From a virus, in IMG/VR virus record IMGVR_UViG_3300020172_001416, positions 34,788 through 98,787 of that record: 64,000 bases of DNA, one strand, 5' to 3'. Positions 1 through 64,000 of this stretch are shown here, piece after piece (position 1 is the stretch's first letter; the number at the start of each line of letters is the position of its first letter). The translations under genes and the position numbers were made by a program. Below the pieces are notes generated by a model. That model had not been told where the DNA came from, ran no database searches, and saw only the letters and a program-made list of their open reading frames with translations.

Positions 1-3000
1 GGGGCTGTTGGGGCTGGGTTTGCTGTACAAGCGGCACAAGCGGCCTACGCATTACAAAATTTTAATAATGGACTAGTAGGATTAAACGTAGCAAATGCAA
101 ACCTTGTCGGCGGTTCTGCATTACAAGCCGGACTTTCTACTTTAGCAAAATATTCGTCATATCTAGCGGTAATAGTAGCTGGAGTCAAGTTAGCTGCTCA
201 ACGTAGACAACAGGGTAGAGAAGACAACTCTGCTCCGTGGAAAATGACCCGGGCAGATTTTCCAAATATCACTTCACAAGCGATTGCAGGAAATAGTAAT
301 AGACGTTCTATCGAAAGATTGTATGATTCTAGAAAAGAAACAGACTTAGCACTAAAGAGAAATCAAGTATCCACGGAAGAAGCTATTGCACTTCTTGTAC
401 GTGAAACTTTAGCTGACGCATTGTTCTGCATTTCAAACCCATCTGGCAATGCAATTACCCCGCCGGAACATCCTGGTCCTGGCGGCAATGGTACAGAAAG
501 ACCAAGCTGGGTAAATAAAGATGCGCTAATAAATCATTTTCCATTTAAGCACGTAACCACGGGATCAGATAAAGTAGAAAGAACTTATGTAAATGCATTA
601 ATATATCTCAAAAATTATATTGATTTAATTGATGCTATCGTAAATGTACAAAACCAATCATTGTCCCGTTCTCCGGACGTAAATCAGGCAACCATCAATA
701 TCCCACTTCGCATTACGTTATCAACTGCAAATGTACAGTTGTTTGATGCGATGGCAAATGCCGCTCGTGAAGTAATTCGAGAAAAAGTACTAACATTCTT
801 TGATGAAAATAGAGAATACAAGACATTACTTAATCTTGGAAATGATAGACAATATGTAGCAGAATCGTGGCGTCTTGCCCCAACAATAAGTGGGTCTGTA
901 CAATTAAAGTTATTAACTCCACTTGACCAAACGGTTACGGTAGAAACGCGGGCATTTATTAGTAGAGAATTAGCAGAATCCGTTGTAGATATTGTAGATT
1001 TTGATGCGGGTCCAGCATTAGATAATACTCCATATTTACGTCCATTTAATATGGATTCTAGAAACTTTGTAGATAACAAGATGGCAGCTGCAAATGTTTC
1101 TCTTACTACGTTGGGACTTGCAACGGGGTCCGCTGGTACAATTATTAACGGCACTACGATTAGCTATGGCGACGATGTATTCCGACGGTGGTTTACCGGC
1201 GACTTTAAGTCATCTGAATTGAATATTGATTTTACTGATTATAACAATTTCATACATTTCGGTTCTGCATATAACAGACTTGACGCATTTAAGCAAAAGC
1301 TTTTAAAAATTGAGGAGCTAACTTCTGCTAGTATTTCATCAAGTGTATCAAGTAGTACTATCAGTTTGATGTTGAAGGCAAAGGAAAAAGAAAACATTAT
1401 CAGAAACTTTGATGCTTATGAACAATTCCTTTACTACGCAAGTCAATCCATAGCATATTCAGCTAGTGCATATTATGTAAGCTCGGAAGTTGAATATAAT
1501 GTTACTGGGTCGTGGCCAAAACAATCAGATGGAACGGTCCATAGCCCAAATAGTACCGTAGCTATAAATTGGCTAACAATGCAGCAAGGCATTGCTGAAC
1601 GATATGATGACAATAATCCAAATTATTTAATAAAGAGTTTACCGAATCACATTCAAGAAGATGCGGAATCGGATGAATTCTTGATGTTTTTTGCGATGGT
1701 CGGTCACTTGATGGATAATATCAAGGTATACATTGACCAGTTCCATAATATCTATTCAACTAAGATAGACCCGTTGCAAGAACTAACGATGGACCAAGTG
1801 TATGAAGTGGCACAATCATTTGGTTTAAAGTTACCTAATGTGTATGCGCTTGAAAATCTACAAACATTCAATGCACAATTTACCGGTGAAACCGGTTCAC
1901 GTGCATATGTAGCAGAAACGTGGAAGCGGTTCTTGCACAGTATGGTTTACTTCAATAAAACCAAGGGGTCACGTACATCATTTGATGCATTATTAAATAC
2001 GTACGGGATTAGTTCACCCGTTCTACAAATTAAAGAAACTACATATCCCGTAGCAGGTAATTATATTAAGTCCGATGAACTAACGTATGGGCTACAATTT
2101 ACCGCGTCGGTCGATAACTTCGTCAGAGTTCCGTTCGTTTCTTCTTCTATAACTGCGTCAACCCTACAACTACGATTTGTACCAAATAGAGTACAAAGCA
2201 GTTCTCTTGTTACGAGTGATACTTGGGCAATTGATTTAATTCCACATCCATCTGCGTCAAAAACAGAATATGGTAAAATTCACGTAGTAAGTGGGTCTGG
2301 AAGAACTATTATCGCAACCAGTAGTTATTTCCCATTGTTCAGTGATGACTACACAAACATTATGTTACGTAGTCAATCTGGAGATATTACCATCGTACAA
2401 ACGGACGGTGACCAAATATTATTCCAAGAATCCGCATCAGTAAATCTTTCTTCGTTATGGAACAGTACCACATATGCTTATGTTGGTGGGTCTGGTTCTA
2501 TTAAGCTTAGTGGTAAATTTGACGGTATTATAGATGAAATTAGAGTTTGGGGAGAAAATATCTCAGATGACGATTTTATCTCACAAGCATACGATCCGGG
2601 TTCGTATTACGGAAATAGTTATACTTCGTCATACGCAACATTATTTGTACACGTACCATTCAGTCAACCGCTATCATCAATCACTGCATCTGTAACTAAC
2701 GAAAGTCCGTATCAAAATGTATCTATTGTATCTACATTACCTGCTACTGGATTTACAACCGCATCCTTCAAGAGAATTTCTCGTACGGTTAAGCAATTTA
2801 CCCCAATTGTCGGTTCTACCTCATATACCAACAATAAGGTTGTTGTCGCGCCGGCACCAGTATTCAGTAAGCAATTTATTGATGAAAGTGGAAGTAAAGT
2901 ACTTAGTTCAAAGGTCAGTATAAAACAAATTGAAGACAAGCAATATATTGGTGGACAAAATATAGTTGCATTTAATATCTCACCAGTAGATTTTATTAAT

Positions 3001-4545
3001 CAAAATATTATGCGGTCGATGGGCGTGGTGGACGTTAACAACATCATCGGTAGTCCTCGCTACACCACGGGGTCTGTATACAGTAGCCTCGACATTTTAC
3101 AACGGCAATATAAGAAATATTTTAATAAAACTGTAAATCCAAACGAATATACTAGATTCTTTAAGGATTTGGTACAAGGTCCGAGTGAATTGGCTGATGA
3201 TATGGCGCCTGCCCGTGCTAAGTTGCTAGATGGAATAGTAATTGAATCATCTATCCTATCACGTAACAAGGATACATTAGTTCGCTCAACCAGAGTCGAT
3301 GGTAGTAATACAAGAGACTTTGACGCATATGTGTCTGGGTCTGGTTCCAGTGCGGTTGGGGCATATGACTTCTCTGCAAACTTTGCAAAGTTTAGTTTAT
3401 TACCATCTGCAAGTTCCTACACATTACCAATTGATGGGATATTGCCGGTAACTGATACGGTCAATGTGGTTGACAGTACGCTTTCGTCAAAGTTACCACC
3501 ATTCCGAAAAGTAAAACAAGTTATCGGTAATTCAAACGTTACATCATCCTTATTAGACAATAATAGCTCGTTCAGTTCCATAGAAGCACTTACAATAGAT
3601 ACAAGTGTCGGAACTAATACACTTTCCGCTGGTTATGCTCGCAACCCATATCTTGGAATTGCATCACGGTTAGGCGGTGAAGATAATACACTTACACCAT
3701 TCTACAACATTCCACCACGGTCAGACTTGACAGAAGTTGGAACAACCAGTTATTTTCATAAAGAAAGTGGAAAATATTATTACGATATTTATACACCATA
3801 CAGACAATTATACACTGTTCGATTAGACACCAGAACCGATTCACCGATAGACAGAGTGTATGCAAAGGTAACATTACTTCCATCAAGTTCTATTGCATTA
3901 GAATATGGAAGAAATATCACCAAAATAGCACAGACTACATACGAATCGGGTTCTTCTGCTCAAGGAACAACTGGTGTAATTAAGATAGCTAATATATTCA
4001 GTCTTTATGGGGTATCGGGTGCGCCGGGATTGAGAGTCCGCATGTACGCCTCGGATGTAGATAGAGGTGCAGATATCTCACGTGATTTTACTACACTTCC
4101 GAGTGGAAGTTCTGGAGTTCTATTTGATGGTTTACTTGAAGAAATACCGGCTGTATTTCCGTATGTATTGATGCAAACTCAAGGGTCTAATATCTATTAT
4201 ACCATTAATAATCAAACCGGTGCATCAATAACGTCTGAAATTGAATTTGATTATTTTGCATACGAACCGGATAATCTATCACCAATGGGGTACCTCCCCC
4301 GCCATTACAAGTTCAGTAGAGACAATAATACTGCACTAAAGCGTAGAAATTATCTAGGATGTCGAGATACCAATAGTACGTTTGACAATAAGCCACCATT
4401 TAGTGTATCAATTTCTAGTGAATTTAATGTGGTGGTAAACACAAACACCACACAAACTACCTCTGGAGCCGGCGGTACCGTCCAGATTCCAGAACAAATG
4501 GACACCATTACGTTTGGCGGCGGTGGTCAGTTAGACGTAAAATAA
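1..4545 (+). CDS. Large virion structural protein, probably baseplate wedge-like, with a LamG-like region; 5'-truncated by the window
   Basis: The frame of the 244..4545 ORF is open from base 1 (GAVGAGFAVQ...). S/T/G-rich composition. KTKGSRTSFDALLNTYGI resembles baseplate/tail-I-type motifs and FDGIIDEIRVW is LamG-like. Confidence 0.6.
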   Translation, partial: GAVGAGFAVQAAQAAYALQNFNNGLVGLNVANANLVGGSALQAGLSTLAKYSSYLAVIVAGVKLAAQRRQQGREDNSAPWKMTRADFPNITSQAIAGNSNRRSIERLYDSRKETDLALKRNQVSTEEAIALLVRETLADALFCISNPSGNAITPPEHPGPGGNGTERPSWVNKDALINHFPFKHVTTGSDKVERTYVNALIYLKNYIDLIDAIVNVQNQSLSRSPDVNQATINIPLRITLSTANVQLFDAMANAAREVIREKVLTFFDENREYKTLLNLGNDRQYVAESWRLAPTISGSVQLKLLTPLDQTVTVETRAFISRELAESVVDIVDFDAGPALDNTPYLRPFNMDSRNFVDNKMAAANVSLTTLGLATGSAGTIINGTTISYGDDVFRRWFTGDFKSSELNIDFTDYNNFIHFGSAYNRLDAFKQKLLKIEELTSASISSSVSSSTISLMLKAKEKENIIRNFDAYEQFLYYASQSIAYSASAYYVSSEVEYNVTGSWPKQSDGTVHSPNSTVAINWLTMQQGIAERYDDNNPNYLIKSLPNHIQEDAESDEFLMFFAMVGHLMDNIKVYIDQFHNIYSTKIDPLQELTMDQVYEVAQSFGLKLPNVYALENLQTFNAQFTGETGSRAYVAETWKRFLHSMVYFNKTKGSRTSFDALLNTYGISSPVLQIKETTYPVAGNYIKSDELTYGLQFTASVDNFVRVPFVSSSITASTLQLRFVPNRVQSSSLVTSDTWAIDLIPHPSASKTEYGKIHVVSGSGRTIIATSSYFPLFSDDYTNIMLRSQSGDITIVQTDGDQILFQESASVNLSSLWNSTTYAYVGGSGSIKLSGKFDGIIDEIRVWGENISDDDFISQAYDPGSYYGNSYTSSYATLFVHVPFSQPLSSITASVTNESPYQNVSIVSTLPATGFTTASFKRISRTVKQFTPIVGSTSYTNNKVVVAPAPVFSKQFIDESGSKVLSSKVSIKQIEDKQYIGGQNIVAFNISPVDFINQNIMRSMGVVDVNNIIGSPRYTTGSVYSSLDILQRQYKKYFNKTVNPNEYTRFFKDLVQGPSELADDMAPARAKLLDGIVIESSILSRNKDTLVRSTRVDGSNTRDFDAYVSGSGSSAVGAYDFSANFAKFSLLPSASSYTLPIDGILPVTDTVNVVDSTLSSKLPPFRKVKQVIGNSNVTSSLLDNNSSFSSIEALTIDTSVGTNTLSAGYARNPYLGIASRLGGEDNTLTPFYNIPPRSDLTEVGTTSYFHKESGKYYYDIYTPYRQLYTVRLDTRTDSPIDRVYAKVTLLPSSSIALEYGRNITKIAQTTYESGSSAQGTTGVIKIANIFSLYGVSGAPGLRVRMYASDVDRGADISRDFTTLPSGSSGVLFDGLLEEIPAVFPYVLMQTQGSNIYYTINNQTGASITSEIEFDYFAYEPDNLSPMGYLPRHYKFSRDNNTALKRRNYLGCRDTNSTFDNKPPFSVSISSEFNVVVNTNTTQTTSGAGGTVQIPEQMDTITFGGGGQLDVK

Positions 4546-4567
4546 TTGACTTAAATTAAATTACTTT

Positions 4568-4576
4568 ATACTTATA
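4568..4576 (+). promoter_or_regulatory. Putative late promoter motif ATACTTATA
   Basis: Copy of the recurring (A/C)TA(T/C)TTA(T/A) motif about 30 nt upstream of a structural gene, followed by SD AGGAG. Confidence 0.5.
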
Positions 4577-4608
4577 GTAGATGTACCTTACTCAGGAGAT
4601 TAAGAAAT

Positions 4609-5265
4609 ATGGGATACCTAGATAAATCCACAATTACCGTGGACGCTATTTTAACCAATCGTGGACGGGAACTCTTGTCGCAAGGGACCGGCACGGGTAA
4701 TTTCCAAATTACCAAGTTCGCAGTCGCAGACGACGAAGTGGATTACGGTCTTTATAATACCGCTCACCCACTAGGGTCAAACTATTACGGTGCAATTATT
4801 GAAAACATGCCCGTATTAGAGGCAACTCCTGATGAAACGCAAATCATGCGGTATAAGTTGGTAACGATTACTCAACCTGAATTATCGCAAACTGCAGGAA
4901 CGCCAATCATTCCTCAAATTGAAATTCAAGGAACATCAATCCCAACAAGCGGTACACTTACTATCTATAGAACCGGTACATCGGGAACCACCAATATTAC
5001 CGTTACACCTATTACTACATACACCTCTACTTCTCCTTCAAAAGCTGAGACTAGTTATACAATTCTTTTGGCAGATAGTTCATTAGCAGAAGTACAAATA
5101 GTAACACCGAATACAGGAATAGTTCCTGCAAATAGTAGAGGGTCAATCGTTGCCAATGGGCTATCATTTAAGATTAGTTCTAAAACAAAGACCGGATCAA
5201 CCTCTGTTTCAATCTTTGGTGCAGAATCCGGTGCCGTATATAATTTTACGTTAACAATCGCATAA
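4609..5265 (+). CDS. Virion structural protein (baseplate region)
   Basis: 218 aa, SD AGGAG. N-terminus VDAILTNRGRELL...ITKFAVADDEVDY resembles phage baseplate/tail proteins; S/T-rich beta-type C-terminus. Confidence 0.5.
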   Translation: MGYLDKSTITVDAILTNRGRELLSQGTGTGNFQITKFAVADDEVDYGLYNTAHPLGSNYYGAIIENMPVLEATPDETQIMRYKLVTITQPELSQTAGTPIIPQIEIQGTSIPTSGTLTIYRTGTSGTTNITVTPITTYTSTSPSKAETSYTILLADSSLAEVQIVTPNTGIVPANSRGSIVANGLSFKISSKTKTGSTSVSIFGAESGAVYNFTLTIA

Positions 5266-5277
5266 TAGGAATATCAC

Positions 5278-6336
5278 ATGCCATATAGTATTTTTACAAC
5301 CTTAGATACCGGCAGTGACATAACATCATTACGTAGTAATGAAGTAACTACGGGGATGTGGTCAGGAGACACGGGAAGTCTTTCAGCAATATACACTTCA
5401 AGTGTACAATTTGCAAATTCTGGTGAGTTTTATTATGACCTCTATAACGGGGTAGATACCACTGCGTCTGACATTCAATTCTCTGTAGCATACGGACACG
5501 TAAGTGGAGCGGGTTCTCCTCCGCTTACTTCATTAAATACATCAACATTGCCTACACAAGTTACGTACGCTCAGTATCGTAATATTTTGTTGAGTAAAGA
5601 CGTTTCCTTATTCTCATTTAACGAAGTAGATTCGGAAGATATTTACGTCATCAACGTACAACGTTCACGTTTAAAGCAAGCAATTGACCCAGGCAACTGG
5701 CAATTAGGATTGTCGGGATCACGCGGCATCCGTACCTTTATTGACGATAGTGGTCTTGGAACCGCTGTTGTTGGAAACCTTGTTGCAAATAATGTGTACA
5801 ATATTCGCTCTGGCACACTTGATGCGGGGATTGCAACGAGTGACAGTACAGTATATGGATTAGTATTCCCAGACTACGGTGTTATCGTACTACGTCCTTC
5901 CGTGGTCAGTTCGTCGGTTGGGTTTATTACTCCTTCAAACAACATTAGAACCTCTACCTCTCGCCCATTTGCGCCATATACGGGTAGTAGTATTACTACT
6001 TATCAGTACCAACACGAAGGTTTAGTTCGTTCAATCTCTTCTTCTATGGCAGCGGGCTCACCATTCATCGCACGTTCCGCAGAAAAGATTACATCAAATA
6101 ACTACTTCATACGTTTGAAGAACGGAAACTATAACTACTCCAATAATCCAACATACTATAGTGGGTCAAATCCACAAACGCCACTCACACCGTTCCTTGA
6201 TAATCCAATCACATATCCAACCACAATTGGACTATACAACGACGCAAATGAATTATTGGCAGTAGCAAAACTCAGTAGACCAATCCAAAAGAGTACAGAT
6301 AAAGAAGCATTGATTCGCGTTCGCTTAGACTACTAA
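5278..6336 (+). CDS. Virion structural protein (baseplate/fibre-attachment-like)
   Basis: 352 aa. C-terminal IGLYNDANELLAVAKLSRPIQK; paralogous to the next ORF. Confidence 0.5.
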   Translation: MPYSIFTTLDTGSDITSLRSNEVTTGMWSGDTGSLSAIYTSSVQFANSGEFYYDLYNGVDTTASDIQFSVAYGHVSGAGSPPLTSLNTSTLPTQVTYAQYRNILLSKDVSLFSFNEVDSEDIYVINVQRSRLKQAIDPGNWQLGLSGSRGIRTFIDDSGLGTAVVGNLVANNVYNIRSGTLDAGIATSDSTVYGLVFPDYGVIVLRPSVVSSSVGFITPSNNIRTSTSRPFAPYTGSSITTYQYQHEGLVRSISSSMAAGSPFIARSAEKITSNNYFIRLKNGNYNYSNNPTYYSGSNPQTPLTPFLDNPITYPTTIGLYNDANELLAVAKLSRPIQKSTDKEALIRVRLDY

Positions 6337-6358
6337 ACCGCTTTTCGGGTGGACAATT

Positions 6359-7180
6359 ATGACTCTTCCTGTTACTGCGTTTAAGTCTCTTGCTCCTACT
6401 GAGTACACTGTAACACCATTTCGAACATATGCCCAACATAGCTACACGCATGTTTCCGGGTCTACATCAAATTCTATTGATGTAAAAGTTCTATTTGGTA
6501 AGCAGTATGTAACTGGAAGCGGGTTACGTGTACAAAACGATGAGCATGAATTATATGATTCTATAGTTCAATCGTTTTACTCACCGATTCCATATACATC
6601 ATATGGAATTCAATCTTCTTCGTACTCACCATCGGGGTCGGTGTTTGTAGTAAGTGCAACACAAGACCTTGTTGGAGAAGAAATAAAACCTGGTACATTT
6701 ACTATTTCTATTGGTACATCGTCATCATATGATGATTCTACTGGAAATATATTTATATCACAGTCGGGTGTTGGATATAATATTGGCAGAATCTTTTACG
6801 ATAAAGGTATAGCAGTTATTAAGCCACTCATCGGAGTCTCGGGTAAAATTACAAGTGGTGGAATGTGTATCGTCAGCGGAACCAACGTAAACATACAGTT
6901 CACATCCTCGGTAAAATTGTTTGAACATTCTGTTAAAGTTAAGCTAAACCCAACAGACTTTCTATACTCGGTATATAATCCATCTGCCACAAAAAAGATG
7001 ATTACCGGGTCAACCGAAACACCGTTAGTATTGATGGCTTCTCAAAGTTTATATCCATATGTCACTTCAATCGGGTTATATAATCAAGATCATGAATTGG
7101 TGGCGGTAGCTAAACTGTCGAACCCAATCCAACGCACAGATTACAGCACGCAAACGTTTGTTGTTAAATTTGATACCTGA
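6359..7180 (+). CDS. Virion structural protein, paralogue of 5278..6336
   Basis: 273 aa. C-terminal IGLYNQDHELVAVAKLSNPIQR nearly matches the upstream ORF. Confidence 0.5.
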   Translation: MTLPVTAFKSLAPTEYTVTPFRTYAQHSYTHVSGSTSNSIDVKVLFGKQYVTGSGLRVQNDEHELYDSIVQSFYSPIPYTSYGIQSSSYSPSGSVFVVSATQDLVGEEIKPGTFTISIGTSSSYDDSTGNIFISQSGVGYNIGRIFYDKGIAVIKPLIGVSGKITSGGMCIVSGTNVNIQFTSSVKLFEHSVKVKLNPTDFLYSVYNPSATKKMITGSTETPLVLMASQSLYPYVTSIGLYNQDHELVAVAKLSNPIQRTDYSTQTFVVKFDT

Positions 7181-7188
7181 GGATTTTT

Positions 7189-7563
7189 ATGTCATTACTA
7201 GACTTATACAACAATTGGAATTTTAAAAACGGAAATACTTTAGGTACCAATAAAACACCTAGAGAACAAACCGAAGGTAAAGTTGCGGCAGACTTTTTAC
7301 CAAACACGTATCAATCAGAAGTTAGAAATCGTGACCCACACAACAAGACGGTTACACAAGCGGCAGCTGATGATGCAACTAATGGAACATTCAACACTAC
7401 CTCGGCATTCAAATATTATAGTACTTTAATTAACAGTCCGTTAAAAACATTTAAGTCTAAAGTAGTACACTTATACAACGCACAAGGAACCGATTCTACT
7501 AAATACGCAACTTCAAACGAAATTAGAAACACACCAGGCGCATTATATAATACAAACAGTTAA
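7189..7563 (+). CDS. Hypothetical protein
   Basis: 124-aa ORF with SD GAGGA, tightly packed between neighbours. Confidence 0.6.
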   Translation: MSLLDLYNNWNFKNGNTLGTNKTPREQTEGKVAADFLPNTYQSEVRNRDPHNKTVTQAAADDATNGTFNTTSAFKYYSTLINSPLKTFKSKVVHLYNAQGTDSTKYATSNEIRNTPGALYNTNS

Positions 7564-7580
7564 TGTTATAAGAGGTTACG

Positions 7581-7931
7581 ATGAAACCACGTAGTGCAAA
7601 AAATAAAGGTAAGCGGTTACAAAACGCAGTACGAGATATGATTTTAGAAAACTTCACACAATTGGAACCAGATGATGTGGTTTCAACCTTGATGGGTGAT
7701 AGTGGAACAGATATTAAGTTGTCACCTGCGGCGCGGAAGGTATTTCCCTACTCTCCAGAATGTAAGAACCAAGAAAAGATGAACATCTGGGCTTCTCTGG
7801 AACAAGCAGAAGGGAATACGAAAGAAGGAACGACTCCCGTTCTCTTCTTTAAGAGAAATAATACACCAGTGTACGCGGTTATTCCCGCAGAGCACTTCTT
7901 TCAACTGGTTAATAAAAAAGAAGTTGAATAA
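7581..7931 (+). CDS. Holliday junction resolvase-like PD-(D/E)XK nuclease
   Basis: SAKNKGKRLQ N-terminus, GTDI, and ECK catalytic motif; SD GAGGT. Confidence 0.65.
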   Translation: MKPRSAKNKGKRLQNAVRDMILENFTQLEPDDVVSTLMGDSGTDIKLSPAARKVFPYSPECKNQEKMNIWASLEQAEGNTKEGTTPVLFFKRNNTPVYAVIPAEHFFQLVNKKEVE

Positions 7932-7937
7932 GAAAAC

Positions 7938-7966
7938 TTGACAATTTATAGAAGAGAGGTTAGATT
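7938..7966 (+). promoter_or_regulatory. Sigma70-type promoter for primase and Mre11-Rad50
   Basis: TTGACA (7938-7943), N17, TAGATT (7961-7966). Confidence 0.7.
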
Positions 7967-7972
7967 TCTATT

Positions 7973-8884
7973 ATGAATCTAATCTCTCTTTTGTCGCAAA
8001 TATTAGGTGATTTTAAACAGTTTGGAAATGGTGAGCACTATTTCCAATGTCCTTTTTGCCATAATCATAAGAGAAAATTCGCTGTCAATTTGTTAAAAAA
8101 TGTTTTTCATTGTTGGCATTGTGGGGCTAAAGGACGTTCTTTAATAACACTATTTAAGAGACTGGATGTATCTCCTTCCCAAATGAAGGAGCTAAAGTCG
8201 CTTCTGTCCGATGACCAAGTACGGAACTATGTAGAAACAGCGGACGAAGTTACTGACCTTTATCTCCCGCCTGGTTTCAAGCCATTGTGGATTCCATCAA
8301 AAAATCTTCACTATAAGCACGCTGTTCGGTATATGAAGAACAGAGGAATTACGGGATACGATATTATCAGATATCAGATGGGATACACAGTTGATGGTCC
8401 GTATGCGAATCGTATTATTATCCCGTCGTACGATACAAATAACAAGCTAAATTATTTTATCGCCCGCAGTTTCTATGATGGCGGGATGAAATATAAGAAC
8501 CCACCTGTCTCAAAAAATGTGGTGATGTTCGAGAATCAAATTAATTGGAAGATGCCGTTGGTGCTGTGTGAAGGTGTGTTCGATGCTATCGCCATTCGTC
8601 GAAACGCCGTGCCACTTTTGGGTAAGTTCGTACCTAAAAAGCTATTGAAGCAAATGGTGAAGAACAAAGTCAAAGATGTCTATGTCGTACTGGATGATGA
8701 TGCATTAAACGATGCACGTGAAATCGAACAAACGTTAAATACATATGAGATGAATGTAAGGCTGGTAAACCTTGACAAGAAAGACCCTTCGGAGTTAGGT
8801 TTCAAGGATACGTGGGAATGCATCGAACGTGGGTCTGCAACAACATTTAAAGACTATATTGGTGGCAGGTTACAGAATATATGA
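7973..8884 (+). CDS. dnaG: DNA primase (zinc finger + TOPRIM)
   Basis: CPFC...HCWHC zinc-binding domain, RIIIP, YKNP, CEGVFD and LDDD TOPRIM motifs. Confidence 0.85.
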   Translation: MNLISLLSQILGDFKQFGNGEHYFQCPFCHNHKRKFAVNLLKNVFHCWHCGAKGRSLITLFKRLDVSPSQMKELKSLLSDDQVRNYVETADEVTDLYLPPGFKPLWIPSKNLHYKHAVRYMKNRGITGYDIIRYQMGYTVDGPYANRIIIPSYDTNNKLNYFIARSFYDGGMKYKNPPVSKNVVMFENQINWKMPLVLCEGVFDAIAIRRNAVPLLGKFVPKKLLKQMVKNKVKDVYVVLDDDALNDAREIEQTLNTYEMNVRLVNLDKKDPSELGFKDTWECIERGSATTFKDYIGGRLQNI

Positions 8885-11800
8885 GAATTGACGTACCATT
8901 TAAGAAGTTACGAACAATCGCACATACCGCAGATATTCACATCCGTCTTTTCAAGCGTCACGAAGAATATCGGGAAGCATTTAATACATTCTACCAGCAA
9001 CTCCGTCAGACAGATTTAACTGACGGGGTTATCCTTGTTGCTGGTGATATACTTCATGCTAAGACGGATATGAGTCCAGAGATGGTGGAACTCGCGTCAG
9101 AATTTCTCCGTAATCTTGCGGACATTGCTCCAACTTTCATCATCGCAGGCAATCACGACCTCAATCTGTCCAATATGAATCGGTTGGATAGTTTGACGCC
9201 GATTATTAAGAATCTGAACCATCCGAATCTCCATTACTTCAAACACTCCGATATCTACCAAGTTGCTGACGTAGATTTCGCAGTATTTTCTATATTAGAT
9301 GACCGTGACCAATGGCCGGTTGTCGAAGATTGTCGTAAGAATGTACGAAAGATTGCATTATACCACGGACCAGTTCACGGCGCACAAACCGATGTCAAGT
9401 ACGTCATCACCAATCGTCACGTAGATGTGACCACATTCGAGGGATATGACGCCGTACTTCTTGGTGATATTCACAAGTATCAAGTATTGCAGGAAAGTAA
9501 TCCCGTCATCGTGTACTCATCGTCGCTTATCCAACAGAACCACGGAGAAACGGTTACTGGTCACGGCTGGTGTCTCTGGAATGTTGAAGAGTGTACACAC
9601 GTATTTAAGGAACTTCCGAACGCATATGGATATTACACACTGGAGTTAGTCGAAGGTAAGATTAACTTTCCAATCGATATGCCGAAGAATGTCCGACTTC
9701 GGTTGTTCACGGGAAACGCTGATACATCACTCATTAAGAAAACGACAGCGGCACTTCGGAAGCGTTACAATGTGATTGAATTGAGCATCAACAAGAATCG
9801 GTTCAATAATTCATCCCCGTCGTATCGTAAAGGAACGCATATCACGACCGATGTAACTAATGTGAACACGCAGAATTCGTTGATTCAAGATTGGATTGAA
9901 CGGAATCACGAAACCGTTGATGATGAATTGATGAAAAAGGTTGTATCCGTCAACAATAAGTTGAACGCCCAAATAAGTCATGAGGACCACTCACGAAATA
10001 TCCATTGGCGTCCGTTGAAGTTCACGTTCTCCAATATGTTCTCGTATGGTGAGAATAACGAGATTGATTTTGAGAATATGCATGGGATTCACGGTATCTT
10101 TGCTCAGAATGCATCTGGGAAGAGTTCATCGATGGATGCTCTTATCTTCTGTCTCTACGACAAGACTCCTCGTGCGTTCCGCGGTGACCATATTATGAAC
10201 AATCGGAAAGATACGTTTGAATGTGAGTTGAAGTTTGAGATTGACCAAGAAACTTATTTCATCCGTCGAACAGGTACACGGAAAAAGACAGGCGATGTCA
10301 AGGTGGACGTTTCGTTCTGGAAGGAACATTCTGATGGAACGCATACTTCGTTGAACGGTGAAGACCGCCGGGATACAAACGCCAATATCCGTAACTATGT
10401 AGGCAGTTATGAGGACTTCGTATTGACCACGTTGAGTAGTCAGACGGCAAACGCCCTATTCATTGACAAGTCACATTCGGAACGGAAGGACTTACTTATC
10501 CAATTTATGGGATTGAATATCTTTGATAAGTTATTTGATACCGCAAACGAGGAGAGTAAGGAAATCTCTGGTGCACTCAAAAAGTTTAAGAAGATTGATT
10601 TCGACCAAACCCTATCGGATACCCAAACCAAGTTAGAAAATGCAAAGGTACAACACGAAATGGTAGAAACTACTATCACGGAAATCAAGGGCGAACGTGA
10701 GGTGTTAGATGGGAAACTTCGTGATTGGCAGACCCAAAAGAAACCCGTCCCGAATATTGAACTAAATTTGGATAAACTGCAACAGAAGTTGGTTGAGACT
10801 AATAAATTAATTACGCAACATACCGAAAGTAGAGCTGACGCCGAAACCAGACTCCAAGAACTTCACTCAACGATTACCGAAAAGACGCAGCAGGTTGTGG
10901 ATGCGAACGTCCCAGAACTTCGTCAATCGGTAGAAGAATATAACAGATTGTCTGCTTTATTCAATAAGGGGACTGCCGCATTAAAGCTGACTACATCAAA
11001 GGTAACGGAGAAGGAAAAGTTCAAGACCAAGTTGGAAAGTTACAAGTATAATCCAGATTGTAATGTCTGCGTAGAAAACAACAAGTCTATCATTGAAGAT
11101 ATGGAGTCTGTCACTCACGAACTTGTTGACTTGTATGAACTTCAGACTAAACAAGAAGATGCAGTAAACGAAATCAAACAGCAGATGGAACCGTTGGTCG
11201 ATAAGGTTAATCTCTGTGCATACTACGAGAAGATACAGAGTGAAGTCCAACAACTCCAGAAGAAGGCAAGTGGATTAGAACTGGATATTCAGAAGTTGAT
11301 TACCAGTATTGAAAAGTGTGACCGTAATCGGGAACAGATTGAGAAGGACATTGAATTACATAAGGTGAACGAAGAAAACATCAAGCACAACAAGACGGTT
11401 GACGAACATATCAGTCACGTTGAATACGATATTAGTGTCAACAAAAAGACGATGGACAAGTTGGAGAAGCAACTTCGGGAACTTCACGGTGAAATTAAGG
11501 TATTAGAGGCTACTAAAACTGATATCCTTAACCAAATCAAGGAAGCAGAAGAACTTGAAGATACTTACGAAGCCTACAAGTATTATATGGAAGCCGTGGG
11601 TCGTGACGGGGTACCATACGAACTGATGTCACGGGCAATCCCGGCGATTGAGTCTGAAATAAATAATATTTTAACACAGATTGTCGAGTTCACCATTTCT
11701 CTCGAAGTGGATGGGAAGAACATTCTTGGGAAGCTTAACTACGACCACGAACGTATTTGGCCGTTGGAAAACTCGTCGGGTATGGAACGATTCATCAGCA

Positions 11801-12045
11801 GTCTCGCCATTCGGGTGGCTCTGTTAAACGCATCCAATCTCCCAAAACCGAACTTTATGATTATTGACGAAGGATTGGGAACACTTGACCCAGAAAACCT
11901 CAGTGCGATGGGAACAATGATGGGTATCCTAAAGTCACAATTCGATTTCCTTATCCTCATCAGTCACTTGGATACCGCTCGGGATATGGTGGATAAGGTA
12001 ATTGAAATCAAACGGGAGGACGGTTTCTCGTATATTAATGTCTAA
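8881..12045 (+). CDS. Fused Mre11/SbcD nuclease and Rad50/SbcC ATPase (T4 gp47+gp46-like)
   Basis: Phosphoesterase motifs ADIH, AGDILH, GNHD and LGDIH; Walker A AQNASGKSS; coiled coil with CNVC zinc hook; signature SSGME; Walker B/D-loop IIDEGLGTLD; H-loop ISH. Confidence 0.9.
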   Translation: MRIDVPFKKLRTIAHTADIHIRLFKRHEEYREAFNTFYQQLRQTDLTDGVILVAGDILHAKTDMSPEMVELASEFLRNLADIAPTFIIAGNHDLNLSNMNRLDSLTPIIKNLNHPNLHYFKHSDIYQVADVDFAVFSILDDRDQWPVVEDCRKNVRKIALYHGPVHGAQTDVKYVITNRHVDVTTFEGYDAVLLGDIHKYQVLQESNPVIVYSSSLIQQNHGETVTGHGWCLWNVEECTHVFKELPNAYGYYTLELVEGKINFPIDMPKNVRLRLFTGNADTSLIKKTTAALRKRYNVIELSINKNRFNNSSPSYRKGTHITTDVTNVNTQNSLIQDWIERNHETVDDELMKKVVSVNNKLNAQISHEDHSRNIHWRPLKFTFSNMFSYGENNEIDFENMHGIHGIFAQNASGKSSSMDALIFCLYDKTPRAFRGDHIMNNRKDTFECELKFEIDQETYFIRRTGTRKKTGDVKVDVSFWKEHSDGTHTSLNGEDRRDTNANIRNYVGSYEDFVLTTLSSQTANALFIDKSHSERKDLLIQFMGLNIFDKLFDTANEESKEISGALKKFKKIDFDQTLSDTQTKLENAKVQHEMVETTITEIKGEREVLDGKLRDWQTQKKPVPNIELNLDKLQQKLVETNKLITQHTESRADAETRLQELHSTITEKTQQVVDANVPELRQSVEEYNRLSALFNKGTAALKLTTSKVTEKEKFKTKLESYKYNPDCNVCVENNKSIIEDMESVTHELVDLYELQTKQEDAVNEIKQQMEPLVDKVNLCAYYEKIQSEVQQLQKKASGLELDIQKLITSIEKCDRNREQIEKDIELHKVNEENIKHNKTVDEHISHVEYDISVNKKTMDKLEKQLRELHGEIKVLEATKTDILNQIKEAEELEDTYEAYKYYMEAVGRDGVPYELMSRAIPAIESEINNILTQIVEFTISLEVDGKNILGKLNYDHERIWPLENSSGMERFISSLAIRVALLNASNLPKPNFMIIDEGLGTLDPENLSAMGTMMGILKSQFDFLILISHLDTARDMVDKVIEIKREDGFSYINV

Positions 12046-12050
12046 ATATA

Positions 12051-12059
12051 CTATTTATA
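12051..12059 (+). promoter_or_regulatory. Putative late promoter motif CTATTTATA
   Basis: Recurring motif about 23 nt upstream of the ATG at 12082. Confidence 0.5.
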
Positions 12060-12081
12060 TTGAGACTCTAGCCAGAAACCT

Positions 12082-13890
12082 ATGCCAAAGACTAGAAAGA
12101 CGTTACAATTAAAAAACTTAGCAAAATACGATGTGTTGGTTGAAGATAGGTCAGCCACCTCATCGTATTTTCAAGTAAACCTACCGCAGACTTTTAGTGG
12201 TGGTAGAAATTCGTTTTTATTAGCGGGTTCTCCATTTCTAAAAGCTGGGTCTAGTATTCAAATAGAAATTTTGGATGCGAAAGGACAAACTATATTTCAG
12301 AACCCAGTTCAAAAGTATATACAAGGCAATTCCAGATTGATATCTGTAGAAATTACAGAAAAAACAGCTCCTGGATTTGCTACAGTTATTATTATGGGAA
12401 TAGCCTCTAAGTTGACAACCGGAGAAGCTATACCTTCTAACTGGGAAAAGTCGTATAATGTTCGCTGGTCAACTAGAATTTTGGTTGAACCCAACGCGAG
12501 AAACACTTCCCCACTTGTATTTTTAAATACACCAGTTGTGTTTTCGGAAGAAAAGAGGTTGTATAGTGTGGCAACCTCGTCGTATGTATCCGCGAGTACG
12601 CAGTTCACGGCAAGCTTAACTCCGGTAAAATATTCTAGTTTTCAAATTGGTTATTTGATTAAGGCAGAAGCACCTACGTCATTTTCCGCAGACTATATTG
12701 GCGGGTACATCACGGGGTCGTTGTTGATAAACGGGGTAAGCGCAAGCTTGTATGTACCCATCAATGAAATTTTAAACGATACGACGGCGTTTAGTACAGG
12801 TGAACTTATCAAAACCTCAAACGGTGAAGTTATAGAATCACTATATTTGACAAGTGGTAGCTACTCATCATCAATATTAGGAGCATCGGTGAAAGTGTCA
12901 TCGTCTGCCAAGTTGGTATATAGTAAACTAAGTACCACCGAAGTGAACATACCAATTTCATACGCCAAGCTAAGAATTATTAATCTTAATACGGTTAGTG
13001 GCGAACCATTCAAGTTTAAAGTATCAAGTAGAGTTTCAACGAACATATCCGATTATAAATTCGTTGCAGATACTCCAGTAACTACTAATGATTTATTAGT
13101 AACCAGTTCGATTCGTGGTGATTTATCTATCGGAGACTTTTATACAACACCAACGGCATCAAAAAACTGGTATGCGGATTCGCTACTATCCAGTAGTAAT
13201 CCGATATACACAGTGTCGGGGTCAAAACCGTATTATAATTCATCACTTACGTCTACACCTTTCACACTATCTGTAACTGATGATGTGTTACTACGGTCAA
13301 TTCGGGCAGATGTTCCAACATATAATGACCAAGTATTTTCCGGAAGTGTGTCTGCTAGCGGATATTTTATTGGAAATAAAGAATCTATTACATTATTCCC
13401 AACAACAGAATATACTCTCCAACTTGATGCATTTTACAAAAATTATTCAGGATCAGTAAATTTAACTGGTGTAGACCCGAAGATAGATATTTATATGGTA
13501 GGAGTTAATAACACACTGGTTATTGATAATAATCCACTAGGACAAAAAATAGGTACATTATCTGTAGTAACTGGAGCGGCGTCTCAACGATTCCAACAAA
13601 AACAATTTAACTTCACGCCGGCTATTTCCATAGGAAGTTCGGTTGGTATTCGGTTTGTAGTAAGTAATGGATTTTGGTATTTGTCTAATATTTCATTAAA
13701 ACCAGCCTCAGATAAGTTATTTTCTCCAGATGAAGCACAAGTATTAGTACCAAATACTGAATATTTTAATGAGTTATTAGAGCATAAAGTAGAATTCTTT
13801 GATATTAACAATAATTCAACAGATGTCGCTGTTTCTTCGATACCAACTTTCTTTACTGGTTCGAATATCGACTTGGGTACTCTTCCATGA
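12082..13890 (+). CDS. Probable virion structural protein
   Basis: 602 aa, S/T-rich with repeated TGS/SAS motifs like the other structural ORFs; preceded by the late motif. Confidence 0.45.
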   Translation: MPKTRKTLQLKNLAKYDVLVEDRSATSSYFQVNLPQTFSGGRNSFLLAGSPFLKAGSSIQIEILDAKGQTIFQNPVQKYIQGNSRLISVEITEKTAPGFATVIIMGIASKLTTGEAIPSNWEKSYNVRWSTRILVEPNARNTSPLVFLNTPVVFSEEKRLYSVATSSYVSASTQFTASLTPVKYSSFQIGYLIKAEAPTSFSADYIGGYITGSLLINGVSASLYVPINEILNDTTAFSTGELIKTSNGEVIESLYLTSGSYSSSILGASVKVSSSAKLVYSKLSTTEVNIPISYAKLRIINLNTVSGEPFKFKVSSRVSTNISDYKFVADTPVTTNDLLVTSSIRGDLSIGDFYTTPTASKNWYADSLLSSSNPIYTVSGSKPYYNSSLTSTPFTLSVTDDVLLRSIRADVPTYNDQVFSGSVSASGYFIGNKESITLFPTTEYTLQLDAFYKNYSGSVNLTGVDPKIDIYMVGVNNTLVIDNNPLGQKIGTLSVVTGAASQRFQQKQFNFTPAISIGSSVGIRFVVSNGFWYLSNISLKPASDKLFSPDEAQVLVPNTEYFNELLEHKVEFFDINNNSTDVAVSSIPTFFTGSNIDLGTLP

Positions 13891-16700
13891 AATCAGCAAT
13901 AGATATTTTATTTGAACAAGCTCAATCTGAACAGTTTCATATAAACGAGTTCAATCGGATGCTTCATGCGTTAGATGAAAAGAAACGAAAGAAGTGTACC
14001 ATCTATCCGACTGATTCTGGAAATCAAATACGTAAAAAGTGTAAGCAAGCCAAGGTGTGGGGATTACACTACGCTCCGGTTTGGGATAAGTATATGAAGG
14101 ACAACCCGCCTGCAGAAATTCCAACAAGTACAGATGGTGGAGTAGACGCAGGGGATGCTGGAGACGCCGGAGATGCAGCAGGCGGAGACGGAGCCGGAGT
14201 TGGTGAAATGAAAGGTCTAGCTGGGTCAAAATTCACATATCCGATGTCAAGCGGTCCAGACGATGACTATCAACTTAAACCAAAAAACGAAGCAGGTTCC
14301 AGCACAGAACGTGTTCGTCGGTATTATCGCCGTCATCCAGAAAAAGTTCGTGCATATCTAAAAAAGACACAAGATGATCGTGTTGCTCGTAATCGTGACA
14401 GACGTAAGGCAGTTAAAAAACACGGCAAAGCTAAGATGAAAAATCACGATGTGCATCATCCAAACGGTGCACAAAATGGTAATTGGAAATTAGCAAAGAA
14501 AGACCACGGCCGGGATAAGAAGAACGAAAATATTGAATACGTCTATCTGTCAGAATTAGCAGAGGGGCTTGTACCAAATGGTAGTTGGACACTCATTTAC
14601 GAAGGTGGTGCCGCAGGACATATGGCGCACCCATACGAAGATGATTCACTTTCATTTACAGACGTAAAAGATATGGTTACCCGTGGATTGGTTGGTGATT
14701 TGGGAGCAGAAGAACCCGTCACTGAAAAACTTGACGGTCAAAATATTATGTTCACCGTGCGCGACGGTCGTGTTTATTTCGCTCGTAATAAGGGACAAGT
14801 CAAGAACAAAGGTAAGAACGCATTAGATACCGCCGGCATTCGTCAAATGTTTGCTGGCCGTGGGGATATTGAAAAGGCATTTACTGGGGCAGCAGAAGAT
14901 TTACAAAGTGCAATTGATGCACTCCCAGAAGATGAACGAAGTAAGATGTTTGCCGACGGGTCGAAGTTTATGAATGTTGAAATCGTTTTTCCAGACACTA
15001 AGAATGTTATCCCGTATGACAAGTCAGTATTGGTGTTTCACGGAACCGTTGAATATGACGACGAAGGTAACGAAATCAAGCGGTCAGTCGAAGATGGCCG
15101 TGAATTATCTGACCAACTTACTAAGGTTAATGCGCAAAAGCAAAAAACATTTGGTATCTCTGGTCCAAAGACAATCAGTTTCAGCGATGCACAGACAGTA
15201 GAAAATAAAAATGCATTGAAGAAAATCGGTGCACGTATTTCTCAATTACAGAAAGAATATGGATTGGACGATAAGTCCACTATTGAAGATTATAAGACAA
15301 AGTGGTGGGAAGATAAACTTATTCAAATTTCCCAAGAAAATGGTTTGGAATTTACTAAACAAGAATTTGAAGGTATGACTCGTCGCTGGGCATTGGGTGA
15401 TAAGAAGTTCAAAGTCTCCGACATTGAAGACCCAGAAAAGAAAAAGTGGTTCCGTCAATTTGAAGGAAGTGAATTAAAAGCCGCACAACGCGAAGCAGTA
15501 CGTCCGCTGGAAAGTGTATTCTTGCAAGTGGGTGCTATGTCACTTAAGCGGGTTACTGATTTCTTATCAGCAAATAATCCAGAACTTGCGAAGAAGTTGA
15601 AGGCAGAAGTGTTAGATACAATTAAGCAAATTCAGCAAACGGGTGATGCAAACAAATTAGCTGCGTTACAAATTCAATTGGAACGCTTGCAAGATATCGG
15701 AATGGATAATATTGTTCCAACCGAAGGTATGGTCTTTATGTACAAGGGCAAGCCATACAAGTTCACCGGAACATTCGCTCCAGTAAATCAAATTTTAGGT
15801 ACGTTGAAGTTTGATAAGGGCGAAGCAAAGTTAGTTGATGAACCAAAAGAAACACCAAAAACAGAACCAACCACAAAACCAGCTCAAGGGGAACAACGTA
15901 CTGTCGCTATCTTTACCGGACGTTTCCAACCATTCCACGCTGGTCACTATAGTATCTACAAGTCAATGGTGGATAAGTTTGGTAAGGAAAACGTATACAT
16001 CGCAACAAGTGACAAGACCGAAGCTGGGAAGTCTCCATTCAGATTCAACGATAAGAAGCAGATTATGACCCAGATGTTTGATATTCCAGAAGATATGGTG
16101 GTTCAAGTCAAGAATCCATACGCACCAAAAGAAATTCTTGAAAAATTACCACCAGAAACCGTATACGTTACTGCCGTCAGTCAAAAGGACGCGGAGCGTT
16201 TAGGTGGAAAGTATTTCCAACCATACGATGAAAAGGGTCCAAAGAAAGGATTTGCCGACCAAGGATATTTTATGGTCGCTCCAGAATTGAAGGTTGATAT
16301 TGATGGGAAGAATATTAGTGGAACACAACTTCGAGCAATTTTTGGTAATCCAAATATCACCGATGAAGTCAAGCAAGAAATCTTCGCAAAGGTATACGGT
16401 AAGTTTGACCAAGATATCTTCGATAAGGTTATAAAAACCACAACCAAATCAGAAGAAGAATTGAAAATTACCAACAAGTTTACAGAACCAACAAAAGGAA
16501 AAGTAATGCCGGTAACTCCAGCACAAAAGCAACCAAAGGACAAGCCAAATGTAGATACTAATACAAGTAATGACGCATCTCAATACCAACCAGGCGAAAC
16601 GTGGCAAACCGCCGGTGGTAACTTTGGCGGTAAAAATAAGAAGGGTCAAATTAAGTACTTCGGTACAGAAGACAAGGCACAGATATTCGCAACCAAGTGA
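13887..16700 (+). CDS. Multidomain protein: HNH-like segment + ligase-type (KxDG) nucleotidyltransferase + HxGH cytidylyltransferase-like domain
   Basis: HDVHHPN..N.N; GHMAHP...TEKLDGQN, NVEIV, EGMVF, YKFTG; FTGRFQPFHAGH and ISGTQLR. Confidence 0.65.
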   Translation: MKSAIDILFEQAQSEQFHINEFNRMLHALDEKKRKKCTIYPTDSGNQIRKKCKQAKVWGLHYAPVWDKYMKDNPPAEIPTSTDGGVDAGDAGDAGDAAGGDGAGVGEMKGLAGSKFTYPMSSGPDDDYQLKPKNEAGSSTERVRRYYRRHPEKVRAYLKKTQDDRVARNRDRRKAVKKHGKAKMKNHDVHHPNGAQNGNWKLAKKDHGRDKKNENIEYVYLSELAEGLVPNGSWTLIYEGGAAGHMAHPYEDDSLSFTDVKDMVTRGLVGDLGAEEPVTEKLDGQNIMFTVRDGRVYFARNKGQVKNKGKNALDTAGIRQMFAGRGDIEKAFTGAAEDLQSAIDALPEDERSKMFADGSKFMNVEIVFPDTKNVIPYDKSVLVFHGTVEYDDEGNEIKRSVEDGRELSDQLTKVNAQKQKTFGISGPKTISFSDAQTVENKNALKKIGARISQLQKEYGLDDKSTIEDYKTKWWEDKLIQISQENGLEFTKQEFEGMTRRWALGDKKFKVSDIEDPEKKKWFRQFEGSELKAAQREAVRPLESVFLQVGAMSLKRVTDFLSANNPELAKKLKAEVLDTIKQIQQTGDANKLAALQIQLERLQDIGMDNIVPTEGMVFMYKGKPYKFTGTFAPVNQILGTLKFDKGEAKLVDEPKETPKTEPTTKPAQGEQRTVAIFTGRFQPFHAGHYSIYKSMVDKFGKENVYIATSDKTEAGKSPFRFNDKKQIMTQMFDIPEDMVVQVKNPYAPKEILEKLPPETVYVTAVSQKDAERLGGKYFQPYDEKGPKKGFADQGYFMVAPELKVDIDGKNISGTQLRAIFGNPNITDEVKQEIFAKVYGKFDQDIFDKVIKTTTKSEEELKITNKFTEPTKGKVMPVTPAQKQPKDKPNVDTNTSNDASQYQPGETWQTAGGNFGGKNKKGQIKYFGTEDKAQIFATK

Positions 16701-16706
16701 GGTTAT

Positions 16707-17345
16707 ATGTTTAAAAATGAAGAAGCATTAAATGATGTTCGTAGAAAAGTTGCAGAAAAAATGAAGAAGGATGGTGACAAGTTAATATTTGGATGGCGAG
16801 GAGAGCCAGAACCCACTAGAAAGGAAGGCGATGAGTGGGTAGATGTTAATGGAAAGAAATGGACAATCAAGGGTGGTATCCGCCAATCCGTTACAAAGTT
16901 GGATTCTGCAAAGACTCCCTATTGGTGTCCAAAGTGCAGTAAGCCAATGAATCATAGATTTGATATTAAATTTTGGAGAATCCGTGGTCATTGCTTTGAT
17001 TGTAACATTAAAGCTGAAACGGAACTTCGTCGTCAAGGAAAATGGCAAGAATTTGAACACAAGACATTACTGAGAAATTACATAGCTAAACTCAGAGACA
17101 CTATTGCAGAACTTCAAGACTATCACGATACCGTCACCAAACCAGAATTCGTGAACGCTGACGAAACAAAAATTTTGATGATTGAAAAGTGGGACGTTGA
17201 TATTGAAAAAGTAAAGTCTGACCTTCGGGCAGATATTGCGAATTTGCAAAAAATGTTAGATGATACAATTACAGAATTTGGTACTGGAGAAGATAATGAA
17301 ACGAAAAACGAAGTCGTTACTGGAACGGACGAAGTTAATAGCTGA
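16707..17345 (+). CDS. Hypothetical protein with a CxxC...CxxC zinc ribbon
   Basis: CPKC and CFDC motifs; SD GAGGT. Confidence 0.6.
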   Translation: MFKNEEALNDVRRKVAEKMKKDGDKLIFGWRGEPEPTRKEGDEWVDVNGKKWTIKGGIRQSVTKLDSAKTPYWCPKCSKPMNHRFDIKFWRIRGHCFDCNIKAETELRRQGKWQEFEHKTLLRNYIAKLRDTIAELQDYHDTVTKPEFVNADETKILMIEKWDVDIEKVKSDLRADIANLQKMLDDTITEFGTGEDNETKNEVVTGTDEVNS

Positions 17346-17964
17346 AACTATCACGGCGGTACTGCCACTCGCTAAAATTGCATTAGTAGCGGCCGGTGTA
17401 TTGTCATTAGTAATGATGTTCAAGGTTAATAAGACCGAAGATGAAATGGACAAATATATTGCCGAATACAAGGTATTTCAAGCAAAGGCTGAACAAGCGA
17501 CAGAACTAGCCGATAGTTTGTCACAAGAAATTGTTATTGCCGACAATGAGTCCCGAGCAGCTGAAGGTCGTGCCAAAGTATTAAGTCGTCAAGTCAGTGT
17601 ACTACAGAACGAAACATTAAGTATGGAAGAACGGGCGGAAGTGATGAAAGAAACATTACTTGACACGTTAGAATTAGCTCGTCAAATCTTACCACTTAAA
17701 GATTCTATTATCGCAAAACAAAAAGAAACCATTGCCACACAAGGTACCCAAGTAACAGAACTTGAAGGTGCATTGTTAAGCAAAGATAATGCATTGCGTA
17801 TGGCGATGATGCGGGGTGATAGTCTCCAAGCAGTTATCAATCTTATCCCACCTGCCCCAAAGAATCCTAACCGTATGTTTGGAATCAAGTTACCAAGTCG
17901 AAAGGCATCCTTTGCGGTTGGATTAGCAATGGGTATCGGAGCAGGAGTCCTTGTAATCAAGTAG
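17296..17964 (+). CDS. Coiled-coil membrane protein (spanin-like candidate)
   Basis: Start reassigned to ATG 17296 after GGAG. Hydrophobic N-terminal segment, long coiled coil, Pro-rich linker and hydrophobic C-terminus. Confidence 0.45.
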   Translation: MKRKTKSLLERTKLIAETITAVLPLAKIALVAAGVLSLVMMFKVNKTEDEMDKYIAEYKVFQAKAEQATELADSLSQEIVIADNESRAAEGRAKVLSRQVSVLQNETLSMEERAEVMKETLLDTLELARQILPLKDSIIAKQKETIATQGTQVTELEGALLSKDNALRMAMMRGDSLQAVINLIPPAPKNPNRMFGIKLPSRKASFAVGLAMGIGAGVLVIK

Positions 17965-17971
17965 AGGTTTT

Positions 17972-19555
17972 ATGAACGCGACAGCACAACAGTTACGTGA
18001 AAAAATTAAAGAAGAATTTAAGAAATGTGCAGTAGACCCCGCATACTTCTTATCACGATACTCATACATTCAACACCCGATTCGTGGTCGGGTGTTGTTT
18101 GATTTATACAAATATCAAGAAAACGCATTAACTGACTTTGAACAGAATGATTATAATATCGTTCTCAAAGGTCGTCAGATTGGTATTTCCACGTTAGTCG
18201 CGGGATACTCTCTGTGGTTAATGTTATTTCACAAAGATAAAAATATCCTCGTTATCGCAACCAAACAAGAAACCGCAAAGAACTTGGTCACTAAGGTAAA
18301 GTTCATGCATCAAAATCTTCCAGTTTGGTTACGGGGACAGGTCACGACAGATAATAAACTTTCTTTACAATTCTCCAACGGGTCACAGATTAAGGCAGTT
18401 GCGTCAAGTCCAGATGCAGGTCGTTCTGAAGCACTTTCTCTGTTGATTCTGGACGAATGTGCGTTCATCGATGACGCAGATATCATCTGGACCGCAGCAT
18501 CCAGTACGTTATCTACGGGTGGTAAAGCAATCCTATTATCCACTCCAAACGGCGTTGGTAACTTCTTCCATAAGATGTGGCAGCAAGCAGAGGCCAAGAC
18601 CAACGGATTTAATACTATATTATTAGATTGGAGAGTTCATCCAGAACGTGACCAAGCATGGCGTGACCGTCAGACAGAATTGATGGGCGAAATGCAATCG
18701 GCACAAGAACACGATGCATCATTCATTTTTTCGGGTAATACTGTAGTTCCGCCGGAAATCCTTGAATTCTATAAAAAGACGTATGTTCAAGAGCCGATGG
18801 AAAAGACAGGGTTTGATGGAAACTTCTGGATTTGGGAATATCCACATCCATCCAAGTCATATATTGTCGCCGCTGACGTTTCCCGCGGCGACGGCGAGGA
18901 CTATTCAACCTTTCACGTAATTGATGTAGAATCGTCCACCCAAGTTGCGGAATATAAGGGGAAAATTGAAACGAAGGCATTCGGAAATATGTTGGTGTCA
19001 ATTGCCACGCAATATAATGACGCCCTCCTTATTCCGGACAACAGTAGTATTGGGTGGAACGCTATCCAGCAAATTATCGACCGTGGGTACAAAAATCTCT
19101 TTTATATGTCCAGAGATTTACAATATGTGGACGTAGAACACCAAATATCTGGAAAATATTATAAAGAAGAAAAGAGCATGGTACCTGGATTTATGATTTC
19201 GCAACGGACTCGTCCATTGATTATCGCCAGATTAAAGGAATATATGTTGGAAACCTCATTCACCATTCGTTCCCCACGTATGATTGCAGAACTGGAAACG
19301 TTTATTTGGAAGAATGGTCGGCCGGAAGCGTTGTCGGGGTACAACGACGACTTAGTGTTAGCGCTTTGTATCGGATTATGGGTACGTGACACCGCTCTCA
19401 GATTACGTCAAGAAGGGATAGAGTTGACCAAAATAGCGATTGATAAAGCAAAATATCAACTCGGAACCATGGTGTATAGTTCCAATAATATGAACCAGAA
19501 CCCGTATGAGATGCAAATTGGTCAAGAAAAGGAAAATTTACGGTGGTTACTATAA
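17972..19555 (+). CDS. terL: Terminase large subunit (T4 gp17-like)
   Basis: LYKYQ Q-motif, KGRQIGIST Walker A, LILDE Walker B, LSTPNG coupling motif, nuclease motifs ADVSRGDGEDYS and NDDLV. Confidence 0.93.
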   Translation: MNATAQQLREKIKEEFKKCAVDPAYFLSRYSYIQHPIRGRVLFDLYKYQENALTDFEQNDYNIVLKGRQIGISTLVAGYSLWLMLFHKDKNILVIATKQETAKNLVTKVKFMHQNLPVWLRGQVTTDNKLSLQFSNGSQIKAVASSPDAGRSEALSLLILDECAFIDDADIIWTAASSTLSTGGKAILLSTPNGVGNFFHKMWQQAEAKTNGFNTILLDWRVHPERDQAWRDRQTELMGEMQSAQEHDASFIFSGNTVVPPEILEFYKKTYVQEPMEKTGFDGNFWIWEYPHPSKSYIVAADVSRGDGEDYSTFHVIDVESSTQVAEYKGKIETKAFGNMLVSIATQYNDALLIPDNSSIGWNAIQQIIDRGYKNLFYMSRDLQYVDVEHQISGKYYKEEKSMVPGFMISQRTRPLIIARLKEYMLETSFTIRSPRMIAELETFIWKNGRPEALSGYNDDLVLALCIGLWVRDTALRLRQEGIELTKIAIDKAKYQLGTMVYSSNNMNQNPYEMQIGQEKENLRWLL

Positions 19556-19562
19556 TTGTCTT

Positions 19563-19571
19563 ATACTTATA
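19563..19571 (+). promoter_or_regulatory. Putative late promoter motif ATACTTATA
   Basis: Recurring motif at the head of the small-protein cluster. Confidence 0.5.
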
Positions 19572-19610
19572 TAGTAGTGTCATTTTATACAATATTTTTC
19601 GAGAATTCCT

Positions 19611-19943
19611 ATGAAGGCAGAAGATATTCGTCGTATAATTCGTGAAGAATTAGAAGCAGCAATCAAATCACGAATGGAAAAAGAAGAAATCTGTGAAGGT
19701 GAGGGATGTTTAGACGAAAAGTCCGTCCCACAACCGTATAATCGTAAGACTGCTCGTAAAATGAGTAAGTCTCAAGTTGACCTTCGTAAGAAGATTGGTC
19801 AAGCTATGATGCGTGACGAAAAGAAAGTCAGTAAGTTCAGAAAGAAGTATGGTGATGAATGGAAAGATTATCTTTGGGCAGCAGCATCCTCGGCCGCATT
19901 CAGACAAAGTGGTTCTACGAAGAGCGACGACAAACGGAAGTAA
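19611..19943 (+). CDS. Small basic protein, putative internal head protein
   Basis: 110 aa; N-terminal IRRIIREE; Lys/Arg-rich C-terminal half. Confidence 0.5.
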   Translation: MKAEDIRRIIREELEAAIKSRMEKEEICEGEGCLDEKSVPQPYNRKTARKMSKSQVDLRKKIGQAMMRDEKKVSKFRKKYGDEWKDYLWAAASSAAFRQSGSTKSDDKRK

Positions 19944-19945
19944 TA

Positions 19946-20836
19946 ATGCAATATAAGTTATTTTTTAATTTTGAGCAATATAAGCATTCACATAAGCGTC
20001 ACGATCCACCTGGGTCAGAAGATGCGGATGTAAACAATGATGGTAAGATTGATAAAAATGACAAGTATATAATGGCAAAACGAAGACTGTATAAGCAATA
20101 TCAATCGGCACAAAAGAGTAACAAAGAAACAGACTTTTCTACACCGAAGTTGGAGACTGATATGATTAGATTAATGGGGCTTGTTGAAGTACCGTCCATA
20201 ACACCACTTAAAGAAGAATCACACGAAGAACCAACACCAGCTCCAACTGCAGCTGTTGATAAAAAGTCGTTGGTTGGAATGAAATTAAAGAAGCTCAAGG
20301 GAATGCAAATGACCCCAGACCAAGAAAAGAAGGTTGATGAGCTTTTGGTTCAAATGGAAGAATTAACTGCTGGTCAGAAGAAACTTGACGTTGATGGAGA
20401 CGGCAAGATTGAAGGTGATGACTTAGCAAAACTTCGTGCTGGTAAGAAAGCTGATGAAGCAGTTGGGGAAGATCATGAAGTATCAATGGGAATTAAGACC
20501 CTCGACTCTATCATCAAACACGCAACTGAATTAAAGGGTAAGCTTGGAATGGAAGAAAAGGACATTCCAGCATGGATTCAAGACCATATCGCTGTTGCTG
20601 AAAACAATCTTGACCAAGCAAATACTGGATATCACGAATACGGCGAAGAAGAAAAGACCGACGCCCCAGTAGACCAAGATATGGCAGCAATGAAGGAAGA
20701 AGTCAGTGAAGCAGCTCCAGAAGGTTGGGAAAAAACTGTTCTCGCTATGAAGAAGCATAAGGAAATTGATAATCCTTGGGCACTTGCACATTGGATGAAG
20801 AAGAAAGGATATCACTCACAAAAAAAGGAAGAATAA
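19946..20836 (+). CDS. Putative internal head protein with two EF-hand/dockerin-like loops
   Basis: Start reassigned to ATG 19946, just after the upstream stop. DVNNDGKIDKND and DVDGDGKIEGDD loops; possible second start at 20162. Confidence 0.5.
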   Translation: MQYKLFFNFEQYKHSHKRHDPPGSEDADVNNDGKIDKNDKYIMAKRRLYKQYQSAQKSNKETDFSTPKLETDMIRLMGLVEVPSITPLKEESHEEPTPAPTAAVDKKSLVGMKLKKLKGMQMTPDQEKKVDELLVQMEELTAGQKKLDVDGDGKIEGDDLAKLRAGKKADEAVGEDHEVSMGIKTLDSIIKHATELKGKLGMEEKDIPAWIQDHIAVAENNLDQANTGYHEYGEEEKTDAPVDQDMAAMKEEVSEAAPEGWEKTVLAMKKHKEIDNPWALAHWMKKKGYHSQKKEE

Positions 20837-21198
20837 TGGAATCCGTCGCAAAATTCATTTCAGTGCTTCTCGCTAGCCGGGAACAAGCACATATCTTCCA
20901 TCTTCAAACCCAATCATATGCCCAACATAAGGCATTACAAGGGTATTATGAAGGTATCGTGGACTTAATTGACACTTATGTAGAATCATATCAAGGTCGG
21001 TATGGTATTTTGAAGGGATATAAGCCAACTACCCAAATCTTTGAAGATGATTCAACCCTTCGATATTTTGCAGGTTTATTGTCATATGTGGATAACGCTC
21101 GTAAAGATTTACCACAAGACGGTGAACTTAATAACACGATTGATGAAATTTCAGGGTTAATTTCCAGTACACATTACAAGCTTAAATTTTTAAAGTAA
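20836..21198 (+). CDS. Ferritin/Dps-like protein
   Basis: Start overlaps the upstream stop (TAATG). AHIFHLQT..YAQHKAL..YYE...LID.YVE matches a Dps-like four-helix pattern. Confidence 0.7.
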   Translation: MESVAKFISVLLASREQAHIFHLQTQSYAQHKALQGYYEGIVDLIDTYVESYQGRYGILKGYKPTTQIFEDDSTLRYFAGLLSYVDNARKDLPQDGELNNTIDEISGLISSTHYKLKFLK

Positions 21199-21200
21199 AA

Positions 21201-21509
21201 ATGAGATACAGAGACTTTTTTCCAGAAGGATATTCCGATGGGGCGGTATTCAACCAAACCAAAGGAGATTTTGGTCAAGAACAACCAGAAGAAATGCCTT
21301 CCACTGACCCAAAAGATTTAGCAATCCGTACCGCACGTATCAGTGATATCTTAGAACGGAATATCCCAACTAGCCCAGACAAGTGGGCAAAGGCTAAGGC
21401 AGCAGCACGTTCAAAGTTCAAGGTCTATCCATCTGCATACGCTAACTTATGGGCAGCAAAGAAATATAAGAGTATGGGTGGTGGTTGGAAGAAGGGAAAA
21501 AATGATTAA
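21201..21509 (+). CDS. Small protein, putative internal head protein
   Basis: MRYRDFFPE leader; basic domain KFKVYPSAYANLWAAKKYKSMGGGW. Confidence 0.55.
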   Translation: MRYRDFFPEGYSDGAVFNQTKGDFGQEQPEEMPSTDPKDLAIRTARISDILERNIPTSPDKWAKAKAAARSKFKVYPSAYANLWAAKKYKSMGGGWKKGKND

Positions 21510-21837
21510 GTTAATGGATATCTTACTTGAAGAAGAACAACCTCATCAAAAAGAGATGATTGACGGGGTTGTTGATATGCTTAATCAAGTAAAAGATATC
21601 GATAATAGAAAAGAAATGGCAATGGATAGATTAAAAGATTTTAAACAAAGTAAAATTGAAATCAATCCAAAAGAGTTTATGGCAAGAGTTGGGTTAGATT
21701 CCATAGATGAAAAGTGGACAAAGAAATATAAGAAGTCTATCGATTGTAGTAATCCAAAAGGTTTTAGTCAACGAGCACATTGTGCTGGTCGCAAAAAGCG
21801 AAAAAGTGGCGGCATAACTAAATCAAAACCAGTATGA
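21502..21837 (+). CDS. Small protein, putative internal head protein
   Basis: Start reassigned to ATG 21502 (MIKLMDILLEE); basic C-terminal domain KKSIDCSNPKGFSQRAHCAGR. Confidence 0.55.
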   Translation: MIKLMDILLEEEQPHQKEMIDGVVDMLNQVKDIDNRKEMAMDRLKDFKQSKIEINPKEFMARVGLDSIDEKWTKKYKKSIDCSNPKGFSQRAHCAGRKKRKSGGITKSKPV

Positions 21838-22169
21838 CACGACTTTCCGACTTATTAGTTGAAGTATCTATTGACCTTGACGAAAAGTATAAAACCAAGG
21901 GAAGTCTTGGTAAGTGGCTTCGTCAAAAGTGGGTTGATATTTCTCGTAAAGACCCAAAGACCGGCAAGCATCCACCGTGTGGAGCTTCTGCTGGTAAGGG
22001 AGAACGTGGTTCATCTGGGTCACGTAAATATCCAAAGTGTCGTCCAGCACGTTCTGCGGCAGCAATGAGTAAGGGTGAAAAGCGGTCAGCAGTCACTCGT
22101 AAACGTAAAGCAGGAAATCCGGGTGGGAAACCAACAATGGTATCCACGCTTAAGAAGGAAGAAGAATAA
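21834..22169 (+). CDS. Small basic protein, putative internal head protein
   Basis: MTRLSDLLVE leader; KWLRQKWVDI...CG...YPKCRP domain. Confidence 0.55.
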   Translation: MTRLSDLLVEVSIDLDEKYKTKGSLGKWLRQKWVDISRKDPKTGKHPPCGASAGKGERGSSGSRKYPKCRPARSAAAMSKGEKRSAVTRKRKAGNPGGKPTMVSTLKKEEE

Positions 22170-22585
22170 TGGAAAATATTACTGAAGCCTGTTGGGAAGG
22201 ATATAAGCAAGTTGGGATGAAAGACAAAAGTGGCAAAATGGTCCCAAACTGCGTTCCTATCAATGAAGACGATATTATTGAAGATTATTGTCCACGGTGC
22301 TTGGCAATGCAAATTTTACGGTCGGCTACAGAACCTCTTGAAGAGGCCGAATACCACGGTCGTAAAGTTCCTCTTGGAAAACCAATGCGGGGTGACGTTA
22401 AAAAGTTCAAAGTATTCGTAAAAGACCCAAGCACTGGTAACGTTAAGAAGGTCAACTTTGGTGACAAGACGATGAGAATTAAGAAGTCTAATCCAGCTCG
22501 TCGTAAGTCATTCCGTGCAAGACACAACTGCGCAAACCCAGGTCCACGTACTAAGGCAAGATACTGGTCTTGCCGGAAGTGGTAA
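22169..22585 (+). CDS. Small basic protein, putative internal head protein
   Basis: MENITE leader; CWEGYKQVGMK...VPNCVP module and KKVNFG...RRKSFRARHNC...ARYWSCRKW module. Confidence 0.55.
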   Translation: MENITEACWEGYKQVGMKDKSGKMVPNCVPINEDDIIEDYCPRCLAMQILRSATEPLEEAEYHGRKVPLGKPMRGDVKKFKVFVKDPSTGNVKKVNFGDKTMRIKKSNPARRKSFRARHNCANPGPRTKARYWSCRKW

Positions 22586-22586
22586 T

Positions 22587-22802
22587 ATGAAAGAAAAAGT
22601 CTCACGGAAGATTTCCGACGCTGTATTAAAGAAAATGGGTTATACATTCGACCCTAAAGAATTTCATATGGGAATGAATGTAGAAATGGAACATAAAGAT
22701 GTTACGAATGGAAACGTGGTAATGACGGCAAAAATTGCCGCGGCCCACTTGACAGAGAACCCAAAATATTATACATTACTTAAGAAGTATGTGGAGAAAT
22801 AA
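22587..22802 (+). CDS. Small conserved-type phage protein
   Basis: Start reassigned to ATG 22587. GMNVEMEH...KIAAAHLTENPKYYT motif. Confidence 0.55.
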   Translation: MKEKVSRKISDAVLKKMGYTFDPKEFHMGMNVEMEHKDVTNGNVVMTAKIAAAHLTENPKYYTLLKKYVEK

Positions 22803-22803
22803 A

Positions 22804-23139
22804 ATGAGTACAAAGTTAAAGGACTTATTGTCAGAAAACGTAGAAAATCGCGTTAGTTTAACGCGTATTGAAGCTATTTTAGAAAATTTGGCACCACAAT
22901 TAAGTGAAGCCGAACAAAACAAATTGGCTGGCGCCTATGTTGAATTAAAGACATTAGCAACAGCACTAAACGAAACTCCATATACTATCTTCAATCACGA
23001 CCACTGGAAGTTATTAAAGATGGTATTGGTAGGCAAGGTCGCTGAATTACGACTTGTTCTTGAAGATATCGCAGAAGATAATAAAGAAATCGACTTCTTC
23101 CCAATTATGAAGGCGGTCGATTTAATTCTTACTTACTAA
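22804..23139 (+). CDS. Hypothetical helical protein, putative head cargo
   Basis: Start reassigned to ATG 22804 (MSTKLKDLLSE) after GGAG. Confidence 0.5.
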   Translation: MSTKLKDLLSENVENRVSLTRIEAILENLAPQLSEAEQNKLAGAYVELKTLATALNETPYTIFNHDHWKLLKMVLVGKVAELRLVLEDIAEDNKEIDFFPIMKAVDLILTY

Positions 23140-23149
23140 GTGAGGGGTT

Positions 23150-25018
23150 ATGGCAGATACTAGTGTGTTTGGTCGCCTACGGAAACTGTTTTCAACAAAT
23201 ACAGTTGTCCGTAATGTAGGCGGTAAAAGATTAAAAGTCGCTGACACCGACAATATCCAGTCGTTTATCAATAGACGCGGTATTGATAGATACCACCGCG
23301 TCTATTCATCAATGACGGGAGGATATGGTGCAGCTGGTGGTCGTTACGAATCGTCAGCAGCATTCCAAGGGTCACGCCTTCAATTGTTCCGTGACTATGA
23401 TATGATGGATAATGACCCTATCATTTCATCGGTTATGGACATTTACGCCGACGAATCAACTGTAAAAGATGAATTCGGACAAGTACTTAGTATCCGTTCA
23501 AAAAACCAACAAATTCAAGATATTCTCCATAACTTATTCTATGATGTATTGAATGTTGAATTCAATCTCTGGCCATGGGTCAGAAATATGGCTAAGTATG
23601 GAGATTTCTTTTTATTCCTTGACATCGATGAAAAGTACGGTGTGGTAAACGCTATTCCACTTTCCATCTATGAAACCATCCGTGTAGAAGGTCAAGACCC
23701 AGGCAATCCATTCTCAGTCAAGTTCAAGATTGAAAATGACTTCTTAGCACTAGGTAAAAAGGAATTTGATAATTACGAAATCGCACACTTCCGTCTCCTT
23801 TCTGATACGAACTTCCTTCCATACGGAAAGGCGATGATTGAAGGCGGCCGCCGTATTTGGAAGCAACTTCAATTGATGGAAGACGCGATGTTGATTCATC
23901 GTATTATGAGAGCACCAGACAAGCGTAAGGTCTTGGTGGATATCGGTAATATTCCACCAGCTGAAATTGATACGCATATGCAACGTATCATTGACCGCAT
24001 GAAGAAAGTACCATTAGTGGACCCAAAGACGGGTGACTACAATCTTCGTTACAATATGATGAACATCACGGAAGATTTCTATCTTCCAGTTCGTGGTAAG
24101 GATTCTGGAACAGATATTACCAATCTCCCAGGTCTCCAATTCAACGCTATTGAAGATATCGAATATCTCCGTAATAAGTTGATGGCAGCCTTCAAGGTAC
24201 CGAAGTCATTCTTGGGGTACGAAGAAGATAATAGTGGTAAGGCATCATTGGCAGCACAAGACGTTCGGTTCGCTCGTACCATCGAACGCATTCAACGTAT
24301 TGTCGTATCAGAACTCACCAAGATTGCAATTATTCACTTATATGTTCAAGGATTTACCGACGAAGAATTGATTGACTTTGAGCTTGAAATGACTTCACCA
24401 TCGGTCATTTACGAACAAGAAAAGTTAAACTTGTGGAAGGAAAAAGTCTCCTTAGCAGAACAAATTGCTAATAGTAAGTTCCTTTCCCGTGATTGGGTAT
24501 ATCATAATATTCTTCAAATCGCTCAAGATGATGCGAAGGAAGAACAAAAGAAAGTTGAACAAGATATGCAAATGTTGGCAAAGTTAGACGCAGCTCAACA
24601 ACAACCAACGCAACCAGAACAACCAACACAATCAGCAGAAACTCCGGCCGCAGAAGAACCTGCTCCAGAAGACCAAAAGATTGATAGTGTAGCTGATGTT
24701 TTGGCTTCATTGGAAGATATCCCAACTGAAGATGAAGGTGGTGACGACTCTGAATTAGAAGAAGCCAAGATAGGTCGTCCAAAAGAAGGTCAAAAGTATG
24801 GTCAAGATAGTCACCCACGGGGACGCGACCCACTTGGGCATAAGGAAAACTTGGGAGCTTTACGAGTAGGACAATTACGTAAGCCAACCAAAAAGTCACC
24901 ACTATCCTTAGAAAATCACGAAGTTTTTAACCTCATTAAACAACTAAACGCACATAAATCTGGTACAGCACAACCTAGTATCTTAAGTGAAGATAACATT
25001 TTAGACATAGAAAACTAA
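23150..25018 (+). CDS. gp20: Portal protein (T4 gp20-like)
   Basis: MEDAMLIHRIMRAPDKR, DIGNIPP, EDFYLPVRG, ITNLPG, DIEYL and FKVPKS motifs; position between terminase and protease. Confidence 0.93.
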   Translation: MADTSVFGRLRKLFSTNTVVRNVGGKRLKVADTDNIQSFINRRGIDRYHRVYSSMTGGYGAAGGRYESSAAFQGSRLQLFRDYDMMDNDPIISSVMDIYADESTVKDEFGQVLSIRSKNQQIQDILHNLFYDVLNVEFNLWPWVRNMAKYGDFFLFLDIDEKYGVVNAIPLSIYETIRVEGQDPGNPFSVKFKIENDFLALGKKEFDNYEIAHFRLLSDTNFLPYGKAMIEGGRRIWKQLQLMEDAMLIHRIMRAPDKRKVLVDIGNIPPAEIDTHMQRIIDRMKKVPLVDPKTGDYNLRYNMMNITEDFYLPVRGKDSGTDITNLPGLQFNAIEDIEYLRNKLMAAFKVPKSFLGYEEDNSGKASLAAQDVRFARTIERIQRIVVSELTKIAIIHLYVQGFTDEELIDFELEMTSPSVIYEQEKLNLWKEKVSLAEQIANSKFLSRDWVYHNILQIAQDDAKEEQKKVEQDMQMLAKLDAAQQQPTQPEQPTQSAETPAAEEPAPEDQKIDSVADVLASLEDIPTEDEGGDDSELEEAKIGRPKEGQKYGQDSHPRGRDPLGHKENLGALRVGQLRKPTKKSPLSLENHEVFNLIKQLNAHKSGTAQPSILSEDNILDIEN

Positions 25019-25037
25019 CGAACTAGGAAATATCATA

Positions 25038-25046
25038 CTATTTAAT
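25038..25046 (+). promoter_or_regulatory. Putative late promoter motif CTATTTAAT
   Basis: Recurring motif about 25 nt upstream of the ATG. Confidence 0.45.
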
Positions 25047-25070
25047 ATATGATAAGGTATTTATTCACTT

Positions 25071-25958
25071 ATGGCGGATTATCTTATGAAATCTAGTATC
25101 AAACACAATAAGTTGAGAAACACCGGCATTTTGTTTGAACTTCTAGTACGTCAAATTACAGCTGACGTAATGGAAAACAAACAAAACGGAGTAGCCGTCA
25201 AGTTAATGCGTGAATTCTTCAATTCTAAGAAGGAACTAGGAAAGGAATTGATGTTGTATCGCGCATTCTTTAATGTTCAAAACTTATCTGAACAGAAGGC
25301 ATTTCAATTATTGAAGCTAGTCAGTGAACAACGAAAGAATCTTGACCAACATACGTTAGATACACAAAAATACCTTTTAATTAAAGAAATTAAAAAGAAT
25401 TTTGATTTGAAAGAATTTTTCGCAGCTCGCGTTCCATCATATAAAATTTACGCATCAATCTATAAGAATTTTGATGCAGCGGTCAATGGCGTCGGTGATG
25501 TCACAACGATTGAAGAATTAGCAAATAGCCAATTTACCATTGTAGAACATTTGTCTGGCAAGGCTGTCACAAAAGAAATCAAAGAACACAATGAACTGGC
25601 ATCTATCATCCGTAGTCAAGACGATGATATTCGCTTCCTTTCTTACAGAATCTTAATTGAACGTTTTAACGAAAAGTATAAGGGATTAGACGAAGCGCAA
25701 AAGAAGCTTCTCCAAGAATATATCTATAATATTTCTAATACTGGTAATTTAAAGAAGTACACAATGTCAGAAAGTCGTAGATTGGTAAAAGAAATTTCAG
25801 AACGTGCTAAGAAAGTCTCCGATAAGGTCGTTCGTATTAAATTAGCAGAAGTTGTTACACAATTACAACGTATCCAACACGCGACAACCATCAAAGAAAA
25901 TCATATGACGGCTATGTTAATTGGATACGAAATCCTTAAGGAGCTCACGTCCCTATGA
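25071..25958 (+). CDS. Hypothetical head-module protein
   Basis: 295-aa helical ORF between portal and protease (KHNKLRNTGILFELLVRQ); start may be 25086. Confidence 0.6.
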   Translation: MADYLMKSSIKHNKLRNTGILFELLVRQITADVMENKQNGVAVKLMREFFNSKKELGKELMLYRAFFNVQNLSEQKAFQLLKLVSEQRKNLDQHTLDTQKYLLIKEIKKNFDLKEFFAARVPSYKIYASIYKNFDAAVNGVGDVTTIEELANSQFTIVEHLSGKAVTKEIKEHNELASIIRSQDDDIRFLSYRILIERFNEKYKGLDEAQKKLLQEYIYNISNTGNLKKYTMSESRRLVKEISERAKKVSDKVVRIKLAEVVTQLQRIQHATTIKENHMTAMLIGYEILKELTSL

Positions 25959-26458
25959 CCAACGAAGAAAAGCTCAGAGCATATATCCGTAAGCTTATTG
26001 AAGAAGAATTAAATGAAATTAGTACTTCTGCAGGAGCTGGAGCTTATTTAACAGCAAAAGCATTTCGTGGAAATATTAAACAAAATATTGCAAAGATGAA
26101 GAATGTTGCTACTCAATTGGGATATACGTTGTCACATCGTGGGGAAGAAGAATTAAAGAGTAGAGCAGACACGATGGAACAATTGCAAAAAGAAAACCTC
26201 GCAGAAGCAAAGATGCGGTATCACGAATATAAGAAAGATGAAAGTGCGACTCCACATCAAAAGATTGCAAAGGCCATCTCAGAAGTCAATAAGAATCTTC
26301 AAGAAGTTGAACGGATGATTAAAATGAACGCCCGTTTACAAAGTGAGTCTGGAATTGCCAGTGAGGCATTATATCGCCGGACCCAACAAGGATTATTAAA
26401 GTTGGAAGCTCGGTTGATTCATCTAGCCGGCAAAGTCCGTGACATCAGAGGAAAGTAA
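25955..26458 (+). CDS. Hypothetical head-module protein
   Basis: 167 aa, SD AAGGAG; IRKLIEEELNE leader. Confidence 0.6.
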   Translation: MTNEEKLRAYIRKLIEEELNEISTSAGAGAYLTAKAFRGNIKQNIAKMKNVATQLGYTLSHRGEEELKSRADTMEQLQKENLAEAKMRYHEYKKDESATPHQKIAKAISEVNKNLQEVERMIKMNARLQSESGIASEALYRRTQQGLLKLEARLIHLAGKVRDIRGK

Positions 26459-26459
26459 T

Positions 26460-27047
26460 ATGAAGAACCTATTAGTTGAATACAACGTTATCGAATACGG
26501 TAAAGACCTTCTAGTTGAAGCAGCCGATGTTACTAAGCCATTAATGTTAAAGAATGTACTTCTTCAACGTGCTGAAGCAAAGAATCAAAATGGGCGTATT
26601 TATCCTCGGGAAATTCTTTCGAGAGAAGCAGGACTATACAAAGAAAATTTCGTTGTACAACGCCGAGCACTTGGGGAACTCGACCATCCAGAAAGTCCAG
26701 TTGTTAACTTAAAGAATGTATGCTGTAACGTCACCGACCTTTGGTTTGAAGGTCAAGACGTTCGCGGAAATATCGAAATCCTTTCAACCCCATCTGGCAA
26801 TATCGTTCGTGAACTTATCAAGAACAATATTCGTCTCGGTGTCTCATCACGTGGTATGGGGTCAGTTCGTCAAATGGGCGAAAGTACGGTAGAAGTACAA
26901 GACGATTTCAGTCTCATCTGTTTCGATATCGTCAGTAACCCAAGTACTCACGGCGCTTTCATCAATGAAAACACTAAGAGTCAAATCATTACCCCATATT
27001 CACGTATCGATTCACTTGTATACGATTTCTTAAGTGAAGTAAAATGA
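26460..27047 (+). CDS. gp21: Prohead core protease (T4 gp21-like)
   Basis: NQNGRIYP, ALGELDHP, GVSSRGMGS and FDIVSNPS motifs; start reassigned to ATG 26460 after GAGG. Confidence 0.93.
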   Translation: MKNLLVEYNVIEYGKDLLVEAADVTKPLMLKNVLLQRAEAKNQNGRIYPREILSREAGLYKENFVVQRRALGELDHPESPVVNLKNVCCNVTDLWFEGQDVRGNIEILSTPSGNIVRELIKNNIRLGVSSRGMGSVRQMGESTVEVQDDFSLICFDIVSNPSTHGAFINENTKSQIITPYSRIDSLVYDFLSEVK

Positions 27048-27610
27048 AATTAGCGAAGGAATTTGTTAAATTTACTGTAAAAGAATTAGGATTAAAATCA
27101 CTACCTAAGAGTATCAAATTCGAAGGTGATAATTATTCTGCTCAGTATTTAACATTTGGTACATACAACCCTTCTACCGATGAAGTTGTTGTTGTTAAGG
27201 GGCAACGACATCCCGTCGATGTTCTTCGTACATTAGCACATGAATTAGTTCATCACAAGCAACGTGAAGATGGTCAAGAATTAAATGGTGAAGATGGGTC
27301 AAATATTGAAAATGAAGCAAACGCAAAGGCTGGTGAATTGATGAGAAAGTTTAGAACAGTTCGCCCAGAAATATTTAATGTTGGTCCTTGGGGATTTCAT
27401 ACAAATATGGAAAACAATAAGATTGAGAAGATTTTACACGTTGCTAAGACGGGTGAACCAGAAAAGATTGATGAACAGTACGTTGATGGGTTTACCGCAA
27501 AATTATTGGTGACGGTGGCTCACAAACTTTCCCCAGAAAATAGAAAGAAGTTTTATAATGAATCGATTGGTGATATGGTCACCCTCGCATATAAATTAGT
27601 TACTCGGTAA
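27044..27610 (+). CDS. HExxH zincin-like metallopeptidase domain protein
   Basis: LRTLAHELVHHKQ with a downstream E in ENEANA. Confidence 0.65.
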   Translation: MKLAKEFVKFTVKELGLKSLPKSIKFEGDNYSAQYLTFGTYNPSTDEVVVVKGQRHPVDVLRTLAHELVHHKQREDGQELNGEDGSNIENEANAKAGELMRKFRTVRPEIFNVGPWGFHTNMENNKIEKILHVAKTGEPEKIDEQYVDGFTAKLLVTVAHKLSPENRKKFYNESIGDMVTLAYKLVTR

Positions 27611-27622
27611 AACGGAGGCAGT

Positions 27623-27838
27623 ATGTACGTTGAAGTAAAAGGCGATAAGCAGTCTGATTTAGAACGGGCCCTCCAACAATTCGTCAAGCAAGTTAAGCGG
27701 GCTGAATTAATGGAAGATTTAAAGAAGAAAGAGTTCTACTTAAAGAAATCTAAAAGACTTGAAAAGAAGAGTCAAGACGCGTTCCGTAGACGGAAACGGG
27801 AAGAGAGTAAGGCCCAGAAGAAGAATAATACATTCTAA
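27623..27838 (+). CDS. rpsU: Ribosomal protein bS21 homologue
   Basis: 71 aa; VEV.....LERALQQFVKQVKR..LMEDLKKKEFYLKKS matches the bS21 pattern (E.AL..FK....G...E....EFY.KPS); basic tail; SD GGAGG. Confidence 0.8.
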   Translation: MYVEVKGDKQSDLERALQQFVKQVKRAELMEDLKKKEFYLKKSKRLEKKSQDAFRRRKREESKAQKKNNTF

Positions 27839-27872
27839 CTAAAAAATGATGTTTTTAAGAAAACGTTAATAT

Positions 27873-27881
27873 ATATTTAAA
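27873..27881 (+). promoter_or_regulatory. Putative late promoter motif ATATTTAAA followed by a 5' hairpin
   Basis: Motif variant upstream of scaffold and capsid genes, immediately followed by the ACACCTC-ATTT-GGGGTGT stem. Confidence 0.4.
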
Positions 27882-27971
27882 GTACACCTCATTTGGGGTG
27901 TGATTTTGTTGTATATATTACTTTGTAATGGCTCTGAATAGTCATTTTTATTCTCATAGGAGAGCACTTTT

Positions 27972-29183
27972 ATGGCAGAGTTCGAATTCACGAACAAGCT
28001 TTTAAGAGAAGCTATCGCAGACGCAGAAGCAGTTCGTCAAACTGCTATTGAAAATGCAAAGCTTTCATTAGAAGAAACGTTCACACCCCAAATTAAGTCT
28101 ATGATTTCTCGTAGACTTCGTGCCGAAGCAGAAGGCATGGAAGAACCAGAAGAAGAAAAAGAAGCACCAGAAGCAGAAAAGGAAGCTCCAAAGATGGCAG
28201 CTACCGCCGAACCAAAGATGGAAACTGCTAAGGAAATGGACGCACACGAAGCAGAACCAACTGGTAAGTCTGATATGCACCTCGCTACATCAGATATCGG
28301 CGCTTCTGACAACAAGGAACCTTCAGCAGCAGCATTTGATTCCGCAGAAGATGACCAAAGTGGTGAAGATGCAGGTGAAGGTGAAACCGATTGGTACGAA
28401 GATTGGACAGAAGCTGACTTCGACCTTGACGAAGTAATCAAGGAACTCGAAGAAGACATGAAGAAGATGTCAGGCGAAGAAGAAGACGAAGAAGATAAGG
28501 AAGAAGAAATGGCTGACGAAGCATATCCAGCAGAAGACCCAGAAGCTGGTGTTGAAAAGCCTGAAATTCCAGCAAAGACATCACATATCGGAACCGCAGA
28601 AGGCGCAGAAGATGCAGCCAATGTAAATACTTTCGTAACCGAACCATCAGATGTAAATAAGATGGAAGGTGAAGAAGGCGAAGAAATGAAAGGTCACGAA
28701 GAAGAAGGCGAAGAAGAAGAATTGGATTTAGAAGCAATCCTCAAGGAACTCGAAGCCGAAGATGAAATGGAAAAGAAATCATCTGAAAAAATGGCTTCCC
28801 TTGAAAAAGAACTTGCAGAATATCGTCAGGCTGTAAAGCTCCTACGAGGCAAGCTACATGAAGTAAATCTTCTCAACGCAAAACTCTTATATACCAACAA
28901 AATCTTCCGTAAGGAAGGTTTGACCACCGAACAAAAGGTGTCAGTCATTGAAAACTTTGACCGTGCAACCTCAGTTCGTGAAGTCAAGATGGTATACACA
29001 GTTCTTGTTGAAACATTAACTTCAACAGCAAAAACAATTAAGTCTACAAAGGCAACAAAGGTCGTTGCAGAAGGATTTGCAAGTAAGGCAACCCCAAGCA
29101 CCGCACCAAAGGCAGCAGCAATGGAAGTAATCTCAGAAAACTCCGTTGCAAAGCGCTTACAACAATTAGCAGGTCTTATCTAA
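27972..29183 (+). CDS. Prohead scaffold/core protein (gp22-like)
   Basis: Highly acidic coiled-coil protein directly upstream of the major capsid gene; ends RLQQLAGLI. Confidence 0.75.
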   Translation: MAEFEFTNKLLREAIADAEAVRQTAIENAKLSLEETFTPQIKSMISRRLRAEAEGMEEPEEEKEAPEAEKEAPKMAATAEPKMETAKEMDAHEAEPTGKSDMHLATSDIGASDNKEPSAAAFDSAEDDQSGEDAGEGETDWYEDWTEADFDLDEVIKELEEDMKKMSGEEEDEEDKEEEMADEAYPAEDPEAGVEKPEIPAKTSHIGTAEGAEDAANVNTFVTEPSDVNKMEGEEGEEMKGHEEEGEEEELDLEAILKELEAEDEMEKKSSEKMASLEKELAEYRQAVKLLRGKLHEVNLLNAKLLYTNKIFRKEGLTTEQKVSVIENFDRATSVREVKMVYTVLVETLTSTAKTIKSTKATKVVAEGFASKATPSTAPKAAAMEVISENSVAKRLQQLAGLI

Positions 29184-29202
29184 CCTCATAGGAGAATAAC
29201 CA

Positions 29203-30774
29203 ATGTCCGACGTAATGAACCTTATCAGTGAAGCCGGTTCAGCACACAAGGTAATCACTGAAGAATCCCGCAAGTTAGCGGGCAAGTGGGAAAAGTCAGG
29301 CCTTCTCGAAGGCTTGAAGGGCGCAGACCGCCAAGGGATGGCAGTAATGCTTGAAAACCAAGCATCACAACTCCTCTCAGAAAACTCATACACCAACTCA
29401 GCAGGCACCTCAGGTGAACAATGGGCAGGTGTCGCACTTCCATTAGTCCGTAAGGTCTTCGGAAGTATCGCAAGTAAGAACTTCGTATCAGTCCAACCAA
29501 TGAACCTTCCTTCAGGACTTGTGTTCTACATGGACTTCAAGTACGGCAACTCAGTAAACGGAAAGGTCGCTGGTCAATCACTCTACGGTAGTGGTTCAAG
29601 TAACCTCTTCACCTCATTCGGTAACCAAGATGCAGGTGGCCTCTACGACGCAGGTGCTTTCGGTTACTCACTCAATGACGTAAGTACAACCATCGTAGCA
29701 GTTGCATCTGCATCAGTAAGTTGGGCAGACGTTAACTACAACAACTTGTACAACACCGCATCATTGACCAAGTACGTAGTACCAGCAGCATCAGCATCAG
29801 CTGGTGACTTCTTAGCAGTACGTGCCTTCTCAATCACCGGTTCAGGAATTGACTTCGCAACTCGAGTTCTCCCAGAATTCACCAAGTACGACGGAACCAA
29901 CATCACCTTCGTTGTTGGAACCACCACCGCAGGTTCAGCAACCACCCTCAAGTACGTCAAGCAACCAACCGACACCACCCGTGGTGACTTTGAAGATCGT
30001 GATGGTTCAAGTGACTTAGTAATCCCACAAATCGACTTAGAACTTAAGTCAGAAACAATCGTTGCTAAGACACGTAAGTTAAAGGCAGTCTGGTCACCAG
30101 AACTTGCACAAGACTTGAACGCTTACCACAGTGTTGATGCAGAAGCTGAATTAACAGCAATGTTAAGTGACTACATCTCAACTGAAATCGACCTCGAAAT
30201 CGTTGATATGTTAATCCAAGCAGCTCCAACTCAAACCACTGAATTCTGGTCAGCAGACATTGGTAAGGTATGGAATGGTTCAGCATTCGCAGCTTCCTCA
30301 TTCACTGGAACTGCATGGACCAACATGACCTGGTTCCAAACACTCGGTCAAAAGATGCAAAAGGTCAGTAACAAGATTCACCAACTCACCATGCGTGGTG
30401 GTGCAAACTTTGCAGTATGTTCACCAACCGTCGCAACAATCCTTGAAACCATCCCAGGCTTTATGGCTGGAACCGATGGTGACAAGATGGAATTCGCAAG
30501 TGGCGTAAGTAAGGTTGGTTCATTCCAAAACCGCTTCACCATCTACAAGAACCCATACATGAAGGAAAATGTATTGTTAATGGGCTTCCGTGGAAGTAAC
30601 TTCCTTGAAACTGGTGCAGTCTACGCTCCATACATCCCACTCGTATTAACACCATTGGTCTATGACCCAAATAACTTCACCCCACGCCGTGGTGTGATGA
30701 CCCGTTATGCGAAGAAGGTTGTACGTCCAGAATTCTTCGGTAAGATTTACATCGACGGATTAAGCTTAATCTAA
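29203..30774 (+). CDS. gp23: Major capsid protein (T4 gp23-like)
   Basis: VSVQPMNLPSGLVFY, AKTRKLKAVWSPELAQDLNAYH, YAPYIPL and FTPRRGVMTRYA motifs; strongly biased codon usage. Confidence 0.96.
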   Translation: MSDVMNLISEAGSAHKVITEESRKLAGKWEKSGLLEGLKGADRQGMAVMLENQASQLLSENSYTNSAGTSGEQWAGVALPLVRKVFGSIASKNFVSVQPMNLPSGLVFYMDFKYGNSVNGKVAGQSLYGSGSSNLFTSFGNQDAGGLYDAGAFGYSLNDVSTTIVAVASASVSWADVNYNNLYNTASLTKYVVPAASASAGDFLAVRAFSITGSGIDFATRVLPEFTKYDGTNITFVVGTTTAGSATTLKYVKQPTDTTRGDFEDRDGSSDLVIPQIDLELKSETIVAKTRKLKAVWSPELAQDLNAYHSVDAEAELTAMLSDYISTEIDLEIVDMLIQAAPTQTTEFWSADIGKVWNGSAFAASSFTGTAWTNMTWFQTLGQKMQKVSNKIHQLTMRGGANFAVCSPTVATILETIPGFMAGTDGDKMEFASGVSKVGSFQNRFTIYKNPYMKENVLLMGFRGSNFLETGAVYAPYIPLVLTPLVYDPNNFTPRRGVMTRYAKKVVRPEFFGKIYIDGLSLI

Positions 30775-30799
30775 TCTTAGATTAACGGGATAATAAATT

Positions 30800-30824
30800 G
30801 GGTGGCCGAAAGGTCACCCTTTTT
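30800..30824 (+). terminator. Intrinsic terminator after the major capsid gene
   Basis: GGGTGGCC-GAAA-GGTCACCC followed by TTTTT. Confidence 0.9.
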
Positions 30825-30866
30825 ATTTTCTGTGCCTCAAAAATACAACTTAATGATTAAATAAAA

Positions 30867-30875
30867 CTATTTATT
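30867..30875 (+). promoter_or_regulatory. Putative late promoter motif CTATTTATT
   Basis: Recurring motif downstream of a terminator, where a new promoter is needed; about 25 nt upstream of the ATG. Confidence 0.55.
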
Positions 30876-30899
30876 ACTAGTCCCTATTTAGAGAGAATT

Positions 30900-32054
30900 A
30901 TGGAAACACAAGAACCAATTTTTTACGATGGTGTTCCTAGAAGTCCAGTGGGTATTACTCCATTTGGATTCTTTGATAGTGATTCCCAATTTCAAACAGA
31001 TGCCCCAAGAGCAGCCGAATTCGTTGCTAGAAAGTTAGGATATCCTGTTGTAGAAGTGGAACTACTTGACAAGCAAATTTATGCTTGTTTTGAAGAAGCT
31101 ATTACGACTTATGGAAATCAAGTCAATCAATTTAATGCGCGTGAATATATGATGACGTTGCAAGGCGCAACGACAGCTACTAGCGCAACTCAACGAAATA
31201 TTATTGGGTCACCAATTCCTCAATTAATCAATATTGCAAATGACTACGGCGTTGAAGCACAGTCCGGCGGAAATGTTGAAGTAAAGCGTGGGTGGATTTC
31301 TGCATCTATTTCAACTCAATCATACGACTTAAAATCACTGTGGGCAGACCCATATGAAAGTGGCTCAGCGATTGAAATTCGTCGGGTTTATCACTACATG
31401 CCTTCAGCCGTCGCACGTTACTATGACCCATTTGCAACTACTGGTCTTGGATTGACTAATTTGATGGCAGAATTCGGATTTGACGGATACTCACCGCCAG
31501 TCACATTCGTGATGATGCCTGCATATGAAGATTTACTTCGTATTCAAGCAATTGAAATTAATGACATGATTCGTAAGAGTCAATATGGATTTGAAATTTC
31601 AAATAATATTATTAAGTTCTCACCGATATTTAAGCGCGATTCAATTGTCTACTTTGATTATATTGTAAAAAGTGATAAGAAAGCAAATCTATTACAATCT
31701 GGAAGTAACATTGCTAGTGACCTTTCAAATGTTCCATATACTCACATATCGTATACCAAAACAAATGATATGTCTCGTACGTGGATATTTAAGTATACAC
31801 TGGCGTTAGCAAAAGAACTCCTTGGTATCATTCGTTCCAAGTTTGAAAATATCCCATACCCAGATGGACAAATTCGTTTAGACGGGGAAATTCTTCGCAG
31901 AGAAGCAGTGGCAGAAAAGGAAGCATTGATTAAAGAACTTAGAGAAACCCTTGAAGAAACTGGGCTCCAAGCTCAAATGAAAAAGCAAGCTGAAAATTCT
32001 AAGGCAATGCAAGAAACATTCCGTAATGTTCCAACTCTTATTTACATAGGTTAA
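30900..32054 (+). CDS. Neck/head completion protein (gp13-like)
   Basis: RKLGYPVVEVEL and WIFKYTLALAKELLG..RSKF..IP.P.G...LDG motifs; follows the capsid gene. Confidence 0.7.
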   Translation: METQEPIFYDGVPRSPVGITPFGFFDSDSQFQTDAPRAAEFVARKLGYPVVEVELLDKQIYACFEEAITTYGNQVNQFNAREYMMTLQGATTATSATQRNIIGSPIPQLINIANDYGVEAQSGGNVEVKRGWISASISTQSYDLKSLWADPYESGSAIEIRRVYHYMPSAVARYYDPFATTGLGLTNLMAEFGFDGYSPPVTFVMMPAYEDLLRIQAIEINDMIRKSQYGFEISNNIIKFSPIFKRDSIVYFDYIVKSDKKANLLQSGSNIASDLSNVPYTHISYTKTNDMSRTWIFKYTLALAKELLGIIRSKFENIPYPDGQIRLDGEILRREAVAEKEALIKELRETLEETGLQAQMKKQAENSKAMQETFRNVPTLIYIG

Positions 32055-32057
32055 TAA

Positions 32058-32516
32058 ATGGCACGCTTCGTTACACAACGTGACTTTGAATTTATTCAAC
32101 ACATTACTCGGGAATTAATTGACGAGACAATGGATGTTGCCGTTATTTTATATAAGATTGTCGTGGCGTCTGCTAGAGTAAACATTTACGGAGAAAGTTC
32201 AGCTAAGCCACGATATACTCCCGTTAAAGTAAATGCGATTGTCAAATATGATAAGAACATAGTTAACAATGATGATGGCTTTGGAATAAACCAACGACAA
32301 CAAGTTGAGTTCAGATTCGCTCGTCGTATGCTACAAGAGGTAAGTACATATCCAGAAATTGGCGATGTCATCGGATATAATAATCATTATTATGAAGTCA
32401 ATAACATTACAGAAACTCAATTAATTGCAGGAAAGCCTGGTTTTAATACCGCAGTTATTTGTATCGCTCACCTCACTCGTCGTACAAGTATTGACATTGA
32501 AGAGGCTCAAGTATGA
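32058..32516 (+). CDS. Neck protein (gp14-like head-tail connector)
   Basis: NIYGE and YPEIGDVI...YYEV motifs; synteny. Confidence 0.55.
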   Translation: MARFVTQRDFEFIQHITRELIDETMDVAVILYKIVVASARVNIYGESSAKPRYTPVKVNAIVKYDKNIVNNDDGFGINQRQQVEFRFARRMLQEVSTYPEIGDVIGYNNHYYEVNNITETQLIAGKPGFNTAVICIAHLTRRTSIDIEEAQV

Positions 32517-33292
32517 CAGATGAAACTAAGATTGTAAACGACAATCAACAATCACCACGGCTACAAAATCGAGCAGACGATACGCAAACTACTGCTCCAC
32601 CAATATCAGTTACCTTATATACGATAGATAATGCTATTCTAAAGTATATGTCTGAACGTATTAAGCCGATAGTGACCCAACAAAATGTTCAAGTACGTGT
32701 GCCGATAATTTATGGCAGTCCTGAACGTTGGAAGTCTGCACAAAAAGACGGAGTATTACGTGATTCTATTGGAAAGATTCAACTTCCAATCATCATGCTT
32801 CGCCGCACGGCGATGAATAAACAAACAGAAATCAACTCTGCGGTCAACAAATACTATGACCGTACATTTTATACTGGTTGGAATCGTAGAACACCATATG
32901 ACCAGTTTAGTGTAGCAAATAAAATAGTTCCAAGCCGGGAATATTATAATACGACAGCAGCCCCAGATTATTATCAAATAACATATCGCTGTATGGTATG
33001 GACCGAATATATGGAACAAATGAATTCTATCGTAGAAAATATCTCATTCGAAAGTGATGAATTCTGGGGAGAACCAAATCAGTATAAATTCCGTACTATT
33101 ATTAAGTCGTTTGAGCCAGTCACAGAATTGCCTAACGATGCGGATAGAGTAGTCAGAACACAATTCGATATGACCGTATACGCATATCTCCTTCCAGAAA
33201 CACAACTTAATGCTGGATTAAACAGAGGATTATTGACTAAGAAGCGATACGGGGTCAAAAAAGTGGTCACTTTTAGTGAAATAGAAGGATAA
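32513..33292 (+). CDS. Tail completion/sheath terminator (gp15-like)
   Basis: VRVPIIYGSPERW, QLPII and EQMNSIVE motifs; upstream of the sheath gene. Confidence 0.6.
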   Translation: MTDETKIVNDNQQSPRLQNRADDTQTTAPPISVTLYTIDNAILKYMSERIKPIVTQQNVQVRVPIIYGSPERWKSAQKDGVLRDSIGKIQLPIIMLRRTAMNKQTEINSAVNKYYDRTFYTGWNRRTPYDQFSVANKIVPSREYYNTTAAPDYYQITYRCMVWTEYMEQMNSIVENISFESDEFWGEPNQYKFRTIIKSFEPVTELPNDADRVVRTQFDMTVYAYLLPETQLNAGLNRGLLTKKRYGVKKVVTFSEIEG

Positions 33293-33318
33293 TAATTGAT
33301 GTTTAGGTAAAAAAACAG

Positions 33319-33327
33319 ATATTTATA
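33319..33327 (+). promoter_or_regulatory. Putative late promoter motif ATATTTATA
   Basis: Recurring motif upstream of the sheath operon. Confidence 0.55.
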
Positions 33328-33359
33328 ATACGAGTTGTATTATACTCCAAGAGGTTATT

Positions 33360-33626
33360 ATGGCGGAAATTACCAAGGAAGAATTGGAAGAAATTAGTGT
33401 TTTGCGTAACAAACTCGCATCGGTAGTCTCTGACGCCGGACAGCTAACATTACAGATTCAGCTGCTCCAATCAGATATCGCAGAACTGAATGACAAGCTT
33501 GGTGAACAAACCAAACTATTTAAAAGTCTACTCGAAGAAGAACAAACATTAATTAAACGGTTATCAGACAAGTATGGTGCTGGGTCGATTAATTTTGAAA
33601 CCGGCGAATTTACATCAGAGAAATAA
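33360..33626 (+). CDS. Small coiled-coil protein
   Basis: 88 aa with heptad pattern, ends KYGAGSINFETGEF; SD GAGGT. Confidence 0.6.
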   Translation: MAEITKEELEEISVLRNKLASVVSDAGQLTLQIQLLQSDIAELNDKLGEQTKLFKSLLEEEQTLIKRLSDKYGAGSINFETGEFTSEK

Positions 33627-33650
33627 CAAATTTAGTTTGGAGAATACCGT

Positions 33651-35957
33651 ATGGCAGAAAGAATCGTGTCGCCTGGTGTCTTTACACAAGAACGCGACCA
33701 AACATTCCTCGCACAAGGAGTAGCTGAAATTGGTGCGGCATTTGTTGGTCCAACCACAAAAGGACCAGCATTTATCCCGACCACAGTGCAAGGCATCGAC
33801 GGGTTCGTAACTAACTTCGGTGAACCTGACGGCACTTCTTATATGGGATATACCGTTAAGAACTACTTGCAAGAAGCAGGTAGTGCTACAGTTGTTCGTG
33901 TTCTTGGACTAGGTGGATATCTTACCACCGCATCAACAATCTACGCTACCGGTTCATCGGGTAGTAAGATTTTTGCAGTGCTTCATCCAACCGTATCAGG
34001 AAGTACGATTACAAGTGCAACCGCTACTGGTGGTGCAACGAGTTTCAATTTACTCGTCAGTAGTTCTGGTAATAAGAATGTTTCAGCAAGTGCACTAAGT
34101 TCTACTGAAACTAGTACATCATTCATTAGTTCATATTTTGGAACTAACCCACAAAATGGTGACTCAACCCTTCCAGGGTATGTATACGCAGTGTTCCCAG
34201 ACGCAATTGCTCAAGCTGGTGCAAACGTTACAATGACTGCAACCACTTCGACCTTGAGTCTTCTTACTCAATATAATAACGCAACTACCCCATGGATTCG
34301 TTCACAAACCATCGGTAGTTCAAAGTATAATCTCTTTAAGGTTCATACTTTAAGTGACGGTACTGGTGCAAACAAGGAAGTAAAGATTTCTATCACTGGT
34401 ATCTCACCAAGTATCGACCCAGATAGTGACTTTGGTTCATTCTCACTTCTTGTACGTGATTTTAATGACACCGATAAGTCACCAAACGTACTTGAAAGTT
34501 TCAACAACTTAAATCTTGACCCAACCAGTCCAAATTATATCGCACGTGTAATTGGAAACAGTGTTCCAACTTACAATTCAACAACACTTGAAACAAATTA
34601 CGAAGGTGACTTTGTAAATAATTCAAAGTATATTCGTATCGAAATGAGTGCAGACGTAATTCCAGATAATTCAGTTCCATATGGATTTGCTCAACTAAAT
34701 TCAACTGTATCTGGTTCTTCTGGAGAATTTGCAACGGGGTCATTCGTCAACAGTCGTTGGACCAGTGGAAGTACTCCTGGGTATGTAGCATCTAACGCTG
34801 TTGGTCCAAACACCAATTACTACGGATTTGATTTCTCAAACACCACTAGTCTTTCATATCTTGGACCACTCGTAGGAAATAACGTTGTTGGATCTGAATT
34901 CAATATCGAAAACCTAGCAAGTAATGAAGTTGGTGGTTCGGCAATTTCTCTTACCAACCGTGACCACGTAACATATCGTCGCTTCTCTGTTCCATTTCAA
35001 GGTGGATTTGATGGATTCAAGCCAAACCGCTACATCGCATTGGGTGGGTCAATCACCGCAACAAATAGTCAAGGATTCAACCTTTCAAACGCAGCAGCAT
35101 CTGGTTCAGTTGAATTTAAGAGAGCACTAAATCAATTAAGTAATCCAGATAGAGTAGATTTCAATCTCTTAGCAATTCCAGGAGCAATTTACTCACAACA
35201 CAGTTATGTAGTACAAACTGGCATTGACCTTTGTGAATCCCGCGGTGATTGCTTCTACATCGCTGACCTTGATACACTTGATGCAACACTTTCATCAGTT
35301 ACTACTCAAGCTGAACTCCTTGACACAAATTATGCAGCAGCATACTATCCTTGGGTTCGTGTACTAGACGATATCACTGGTAAGTTTATCTGGGCTCCAC
35401 CATCTGTGGTTCTCCCAGAAGTATACGCATACTCTGACCAACAAGGCGCAGAATGGTTCGCACCAGCAGGATTGAATCGTGGTGGTATCCCAGGCGCAGT
35501 TGGTGTCAAGACTCGTTTGAACCAAGCACAACGTGATGAATTATACGAATCAAAGGTCAATCCAATCGCACAGTTCCCAGGACAAGGTATCTGTGTTTGG
35601 GGTCAAAAGACATTACAACGTAGAGCATCAGCACTTGACCGCGTAAACGTTCGTCGCTTACTTATCACTGTCAAGAAGTATATCGCAAGTTCAGCACGTT
35701 ACTTGGTATTCGAACAAAATACCGAAGCAACACGTACTCGCTTCTTGAACATCGTCAACCCATACCTCGCAGGTATCCAACAACGTTCTGGGTTGACCGC
35801 ATTCCGTGTGGTAATGGATGAAACCAATAATACACCAGACATCATTGACCGCAACATCTTGGCTGGTGCAATCTATCTCCAACCAACCCGTACCGCAGAA
35901 TTCATCAAGTTGGACTTCAACATTCTCCCAACTGGTGCAACCTTCGATACCATCTAA
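33651..35957 (+). CDS. gp18: Tail sheath protein (gp18-like)
   Basis: SPGVFTQE, FVGPTTKGP, YYPWV, WFAPAGLNRG, WGQKTL, RVNVRRL, FEQN and LQPTRTAEFI motifs. Confidence 0.95.
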   Translation: MAERIVSPGVFTQERDQTFLAQGVAEIGAAFVGPTTKGPAFIPTTVQGIDGFVTNFGEPDGTSYMGYTVKNYLQEAGSATVVRVLGLGGYLTTASTIYATGSSGSKIFAVLHPTVSGSTITSATATGGATSFNLLVSSSGNKNVSASALSSTETSTSFISSYFGTNPQNGDSTLPGYVYAVFPDAIAQAGANVTMTATTSTLSLLTQYNNATTPWIRSQTIGSSKYNLFKVHTLSDGTGANKEVKISITGISPSIDPDSDFGSFSLLVRDFNDTDKSPNVLESFNNLNLDPTSPNYIARVIGNSVPTYNSTTLETNYEGDFVNNSKYIRIEMSADVIPDNSVPYGFAQLNSTVSGSSGEFATGSFVNSRWTSGSTPGYVASNAVGPNTNYYGFDFSNTTSLSYLGPLVGNNVVGSEFNIENLASNEVGGSAISLTNRDHVTYRRFSVPFQGGFDGFKPNRYIALGGSITATNSQGFNLSNAAASGSVEFKRALNQLSNPDRVDFNLLAIPGAIYSQHSYVVQTGIDLCESRGDCFYIADLDTLDATLSSVTTQAELLDTNYAAAYYPWVRVLDDITGKFIWAPPSVVLPEVYAYSDQQGAEWFAPAGLNRGGIPGAVGVKTRLNQAQRDELYESKVNPIAQFPGQGICVWGQKTLQRRASALDRVNVRRLLITVKKYIASSARYLVFEQNTEATRTRFLNIVNPYLAGIQQRSGLTAFRVVMDETNNTPDIIDRNILAGAIYLQPTRTAEFIKLDFNILPTGATFDTI

Positions 35958-35976
35958 TCAGTTTTTTCAATAACAA

Positions 35977-35985
35977 CTATTTATT
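35977..35985 (+). promoter_or_regulatory. Putative late promoter motif CTATTTATT
   Basis: Recurring motif between the sheath and tube genes. Confidence 0.5.
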
Positions 35986-36014
35986 AAAGTACCAATCTAT
36001 ATTTGGAGAGCCAT

Positions 36015-36503
36015 ATGGCAAATTTGGTCAATGAACAAGAACTATTTTTTACCGCATTCGAACCAAAGACTGCGAATCGGTATATAATGTTGTTAGATGG
36101 TGTTCCTTCTTATCTCATCAAGAAGGCAGACCGTCCAAAGTTAACCCAAGAAAAGAAGAAGCTTGACCACATCAATCTTCAACGCTATGTCAAGGGTAAG
36201 ACGATTTGGGAAGAAATGAACCTTGAATTATATGACCCAATCGTTCCATCAGGCGCACAAGCAGTAATGGAATGGGTTCGTCTCCACCACGAATCAGTTA
36301 CCGGTCGTGACGGATATGCAGAATTTTATAAGAAGGACATTATCATCAACGTACTTGGACCAGTCGGTGATAAGGTTGAAGAATGGATTCTCAAGGGATG
36401 CCAAATTACTAAGATTGAATTCGGTGAAATGACTTGGGAAAAGGATGACCCAATGGTAATCTCACTCAGTATCCAACCAGATTACTGCATCCTTAACTAC
36501 TAA
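36015..36503 (+). CDS. gp19: Tail tube protein (gp19-like)
   Basis: Start reassigned to ATG 36015 after GGAG. Directly follows the sheath gene; FEPK..NRY, YKKD and EEWILKGC motifs. Confidence 0.85.
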   Translation: MANLVNEQELFFTAFEPKTANRYIMLLDGVPSYLIKKADRPKLTQEKKKLDHINLQRYVKGKTIWEEMNLELYDPIVPSGAQAVMEWVRLHHESVTGRDGYAEFYKKDIIINVLGPVGDKVEEWILKGCQITKIEFGEMTWEKDDPMVISLSIQPDYCILNY

Positions 36504-36524
36504 TACTAGTTCGTCACAGGACAC

Positions 36525-36553
36525 AAAACCCCACTCAAAAGGTGGGGTTTTTT
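36525..36553 (+). terminator. Intrinsic terminator after the tail tube gene
   Basis: AAAACCCCAC-loop-GTGGGGTTTTTT; potentially bidirectional. Confidence 0.85.
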
Positions 36554-36584
36554 GTTGGAAATTACTGTATACCAAGAATTTATG

Positions 36585-36593
36585 ATACTTATA
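36585..36593 (+). promoter_or_regulatory. Putative late promoter motif ATACTTATA
   Basis: Recurring motif directly after a terminator, about 28 nt upstream of the ATG. Confidence 0.55.
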
Positions 36594-36620
36594 TAAAGGT
36601 GTATTTTTTCGAGGAAGATT

Positions 36621-36959
36621 ATGGCAGACATTACTGAATTTAATATCGGTCAAGGTGAAACTTTCAAAGTATTGGCTAGCGTGGAAAACGTAGACCAAGG
36701 CGGGTATTTGGATATTACAAATTATAGTTTTGCTGGCCAAGTTAGAGAAAATTATAATACTGATGAAATTGCCGCTTCATTTACTATCACCAAACTGGCC
36801 CCTAACGCTTCGGGAAGTTTTTTCCTAGAACTTACTCCAGCTCAAACAAGTACATTTACACAACGTAAATACGTATACGATGTTAATATGACTAGTGGTT
36901 CAATCACCAGACGTATTCTTGAAGGATATTTTGTAGTACGCCCAGCATCGACGAGATAA
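36621..36959 (+). CDS. Small tail/baseplate Ig-like protein
   Basis: IGQGETF...YVYDV...RILEG.F.V.P pattern, typical of fibre-associated adaptor proteins. Confidence 0.55.
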   Translation: MADITEFNIGQGETFKVLASVENVDQGGYLDITNYSFAGQVRENYNTDEIAASFTITKLAPNASGSFFLELTPAQTSTFTQRKYVYDVNMTSGSITRRILEGYFVVRPASTR

Positions 36960-36962
36960 TAA

Positions 36963-37742
36963 ATGAGTGATTTCAGTACCGGTATACCAAATATACGGGT
37001 TGTGATTCGGGAGAACACGGACGATAATTTAGCTCTAGATGTACCAAGTATATCCGTTAATATTCAAAAGAACACCGATTATAATGTAAATATTGTCCCT
37101 ACTGCGGTCACGCCTATCAGAACAGGGTCGTGGAATCGCATTGCTGATGTAGCGCTTACCGCAATATCATCCTCGTATGCATTAACTGCGTCATACGCCT
37201 TGAATGCTGGAGCTGGCTCTGGCTCTGGATTTCCATTTAGTGGGTCCGCTGTTATTACAGGATCATTACTAGTTTCTCAAAGTGGAGTTACGGTAACAGG
37301 TTCATTACAAGTTGATGGTCCAGTCACAGCAACATCGGTTACAAGTTCATTATATGGATCGGTTCAATCTAGTCAATTAGAAATAAATGCTGGACAATTT
37401 ACTGTATTATTTACTGGGTCAATTAACACGGGTATATTTGGAGTATCAGAATATATTTACCCGTATATCTCTACGACTCGATATTCTGGGATGGTAGTAG
37501 AGTATCTTGCTCAACGTACAGGCGCATGTCGGATGGGGATTATTATGGCAGCGTGGTTAAATACTGCGAGTGTAATCTTTACTGACGTATCTACTACCGA
37601 TATTGGCGATACAAGTGATATTTCCTTTAAGTTTTTAAGTAGTTCAAACGAACTACGGTTACGGGTTAGCAGTGAAGGATCAGGAAGCGGAGCATGGACT
37701 GTACAAAGTCTATTTAAATTGTTTCCTAATGTGAATCCTTAA
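36963..37742 (+). CDS. Tail fibre-associated protein
   Basis: Shares the [14 protein letters not shown] module with 39663..43217 and its C-terminal domain with 37789..39630. Confidence 0.55.
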   Translation: MSDFSTGIPNIRVVIRENTDDNLALDVPSISVNIQKNTDYNVNIVPTAVTPIRTGSWNRIADVALTAISSSYALTASYALNAGAGSGSGFPFSGSAVITGSLLVSQSGVTVTGSLQVDGPVTATSVTSSLYGSVQSSQLEINAGQFTVLFTGSINTGIFGVSEYIYPYISTTRYSGMVVEYLAQRTGACRMGIIMAAWLNTASVIFTDVSTTDIGDTSDISFKFLSSSNELRLRVSSEGSGSGAWTVQSLFKLFPNVNP

Positions 37743-37753
37743 AAAAGTATTTA

Positions 37754-37762
37754 ATATTTATA
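37754..37762 (+). promoter_or_regulatory. Putative late promoter motif ATATTTATA
   Basis: Recurring motif about 27 nt upstream of a fibre gene. Confidence 0.5.
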
Positions 37763-37788
37763 TACGATAACCCCGTTGGGAGAAATGT

Positions 37789-39630
37789 ATGGCAAATGAA
37801 TTTATTGCCCGTAAAGGTCTAATAGTCCTTAATAACGGTGCAAAAATTACTGGGTCGCTTGAAGTTTCCAGTAATAGTATATTTTATGGCCCAGTCACCG
37901 CATCAGCGGGCGCCACTGGTTCATTTACCGGCTCATTTAAAGGCGACGGATCACAATTAACGGGACTCGGCAGCGACCTTCGTATTAGTGGGTCAACTGG
38001 AAATGACACGCTCAGTTTATTAACAGATACATTAACTCTTAGTGGGTCGAACGGTGTTACCACGGTAGTCACCAATAATACCGTAACTATCGGTATTCCA
38101 TTAGGAACTGTCTCCGCCTCATCACAAGTAGACCATAACGCTACCACTAATTATGTAGCAAACCAACACGTTGACCACTCAACGGTAAGTATTACAGCAG
38201 GCAATGGTTTAACTGGTGGTGGTGATATTACAACTACCCGCACGTTAACGCTTGACACGGGGTCTACTCATTTTACCGATGGTATTAAGAAAAAGCTCAA
38301 TACAGATGGAGTAGTCAGTAGTTCTGCGCAAATCGATGTCACACAAACAACAAATTATTCTACATTAGCAACTACTGGTTCAAATACCTTTACGGGTATT
38401 CAAACGATTAGTAACACCACCAATAGTACAAATTTCACTGACGGTGCTTTAATTGTTCAGGGTGGTGTTGGAATTGCAAAGAATGTAAACATTTCTGGAA
38501 GTTTGAATGTTACAGGATTATTTACTGTAACATCAATGTCTGTCCAATATGTTACATCATCCCAAGTTGTAGTTGCTGATAATGAAATTATTCTAAATGC
38601 AACAAACGCCACTAGATTTGGTGGTATGTCAGTTATTGATTCTGGTTCAGCAACTCCATTAACTGGCTCATTATATTGGGACAGTTACACCAATCGTTGG
38701 TTAGCACAAAATATCTCTGGGTCATCAATTACCAGTGGTATCGTAATCCTCGGTCCAGAAAATACTACTACCACGGGTAACGAAGCACAACTCGTTGATG
38801 GTCGTGTCGTAGTAGCAACGGAAGGAAATCACATCGATAATCGACCAGGATATTCTCCACTTCGTATTGTTGGTAATACATTACATGCAGAAGAAAATGT
38901 ATACGTAACTGGGTCACTTACCGCATCATTCTTCTCCGGCGACGGTAGTAATTTGTCGGGTATCGTTACTACCTTAATCATTTCGGGATCTGATGATACT
39001 ACAACTACAAACGGATACGTCAATCTTAAGAATGAAGCACTTATCGTCAGCGCAAGTGAAGGTATTAATCTTAGTGTTAGTAATCAAACGCTTACCATTA
39101 GTGGTGAATTAGCAAACGGAAGTAATAAGGGTGTCGCATCATTCGATGCGGCAAACTTTTCATCATCGCTTGGACATATTACCGCGTACCCGATTACCTT
39201 TAATACTGTACCACTTAATCTTGGCAGCAGTTATTCGTTTGGTCTTCAAAATATTACTCCATATGGAGCAACGACCACCGACCAACTTTCATTACAAGGT
39301 GGGGCAATCATTCAAGGTGTGTTATTCGCATCAGCAAGTAACCTTGATGTAGATACTGGCACCGAAGTAGTTGCTACTGTATCCACGGGTAGTTATGATG
39401 CAGCATTCTTTGATTATGTCATCAAGAAAACAACCAATTATCGTGCAGGCACGGTAATGGTAGTATGGGACCAAACGGGTAATGTAGAATTTACTGATAC
39501 GTCTACAAACGATTTGGGGAACACAAACGATGTCGTGTTAAGTGCAGACATTCTTTCAGGCAATGCACGACTAAAAGCAACAGTTAATTCTGATAACTGG
39601 ATAGTCAAAACCGCTGTTCGCGCATTATAA
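37789..39630 (+). CDS. Tail fibre protein
   Basis: 613 aa, T/S/G-rich; MANEFIARKGLIV N-terminus shared with the next gene; GALIVQGGVGIAKN fibre-type repeat. Confidence 0.65.
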   Translation: MANEFIARKGLIVLNNGAKITGSLEVSSNSIFYGPVTASAGATGSFTGSFKGDGSQLTGLGSDLRISGSTGNDTLSLLTDTLTLSGSNGVTTVVTNNTVTIGIPLGTVSASSQVDHNATTNYVANQHVDHSTVSITAGNGLTGGGDITTTRTLTLDTGSTHFTDGIKKKLNTDGVVSSSAQIDVTQTTNYSTLATTGSNTFTGIQTISNTTNSTNFTDGALIVQGGVGIAKNVNISGSLNVTGLFTVTSMSVQYVTSSQVVVADNEIILNATNATRFGGMSVIDSGSATPLTGSLYWDSYTNRWLAQNISGSSITSGIVILGPENTTTTGNEAQLVDGRVVVATEGNHIDNRPGYSPLRIVGNTLHAEENVYVTGSLTASFFSGDGSNLSGIVTTLIISGSDDTTTTNGYVNLKNEALIVSASEGINLSVSNQTLTISGELANGSNKGVASFDAANFSSSLGHITAYPITFNTVPLNLGSSYSFGLQNITPYGATTTDQLSLQGGAIIQGVLFASASNLDVDTGTEVVATVSTGSYDAAFFDYVIKKTTNYRAGTVMVVWDQTGNVEFTDTSTNDLGNTNDVVLSADILSGNARLKATVNSDNWIVKTAVRAL

Positions 39631-39662
39631 TATAAACCTTTGGATAATGAAGAAGGGGAATT

Positions 39663-42600
39663 ATGGCAAATGAATTCGTAGCCAGAAAGGGGCTGATAGT
39701 TTCTGGCAGTGCAAACATTACTAATGCGGTCACCGCATCATATTTTAAGGGAGATGGTAGTCAACTAACCAATCTTCCAACGGCCTCCATACCGCCAGGT
39801 GTGGTATCGTCGTCTGCGCAAATTGATGTTCGTAATACCACCGGTATTCAGACGATTGCCACTACGGGGTCAAATACCTTTAGAGGTAATCAAATTGTTA
39901 CCGGTAGTTTGAACATTACGGGGTCAACCACACAAATTGGTAATAATATATTAGCAGGAAACACACTATTATCGGGAACATTGATAGTATCAAGTGCGCT
40001 CGGGGTTACCGATCCGTCCGTACATATATACGGCGACCTACAAGAAACAGGATATATACGATTCAATCCTACGACTACAAATATTGATTTAGGTATTAGT
40101 GCATCCTACATCTACGTCAGTGGGTCAACCAATGACTTATATTTCACACAAAATGGAAGCGGATTCCTTAACACCACACGGTTACGGTGGTTAGAATCAA
40201 ATTTATATACGGGTTTGCTAAATGGTGGTGTTATGTCGTCTTCGTTGGGGTCAACGACATTTAGTATCACGTCGGGGTCTGGTCTTATCGTTACACAAAA
40301 TGCAAGTCTTGCAAATGAACCGTACCCCGCAGTAAAATATGTCGTATGGGGAAATAAGACAAATGTTCCTATCACGTACTCGGGTTCCGCAAAGATTACC
40401 TACGTTGGATTAGATAGTAATGGCGATGTGGTACAACAAACCGCCGCGTGGGGGTCAACAAATATCGACCAATGGGATACAGAAATCTTCCTCGGGGTAG
40501 TATTGCATTTAAGTGGTAGTGTATCCACTGGGGTGTTTAATTCCCCACAAATTTCCTATGGTGGATTTCAAAAGAATGATGACTTTATTAGAGCATTCGG
40601 TCCATTAAAGGTAACGGGGCATACACTAACCGCAAGTGGGTCAAGTTTAGGAATTAATCGAACCGCAGGAACGGCATTCCGTGAGGGCTCAAATTATACA
40701 ATTAATGCAAACCACCCATCCACGGTTGTAGAAGCTGCAACGACGACCTCAAAAATTTATCGGTATTACCTATCCGGATCCACACCAATCATTGATACAG
40801 GCGTTAGCGCAGTAGGATATACGGTCATTGACCCAACACAATATGTAAACGTTGCTACGGGGCAATTAACCACGGTAACAGGAACTAGTCCAGCTACAAA
40901 TCACTGGACTGTTCAACGTGTATTCTGGGTTCCAAACTCCCCAACAAGTGCATTTATTGTTTATTACGGTAATGCAGAATATGCCACGCTACTTGACGCA
41001 CGGAATGGTATTGATACCGAACCGTTCTCGGAAGCACCGAATACGGCACTCAATGCAATATTCTTAGGTTATTTAATCGTTAGAAAAGATTGTACCAATT
41101 TAACAGATAGTGCAACGTCAGCAATCGTGCAAGGCGGCATTTTTCGTAGTGTTGGTGGTATAGGAGCATCTGGTGTTACCCCAGCATCAACCACACTATC
41201 TTCACTATCTGATGTAGGAATTATAAGCCCTACCGTTGGTGACTTGTTAGTATATGATGGTGCTATATGGCATAATACCAAGACGCTGAATGGAAATTAC
41301 ATATTGACAGGTAGTTTGACTACGAACGATGGTATTACGTCCGTATCGGTTACCAGTTCTTTGTATGGTACCAGTAGTTGGGCAGTTTCCGCATCACAAG
41401 CACTTACTGCCTCGTACGCATTAAACGCGGGTGGCTCTGGATTCCCATTCTCTGGGAGTGCGGTTATCACGGGGTCACTATTAGTATCACAAAGTGGCAT
41501 CGTAGTTACGGGGTCACTAAACGTTTCCGAAGGTATTACAGGATCATTGTTTGGGACCAGTAGTTTTGCAGTATCTGCTTCTTATGCACAAACTGCATCA
41601 TTTGCCCTAACTCCACAAGGACCACAAGGCCGACAAGGCCCGCAAGGCAATCAAGGCCCACAGGGCAACCAAGGCCCTCAAGGGAATCAAGGTAATCAAG
41701 GTCCACAAGGCAATCAGGGTCCGCAAGGTAACCAAGGCCCAACCGGAAATACAGGTGGCACTGGTCCGCAAGGTAATCAAGGACCAACGGGGGTAACGGG
41801 GTCACAAGGCAATCAGGGTCCGCAAGGTAATCAAGGACCGCAAGGTAACCAAGGACCGCAAGGCAATCAAGGACCAAGTGGACAACAAGGTAATCAAGGG
41901 CCGCAGGGACTTGGGGCACAAGGTAATCAAGGTCCGCAGGGTAGTACCGGTCCGCAAGGAAACCAAGGCCCACAAGGAAACCAAGGACCAACCGGACCGC
42001 AAGGCAATCAAGGCCCGCAAGGCAATCAAGGCCCACAAGGTAATCAAGGCCCACAAGGGCGCCAAGGCCCACAAGGCAATCAAGGCCCACAAGGCAATCA
42101 AGGCCCACAAGGAAACCAAGGACCAACTGGACCTCAAGGTAATCAAGGACCAACCGGTGGCACGGGTAGTACTGGACCACAAGGGAACCAGGGTCCGTTA
42201 GGTCCACAAGGTAATTTAGGTCCACAAGGGAACCAAGGTCCAACCGGAAATACAGGTGGTACCGGTCCACAAGGAAACCAAGGTCCAAGTGGTGCTACTG
42301 GACCACAAGGTAACCAAGGACCGCAAGGGTTAGGCCCACAAGGAAACCAAGGTCCAACCGGCGGTACAGGTCCAACCGGACCACAAGGCCGCCAAGGCCC
42401 GCAAGGCAATCAAGGCCCACAAGGTAATCAAGGCCCAACCGGACCACAAGGAAACCAAGGACCAACAGGACCACAAGGAAATTTGGGACCACAAGGGCGC
42501 CAAGGCCCACAAGGCAATCAAGGACCAACCGGAAATACAGGTGGCACTGGTCCACAAGGCAATCAAGGACCAACCGGCGGTACAGGCCCAACCGGACCAC

Positions 42601-43217
42601 AAGGTAATCAAGGACCAACCGGCGGTACAGGCCCAGCCGGACCGCAAGGCAATCAAGGCCCAACCGGACCAACCGGCGGTACAGGTCCAACCGGACCACA
42701 AGGCCGCCAAGGCCCGCAGGGGAACCAAGGTCCAACCGGAAATACAGGTGGCACTGGTCCACAAGGCAATCAAGGCCCAACCGGACCACAAGGTGCAGCT
42801 GGTGGATTTACTACAAGCTCTAACGCCCAAGTAAACTCTTTAGGCGTTGGCACAGCTGCATCGGGTACGGCTGGTAATATTCGTGCAACTAACGACATTG
42901 TTGCCTACTATTCATCAGATGCTAGATTAAAGAAAAATAAGCAAGTTATTGCCAGTGCAATTGAAAAGATTCGTCAATTGGGTGGATATGAGTTTGATTG
43001 GATACCGATGGAAGGTATTCACGAAAACTATGGTCACGACATCGGTGTTATCGCTCAAGAAATTGAAAGAGTCATTCCTGAAGTCGTTATCACCAGAGAA
43101 AATGGGTATATGGCCGTTCGTTATGAAAAGATTGTCGCCCTATTAATTCAAGCAATCAAGGAATTAGACCTAGAAATTGAAAAATTAAAGAATAAGGACT
43201 TGACAACAGACGAGTAA
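39663..43217 (+). CDS. Tail fibre with collagen triple-helix domain and C-terminal S74 intramolecular chaperone
   Basis: [11 protein letters not shown]-terminus; long (Gly-X-Y)n; [11 protein letters not shown] autocleavage motif followed by GVIAQEIE and [16 protein letters not shown]. Confidence 0.85.
41619..42800 (+). repeat. Collagen-coding 9/18-bp tandem repeat (GPQ-GNQ, with GPT/GGT/GNT variants)
   Basis: 394 codons, equal to 130 Gly-X-Y triplets plus two Gly-Leu interruptions; DNA unit approximately GGNCCRCAA-GGNAAYCAA. Confidence 0.95.
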
Positions 43218-43228
43218 AGGTGTATACT
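43200..43228 (+). promoter_or_regulatory. Sigma70-type promoter of the oxygenase/glycosyltransferase cassette
   Basis: TTGACA (43200-43205), N17, TATACT (43223-43228). Confidence 0.8.
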
Positions 43229-43257
43229 AAATAGGTTACAACGCATAAGGACTATAA

Positions 43258-43308
43258 ATGAGTTATATTACAATAAAAATAAACACACGTATTCATACTG
43301 CCATATGA
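43258..43308 (+). CDS. Putative leader peptide MSYITIKINTRIHTAI
   Basis: 16 codons, SD TAAGGA 6 nt upstream; the stop codon lies in the 5' arm of a long hairpin. Confidence 0.45.
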   Translation: MSYITIKINTRIHTAI

Positions 43309-43345
43309 GAATTTCTTATATGTTGGTATGAATACGTTTTGTTTT
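43281..43345 (+). terminator. Long leader hairpin with U-rich tail (attenuator/terminator or RNase III site)
   Basis: Perfect 12-bp arms ACGTATTCATAC (43287-43298) and GTATGAATACGT (43326-43337), an inner stem with G-U pairs, followed by a T-rich tract (TTTGTTTT). Confidence 0.65.
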
Positions 43346-43365
43346 ACACCAATTAAGGAGTTTCT

Positions 43366-44307
43366 ATGAAAGACATTATGAATCATTTTACTAATGTTAA
43401 CGGTATCTTGTGGTATATGGATTCGCTAGAAGTTAACGGAAGTGCGCTGACATTCAAAGGATGGCTGGCTCACACAGAACAAGCTATCAGCTCGATAACA
43501 CTTAATAACCAACCAATCCTTACGACCATCGGATTTCGACCAGATGTGGTTAAGGTGTATCCATTTTTAAAGACACCCCACGTTGGCGTCGAAGTAACAA
43601 TCGATAGAAATCAAATCAAGGATTCCGTAGGACTTATTTTAGCGGACGGGTCAACGGTTCAGAATATTGGTACATTTGAGAAGTGGGCGATATTTTATTC
43701 TGGATTTAATCCGATACAAAAGAAAGGGGTCGTAGTCGTCGATAACTTCTACGACAATCCAGATTGGATTCGTTCATTCGCAATGAATAATTTGACATTC
43801 GCTGGTTCGGATTATCATCGGGGTAAGCGTAGTGAAGAACGTTTCATTCTAAACGGAACGAAGGAAGCTTTCGAGCGTATCTTAGGTAAAGAAATTATTA
43901 ATTGGAATGACCCGTCATATGCAAATGGAAAGTTCCAATACTGCACATCAACAGACCCGATTGTATACCACGTTGACACACAAACATACGCTGCGATGGT
44001 ATACCTCACGCCTGATGCCCCATTAAACTCTGGAACCGCAACGTATCGTAGTAAGATTACGGGAGCAACCCGATTTGACAACTATGATGACAATCCAGAA
44101 CTGTATGAACGTACATTTAAGGGTCGGTCAAGTCAAATGAATTTCTACGACAATAGTACCTACGAATTAGTTGATAGTATTGCAAACGTGTATAACCGAT
44201 TGGTAATGTTCGATGCAAAGACGTTACATGCTGCTACTAACTACTTTGGTGATAGTATTGAAACCGCTCGATTCTTCCAACTGTTCTTCTTTGATGTAGC
44301 GTGGTAA
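43366..44307 (+). CDS. 2OG-Fe(II) oxygenase-like protein with an N-terminal beta-rich domain
   Basis: VVDNFYDNPD, HVD (HxD), YLTPDAP..SGT, NRLVMFD, LHAA and RFFQLFFF motifs; SD AAGGAG. Confidence 0.75.
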   Translation: MKDIMNHFTNVNGILWYMDSLEVNGSALTFKGWLAHTEQAISSITLNNQPILTTIGFRPDVVKVYPFLKTPHVGVEVTIDRNQIKDSVGLILADGSTVQNIGTFEKWAIFYSGFNPIQKKGVVVVDNFYDNPDWIRSFAMNNLTFAGSDYHRGKRSEERFILNGTKEAFERILGKEIINWNDPSYANGKFQYCTSTDPIVYHVDTQTYAAMVYLTPDAPLNSGTATYRSKITGATRFDNYDDNPELYERTFKGRSSQMNFYDNSTYELVDSIANVYNRLVMFDAKTLHAATNYFGDSIETARFFQLFFFDVAW

Positions 44308-44308
44308 A

Positions 44309-45127
44309 ATGCAGGTAATTGATTGTGTTATCTTTTCGGACGAGGTTGATTTACTAAAGAAGCGTCTGGCATATTACGATGACAAAGTAGACCAGTTTGT
44401 AATATGTGAAGCAGACAAAAACTTTTATGGGGAAGATAGAGAATTGGTATTTCCCACAATTCGTGACGAACTAAAAAATAAAGACAAAATAACATATTTG
44501 GTTAATCGTGAGTTTGAACACGTATCAAAAGGGATTGAATATACGTGGCCACAAGGTCCGTGGGTAAATGAATGGAAGTTACGAGAACAGCTTAATTCAT
44601 TTATCGCCGACCAACTGGACGATGATATTATCATTATAAGTGACACGGATGAGTTTTACGACAAGCGGTTCATATATGACCACGGAAAGCCGGTCACGTT
44701 TATGATGACAAACAATTACTTTTATATAAATTACGTAGGTAATAAAACGACAATACCAGGCCCGCAATTATTTACTAAAAAGAATTATTATGATTTCGTG
44801 GGTACAGAATTTGAATATTATTCGGCACATTTAAATTCTGTGCAAGGGATGAGAAACAGTCCAATGTCGGGATTTAAGAAGATTATTTATGATGCAGCGT
44901 GGCATTTCAGTTATTTGGGTGGGTTACCATCTATACGAAAGAAATTAAACAACTTTTCTCATTCTGAGCTAATGCACTATCAAAATCAGCCAGATGAGTA
45001 TTTCTTAGATAAGATTTCAAAGTTTGAAGATATTTTTGGTAGACCCGTAACGTATGGAATCAAAGATAACTTGACGCAAGAGCTTAAAGAATTATTTAAT
45101 ACGCCAGAGTATTATTATTCAGTATAA
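44309..45127 (+). CDS. Glycosyltransferase, GT17-like (beta-1,4-GlcNAc transferase family)
   Basis: IDCVIFSDEVDLLKKRL, VDQFVICE, ISDTDE (DxD) and WHFSYLGG...KKLNNFSHSE motifs. Confidence 0.75.
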   Translation: MQVIDCVIFSDEVDLLKKRLAYYDDKVDQFVICEADKNFYGEDRELVFPTIRDELKNKDKITYLVNREFEHVSKGIEYTWPQGPWVNEWKLREQLNSFIADQLDDDIIIISDTDEFYDKRFIYDHGKPVTFMMTNNYFYINYVGNKTTIPGPQLFTKKNYYDFVGTEFEYYSAHLNSVQGMRNSPMSGFKKIIYDAAWHFSYLGGLPSIRKKLNNFSHSELMHYQNQPDEYFLDKISKFEDIFGRPVTYGIKDNLTQELKELFNTPEYYYSV

Positions 45128-45134
45128 GGAGAGC

Positions 45135-46955
45135 ATGGTGTTAAAATTACATTTATTTACTAGATGTACTCGGTTACATAATCTAGAAAAAATTAAACAA
45201 ACGGTATTTCCAAGCCCATTTGATGTGGTTTGGCATTTGTTATTTGATACTACTACACTTAAGGATATTGATGCGGAGCTGTTAAACCGACTGCAAAATA
45301 ACCAAACACGGTTTTATTTTCTTAAAAGTAATGGGACTGATTATCTTTATCCGCAAATCAGTACGATAGTGGCGGGGGTTGAAGAAGGATTCGTCTCAAT
45401 TCTAGATGATGATAACATCCTACACCCAGACTTCTATACTGAATTACTGGAAGCGATTCAACAAAATCCAACCAAGAAAGGATTTGTGTTTGAACAATAT
45501 GTCGGTGGAAATGATTTTACGGGATTAGAGATTCGTAAGGTAGGCCCAGAACATATGAAGCTCCGTCATATAGATTCTGCCCAATATGCCTTACATACAT
45601 CTCTGTATAGTCTAAAAACATATGAAGGTGGGTATGATGCGGACGGTCGATTTATTGAACCTTTATATAATCTTGTACCCGATGAGTTTCACTTTATCCA
45701 CAAGGTACTGTGTTTTTACAACTACTTAACAGCTGTCAAGAAAGCTAGAGTACCAAAGGTATTATATATTGGTCCTGATGAGCCAAAGCTTGAAAGTATA
45801 AATTACTTGGGGTACGAAGATGTTAGTTTAGATGTCACGTACGCCAAGGATGATGCACAGTTAAACAATATTTTAATAAACGTCAAACCCGATTCTATTA
45901 TTACCGTATCGGATGATTATAAAAAGTTTCCAAATCTGTGTTATTCAAATTTAGAAGTACGTAAAAAGTGGATGACTGTTCCTCCAACGCAACAGAATAT
46001 CGGAGATATCGCATATAATTGTGCGATGAATCAAATGCTTGAACAAAGTAATGAACATTTGATTTCGTACTTTACTCCAATTTATAACACAGGAACTAAG
46101 CTAGTCCGAACATACGAATCGTTGAAAGAGCAAACCTATCAAAATTGGGAATGGGTGATGGTTAACGATTCATCCGATGGTGGTAAGACGTTAAAAATCG
46201 CAGAGCAAATCGCAGCACAAGACCCCAGAGTTAGAGTATATGATTTTAGAGAAAAGACCAAGGGAATCATTGGGGAATCAAAATATAGAGCTGCGTGTTT
46301 GACTCGGGGTAAGTGGCTCGCAGAACTGGACCACGACGACTTATTAACCGACAACTGTTCGATGGATGTGATGAATGCAGCAAATAAGTTTCCCGATGCT
46401 GGATTTATTTATAATGATAGCGTCGAAGTAACCGAAGATTGGGTATCGCTTACATATGGGGAAGGATTCTCTCTTGGGTATGGCACGTATAGAAAAGTTA
46501 ATTATCGGGGATGTAATTGGGATGTTGCTTTAACCTCGAACATCAACCCAAAAACAATTCGTCATATTGTTGGAGTACCGAACCACGTACGAGTATGGCG
46601 TCGTGATGTGTACTTCGCCGTCGGTGGTCACAATAGAGACTTGGCTATAGCAGATGATTATGAATTGATTGTACGAACATTTCTACACACTAAATTTGTA
46701 AAGATACCAAAGCTCGGATACATTCAGTTTATTTATAATAATCACACGGGTCAGAATACACACGATTTGTCGAGGGCAGATATTCAACGTAGAGTTAGAA
46801 CAATTATGTATCATTATAATGCTAGGATTGCACAAAGATTCGCAGAACTTGGCGTAGACGATTATCCATATCGAATCAACCCAAATGACCCGTTAAGCGT
46901 ACCAAGTCGATTTGGAACAGAAGAAAACTTTGTAAATTACATTTACGAGGATTAA
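45135..46955 (+). CDS. Glycosyltransferase with two GT-A (GT2-like) domains
   Basis: N-terminal domain LDDDN, IDSAQ, ADGRF; C-terminal domain FTPIYN, QTYQNWEWVMVNDSS, ELDHDD and ADDYEL. Confidence 0.8.
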   Translation: MVLKLHLFTRCTRLHNLEKIKQTVFPSPFDVVWHLLFDTTTLKDIDAELLNRLQNNQTRFYFLKSNGTDYLYPQISTIVAGVEEGFVSILDDDNILHPDFYTELLEAIQQNPTKKGFVFEQYVGGNDFTGLEIRKVGPEHMKLRHIDSAQYALHTSLYSLKTYEGGYDADGRFIEPLYNLVPDEFHFIHKVLCFYNYLTAVKKARVPKVLYIGPDEPKLESINYLGYEDVSLDVTYAKDDAQLNNILINVKPDSIITVSDDYKKFPNLCYSNLEVRKKWMTVPPTQQNIGDIAYNCAMNQMLEQSNEHLISYFTPIYNTGTKLVRTYESLKEQTYQNWEWVMVNDSSDGGKTLKIAEQIAAQDPRVRVYDFREKTKGIIGESKYRAACLTRGKWLAELDHDDLLTDNCSMDVMNAANKFPDAGFIYNDSVEVTEDWVSLTYGEGFSLGYGTYRKVNYRGCNWDVALTSNINPKTIRHIVGVPNHVRVWRRDVYFAVGGHNRDLAIADDYELIVRTFLHTKFVKIPKLGYIQFIYNNHTGQNTHDLSRADIQRRVRTIMYHYNARIAQRFAELGVDDYPYRINPNDPLSVPSRFGTEENFVNYIYED

Positions 46956-46956
46956 A

Positions 46957-47619
46957 ATGTACTCTATCGTTATACCCACGATGTGGAAGCAGCACCTAGG
47001 ACGATTTAGAGAAGTGCTAGTTGATTTAAATAATAGCAGTTTGGTTAATGAAATTATTTTGATAGATAATGATTCGAATTCTTGCCCAACTGAAATGTTA
47101 ACGGGTTTAAGTAAATTACAGTATAACAAGCAAATAGAAAATATATATGTAAACCCAGCGTGGAACTTAGGAGTTGATATCTCTACGAGTGAATATGTGA
47201 TGATTCTAAACGACGATGTATGGTGCAATCCATCGATACCATATATATTAACTGCACATCAATCGCACGCTGATAAAGAAAACGGAATCTACGGATTATC
47301 TACGAGTTGCTTTTTATGTGAAGATATGATTACGGATGTCCACAATACGGAAATTCAAGTAGTCAATACAGAAGGTCGAGGTACGGGGTGGGGGTGTTTA
47401 TTTATGTTTAAGCGAGACAGATGGACGCCTATCCCAAATGAATTAAAAGTCTGGTTTGGTGATGATTTTATAACCAGAGAGTTTACAAAACGTAGTGATG
47501 TAGTGTATTCAATTAAAAATGTTTGTGTAACGGAATGGTCGATCACCTCTAGATTACCTGAATTTACCCCGATTACTGAAAACGACAAGGAAATATATTT
47601 TTCTAAATATTCTAACTAA
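46957..47619 (+). CDS. Glycosyltransferase, GT2-like
   Basis: SIVIPT, IILIDN, VNPAWNLG, ILNDD, GCLF and WFGDDF motifs. Confidence 0.8.
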   Translation: MYSIVIPTMWKQHLGRFREVLVDLNNSSLVNEIILIDNDSNSCPTEMLTGLSKLQYNKQIENIYVNPAWNLGVDISTSEYVMILNDDVWCNPSIPYILTAHQSHADKENGIYGLSTSCFLCEDMITDVHNTEIQVVNTEGRGTGWGCLFMFKRDRWTPIPNELKVWFGDDFITREFTKRSDVVYSIKNVCVTEWSITSRLPEFTPITENDKEIYFSKYSN

Positions 47620-47629
47620 GGAGTTATTT

Positions 47630-48214
47630 ATGCAAAACACTTTTATTTTCCCAAAAAAGCACGTAGATTCACAGAACTACTACTGGTTTGACAAAGGGTT
47701 TAGTGACCAAGAGCTTGATAAGATTTATCGGGAAGTTGGCGAAATCCCATTCCAAGAAGCAACCACTGCTGGTGGGAATAAGCAAATCCGCTCATCATCT
47801 ATTAAGTGGGTTCCCCAAACTGAAAAGTGGGAATGGCTATATGATAAGTTAATGCGGATGGCTGTCGAAGCTAATGATGTACTTTGGAACTTCGATTTAC
47901 ATACCGCACCAGAAGGAATTCAATACACCGAATACCACGCTTCTGCTGGTGGTCATTATGGATGGCACCAAGACATCGGACCTGGCATGTTATCACTTCG
48001 AAAGGTGTCTATTACCGTACAATTAGCTGCTCCAGATGAATATGAAGGCGGTGATTTAGAAATCTGGCAGGGTGGAGATGGTCCACTTCAAGCCCCACGG
48101 GGTCGTGGAAATGTGGTTATTTTCCCATCCTATATGATGCACCGGGTTGCCCCAGTCACTAAGGGAACTCGTCGGTCCTTCGTATTGTGGCTTGGTGGTG
48201 ACCATTATCGGTAA
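47630..48214 (+). CDS. 2OG-Fe(II) oxygenase (prolyl-hydroxylase/PKHD-like)
   Basis: IRSS, QYTEY, WHQD (HxD), RKVSITVQL, YEGGDL, FPS..HRV.PVTKG.RRSFVLW motifs. Confidence 0.85.
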   Translation: MQNTFIFPKKHVDSQNYYWFDKGFSDQELDKIYREVGEIPFQEATTAGGNKQIRSSSIKWVPQTEKWEWLYDKLMRMAVEANDVLWNFDLHTAPEGIQYTEYHASAGGHYGWHQDIGPGMLSLRKVSITVQLAAPDEYEGGDLEIWQGGDGPLQAPRGRGNVVIFPSYMMHRVAPVTKGTRRSFVLWLGGDHYR

Positions 48215-48240
48215 AATTTGTCTATTATTGGTTAAATTAG

Positions 48241-48249
48241 ATATTTATA
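48241..48249 (+). promoter_or_regulatory. Putative late promoter motif ATATTTATA
   Basis: Recurring motif located where structural genes resume. Confidence 0.55.
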
Positions 48250-48275
48250 GTGGTACCTTTCCATAAGAGACATAC

Positions 48276-49091
48276 ATGGGTATTTTAGAACGAGTATTAG
48301 ACGGGGCGAGTTTTACAAGAAGAACACTTACTATTCCTACGTTTTATGCAGGGATAGTAAGTGGGGCTATGGCACCCCGTCCCGGTGGGGCATTTATTTT
48401 ATTAAATGCAGAATCAAATAAGACCACGCGAATCAGATTATATTCGGACAGTGCTAGTGTCAATATTGATGCTAGTAGAGGGCCTACCGATTTCAATCTC
48501 AACGATTCAGTTGCATTAATCTCCGATATTTCTTTAATACAAGGAACTGGTCTAAGCCTTGATTTAAATCCGCCTATTATCGGAAACACGTTTAGTAATG
48601 GTGATGTATGGTATCATATTAGTAGTTCATTCGGTCCTACAGCGGTGAACTTAACAGTATATGATTTTGGAGTTGTTGGAGATAGTATCACCGACCGCAC
48701 TTCATTAATAATAAGTCGGTCATCTATCCCTACTACGGGGTATGGCGTGTCTGGTAGTATTACCACAAAGAAGAGTTTTATAATATTAAGTGGTAGCGCC
48801 ACAACAGGATCACGGTTAAGACTATATTCAACACGAATTGAAGATGTTCCGTCATCAGAACAAACGCGGTCATTCGATACGGCCTCGGCGGCCGCATCAC
48901 AATTGATTGCAGACGTTATTTTTGATACTGGAAGTTTTGCATACAAGTTTGTTCCTGTGTTGGAAGCCTACACGTGGGAAGCTGGAAACCTTTCTACTGG
49001 AACCGGAACGCTTGGGTATCAATTAGAAAATAGAACGGGTGCTACACAAAATATCACCGCGTCACTCTACATTCTCTCCACAGAAGAATAA
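48276..49091 (+). CDS. Probable virion protein with an internally duplicated domain
   Basis: Two copies of FI(L/I)L...R(I/L)RLYS...R...LI.D; similar to the C-terminal domain of the 1..4545 ORF. Confidence 0.5.
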   Translation: MGILERVLDGASFTRRTLTIPTFYAGIVSGAMAPRPGGAFILLNAESNKTTRIRLYSDSASVNIDASRGPTDFNLNDSVALISDISLIQGTGLSLDLNPPIIGNTFSNGDVWYHISSSFGPTAVNLTVYDFGVVGDSITDRTSLIISRSSIPTTGYGVSGSITTKKSFIILSGSATTGSRLRLYSTRIEDVPSSEQTRSFDTASAAASQLIADVIFDTGSFAYKFVPVLEAYTWEAGNLSTGTGTLGYQLENRTGATQNITASLYILSTEE

Positions 49092-49092
49092 T

Positions 49093-49335
49093 ATGAGATT
49101 TTATCCATTTGGGTCGGGTTCAGCAAATTTACAATCCGTATTAACTGCTTCGTATGCTAGTTATGCAGCAACAGCGAGTGCAGCTATACGAGTTTATACG
49201 GCATCGAAAGCTATTACAGGCGTGGATGGTGTAAATGGTTCTGATGGGATTTGTATATATGTACAAGGACCACAAGGAGCAACCGGTAGTAAAGGACCAA
49301 CGGGAGCACCCGGTGGTATTTCCGACGCTTTCTAG
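49093..49335 (+). CDS. Mini-collagen protein 1
   Basis: Start reassigned to ATG 49093 (MRFYPFG). TASYASYA motif, then short interrupted Gly-X-Y runs. Confidence 0.55.
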   Translation: MRFYPFGSGSANLQSVLTASYASYAATASAAIRVYTASKAITGVDGVNGSDGICIYVQGPQGATGSKGPTGAPGGISDAF

Positions 49336-49343
49336 GATTATTT

Positions 49344-49874
49344 ATGCAATTTTTTCCTCATAATGTACCAATAAGCATTACCAATACCGCGGTAAGTGCA
49401 AGCTTAACACAAACGGCACAGTTTTTATATAATTTAGGTACCATAGCAATTAATACCGCGAGTTTTGCACTTAATATTTCTGGGTCTACTGGTGCTAGTG
49501 GGTCGAACTATACCAAGACGGGTGCAACGGGTCCACAAGGATCGACCGGCCCATCTGGATATCGTGGAAATAGTGTGTATCTGTTATCTATAGCCAGAAG
49601 TACGGGGTCTAATACTGTGTGCTACACCACAGACGCTCTTGGTACCGCTACATTTAATGGGGTAAATTATACTTGTAATTACGGATTTGCACAAACCTAT
49701 TACGCCAATGCGAGTTCATTAACGAACGGAGTAGTATTATATTATGATTCATCATGTTCATCACTCGCAGTTAACCTATCAAGTTTATCAGACCCAACAA
49801 GTAACGCGATATTCAATACCGATGGCGCTGGAACTATCACTCTCACCGGCAACACTTGCGCGAGCAGCATCTAA
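49344..49874 (+). CDS. Mini-collagen protein 2 with a Cys-containing C-terminal domain
   Basis: MQFFPH start; TASFA; [27 protein letters not shown]; four Cys residues. Confidence 0.55.
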   Translation: MQFFPHNVPISITNTAVSASLTQTAQFLYNLGTIAINTASFALNISGSTGASGSNYTKTGATGPQGSTGPSGYRGNSVYLLSIARSTGSNTVCYTTDALGTATFNGVNYTCNYGFAQTYYANASSLTNGVVLYYDSSCSSLAVNLSSLSDPTSNAIFNTDGAGTITLTGNTCASSI

Positions 49875-50326
49875 TGTCATATTATTTTCCATTTGGTAAT
49901 TCAAGTTTAGTGGTAAACACAAACGTTAGTTATTCGATATCTGCGGCTACGGCAAGTAGACCACAATTTGCATCGATTGTTGTTCCAACAGCGTCTTTCG
50001 TAACATCAGTCATTAATGCACCAGCAAGTGGTACGATCGGTGTTCACAAATCTGCGTCAGACTGTACAAGTACTTCGCCTGTCGGCGCCCAAGGGGTAAC
50101 CGGTCAACAAGGTGATATGGGTAGTAGTTATACCGTGTGTCCTCCCGGAACAAAAGAATGTCCTGGATTATTTACTTCATTATCTTTGTTTGTTAACCCA
50201 AACAGAGCGTCTGGTTCTCAATTCAGTATCGTATGTATTGAAACTGCTGGGTATGTATACTCAAGCGTAGGATGTCCAGGTTATTTACCAACATCATCAA
50301 ATCCAAACATCCCTGCTATTCCATAA
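49874..50326 (+). CDS. Mini-collagen protein 3 with a Cys-rich C-terminus
   Basis: Start overlaps the upstream stop (TAATG). MSYYFPFG; TASFV; GAQGVTGQQGDMGSS; CPPGTKECPG. Confidence 0.55.
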   Translation: MSYYFPFGNSSLVVNTNVSYSISAATASRPQFASIVVPTASFVTSVINAPASGTIGVHKSASDCTSTSPVGAQGVTGQQGDMGSSYTVCPPGTKECPGLFTSLSLFVNPNRASGSQFSIVCIETAGYVYSSVGCPGYLPTSSNPNIPAIP

Positions 50327-50328
50327 CC

Positions 50329-50357
50329 TTGACAAATATTAAACGGCATTTTAAATT
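50329..50357 (+). promoter_or_regulatory. Sigma70-type promoter for the helicase operon
   Basis: TTGACA (50329-50334), N17, TAAATT (50352-50357). Confidence 0.65.
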
Positions 50358-50382
50358 TTATTAAACACCATAGGTAGATATT

Positions 50383-50598
50383 ATGACAGCAACGGTTCCA
50401 GTTCCATTGGCATTACGCCATTTAATTGAAAGTAACAACCAATTATTGAAAACGTATCAACAAGAGTTGACCACCAAAGTAGTGGTCGCTAACGAAGAAA
50501 TGATGCGGCTATTAGGATTAGACCCCAACGATGGGTGGAGATTAGACGTAGATACATTCACATACGTCAAGGTCGAAGATGGTACATCCGTCAGCTGA
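50383..50598 (+). CDS. Hypothetical protein
   Basis: 71-aa ORF after the promoter, SD TAGGT. Confidence 0.55.
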   Translation: MTATVPVPLALRHLIESNNQLLKTYQQELTTKVVVANEEMMRLLGLDPNDGWRLDVDTFTYVKVEDGTSVS

Positions 50599-52468
50599 TA
50601 CCGCAATACTTACGTGGGGAAAATTCAAGGGATATTCGCTTTCGACTGTTTATTATCGAAATCAATCATATCTCCAATGGATGACCACCACGATTGGGAT
50701 TCCCGAAGTCTGGAAAGAAGCAGCCAAACTGGTATTGGCTGGTGAAGACATTTCCCATTTAAAGATTGCCCGTACCACGCAAACTCCCGCGGTAGAAAAG
50801 CCCCAAACATCAACATCAGTTCAAGTCACCGTTACGTTAGTTGATAGTAAAACGGGGGCTGTCGCTATGCCATATAATCCACCCTTGATGGAACGTTTCA
50901 AGTACGAAGTAGACGGTCGTAAGTGGAATGGGGAAAATAAAACGTGGGAGTTTCCAGCAGTTCATCTTCCGAAAGTGTTTAAGGTCTTTGGCGAAGAAAA
51001 TATCCAATGTGATGAGAAAGTCTTGAAGTTACTGGAAAAGCTCAAAGACCGTCGAGAAGATTTAGACGAGATTCGAGTCAAAGATGATATTGATTTTGAC
51101 ATCAATGGCATGCAACTTCAGCTTTACGCATACCAGAAAGTTGGCGTCAAGTTCGTCGAACGAGCCGACGGCCGATGTCTGATTGCCGATGCACCTGGGT
51201 TGGGTAAGACTGCACAAGCAATTGGATTTGCCCAACACAAGAACCTTAAGACGGTCATCGTTTGCCCACTCTCCGTCGTGGTTAACTGGAAGCGTGAAAT
51301 CAAGAAGTTTACTGGAAAGGATGCAACCATCTGGGACAGTAAGAGTTACGATGGAAAACTCTCCAATCAGTTCCATATCGTCCACTATGACGCCGTGGGT
51401 AAGGTTGTTGGTGACTTACGAAAGCAAGAATTTGAACTACTGGTCTGTGACGAAGCAACCTATCTCAAGAACCGACAAACCATCCGAGCAAAGAGTATTC
51501 TGGGTTCGTATAAAGAACGACGTAAATATCCAGGCATCAAAACGAAGTACTGCCTATTCCTTACTGGTACTCCTGTGATGTCTCGTCCAATCGAAGCGTT
51601 CGCTTTGTTGAACTTCCTTGACAAAGAACGTTTCAATAATTTCTTCCATTTTACCCAGCGGTACGGGGGATGGAAGGGAGAAGCACCCCGCAATCTCCAA
51701 GACCTCCACGACCGCACGAAAGATTTGGTTATTCGTCGCAAGAAGGAACAGATTCTTACTGAACTTCCAGCAAAACAACGAAATGACCTATACGTTGAGT
51801 TGACAAAGGACGAACAGAAACAATATAAGGAATTACTACGAGAAGTCTTTGGTCGGTGGAAGGTAGAGAAACCTACCATCGGTCACATGCCGAAACTTCA
51901 AAACTTCTTGATTGAAAAGAAGATTCCACGGTTAGTAGAAATGGTGGATGAATTCTTGGATAACGATAAACCGATACTTATTTTCAGTAATTATATTGCT
52001 CCGCTTAAGTTCTTGGCTGAGCAGTATGGGGACAAGGCAGCACTTTTAACGGGTGAGATGAACAGTAAGGAACGTCAAGTCACAATTGACCGATTGACCA
52101 AGGGTGAAGCAAAAGTAGGGTTGTTTAGCCTTATGGCGGCAGGTATGGGTATTGACGGACTCCAACATCAGATAGATACCGTGGTATTTTTGAACTGTGA
52201 TTGGGTTCCAGCAAACCACGAACAAGCTGAGGACAGAACCCACCGTATCGGTCAAAAAGGACAAGTTCAAGTTTATTATATGTTATGTGCCGATACCATC
52301 GATGAATATATGCGTGATATCCTCAAAGAGAAACAGCAGGTGGCAGACTTAGTGGTGGATGGGGCGTTAGTCACTCCTGAACGTTCTAAGTCCTATTTTA
52401 AGGAATTTGTGAAGAAAATTAATAGTGTTTATAAGCAAGATATTTCCACTCAAAATATAGAAGATTAA
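50579..52468 (+). CDS. SNF2-family helicase/translocase (HARP/SMARCAL1-like)
   Basis: LYAYQ, ADAPGLGKT, VCP.SV..NW, CDEA, LTGTP, GMGIDG and QAEDRTHRIGQ motifs; small N-terminal WGKFKG..YLQW domain and a HARP-like RKWN...WEF segment. Confidence 0.9.
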   Translation: MVHPSADTAILTWGKFKGYSLSTVYYRNQSYLQWMTTTIGIPEVWKEAAKLVLAGEDISHLKIARTTQTPAVEKPQTSTSVQVTVTLVDSKTGAVAMPYNPPLMERFKYEVDGRKWNGENKTWEFPAVHLPKVFKVFGEENIQCDEKVLKLLEKLKDRREDLDEIRVKDDIDFDINGMQLQLYAYQKVGVKFVERADGRCLIADAPGLGKTAQAIGFAQHKNLKTVIVCPLSVVVNWKREIKKFTGKDATIWDSKSYDGKLSNQFHIVHYDAVGKVVGDLRKQEFELLVCDEATYLKNRQTIRAKSILGSYKERRKYPGIKTKYCLFLTGTPVMSRPIEAFALLNFLDKERFNNFFHFTQRYGGWKGEAPRNLQDLHDRTKDLVIRRKKEQILTELPAKQRNDLYVELTKDEQKQYKELLREVFGRWKVEKPTIGHMPKLQNFLIEKKIPRLVEMVDEFLDNDKPILIFSNYIAPLKFLAEQYGDKAALLTGEMNSKERQVTIDRLTKGEAKVGLFSLMAAGMGIDGLQHQIDTVVFLNCDWVPANHEQAEDRTHRIGQKGQVQVYYMLCADTIDEYMRDILKEKQQVADLVVDGALVTPERSKSYFKEFVKKINSVYKQDISTQNIED

Positions 52469-52476
52469 TATTTATA
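52468..52476 (+). promoter_or_regulatory. Putative late promoter motif ATATTTATA
   Basis: Recurring motif heading the tail assembly operon. Confidence 0.55.
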
Positions 52477-52511
52477 TAGGTGGTAAAACCAAATAGTTTA
52501 AGGAGTTATTT

Positions 52512-53258
52512 ATGGCAGAATATAGTTTCCCGACAGAAACGATAGACCTCCCAAGTGGTGGAAAACTCTATCCAGAGGGAAGCCCGTTACGGAGTGGGAC
52601 CATTGATATCAAGTATATGACCGCTAAGGAAGAAGATATCTTGACTTCAACCAATCTCATTCAGAAAGGCGTGGTAATTGATAAGTTGATGGAAAGTTTG
52701 ATTGTTACCAAGGGTGTAAAACCCGATGATTTATTGGTCGGGGATTTAAACGCAGTAATGGTTGCGGCTCGTATCCTTGGGTATGGAAAAGACTATCCAA
52801 TTCAACTATTATGTTCATCTTGTGGTAAGAAGGTTGACCACGTGGTAGACCTTTCAAAATTAGATATGGTTACTCCAGAAAGTGACTCGGCAAACGGCGA
52901 ACATACGTTTGTATTACCCACTGGAATTAGTATTACCTTTAAGTTATTGACCCGCGGCGATGAAAAAAATATTCAAGCTGAGGTAGAATCCTTAAAGAAA
53001 ATTAATGGGGCTATTGAAGGTGACACATCGACCCGATTAAAGTACATTATTACCTCAGTCAATGGTAATCGGGACAAGAAAAGTATCAGAGAGTTTGCAG
53101 ATGCAATGATTCTCCGTGATATTCGGGCACTTCGTGAACAAATGAAAAAGGTTTCGCCTGATGTAGATTTTAATTTAAATATTACGTGTTCTCAATGTGA
53201 CACTACTACCGCAGCGAGGATGCCCATTGGGGCAACCTTTTTTTGGCCTGACTTCTGA
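52512..53258 (+). CDS. Baseplate hub/tail assembly chaperone (gp26-like)
   Basis: IDLPSGG, MTAKEEDIL, ARILGYG and two CxxC motifs; lies upstream of the tape measure gene. Confidence 0.75.
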   Translation: MAEYSFPTETIDLPSGGKLYPEGSPLRSGTIDIKYMTAKEEDILTSTNLIQKGVVIDKLMESLIVTKGVKPDDLLVGDLNAVMVAARILGYGKDYPIQLLCSSCGKKVDHVVDLSKLDMVTPESDSANGEHTFVLPTGISITFKLLTRGDEKNIQAEVESLKKINGAIEGDTSTRLKYIITSVNGNRDKKSIREFADAMILRDIRALREQMKKVSPDVDFNLNITCSQCDTTTAARMPIGATFFWPDF

Positions 53259-53448
53259 GAACAAGGTTCAAATACATAAAATGTTGTTTACATTAGCATA
53301 TTATAGTAATGGTGCGTTTAACTTTGAACAAGTCTATAATATGCCGGTTTACTTACGAAACTTCTATATGAAGCAACTAGAAGAAACAAAAGAAAAAGAA
53401 GCAGATTTGGTCAAGTCAAACCAACGTAGTAAACCTTCCAAGAGATAA
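53239..53448 (+). CDS. Tail assembly chaperone second segment (gp51-like), probably reached by frameshifting
   Basis: The +1 frame reads FFGLTSENK...VYNMPVYLRNFY from the T7 run. The only ATG near its start (53281) lacks an SD. Confidence 0.5.
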   Translation, partial: FFGLTSENKVQIHKMLFTLAYYSNGAFNFEQVYNMPVYLRNFYMKQLEETKEKEADLVKSNQRSKPSKR

Positions 53449-53451
53449 TCT

Positions 53452-54897
53452 ATGGCAACCCCAACCCAAGAAGATTTTTCATCATTAAGCAGTGCGATAG
53501 CCTCATTAACAGAAGCACTTGGTAAAGGCCAAGAGAATACTGCTGCGGGTACTAAAGAGTTTAAGAAAAATTTGATTGGACTGGGTACTGAACTATTAAA
53601 GGTAGCCGATGCTGGAAGAAAATTCGGTCAAACCATCGGAGTGTCCGCTACTTCAGGAATAGAATTAGAACTTAAGAATCGTGCACAGGCCGTTCGACAA
53701 ATTATTAGTTTAGAAGCAAATCGCGCAGCGTCACTCAGTCAAATTCAAGCAGTTGAAAAATCTCTAGCAGACACCTTCATTGGTGTACGCGACGGATTTA
53801 AATTCAGTGCACAAGGTGCAGCACAACTTGCAAGTAATTTAAAAGGTGGATTCGGGTCAGAATTTGAATTAACTGGTGAATCGCTAAGAGCATTGACTGT
53901 TATCGGGGCAACCACCACAGAACAATTTACTGCGTTTCGTCAAGCGACCGGTCGAGCAAGTTTGTCGTCTAATCAACTTGCTACTATTGTTAATAAAAAT
54001 TCCTTATCATTTTTATTATATGGAAATAGATTTGCCAAGGCAGCAGCAGATGCAGAAAAGATTGGAATCAGTTTGGCATCTATTCAATCAGCTCAAGCGG
54101 GATTGGTTACCAATTTAGAAGGAACGATTGATACCGTAGCCCAATTAAATCAATTGGGTGGGCAAATTGATTTTGGCACCTTAACTCGAATTGCAGAACA
54201 AGAAGGACCAGATGCGTTACTAGCTTACCTTAGAGCAACAGTTCCATCAGAATTTTTTAAGAGCACCAGCTTCCGTGCTTTGTTTGAACAGTTAGGAGTA
54301 TCGTCTGAACAATTACTCCGAGCTGGTCAAGTACGTACTACTGCTGATAATTTAGACTCACAGCTAAGCCAACTAGGAACTAACGCTACGGCGACTTCCA
54401 AAGCACTAGCGGCGTTGTCTTCCGCAGCTAATGCGGTTAATTCAAGTTTTGGTGGTTTAGCAAAGCAAATAGTGGCTTCTGCGGCAGGTACTGCCATTGG
54501 TGGTGGAGCATTAAAAGGTTTAGGAAAGGCATTAGGTGGTACGGTTGCTGCGTTTGCCGCACCGGAAATTGCAGCAGTCGCAGCCACCGCAGCGGTAGGG
54601 TACGGTCTATACAGTCTATTCAAGGGAGATGATGTAATCTCTGGGTACGGTGAACGTACCTTGGTAACTCCAACCGGCGCGGTAGCATTGAACAATAATG
54701 ATACGGTATTGGCAGGAACTCGCTTGATGTCCCAAGGAGCACTGCAACCGGGTGACACCTCAGAGTTGAATAGAAAAGTTGACACATTAATCGCTACATT
54801 ACAAAACGCAAATACTACGATTAATATTGACGGTACAATGAGAACGGTTCCTCGTATGAGTTTGGTTGGTGTGTACTCACGTAATGAGAGAGCATAA
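53452..54897 (+). CDS. Tape measure-like protein
   Basis: 481 aa, Ala/Gly/Leu-rich helical protein with a hydrophobic stretch; lies between the chaperone and baseplate genes. Confidence 0.6.
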   Translation: MATPTQEDFSSLSSAIASLTEALGKGQENTAAGTKEFKKNLIGLGTELLKVADAGRKFGQTIGVSATSGIELELKNRAQAVRQIISLEANRAASLSQIQAVEKSLADTFIGVRDGFKFSAQGAAQLASNLKGGFGSEFELTGESLRALTVIGATTTEQFTAFRQATGRASLSSNQLATIVNKNSLSFLLYGNRFAKAAADAEKIGISLASIQSAQAGLVTNLEGTIDTVAQLNQLGGQIDFGTLTRIAEQEGPDALLAYLRATVPSEFFKSTSFRALFEQLGVSSEQLLRAGQVRTTADNLDSQLSQLGTNATATSKALAALSSAANAVNSSFGGLAKQIVASAAGTAIGGGALKGLGKALGGTVAAFAAPEIAAVAATAAVGYGLYSLFKGDDVISGYGERTLVTPTGAVALNNNDTVLAGTRLMSQGALQPGDTSELNRKVDTLIATLQNANTTINIDGTMRTVPRMSLVGVYSRNERA

Positions 54898-54899
54898 TT

Positions 54900-56843
54900 A
54901 TGGCATTTACGACATTAGCTGATCGGTTTGCCCAATCGTCGCAAGAAATATACGGGAAGTTCGCTACTCGGCAAACTCCTGATGGGCAACCGTACATCAG
55001 TATTCTTCCAGATACCGCTGATTCTCGTAGTAGAATTAAAAGCGATAGCCAATCTGTTCCTGTGGTGTCTACTCAACGTGATGTTACAAGAGTTAGTAGA
55101 TTTTTAAAATCGTCCGATGGACTTCTTTTTATTGCTAAACAAACGTTGTTGCAAACTGGTAATACGTTCGTCAATACGAAACTATTCAATCCTGCCTCGG
55201 TACTATTAAATACTGTTCCGTTCGTGCACGCTCGTCGTCATATTGTAACGTCCGCAATAGTACCAAATCCATCAGGACTACTTCAAAATAGTACTGTGTC
55301 GGACACCGCGGGTCGTATTAAAATTATTACCACAGGCGGTCCAACATTACCTTCACTTTCTCTACGGTCATTTGTATCTACACAATTAAAGAAAGCAGCA
55401 AATACGATTATCCCATTTCCACAAAATTATTTGACATCTAGACCAGAATATAGAACATTTGGTTATACTGGAGGTACTTTAACACCTAAATCATCCGGTC
55501 CAGTTATCGTGGACCCCCAACCATTAAGTTCACGTGGATTGCCAAGATTATCTACCACGGCTACGGTTAAAAGTATTGTACAAAAGAAAGTAACTACTAC
55601 GCTTACGGGGTTAGCAACCAGTGTAATACGTAAATTGGGCGGTCGTATACAAGTTCCGGCGGCATTGAAGGAACCAGAAAAGATTCCAGATTTTGTTAGA
55701 GCAGCGGAACAGTTTAGAGACAATCAACTAAAAAGAACTAAAGATAGATTTAATAGTAAGTTCTTTGCCGAAAAGCAATTTTATCAACAAAACATAGCTA
55801 CCTCGGTGGTAGAAACCAGTGGTATAAATCCTGTAATTAATGGAAGTGCTGGCTCAGTCCTTGACCCATTGAATATTGGATTGGATGGTTCTGCTGATGC
55901 GGGGACGGAACAAGGAAAAACTGATAGAATAGGGTACGGTGGTATAAACACCAAGCACGAAGGTAAAGGCGTTGACATTATAAGATTCGTATTCACAGAC
56001 AGTAACGATAATAATGTACAGTTCAGAGCATTTATTTCTCAATTAAAAGAATCAACAAAGACTGAATTCAATGAACAACGATACGTTGGTCGTACTGAAC
56101 GATTTGTAACGTATGGAGGTGCAAAGCGGTCAGTAAGTATGAATTTTAATATCGCTGCGTTCTCACAAAAAGAATTAATTAATGCATGGACAAAGGTAAA
56201 CTTTCTTACGGGATTGGCGTTCCCAGCAGATGTATCCGAAAGTGGATTTATGGTTCCTCCATTATTTAAGATTACCGTGGGTGGTATTTATGATAATCAA
56301 CCGTGTTACATCGAAACACTAGATTTTGATTTTATAGATGAAAATATTACATTTGATGTTGATAGAGAAGTATCACAAACTATTAACGTAACTATGACAA
56401 TATCGCTACTCGAAAAACGTAGTAAGTTCTATAATAGTCCATTCTACAAGATTACAGAAGATTTACCAGCATATTATTCAGCAAGACTAGCATCAACTGT
56501 GCCGATTAGATCTAATAATGTAGTTGATGCCGCGGTAAAGGAAGCCGCACGTAGAGGAGTTACAAGAGTAGAATTATCACTCCGAGACAGAGTTCGATTT
56601 GCGACCTCAGCTGTTGTAAGCGGGAACCTCCGTGCACCAGAAAGTGTTCTCCGTATACCGGCTCCTCGACAAATTCCGTTACCTAATAACACTGAAGTGC
56701 AGAAGATAAAGTCTGCACTCAGACAATATGAGAGAACCGAAGCAGATGCTAATTTTGTGCGTATTGCGGCAGCTGCATTTTGTCAAGACGCTGGGGAAGA
56801 TAAAGACGCATGTATAAACAATTATTTGTCTGGAGGAAACTAA
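54900..56843 (+). CDS. Baseplate/tail tube initiator-like protein
   Basis: QFRAFI, YVGRTE.F.TYGGAKRSVS.NF and PPLFKITVG tube-fold-like motifs; synteny. Confidence 0.55.
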   Translation: MAFTTLADRFAQSSQEIYGKFATRQTPDGQPYISILPDTADSRSRIKSDSQSVPVVSTQRDVTRVSRFLKSSDGLLFIAKQTLLQTGNTFVNTKLFNPASVLLNTVPFVHARRHIVTSAIVPNPSGLLQNSTVSDTAGRIKIITTGGPTLPSLSLRSFVSTQLKKAANTIIPFPQNYLTSRPEYRTFGYTGGTLTPKSSGPVIVDPQPLSSRGLPRLSTTATVKSIVQKKVTTTLTGLATSVIRKLGGRIQVPAALKEPEKIPDFVRAAEQFRDNQLKRTKDRFNSKFFAEKQFYQQNIATSVVETSGINPVINGSAGSVLDPLNIGLDGSADAGTEQGKTDRIGYGGINTKHEGKGVDIIRFVFTDSNDNNVQFRAFISQLKESTKTEFNEQRYVGRTERFVTYGGAKRSVSMNFNIAAFSQKELINAWTKVNFLTGLAFPADVSESGFMVPPLFKITVGGIYDNQPCYIETLDFDFIDENITFDVDREVSQTINVTMTISLLEKRSKFYNSPFYKITEDLPAYYSARLASTVPIRSNNVVDAAVKEAARRGVTRVELSLRDRVRFATSAVVSGNLRAPESVLRIPAPRQIPLPNNTEVQKIKSALRQYERTEADANFVRIAAAAFCQDAGEDKDACINNYLSGGN

Positions 56844-56844
56844 A

Positions 56845-57102
56845 ATGGATAGATACGTTAAACCGCTATCGGTTGACTCCTCAAAGAAAATTCCGTATTA
56901 TACCACGGAATTGACCAAAGCTATTCCTTTAGAAGATATTCCATTTTATTATATCGTCCAAGAAGGTGATAGACTTGATAGTATCTCTAATAGATTTTAC
57001 AAAACACCTGATAACTGGTGGGTCATCGCTAAAGCAAATTTGTTAGTAAATGGAAGCTTAGCGGTACAGCCAGGAACTAGTTTATTTATTCCAAATATTT
57101 AA
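56845..57102 (+). CDS. LysM-domain baseplate protein (gp53/tail X-like)
   Basis: YIVQEGDRLDSISNRFY...WWVIAKAN...PGTSLFIP. Confidence 0.8.
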   Translation: MDRYVKPLSVDSSKKIPYYTTELTKAIPLEDIPFYYIVQEGDRLDSISNRFYKTPDNWWVIAKANLLVNGSLAVQPGTSLFIPNI

Positions 57103-57103
57103 T

Positions 57104-60100
57104 ATGTCAACTATAACTGATGCACCTTGGAGTGCCGCGTTTATATCTTGGGTTCTTAAGCAAGCTATAGCAAGAACTTCAGGATTAGCCTTTCCACAAA
57201 ATAAAACTGCACATACCGAATACGCACAAGAAATTCGAACTAATAGAGCGTATCCGTTTGATGTACTCAATCCAATAATACCCGCTGGTCAGAGTGGGCA
57301 AGGACAATTTATAGAGTTAGTTGACGGAGATATCATCGTTTTTAATAGAGCGGACCCCACGACGGGACAATGGAATACATTAACTTACACCAGTAACCCA
57401 TGGTCTGGCGTTTCTCACGGTGATATTATTACCGGCCGACCATTATTTAGATCAGCGACAAGTAACGCTCTATACACAGGTATTGGTGGAAATTTAGGAA
57501 CAAAAACCAGTTCCGGTAAAGTTACACAAAGAAATATAACAGAGAGTGATTTACTACGGGCGTTTGTTGTGCTTAGAGCAAAGAGCAGACAACATCGGTC
57601 AATTATAAAAGAAATTGCTGTAAATGAAGCCCGATATTGGGATTCAACGGATGGAAAAGCTAGGTGGGATGATGAAAACCAAGAAGGAGCTCGACAACGA
57701 GTAAATGAATATTGGCTATCCGTAGGAATCAATTGGATTCCTTCCCAAGAAGGGGTACTGGTTACTACACTTTCAAACGCTCCAGAGTTCGGTAATTCAG
57801 CGATTACTCCGTTTATTGGGTCACTGGAATCATTTCATCCAAAAATTCAATATGAGTTAACACGACGGAGAGTAGCGGCTGAAACAGCTAATACGTATAT
57901 GCCGTTTGTAAAGCTCACTTCTCTGATGAACGTAAAGAGTAGTAATTTAACGGCAAGAGGCGCGGCATGGTGTCCGTCGTTGGGTATGCACGGAAATCCT
58001 GAAAGTTCATTTAAGGACATCTACTATCCACAAGATAATAGAAGTATTATTGGCTATGCTACATCAAATGGAACCACTGGGACGCCAGTACGAATTCCTG
58101 TTGTGGTGTCTAGTAGTGCTGCCACAACCGACCAACGTAACATTCCTATCCCAGGCATCACGGAAATAAACGCGGAACGTAGTACCGCTGGCCCTATGGG
58201 AGTTCGTGGTGGACTACTTAAAGCAAACATAAAAATTGCAGCGTACTCTGTTGGTCAAGTAGATGCATTACTTACATATTTCCTACGACCGGCGACTAGA
58301 GTTGTGTTAGAGTTAGGCAGAATGTCATCAAACAAAAACGAGTTTAAGATTACCCCGTATGATTGGAATCAACCAAAGGAAGATATCCAAAACGAATTTA
58401 GTGAACTAATTGTCAATCCCGATAAACAAAAGGAGTTTATCAAGCGATATATCTATAACAATTATGGCAACTATGAACTCTTTATTTGTTATGTAGCCAA
58501 CTTTAATTTAAAGTATAACAAAAATAATACATACGAAATAAATCTAACCGTACATTCTGTTCAACAATTTGAAGTTCCAACAAAGCACACGGGAGTAAAA
58601 TCTACTTGTGCAAGTCCAACAACAAATTGTAAAACTATGGATGTTCAAGAATATTTTAATAACGCCTATTCTTGGAAGCAAAATTCGTTTAGTAAGTTAA
58701 TGTCCAAGTATCTAGAAGATAATATATGGCGTGGACAGATTATTCCAATTAGAAATCAACAATCAAATAGTACCGGTGCCGCCAGCTCGGAAGGCGGTAC
58801 CAGAGAAAATGAATATTTTATTAGTTGGAGATTTTTCGTAGAAAAAGTATTAAATGACGCAACCTACGGAATTGCCAGTATGTTAGGTACTTCGGCCGCA
58901 GCAGATTTGGCAGTATTACGTATTTCAAAAGAAGCAACTGAAGAAGAATCTAATAAAGGTCTTATTGCTAATCAAGTTGGATATCATCCAAATTTACGGT
59001 CAGTTAATCCGGAAGTTATGGTGGTCTTTAATCCAAGAGCTCAATCCGCGTATGAAACTTCATTAGACAAGAGTAGGTATCGAAGTATTATCCGTTTTGC
59101 AGAAATATCAGGATCTTCAGATGCATCTCAACGATTAGAAATTTTAAATAATAATAACTTACTTGACCAATTTTATGCATCATCTGTTCCGTTTGAAAAT
59201 ACACTTAACAATATAAATTCTCAAGCGGGCGCCTCATATCTGTATCGTGGAGTGTGGTTAAACACGAAAGCTATTAAGCAGGCATTTACATCGGCAGATA
59301 CAGTCAGTTCGGCAATCAGTAATTTATTGAATATGATGAATTCTGCAACAGAAGGATACTGGAACTTACAAGTCTATTCAACGGATGTAACTAATCCGGG
59401 CATGCATATTATTGATATGGGCTTGTCAAAGCCATTAACCAGATTGGAAAGTAAGGAGAGTAAGACAGACCTAAGTATCGATTTAGAAGAATTACAATCG
59501 AATAATATTTTAGACAATATATCTGGAATTAAAATAAGTAGATATGAAGCATCTCCGAACAGTGATGATGCTAACTATATCTATATGTTCAATAGAAAAA
59601 CTAAATTATTCCAAGATGGAGAACTTGGTAGTGATTTATTAGACTTGGCAGTAGATTTTAACTTACCTCAGGTTATTGCGGTGCAAGCTATTGCCAATAT
59701 TGGTGGTCCTGCGCAAAAGGGAACGTTACAATCTATCAATGTACCAGAATTAAGAGAATTGTCATTAATTCAGAACTTGTTTACTCCGTGTAATCCCGAT
59801 GAAGATTGTATTTCAGAAAGTGCGTGCGAAGACGATGCACTTAGAAATTTACGTGAAGAACAACGGTTGGCATCAATAGGATTAGAAAATGCACGGCTTC
59901 GTCAATTGGGTGGATTACAAAACGCGGGATATAATCCTACCGAAGCGCAACGTATCATTAGTAGAGATCCGTATACTGGTCCATACGGGGATGACGTTAG
60001 AAAATATCAAACTACTATAGACGATATTCAGGCTAAATTAGATGTGGGTGATGCCACTATTTCATTAGGAAATCCCAATCTAGTGAACTTTGTTCGAGAA

Positions 60101-60628
60101 TATGCTGATTTAGGTACTGCCTTGGAATTGATTGAAATTAATCCATCTCGAATGATGAAGCAGTTAAATATAGATTCTACTAACTTAGAAAACGGTAGAG
60201 TAGAACCAATTGCACACGCATTTAATAGTTCAAATCTTACAAAGACCGTCGCAGATGTTACGTTGCCGGGTATAGGTGGTATAAATTTGTTTCAATCATT
60301 CTTGATAGACCGCGTACCATCTATTCTAGAACGAGGATTCTATGTGGTGACTAAAGTAATACATAAGTTTACTGCACAAACTGGATGGACTACACAAATT
60401 CAAGGACGCTTTAGATATCGTCCAACATCAAAATTAGAACCGGGAGCAGTATACACACACTGTAAGGATACTTCACCGGCCAGAACAACGTCCACACCAC
60501 CAAACAGTATAGTTAGAAATCCAAACGCTTCACAAGGACGAATAACTACACCATCTGCTGCAAGCGTACGTAATCAAGACTTTACTAAAATCAAAATTAC
60601 AGGCGTACCTAAGCCTTGGGAACAATAA
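57104..60628 (+). CDS. Baseplate hub-like protein with an N-terminal CHAP/DUF2272-like cell-wall hydrolase domain
   Basis: PWSAAFISW, AH..Y, GDII, SHGDII and IGGN motifs; C-terminal VTLPGIGGI...GFYVVTKVIHKF....WTT hub-like motif. Confidence 0.6.
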   Translation: MSTITDAPWSAAFISWVLKQAIARTSGLAFPQNKTAHTEYAQEIRTNRAYPFDVLNPIIPAGQSGQGQFIELVDGDIIVFNRADPTTGQWNTLTYTSNPWSGVSHGDIITGRPLFRSATSNALYTGIGGNLGTKTSSGKVTQRNITESDLLRAFVVLRAKSRQHRSIIKEIAVNEARYWDSTDGKARWDDENQEGARQRVNEYWLSVGINWIPSQEGVLVTTLSNAPEFGNSAITPFIGSLESFHPKIQYELTRRRVAAETANTYMPFVKLTSLMNVKSSNLTARGAAWCPSLGMHGNPESSFKDIYYPQDNRSIIGYATSNGTTGTPVRIPVVVSSSAATTDQRNIPIPGITEINAERSTAGPMGVRGGLLKANIKIAAYSVGQVDALLTYFLRPATRVVLELGRMSSNKNEFKITPYDWNQPKEDIQNEFSELIVNPDKQKEFIKRYIYNNYGNYELFICYVANFNLKYNKNNTYEINLTVHSVQQFEVPTKHTGVKSTCASPTTNCKTMDVQEYFNNAYSWKQNSFSKLMSKYLEDNIWRGQIIPIRNQQSNSTGAASSEGGTRENEYFISWRFFVEKVLNDATYGIASMLGTSAAADLAVLRISKEATEEESNKGLIANQVGYHPNLRSVNPEVMVVFNPRAQSAYETSLDKSRYRSIIRFAEISGSSDASQRLEILNNNNLLDQFYASSVPFENTLNNINSQAGASYLYRGVWLNTKAIKQAFTSADTVSSAISNLLNMMNSATEGYWNLQVYSTDVTNPGMHIIDMGLSKPLTRLESKESKTDLSIDLEELQSNNILDNISGIKISRYEASPNSDDANYIYMFNRKTKLFQDGELGSDLLDLAVDFNLPQVIAVQAIANIGGPAQKGTLQSINVPELRELSLIQNLFTPCNPDEDCISESACEDDALRNLREEQRLASIGLENARLRQLGGLQNAGYNPTEAQRIISRDPYTGPYGDDVRKYQTTIDDIQAKLDVGDATISLGNPNLVNFVREYADLGTALELIEINPSRMMKQLNIDSTNLENGRVEPIAHAFNSSNLTKTVADVTLPGIGGINLFQSFLIDRVPSILERGFYVVTKVIHKFTAQTGWTTQIQGRFRYRPTSKLEPGAVYTHCKDTSPARTTSTPPNSIVRNPNASQGRITTPSAASVRNQDFTKIKITGVPKPWEQ

Positions 60629-60975
60629 TGAAAGCACCATTAAGTAACAAGCCAAAAATAACAACTACGGATATTGAAAAAGGATTTGTTAGTAGATATT
60701 TTGTCAAGTTTATATCCGACCCAAAAGTAGTTGAAGTTGATAAGAAGCAATACGATGAGTTTAAGAAAAATGCTTTTTATCAAACACTTGAATTACCGTG
60801 GCTAATTTCGGGGTATGCGAACAATATTACCGCCGTGGATGGTAAGCCCGTGTATGGTGCCCGGCACAAAAATCAAGTTACCGTAAATTTTTATAGTAGA
60901 CAGATGCCTGAGTTGTCTCGGCTCTTATACAACCCGTTAGAATATTTTCAAGGGGTTGACAACCGTTCCACTTAA
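60628..60975 (+). CDS. Hypothetical protein
   Basis: Start reassigned to the TAATG overlap at 60628; DIEKGFVSRYFVK motif. Confidence 0.55.
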   Translation: MKAPLSNKPKITTTDIEKGFVSRYFVKFISDPKVVEVDKKQYDEFKKNAFYQTLELPWLISGYANNITAVDGKPVYGARHKNQVTVNFYSRQMPELSRLLYNPLEYFQGVDNRST

Positions 60976-60984
60976 TATTATATT
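60956..60984 (+). promoter_or_regulatory. Sigma70-type promoter for the polymerase gene
   Basis: TTGACA (60956-60961), N17, TATATT (60979-60984). Confidence 0.7.
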
Positions 60985-61011
60985 TAATTAAAATATATTA
61001 TTGAGGAACCA

Positions 61012-62286
61012 ATGGTTATCACGCGACTAGACGATATTATACAACTCACCAACCGCTTAGAGGAAGAGACGGCGTACGTCTATCCCGTGGCGGTTGATGC
61101 GTTTCTGCATCCCGTACAGAACAAGTTGTCATCACTCCATTTTCGTTTTGACGATGGAACGTTCTATACCGTATCCGTGAACCATCCAGACGCTCCACAC
61201 TTTGAGATGGATTTGAAGCGTGCACACAAGTTAGTTACCCTTCACCAGAAGGAACTGCGTCATCTGACTAATGCAGTAAACATTGTAGATTTGGCTACGA
61301 TACTACACCTTAACTATGATGTGATTCCTATCTATCGTGAATTCTATACGATGGGTATTCATCAGATTAAAAATCAATTCAAGTTCAAGAATCTTCACTA
61401 TAGTATCCCGTTGACTTCATGGGTGGAAACCGCAGAGGCGTTCCTTCAACATTGCGAACATCTCTACAAGCGATATGAGTCCACGGAACACGACTCGGCG
61501 TTCCAGTTCATCAACCAGATAACGATTCCGACGTTGACCAGTATTGAGAAGTCTGGATTGTATACGACCGATAATAACTTCGTATATTCCGATTATAACA
61601 TCTATACGTCTACCGGCCGTCCAAGTAATGCCTTCGGTGGCATCAACTTTGCCGCTCTGAACAAAAACGATGGTTCCCGTGAGAAGTTCGTCAGTCGGTT
61701 CGGGGAAAACGGAACGTTGGTTCAGTTCGATTATGAGGCATTCCACTTGCGGTTGGCTGGGAAGTTAATGGATTATCAACTCCCACCCACCTCACTTCAC
61801 ACCTATCTCGCTCAGCAGTATTATGGAGTGGATGAAGTGACCGAAGAGCAGTATGAGGAGTCCAAGGCCCGTACCTTTGCCTTAATGTATGGTCAGTCTG
61901 ACGATACGGGTGGCGTAGAGTTCTTCCAAAAGATTAAGGGGTATTCCTCCAAACTGTGGGACGAATACCGTCAGAATGGATTTGTATTGTCAGGAACGGG
62001 TCGCAAAGTGACCTTGGTGGACGCTTCCAAGAACAAGGTATTCAACTATATGATGCAGTTGACGGAAACCGAAGAAGCCATCCAACGGGTGTATGATGTC
62101 TGTAATTTTCTTGGAATGCGTGAATCCAGAGTGATTCTATACACCTATGACGCAATTCTATTGGATGTCCCAAATACTGAATTGGATTCTATGGAAAACG
62201 TGGCCAATATATTGAGCGCCGGTGGATTTCCTGTTCGTCAGTATCGTGGGGCTAATTACGATAATCTTTTCTTACATAAAATATAA
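61012..62286 (+). CDS. polA: Family A DNA polymerase-like protein (short, divergent)
   Basis: TSTGRPSN, motif A QFDYEAFHLRL, motif B SKARTFALMYG, FNYMMQ, motif C YTYDAILL. Confidence 0.8.
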   Translation: MVITRLDDIIQLTNRLEEETAYVYPVAVDAFLHPVQNKLSSLHFRFDDGTFYTVSVNHPDAPHFEMDLKRAHKLVTLHQKELRHLTNAVNIVDLATILHLNYDVIPIYREFYTMGIHQIKNQFKFKNLHYSIPLTSWVETAEAFLQHCEHLYKRYESTEHDSAFQFINQITIPTLTSIEKSGLYTTDNNFVYSDYNIYTSTGRPSNAFGGINFAALNKNDGSREKFVSRFGENGTLVQFDYEAFHLRLAGKLMDYQLPPTSLHTYLAQQYYGVDEVTEEQYEESKARTFALMYGQSDDTGGVEFFQKIKGYSSKLWDEYRQNGFVLSGTGRKVTLVDASKNKVFNYMMQLTETEEAIQRVYDVCNFLGMRESRVILYTYDAILLDVPNTELDSMENVANILSAGGFPVRQYRGANYDNLFLHKI

Positions 62287-62305
62287 GTTTATCAAAGACA
62301 ATTTG

Positions 62306-62314
62306 ATACTTATT
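62306..62314 (+). promoter_or_regulatory. Putative late-type motif ATACTTATT
   Basis: Variant of the recurring motif about 32 nt upstream of the ATG at 62346. Confidence 0.35.
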
Positions 62315-62345
62315 TGAAGTGATTAACGCTTCTTAAGAGTATCAT

Positions 62346-62747
62346 ATGAACGAAACTCAGTTACTTTGCACGTTTATTCCAGCCGCAGAATTGGAACAGC
62401 ACGTAAAGGCTATCCAAGATTCCTATAAATTGGCTTTTAATAATATCTATGTGTTAGAAAATGTTGATGACGCCAATCAACTAATTTTAACATATAATAT
62501 TGTTGTGGGGTCATTGAAGGCTGGACACCAACCTCCGGCTTCCACTATTTCCGTACATCGGAAAAAGCAAACCAATACAATATACACCATTAATGCATTA
62601 AATGCTCTTATCGCAAGTAAGAATGGTGGTATTATTGATAAGGCGTATAGGGTAAATTGGGATGAATTAAAGAATTCTATTCTAGTTACGGCCCACGGCC
62701 AATTAAAAATAGTTCGTACTAAAATACAACAAATTCTGAATTTCTAA
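62346..62747 (+). CDS. Hypothetical protein
   Basis: 133 aa; QLLCTF and TISVHRKKQTNTIYTINALN motifs. Confidence 0.65.
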   Translation: MNETQLLCTFIPAAELEQHVKAIQDSYKLAFNNIYVLENVDDANQLILTYNIVVGSLKAGHQPPASTISVHRKKQTNTIYTINALNALIASKNGGIIDKAYRVNWDELKNSILVTAHGQLKIVRTKIQQILNF

Positions 62748-62754
62748 ACTGCAC

Positions 62755-62783
62755 TTGACAAACTAAATTTTTGGTAGTATACT
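62755..62783 (+). promoter_or_regulatory. Sigma70-type promoter for SSB and RecA
   Basis: TTGACA (62755-62760), N17, TATACT (62778-62783). Confidence 0.8.
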
Positions 62784-62812
62784 TCAAGACACTTGGGGTA
62801 AACTACTTGTTA

Positions 62813-62837
62813 TAAACACCCTAAACACTCTAAACAC
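62813..62837 (+). repeat. Three TAAACAC direct repeats (9-nt period) in the SSB leader
   Basis: Copies at 62813, 62822 and 62831, abutting SD AAGGAG. Confidence 0.8.
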
Positions 62838-62850
62838 AAGGAGAAGTACA

Positions 62851-63645
62851 ATGGCGTTAGACATCAATGCACTAAAGAGCAAGCTGAACAGTTTCAAGCG
62901 TACCGGCGGTGGGGACCGCGATACCGCTATCTGGAAGCCCAAGGAAGGCAAGACGGTCATCCGTATCGTCCCGTGGAAGGATAACCCCGCGAATCCCTTT
63001 ATCGAACTTTACTTCCACTATCTCGGCAACAAGACTTATCTTTCACCTCTCTCGTATGGTAATCGTGACCCGATTGCGGAGTTTGCTGATTCCGTTCGGA
63101 ATGATACCCAGCGTGAGCCCGATGCGAAGGCTCGGTATGCGGAGGCTCGTCCGTTTATGCCGAAGCTCCGTACCTACATTCCTGTCATCGTTCGTGGTGA
63201 AGAGGATAAGGGTGTTCGCTTCTACTCGTTCGGTAAGACGGTCTATCAGGAACTTCTTTCCTACATCTCTGACCCCGATTACGGCGATATCACCGATGCT
63301 AAGACTGGTCGTGACATCGTAGTTGAGTACATTCCGAAGGAGAAGTCGGATACTAGTTTCGCCAAGACTTCGGTAAAGGTCAAGCCGTCACAGACTCCGC
63401 TTTCGTCGGACGCTTCACAGGCGAATCTGTGGATGACCACTCAGCCCGATATCAAGGAGCTTTATACGGAGCCGACCTACAACGAGCTGAAGGTCACGCT
63501 TGAGAAGTATCTTGACCCTGATAATGCGGTCATCACTCCCGCTCGTGAGGCTGAGGAGCCGAAGGCTGTTACGGCTACCGCTGCCGCTCCAAAGGAGAAC
63601 GTCAAGAACGCCGTTGATGCGTTTGACGAGCTGTTCAACGATTAA
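62851..63645 (+). CDS. gp32: Single-stranded DNA-binding protein (T4 gp32-like)
   Basis: WKP...VIRIVP, PFIE.YFH, FGKTVY, DITD..TGRDI motifs and an acidic tail AFDELFND; upstream of the recombinase. Confidence 0.8.
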   Translation: MALDINALKSKLNSFKRTGGGDRDTAIWKPKEGKTVIRIVPWKDNPANPFIELYFHYLGNKTYLSPLSYGNRDPIAEFADSVRNDTQREPDAKARYAEARPFMPKLRTYIPVIVRGEEDKGVRFYSFGKTVYQELLSYISDPDYGDITDAKTGRDIVVEYIPKEKSDTSFAKTSVKVKPSQTPLSSDASQANLWMTTQPDIKELYTEPTYNELKVTLEKYLDPDNAVITPAREAEEPKAVTATAAAPKENVKNAVDAFDELFND

Positions 63646-63652
63646 TTAACCA

Positions 63653-63707
63653 AAGACACGCTGTGGTGCTAGGTAGCCTTAAAACTACCTAGCCCCTGCG
63701 TGTTTTG
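63653..63707 (+). other. Long intergenic hairpin between SSB and RecA (terminator or processing site)
   Basis: Inner stem GCTAGGTAG (63668-63676) / CTACCTAGC (63685-63693); outer stem AAGACACGC / GCGTGTTTT. Confidence 0.65.
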
Positions 63708-63724
63708 TTACATAAAGGAACATT

Positions 63725-64000
63725 ATGGCTAAGGAAACAAAATCACCAAAGAAGCCAGTGCCATCCGCTGACCGCGATGAACTGGCCCAAGTTATCGCAG
63801 ATAGCTTGAACAAGTTGTACAAGGATGGACAAGTTGCCTACTTCCTTGATGGAGAAGAGGAAACCCCGACTGATTTGACCGATTTCATTTCAACGGGAAA
63901 TACGATGTTGGATATCGCAATCAGTAATCGTCCGAACGGTGGTATTGCCGCCGGTCGTATCACAGAGTTGACGGGATTAGAAGCATCGGGTAAGTCGTTG
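63725..64000 (+). CDS. recA: RecA/UvsX recombinase, 3'-truncated by the window
   Basis: Not in the ORF track. Manual translation gives ...FISTGNTMLDIAIS...GGIAAGRITELTGLEASGKSL (RecA N-terminal motifs and Walker A); SD AAGGA. Confidence 0.9.
   Translation, partial: MAKETKSPKKPVPSADRDELAQVIADSLNKLYKDGQVAYFLDGEEETPTDLTDFISTGNTMLDIAISNRPNGGIAAGRITELTGLEASGKSL

Follow-up and report, generated by a model that had tools for sequence, protein, structure and literature searches.

The window analysed was a 64,000-nucleotide stretch of a viral record of 98.8 kb that is only ∼51% complete. Two oxygenase genes and four sugar-transferase domains are encoded directly downstream of a collagen-like tail fibre gene of a common freshwater phage. 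The cassette lies within the tail module, and the sheath and tube genes are located 3.7 kb upstream of the fibre gene. All genes were found on the + strand, at positions that agree with the preliminary description:

39663-43217, + strand: collagen-like tail fibre, 1184 aa, with an N-terminal S/T/G-rich domain and then a TASYA/TASFA motif before the collagen region
41619-42809, + strand: collagen region of the fibre, aa 653-1049 (Pfam Collagen, 163.9 bits)
42915-43088, + strand: S74 intramolecular chaperone of the fibre, aa 1085-1142 (Peptidase_S74, 55 bits)
43200-43346, + strand: intergenic leader with sigma70-like site, short ORF, hairpin and U-run
43366-44307, + strand: DUF6445 (Syn9-gp52-like) 2OG/Fe(II) oxygenase (PF20043, 49.7 bits)
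44309-45127, + strand: GT17-like glycosyltransferase (GT17, 65.8 bits), D112-x-D114 conserved
45135-46955, + strand: dual GT-A glycosyltransferase, 606 aa (Glycos_transf_2 in two stretches)
46957-47619, + strand: small GT2-family GT-A glycosyltransferase, 220 aa (31.2 bits)
47630-48214, + strand: P4H/PKHD-like 2OG/Fe(II) oxygenase, 194 aa (2OG-FeII_Oxy_3, 52.4 bits; phrog_61)
48276-49091, + strand: S/T-rich conserved protein g48276, 271 aa
49093-49335, + strand: first mini-collagen gene, 10 triplets
49344-49874, + strand: second mini-collagen gene, 6 triplets
49874-50326, + strand: third mini-collagen gene, 5 triplets

The collagen region of the fibre comprises 131 Gly-X-Y triplets in three runs, close to the earlier estimate of about 130. 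Pro (65) and Asn (42) are found at position X and Gln (85) and Thr (36) at position Y; neither Lys nor Y-position Pro occurs in the 131 triplets counted, as had been described. Classical chemistry on Y-Pro or Lys can be ruled out for this fibre, and the earlier view that the chemistry must differ from classical X-Pro-Gly 4-hydroxylation holds. Pro or Asn at X with Gln or Thr at Y is the usual composition of prokaryotic collagens and no special feature (PMC8968730). The three mini-collagen genes are arranged in tandem, the last two overlapping at a TAATG stop/start, and are kept across the window's clade. Their triplet numbers are just 10, 6 and 5, and their scores are under the Pfam Collagen cut-off. 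g48276 travels with them in the same clade; it gave no Pfam or PHROG match, and only hypothetical viral clusters in the Atlas. The earlier label of virion protein is therefore only putative for g48276, which is possibly a further substrate or a structural partner of the cassette.

A sigma70-like site (TTGACA-17-TATACT) was located at 43200-43228 and is the best + strand match within 17.5 kb, although the total number of such sites in the 17.5 kb scanned equals chance expectation. It is followed by a hairpin of ∼23 bp at 43287-43336 and a U-run (folding energy −33 kcal/mol, z = −4.0), which could be a terminator of the fibre gene or an attenuator of the cassette. The leader is kept in loci L003, L004 and L023 and is missing in L009 and L013. 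The sigma70 promoter previously assigned to the cassette is the best local match, and its conservation is confined to the window's clade.

The five enzyme genes form an operon (43366-48214) with intergenic gaps of 1-10 nt, the first gene starting 148 nt past the fibre end. Their order (DUF6445 oxygenase, GT17-like, dual GT-A, small GT2, P4H-like oxygenase) and their families, as first described, were confirmed. Each of the five enzymes has intact, conserved catalytic motifs and no predicted membrane segment. The DUF6445 protein belongs to the Syn9-gp52-like family defined in PMC2938197 and consists of an N-terminal beta-sandwich (aa 14-103) and a DSBH (aa 115-313) in which H202/D204/H288/R302 are invariant (18 homologues). 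The folds nearest to its model are those of protein prolyl hydroxylases (Z 11.4-13.0), with Z-scores of 13.0 for PHD, 12.8 for OGFOD1, 12.7 for P. putida P4H, 12.1 for Dictyostelium PhyA (6t8m), 11.9 for the PBCV-1 collagen P4H and 11.4 for Chlamydomonas P4H. The hydroxylase domain of mimivirus L230 (lysyl hydroxylase) gave Z 10.7 and LH3 Z 10.3; AlkB/ALKBH (Z about 10, up to 10.5) and TET (Z 9.6) are only 2-3 Z units behind the prolyl hydroxylases. In the P4H-like oxygenase, H113/D115/H171/R181/S183 are conserved (33 orthologues) and PiuC/Sbal_3634 was matched with E 5.5e-7 to 4.2e-6.

The AlphaFold model of the dual GT contains a GT-A domain (1-200, D91-D92-D93), a small alpha/beta domain (208-300) and a second GT-A domain (310-600, D399-H-D401-D402). 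Its top structural match was K4CP chondroitin polymerase (E 1e-21), followed by LARGE1 and PmHS2. D86-D87 and D169-D170 of the small GT2 are conserved in 22 sequences. The GT17-like gene is an accessory that varies among loci: apart from L034 (46% identity), only the closest relatives (L001-L003) carry it; the dual GT and DUF6445 are the core of the cassette.

Phage loci containing DUF6445 and/or the dual GT (48-92% identity) were reduced to a non-redundant set of 41, and a collagen ORF was defined by at least 20 triplets. A collagen gene lay within 10 kb in 34 of the 41 loci, as immediate neighbour in 20 and no more than five genes away in 33; Fisher p-values overstate independence, since the phage loci are related to one another and part of the synteny is therefore inherited. 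Most of the seven loci without collagen end early on the upstream side. Orthologues of the P4H-like oxygenase were accompanied by collagen in 31/36 non-redundant loci, eight of which have neither GT nor DUF6445. Adjacency outlasts rearrangement, to a sheath identity of 47%: collagen is found upstream, downstream or on both sides, with up to four tandem fibres and differing flanking genes. A sheath-anchored control comprised 30 loci of the same phage supergroup, each at least 12 kb long. The cassette was present in three, each time beside Q/T-type collagen; 22 had neither cassette nor Gly-X-Y, and five carried (GTS/GSS)n repeats and no cassette. Five contigs without collagen, the longest 126 kb, lacked both Pfam Collagen and the GT. 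The comparison of genomes supports the link between cassette and collagen.

Among isolates, the best homologue of DUF6445 (44% identity) is found in the T4-like cyanophage DSL-LC02. Its gene is grouped there with those of a mannosyltransferase and a methyltransferase, and the group is flanked by collagen-like genes and a tail fibre. Relatives carry extra genes, including a methyltransferase and more GTs, one with a weak TibC-like protein-heptosyltransferase domain. Exceptions to adjacency are loci of the L046/L051 type, with collagen genes 20-30 kb off, and L057; in marine cyanophages, more distant homologues of DUF6445 belong to dioxygenase arrays or sugar-biosynthesis clusters that contain no collagen gene.

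Homologues of the C-terminal GT-A domain in bacterial chromosomes (36-50% identity) adjoin GXQ/GXT collagen ORFs in 11/17 loci, compared with 0/35 loci for weak generic GT2 matches. These bacteria are Legionellaceae, Delta- and Alphaproteobacteria, Rickettsiales, Muribaculaceae and other MAGs, and the neighbouring genes are housekeeping genes, not prophage. DUF6445 was found in none of five genomes with such pairs and a P4H-type gene in one, on a separate contig. Flavobacterium encodes the five closest bacterial homologues of the GT (54-56% identity); these adjoin a TamB-like gene and no collagen gene, which counts against a role on fibres.

The genes at 43366-48214 probably constitute a phage system for post-translational modification of its own Gly-X-Gln/Gly-X-Thr fibre proteins. 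Fibre decoration appears likely because relatives of the enzymes adjoin collagen-like genes in many phages and in bacteria; at sequence level, the tie to collagen-like fibres is supported by DUF6445, the C-terminal GT-A and the P4H-like oxygenase, each of which co-localises with GXQ/GXT collagen genes in diverged phages, the GT-A also in bacterial chromosomes. We infer substrate, residue, donor sugars, order of steps and benefit as follows. As predicted soluble proteins, the enzymes would work in the cytoplasm of the infected cell. In the dual GT, the C-terminal GT-A would link a sugar directly to a side chain naturally present in the collagen repeat (at a conservative guess, that of Thr at Y), and the N-terminal GT-A, small GT2 and GT17-like enzymes may lengthen or vary the glycan. 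The two oxygenases would hydroxylate fibre residues (candidates are X-position Pro, or Asn/Asp), either as a parallel modification or as a source of additional acceptor sites. The outcome would be a hydrated, glycan-coated fibre, stabler and shielded and possibly changed in adhesion. A strict hydroxylate-then-glycosylate pathway, as initially proposed, is not supported, in view of the bacterial GT-collagen pairs without DUF6445 (P4H-type in 1/5) and the eight phage loci with P4H and collagen but no GT or DUF6445.

The main alternative, which we regard as unlikely, is remodelling of host-surface glycans: GTs and sugar-tailoring oxygenases would alter or build an O-antigen, capsule or GAG-like polymer, supposedly to block superinfection or aid release. 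Pelagimyophage GTs encoded in the hypervariable tail-fibre region have been read in this way (PMC7029224). The dual GT is closest to K4CP, PmHS2, LARGE1, TarP and RmlT, polysaccharide polymerases and teichoic-acid enzymes and not protein glycosyltransferases, which counts against fibre modification; the Flavobacterium homologues adjoin an envelope-biogenesis gene, the S-SSM7 DUF6445 homologue lies within a sugar-nucleotide and GT cluster, and a host-type promoter precedes the cassette in the window's clade. However, the cassette has no membrane segment, flippase, polymerase or lipid-carrier enzyme, and collagen-free relatives, presumably under equal superinfection pressure, do without it. Host-glycan remodelling does not predict GT-collagen adjacency in unrelated bacteria, and the P4H-type and DUF6445 enzymes are nearer to protein hydroxylases than to sugar-tailoring oxygenases, though HygX also matches. 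Second in rank and likewise unlikely is a product other than the triple helix, such as S/T-rich fibre domains, g48276, g37789, or a small peptide or metabolite. Ser+Thr content is 25-26% in the fibre N-terminus, g37789 and g48276, and mycobacteriophage GTs act on capsid and tail-tube C-termini in the account cited in PMC12619734. Syn9-gp52-like oxygenases have been tied to halogenase and peptide-tailoring clusters by Iyer et al. (PMC2938197), and a small peptide or metabolite target has been proposed for cyanophage dioxygenase arrays. No residue type beyond Gly, Gln and a little Thr (at Y) is shared by all cassette-adjacent collagens, which again counts against the fibre. Against such a product, the association tracks the collagen repeats: relatives whose fibres keep the scaffold but have no collagen, or have (GTS)n repeats, carry no cassette. 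The collagen repeat is all that the bacterial partners have in common with the phage fibres, and NxS/T sequons are not enriched.

The absence of any functional link, with the cassette an auxiliary or 'moron' island in a recombination-prone fibre region and its synteny inherited, is improbable. Fibre regions are hypervariable hotspots that gather unrelated genes (PMC7029224), and most loci come from one large freshwater myovirus group; yet adjacency persists through the rearrangements, cassette presence tracks fibre collagen content, and a T4-like cyanophage and bacterial chromosomes show the association as well. DNA bases, named earlier as an alternative target only, are very improbable. The oxygenase would hydroxylate a base for glycosylation by the GTs and evasion of restriction. 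Oxygenase and GT pairs do hypermodify DNA in other phages (Pyle et al. 2024, cited in PMC12619734), and AlkB and TET folds are in the structural list (Z 9.6-10.5). These nucleic-acid oxygenases ranked below protein prolyl hydroxylases, the cassette sits in a tail-fibre module, and no Tet_JBP, thymidylate-synthase-like hydroxymethylase or C5 methyltransferase was found in the 98.8-kb, ∼51% complete record. DNA modification also leaves the collagen association in phages and bacteria unexplained.

In mimivirus L230 and animal LH3 (PLOD3)/COLGALT1, collagen lysine is hydroxylated and Gal/Glc is then transferred. As here, a 2OG/Fe(II) oxygenase is paired with GT-A domains, and the mimivirus system is also virus-encoded, with enzymes adjoining collagen genes; in the window they are translationally coupled. 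The acceptor chemistry cannot be hydroxylysine as in L230/LH3, since the window's fibre has no Lys. The oxygenase is DUF6445 instead of PLOD, the dual GT resembles K4CP and LARGE1, with LH3/COLGALT1 not among the top structural matches, and the bacterial GT homologues work without an oxygenase partner. In the cytoplasmic Hyp-glycosylation pathway of Skp1, the prolyl hydroxylase PhyA is followed by Gnt1 and the bifunctional two-domain PgtA. This pathway and plant/algal Hyp-O-glycosylation use soluble PHD-type hydroxylases and soluble GT-A enzymes, including a two-domain diglycosyltransferase, as predicted here; they have no sequence-level orthology to the cassette, and their substrates are a single Pro or Ser-Pro repeats, not collagen, whereas Pro is almost missing in some cassette-adjacent collagens. 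Vent-worm cuticle collagen carries Thr(Gal) at Y, and its stability or hydration is credited to Thr O-glycans. The GPT repeats of Bacillus BclA exosporium collagen, with O-glycosylated Thr, share Pro at X, Thr at Y and the lack of Hyp with the predicted system, and stability or hydration is again ascribed to Thr O-glycans (PMC8968730). Unlike in BclA and vent-worm collagen, Gln and not Thr dominates at Y (85 vs 36) and the enzyme families are different, two oxygenases included; rhamnose or anthrose biosynthesis genes were not seen here.

Soluble phage GTs are encoded beside structural genes in mycobacteriophage virion glycosylation (Freeman et al. 2023, as cited in PMC12619734), as in the window; in that account the targets are capsid and tail-tube C-termini, with other GT families and neither collagen nor oxygenases. 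Iyer, Abhiman, de Souza and Aravind (2010) described bacterial operons of beta-hydroxylases and sulfotransferases with collagen-like/tail-collar proteins (PMC2938197). Those oxygenases are AspH-like or PhyH-like and are paired with sulfotransferases, not GTs, and that paper connected Syn9-gp52-like genes with halogenase clusters and with neither collagen nor glycosyltransferases. The prediction, likewise made from genomes only, is the same in outline: a 2OG oxygenase would modify a co-encoded collagen-like protein, and the new hydroxyl would then be derivatised.

The window covers bases 34788-98787 of a record (98.8 kb, ~51% complete) from an uncultured freshwater myovirus. The cassette region is located inside the tail module and comprises the following features:

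33651-36503, sheath and tube genes, upstream of the cassette region
39663-43217, collagen-like fibre of 1184 aa with Collagen and Peptidase_S74 matches
43200-43365, fibre-cassette gap: TTGACA-17-TATACT site, SD and short ORF, ~23-bp hairpin then U-run
43366-48214, + strand, five-gene cassette
48276-49091, 271-aa S/T-rich protein (g48276) without family match
49093-50326, three short genes of 10, 6 and 5 triplets (mini-collagens)

The fibre matched Pfam Collagen (E 6.7e-49) and Peptidase_S74 (E 9.8e-15, chaperone domain at aa 1085-1142) as well as tail-fibre PHROGs. Its 131 Gly-X-Y triplets (aa 653-1049) form three uninterrupted runs, of 33, 46 and 52, and by sequence it is a collagen-repeat phage fibre with an S74 intramolecular chaperone, the triple helix itself being predicted. 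After a 148-nt gap the cassette genes follow in the order DUF6445, GT17-like, 606-aa dual Glycos_transf_2 (dual GT), 220-aa GT2 and 2OG-FeII_Oxy_3 (P4H-like), with intergenic gaps of 1-10 nt. Helicase, baseplate hub and tape-measure genes follow the mini-collagens. Translations and Pfam searches at the locus bore out the gene content and order given in the preliminary description. The helicase (629 aa, phrog_62, E 1e-104, 50579-52468) is unusually placed for a replication-type gene, and this placement is kept in four relatives (L003, L004, L007, L023). A ribosomal protein bS21 gene (27623-27838) is located between protease and scaffold; its counterpart in Microcystis phage Mel-JY01 (L154:2198-2425, annotated RpsU) occupies the same head-operon position.

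A sigma70 promoter had also been proposed for the cassette. The site in the gap outscores every other in the region, but it is kept only in the closest clade and the total number of such sites equals that expected by chance. The gap hairpin has a folding energy of −33 kcal/mol (z −4.0) and could be a fibre terminator or a cassette attenuator. L003, L004 and L023 share this gap layout, although the stem of L004 and L023 differs in sequence; L009 and L013, where the oxygenase starts ~50 nt after the fibre, do not have it.

Iyer et al. (PMC2938197) described the Syn9-gp52-like family of classical 2OG/Fe(II) dioxygenases, to which the DUF6445 protein belongs. The HxD...H iron triad and basic 2OG-binding residue are present in both oxygenases: H202, D204, H288 and R302 of the DUF6445 protein are invariant (18 homologues), and at least 95% of 33 orthologues of the P4H-like protein keep H113, D115, H171, R181 and S183. 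Modelled with AlphaFold (pLDDT 78), the DUF6445 protein consists of an N-terminal beta-sandwich and a DSBH domain, and aligned with prolyl hydroxylases at Z 11.4-13.0 over 145-160 residues. The best folds were Trichoplax PHD (Z 13.0), OGFOD1 (12.8) and P. putida P4H with EF-Tu (12.7), followed by PHD2 (12.2), PBCV-1 collagen P4H (11.9) and Chlamydomonas P4H (11.4). Mimivirus lysyl hydroxylase scored 10.7 and LH3 10.3, with AlkB/ALKBH (~10) and TET (9.6) only slightly lower. For the P4H-like protein the DSBH fold is predicted from a Pfam 2OG-FeII_Oxy_3 match (52.4 bits); its nearest relatives by sequence are the PKHD-type hydroxylases PiuC and Sbal_3634.

The glycosyltransferases of the cassette have a GT-A fold and DxD-type motifs. 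Glycos_transf_2 matches scored 76.6 and 31.2 bits, the latter for the small GT2, and a Glyco_transf_17 match of 65.8 bits clearly places the GT17-like protein in GT17 at the sequence level. Motifs were located at D86-D87 in the small GT2 and D112-x-D114 in the GT17-like protein. In the dual GT model (pLDDT 84), residues 1-200 and 310-600 each form a GT-A domain, separated by a small alpha/beta domain, and the motifs DDD91-93 and D399-H-D401-D402 are invariant. Whole-chain Foldseek searches returned K4CP (E 1.4e-21), LARGE1 (3.6e-13) and PmHS2 (3.3e-12), and the modelled protein, like these enzymes, combines in one chain two GT-A domains, both with conserved DxD motifs. TM-scores to the two-headed polymerases, a class marked by processive synthesis of an alternating disaccharide polymer, are low (~0.32) because the domain arrangement differs. 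The single domains resemble TarP and RmlT.

To establish how widely the cassette accompanies collagen, IMG/VR was searched with the dual GT and DUF6445 as anchors, yielding 41 non-redundant loci (48-92% identity), and ORFs with at least 20 triplets were scored as collagen. A collagen ORF was present in 34/41 loci, as the immediate neighbour in 20 and no more than 5 genes away in 33. Four of the seven exceptions have <3.6 kb of upstream sequence. Loci of the L046/L051 type have giant collagen genes 20-30 kb from the cassette; in the L046 contig (G001, 236 kb), the region at ~133.7-146.3 kb encodes a 2383-aa protein of almost entirely collagen repeat and two ~900-aa collagen proteins, 20-30 kb from the DUF6445 and dual-GT genes. 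In almost all phage loci these two genes either overlap or directly adjoin each other. The collagen lies upstream, downstream or on both sides, with up to four tandem fibres of 150-290 triplets, and the flanking genes also vary, as do accessory genes (extra oxygenases, GT1/GT4, GT9 with a weak TibC-like domain, Methyltransf_24). In two relatives (L007:14446-16551, L016:12464-14557), cassette proteins of ~700 aa carry both GT1/GT4 and GT9 (heptosyltransferase) domains and also match, weakly (E 6e-4 to 8e-4), the N-terminal domain of TibC, a protein O-heptosyltransferase of autotransporter adhesins.

The same supergroup was sampled independently of the cassette utilizing the tail sheath as anchor (30 loci of at least 12 kb). 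A version of the cassette was found in 3/30, each adjoining Q/T-type collagen. In 22/30 there was neither cassette nor Gly-X-Y repeat, though the fibres share S74 or N-terminal regions, and 5/30 had (GTS)n or (GSS)n fibre repeats and no cassette. The nominal Fisher p-value for this table is 2.5e-4, which is optimistic because the loci are related. On whole collagen-free contigs of up to 126 kb, neither a Pfam Collagen match nor a dual GT was present. With the P4H-like protein as anchor, collagen was present in 31/36 non-redundant loci, 8 of them without detectable dual GT or DUF6445; a P4H orthologue can accompany collagen alone. The co-occurrence and adjacency check suggested in the preliminary description revealed a tie to collagen with the dual-GT/DUF6445, sheath and P4H anchors. 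The closest isolate homologue of DUF6445 (44% identity) is encoded by the T4-like cyanophage DSL-LC02, in which the DUF6445, mannosyltransferase-like and methyltransferase genes are located between three collagen-containing genes and the tail fibre.

No near-identical DNA was found among isolate phages. Distant DUF6445 homologues of marine cyanophages have no collagen within 10 kb; their surroundings are dioxygenase arrays or a cluster of sugar-nucleotide and GT genes. A GT match in megaphage LR756501 was uninformative (no table-11 ORF at the match, no collagen nearby), and a single-domain GT homologue among the early genes of S-CRM01 was too distant to count. Three tandem 2OG oxygenases in a collagen-free relative (G008), an apparent counter-example, are only 23% identical to the cassette P4H-like protein, and a 311-aa gene at the DUF6445 position in L016-L019 does not encode a DUF6445 protein. 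Giant 'collagen' fibres without a cassette (L104, L105, L135) proved to be (GSS/GTS)n, with Ser at Y, rather than Q/T-type.

Fibres of (G-T-S)n/(G-S-S)n type were located at L076:6823-10665, L082:17907-19481 and L104:3-9203, with Ser at Y in 76-94% of triplets. Both close relatives (77% sheath identity) and remoter ones carry them. The repeats are preceded by a TASYA...TAS(Y/F)A(L/I)TP motif, as in the window's fibre, and the cassette was not found in the three such contigs with enough sequence. From their sequences, these Ser-rich repeats look like a second kind of collagen-like phage fibre.

Bacterial homologues were sought in GTDB species representatives. They match the middle and C-terminal parts of the dual GT (36-50% identity), often with a fused N-terminal Methyltransf_24. 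GXQ/GXT collagen ORFs adjoin them in 11/17 loci, from a set spanning Legionellaceae, Delta- and Alphaproteobacteria, Rickettsiales, Muribaculaceae and other MAGs, and in 0/35 loci with only weak generic GT2 similarity (nominal Fisher p = 2e-7, optimistic for the same reason of relatedness). These pairs are flanked by housekeeping genes and no phage structural genes. Methyltransf_24-GT2 fusions of 519-537 aa directly adjoin GXQ-type collagen-like ORFs in five loci (L165, L167, L169, L172, L173) from MAGs of Alphaproteobacteria, Rickettsiales, Muribaculaceae and 'Streptococcaceae', near EF-G/LepA-like and ribonucleotide reductase genes, and represent a candidate bacterial collagen glycosylation/methylation pair. 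The closest bacterial GT homologues are located on five Flavobacterium chromosomes (L155-L159; 54-56% identity to dual GT residues ~200-603); this 410-aa GT adjoins a 1703-aa TamB-like protein in all five species, with no collagen. By sheath, the closest isolates are Microcystis phage Mel-JY01 (50.6%) and Flavobacterium 'immuto' phages. Together, the Flavobacterium GT and the sheath relatives may point to a host among the Bacteroidota or to exchange of genes.

Throughout, we infer rather than observe that the cassette modifies the collagen fibre. The preliminary description had envisaged hydroxylation followed by glycosylation. As an obligatory order this was not supported: DUF6445 was found in 0/5 bacterial genomes with GT-collagen pairs (a positive control worked), a P4H-type gene was present in 1/5, on another contig, and P4H orthologues occur with collagen and no GT. 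Since the bacterial pairs are without oxygenase partners, the predicted conserved GT-A glycosylation needs no prior hydroxylation, and hydroxylation and glycosylation resemble separate modules that can be combined more than they resemble two set steps of one pathway.

The expectation that the chemistry differs from classical X-Pro-Gly hydroxylation was sustained. In the fibre, X is Pro in 65 triplets and Asn in 42, and Y is Gln in 85 and Thr in 36; Y-Pro occurs in 0/131 triplets, so that the X-Pro-Gly substrate of C-P4H is absent, and the collagen region has no Lys, the Y residue used by lysyl hydroxylase, LH3 and L230. This fibre therefore rules out the classical Y-Pro and Lys chemistry. Among the collagens that relatives carry beside the cassette, Y-Pro is 0-10%, and Lys at Y reaches 15-36% in some and is absent from many. 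The constant features are Gln (21-88%) and some Thr (4-65%) at Y; the shares of Pro, Asn and Asp at X and of Lys at Y range between 0 and ~50%. These compositions single out no target residue, and Pro/Asn at X with Gln/Thr at Y is the ordinary composition of prokaryotic collagens (PMC8968730). N-glycosylation was considered and rejected: structural proteins contain many NxS/T sequons, none enriched beyond composition (best z 2.4; fibre unenriched).

Glycosyltransferases in pelagimyophage fibre regions have been read as remodelling host glycans (PMC7029224), and the structural relatives of the dual GT act on polysaccharides, making such a role for the cassette a possible alternative. Such a role would not lead one to expect the dependence on collagen content or the pairing of GT and collagen in bacteria, and the cassette has no membrane or lipid-carrier component: none of the five enzymes contains a hydrophobic segment (19-residue Kyte-Doolittle maximum <1.0 in each), leaving no counterpart of the membrane flippase and bactoprenol GT of Gtr-type O-antigen conversion, and the only GtrB-like PHROG match is weak (E 3.8e-4) and lies on the GT-A core. 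Oxygenase and GT could also act together in DNA hypermodification. This is unlikely, as the cassette is located inside a structural module, the nearest folds are those of protein hydroxylases, and the ~51%-complete 98.8-kb record contains no match to Tet_JBP (PF12851), hydroxymethylase (PF00303) or C5 methyltransferase (PF00145).

The remaining alternatives are a non-collagen target, such as S/T-rich fibre domains or g48276, and purely inherited synteny. Both agree less well with the pattern of cassette presence and absence than modification of collagen does. In its widest form, which we regard as improbable, the collagen reading would mean that Gly-X-Gln/Thr collagens of prokaryotes and phages are matured by widespread enzymes of their own, whose chemistry is not that of animals. 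The repeat itself would be the direct substrate of a GT-A specific for collagen, joined in phages by a K4CP-like two-headed GT and two protein-hydroxylase-like oxygenases, which would modify X-position Pro, Asn/Asp or even Gln. The fibres might then bear an oligomeric or GAG-like glycan and be proteoglycan-like.

DUF6445 homologues form 513 clusters at 90% identity (E ≤ 1e-5) and are also found on long metagenomic contigs (up to 298 kb). More than 90% of sampled words from window 39600-50400 were present in public runs from about a dozen of 15 listed studies (freshwater, drinking-water and 'fungus' metagenomes); the phage is therefore widespread. In two studies, RNA-library contigs differ little from parts of the genes for the fibre, DUF6445, dual GT, P4H-like protein, g48276 and mini-collagens. 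This hints weakly at expression but does not prove transcription, starts or co-transcription, and stretches without a contig carry no information. The module is abundant in freshwater phages. If the collagen reading is correct, glycan coats would be a further factor in the host range and stability of phages and in their recognition by immune systems or grazers, and collagen maturation enzymes would have arisen more than once outside animals. The enzymes could then serve to stabilise recombinant bacterial collagens. The claim of collagen modification is directly testable.

Prokaryotic and phage collagens are stated to be generally neither hydroxylated nor glycosylated (PMC8968730), and GTs of phage fibre regions are usually read as modifiers of host O-antigen or DNA (PMC7029224, PMC10202952). 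No description of DUF6445 or of a phage-encoded collagen-modifying system was found in the literature covered, which excluded most subscription journals. The functionally nearest systems are mimivirus L230 with animal LH3/COLGALT1, the BclA-type Thr-glycosylated bacterial collagens, the cytoplasmic Hyp-glycosylation of Skp1 and the bacterial oxygenase-sulfotransferase-collagen operons predicted by Iyer et al. None of the four includes the cassette: its enzymes come from other families, and the substrates that define those systems (Y-Pro, Lys) are missing here.
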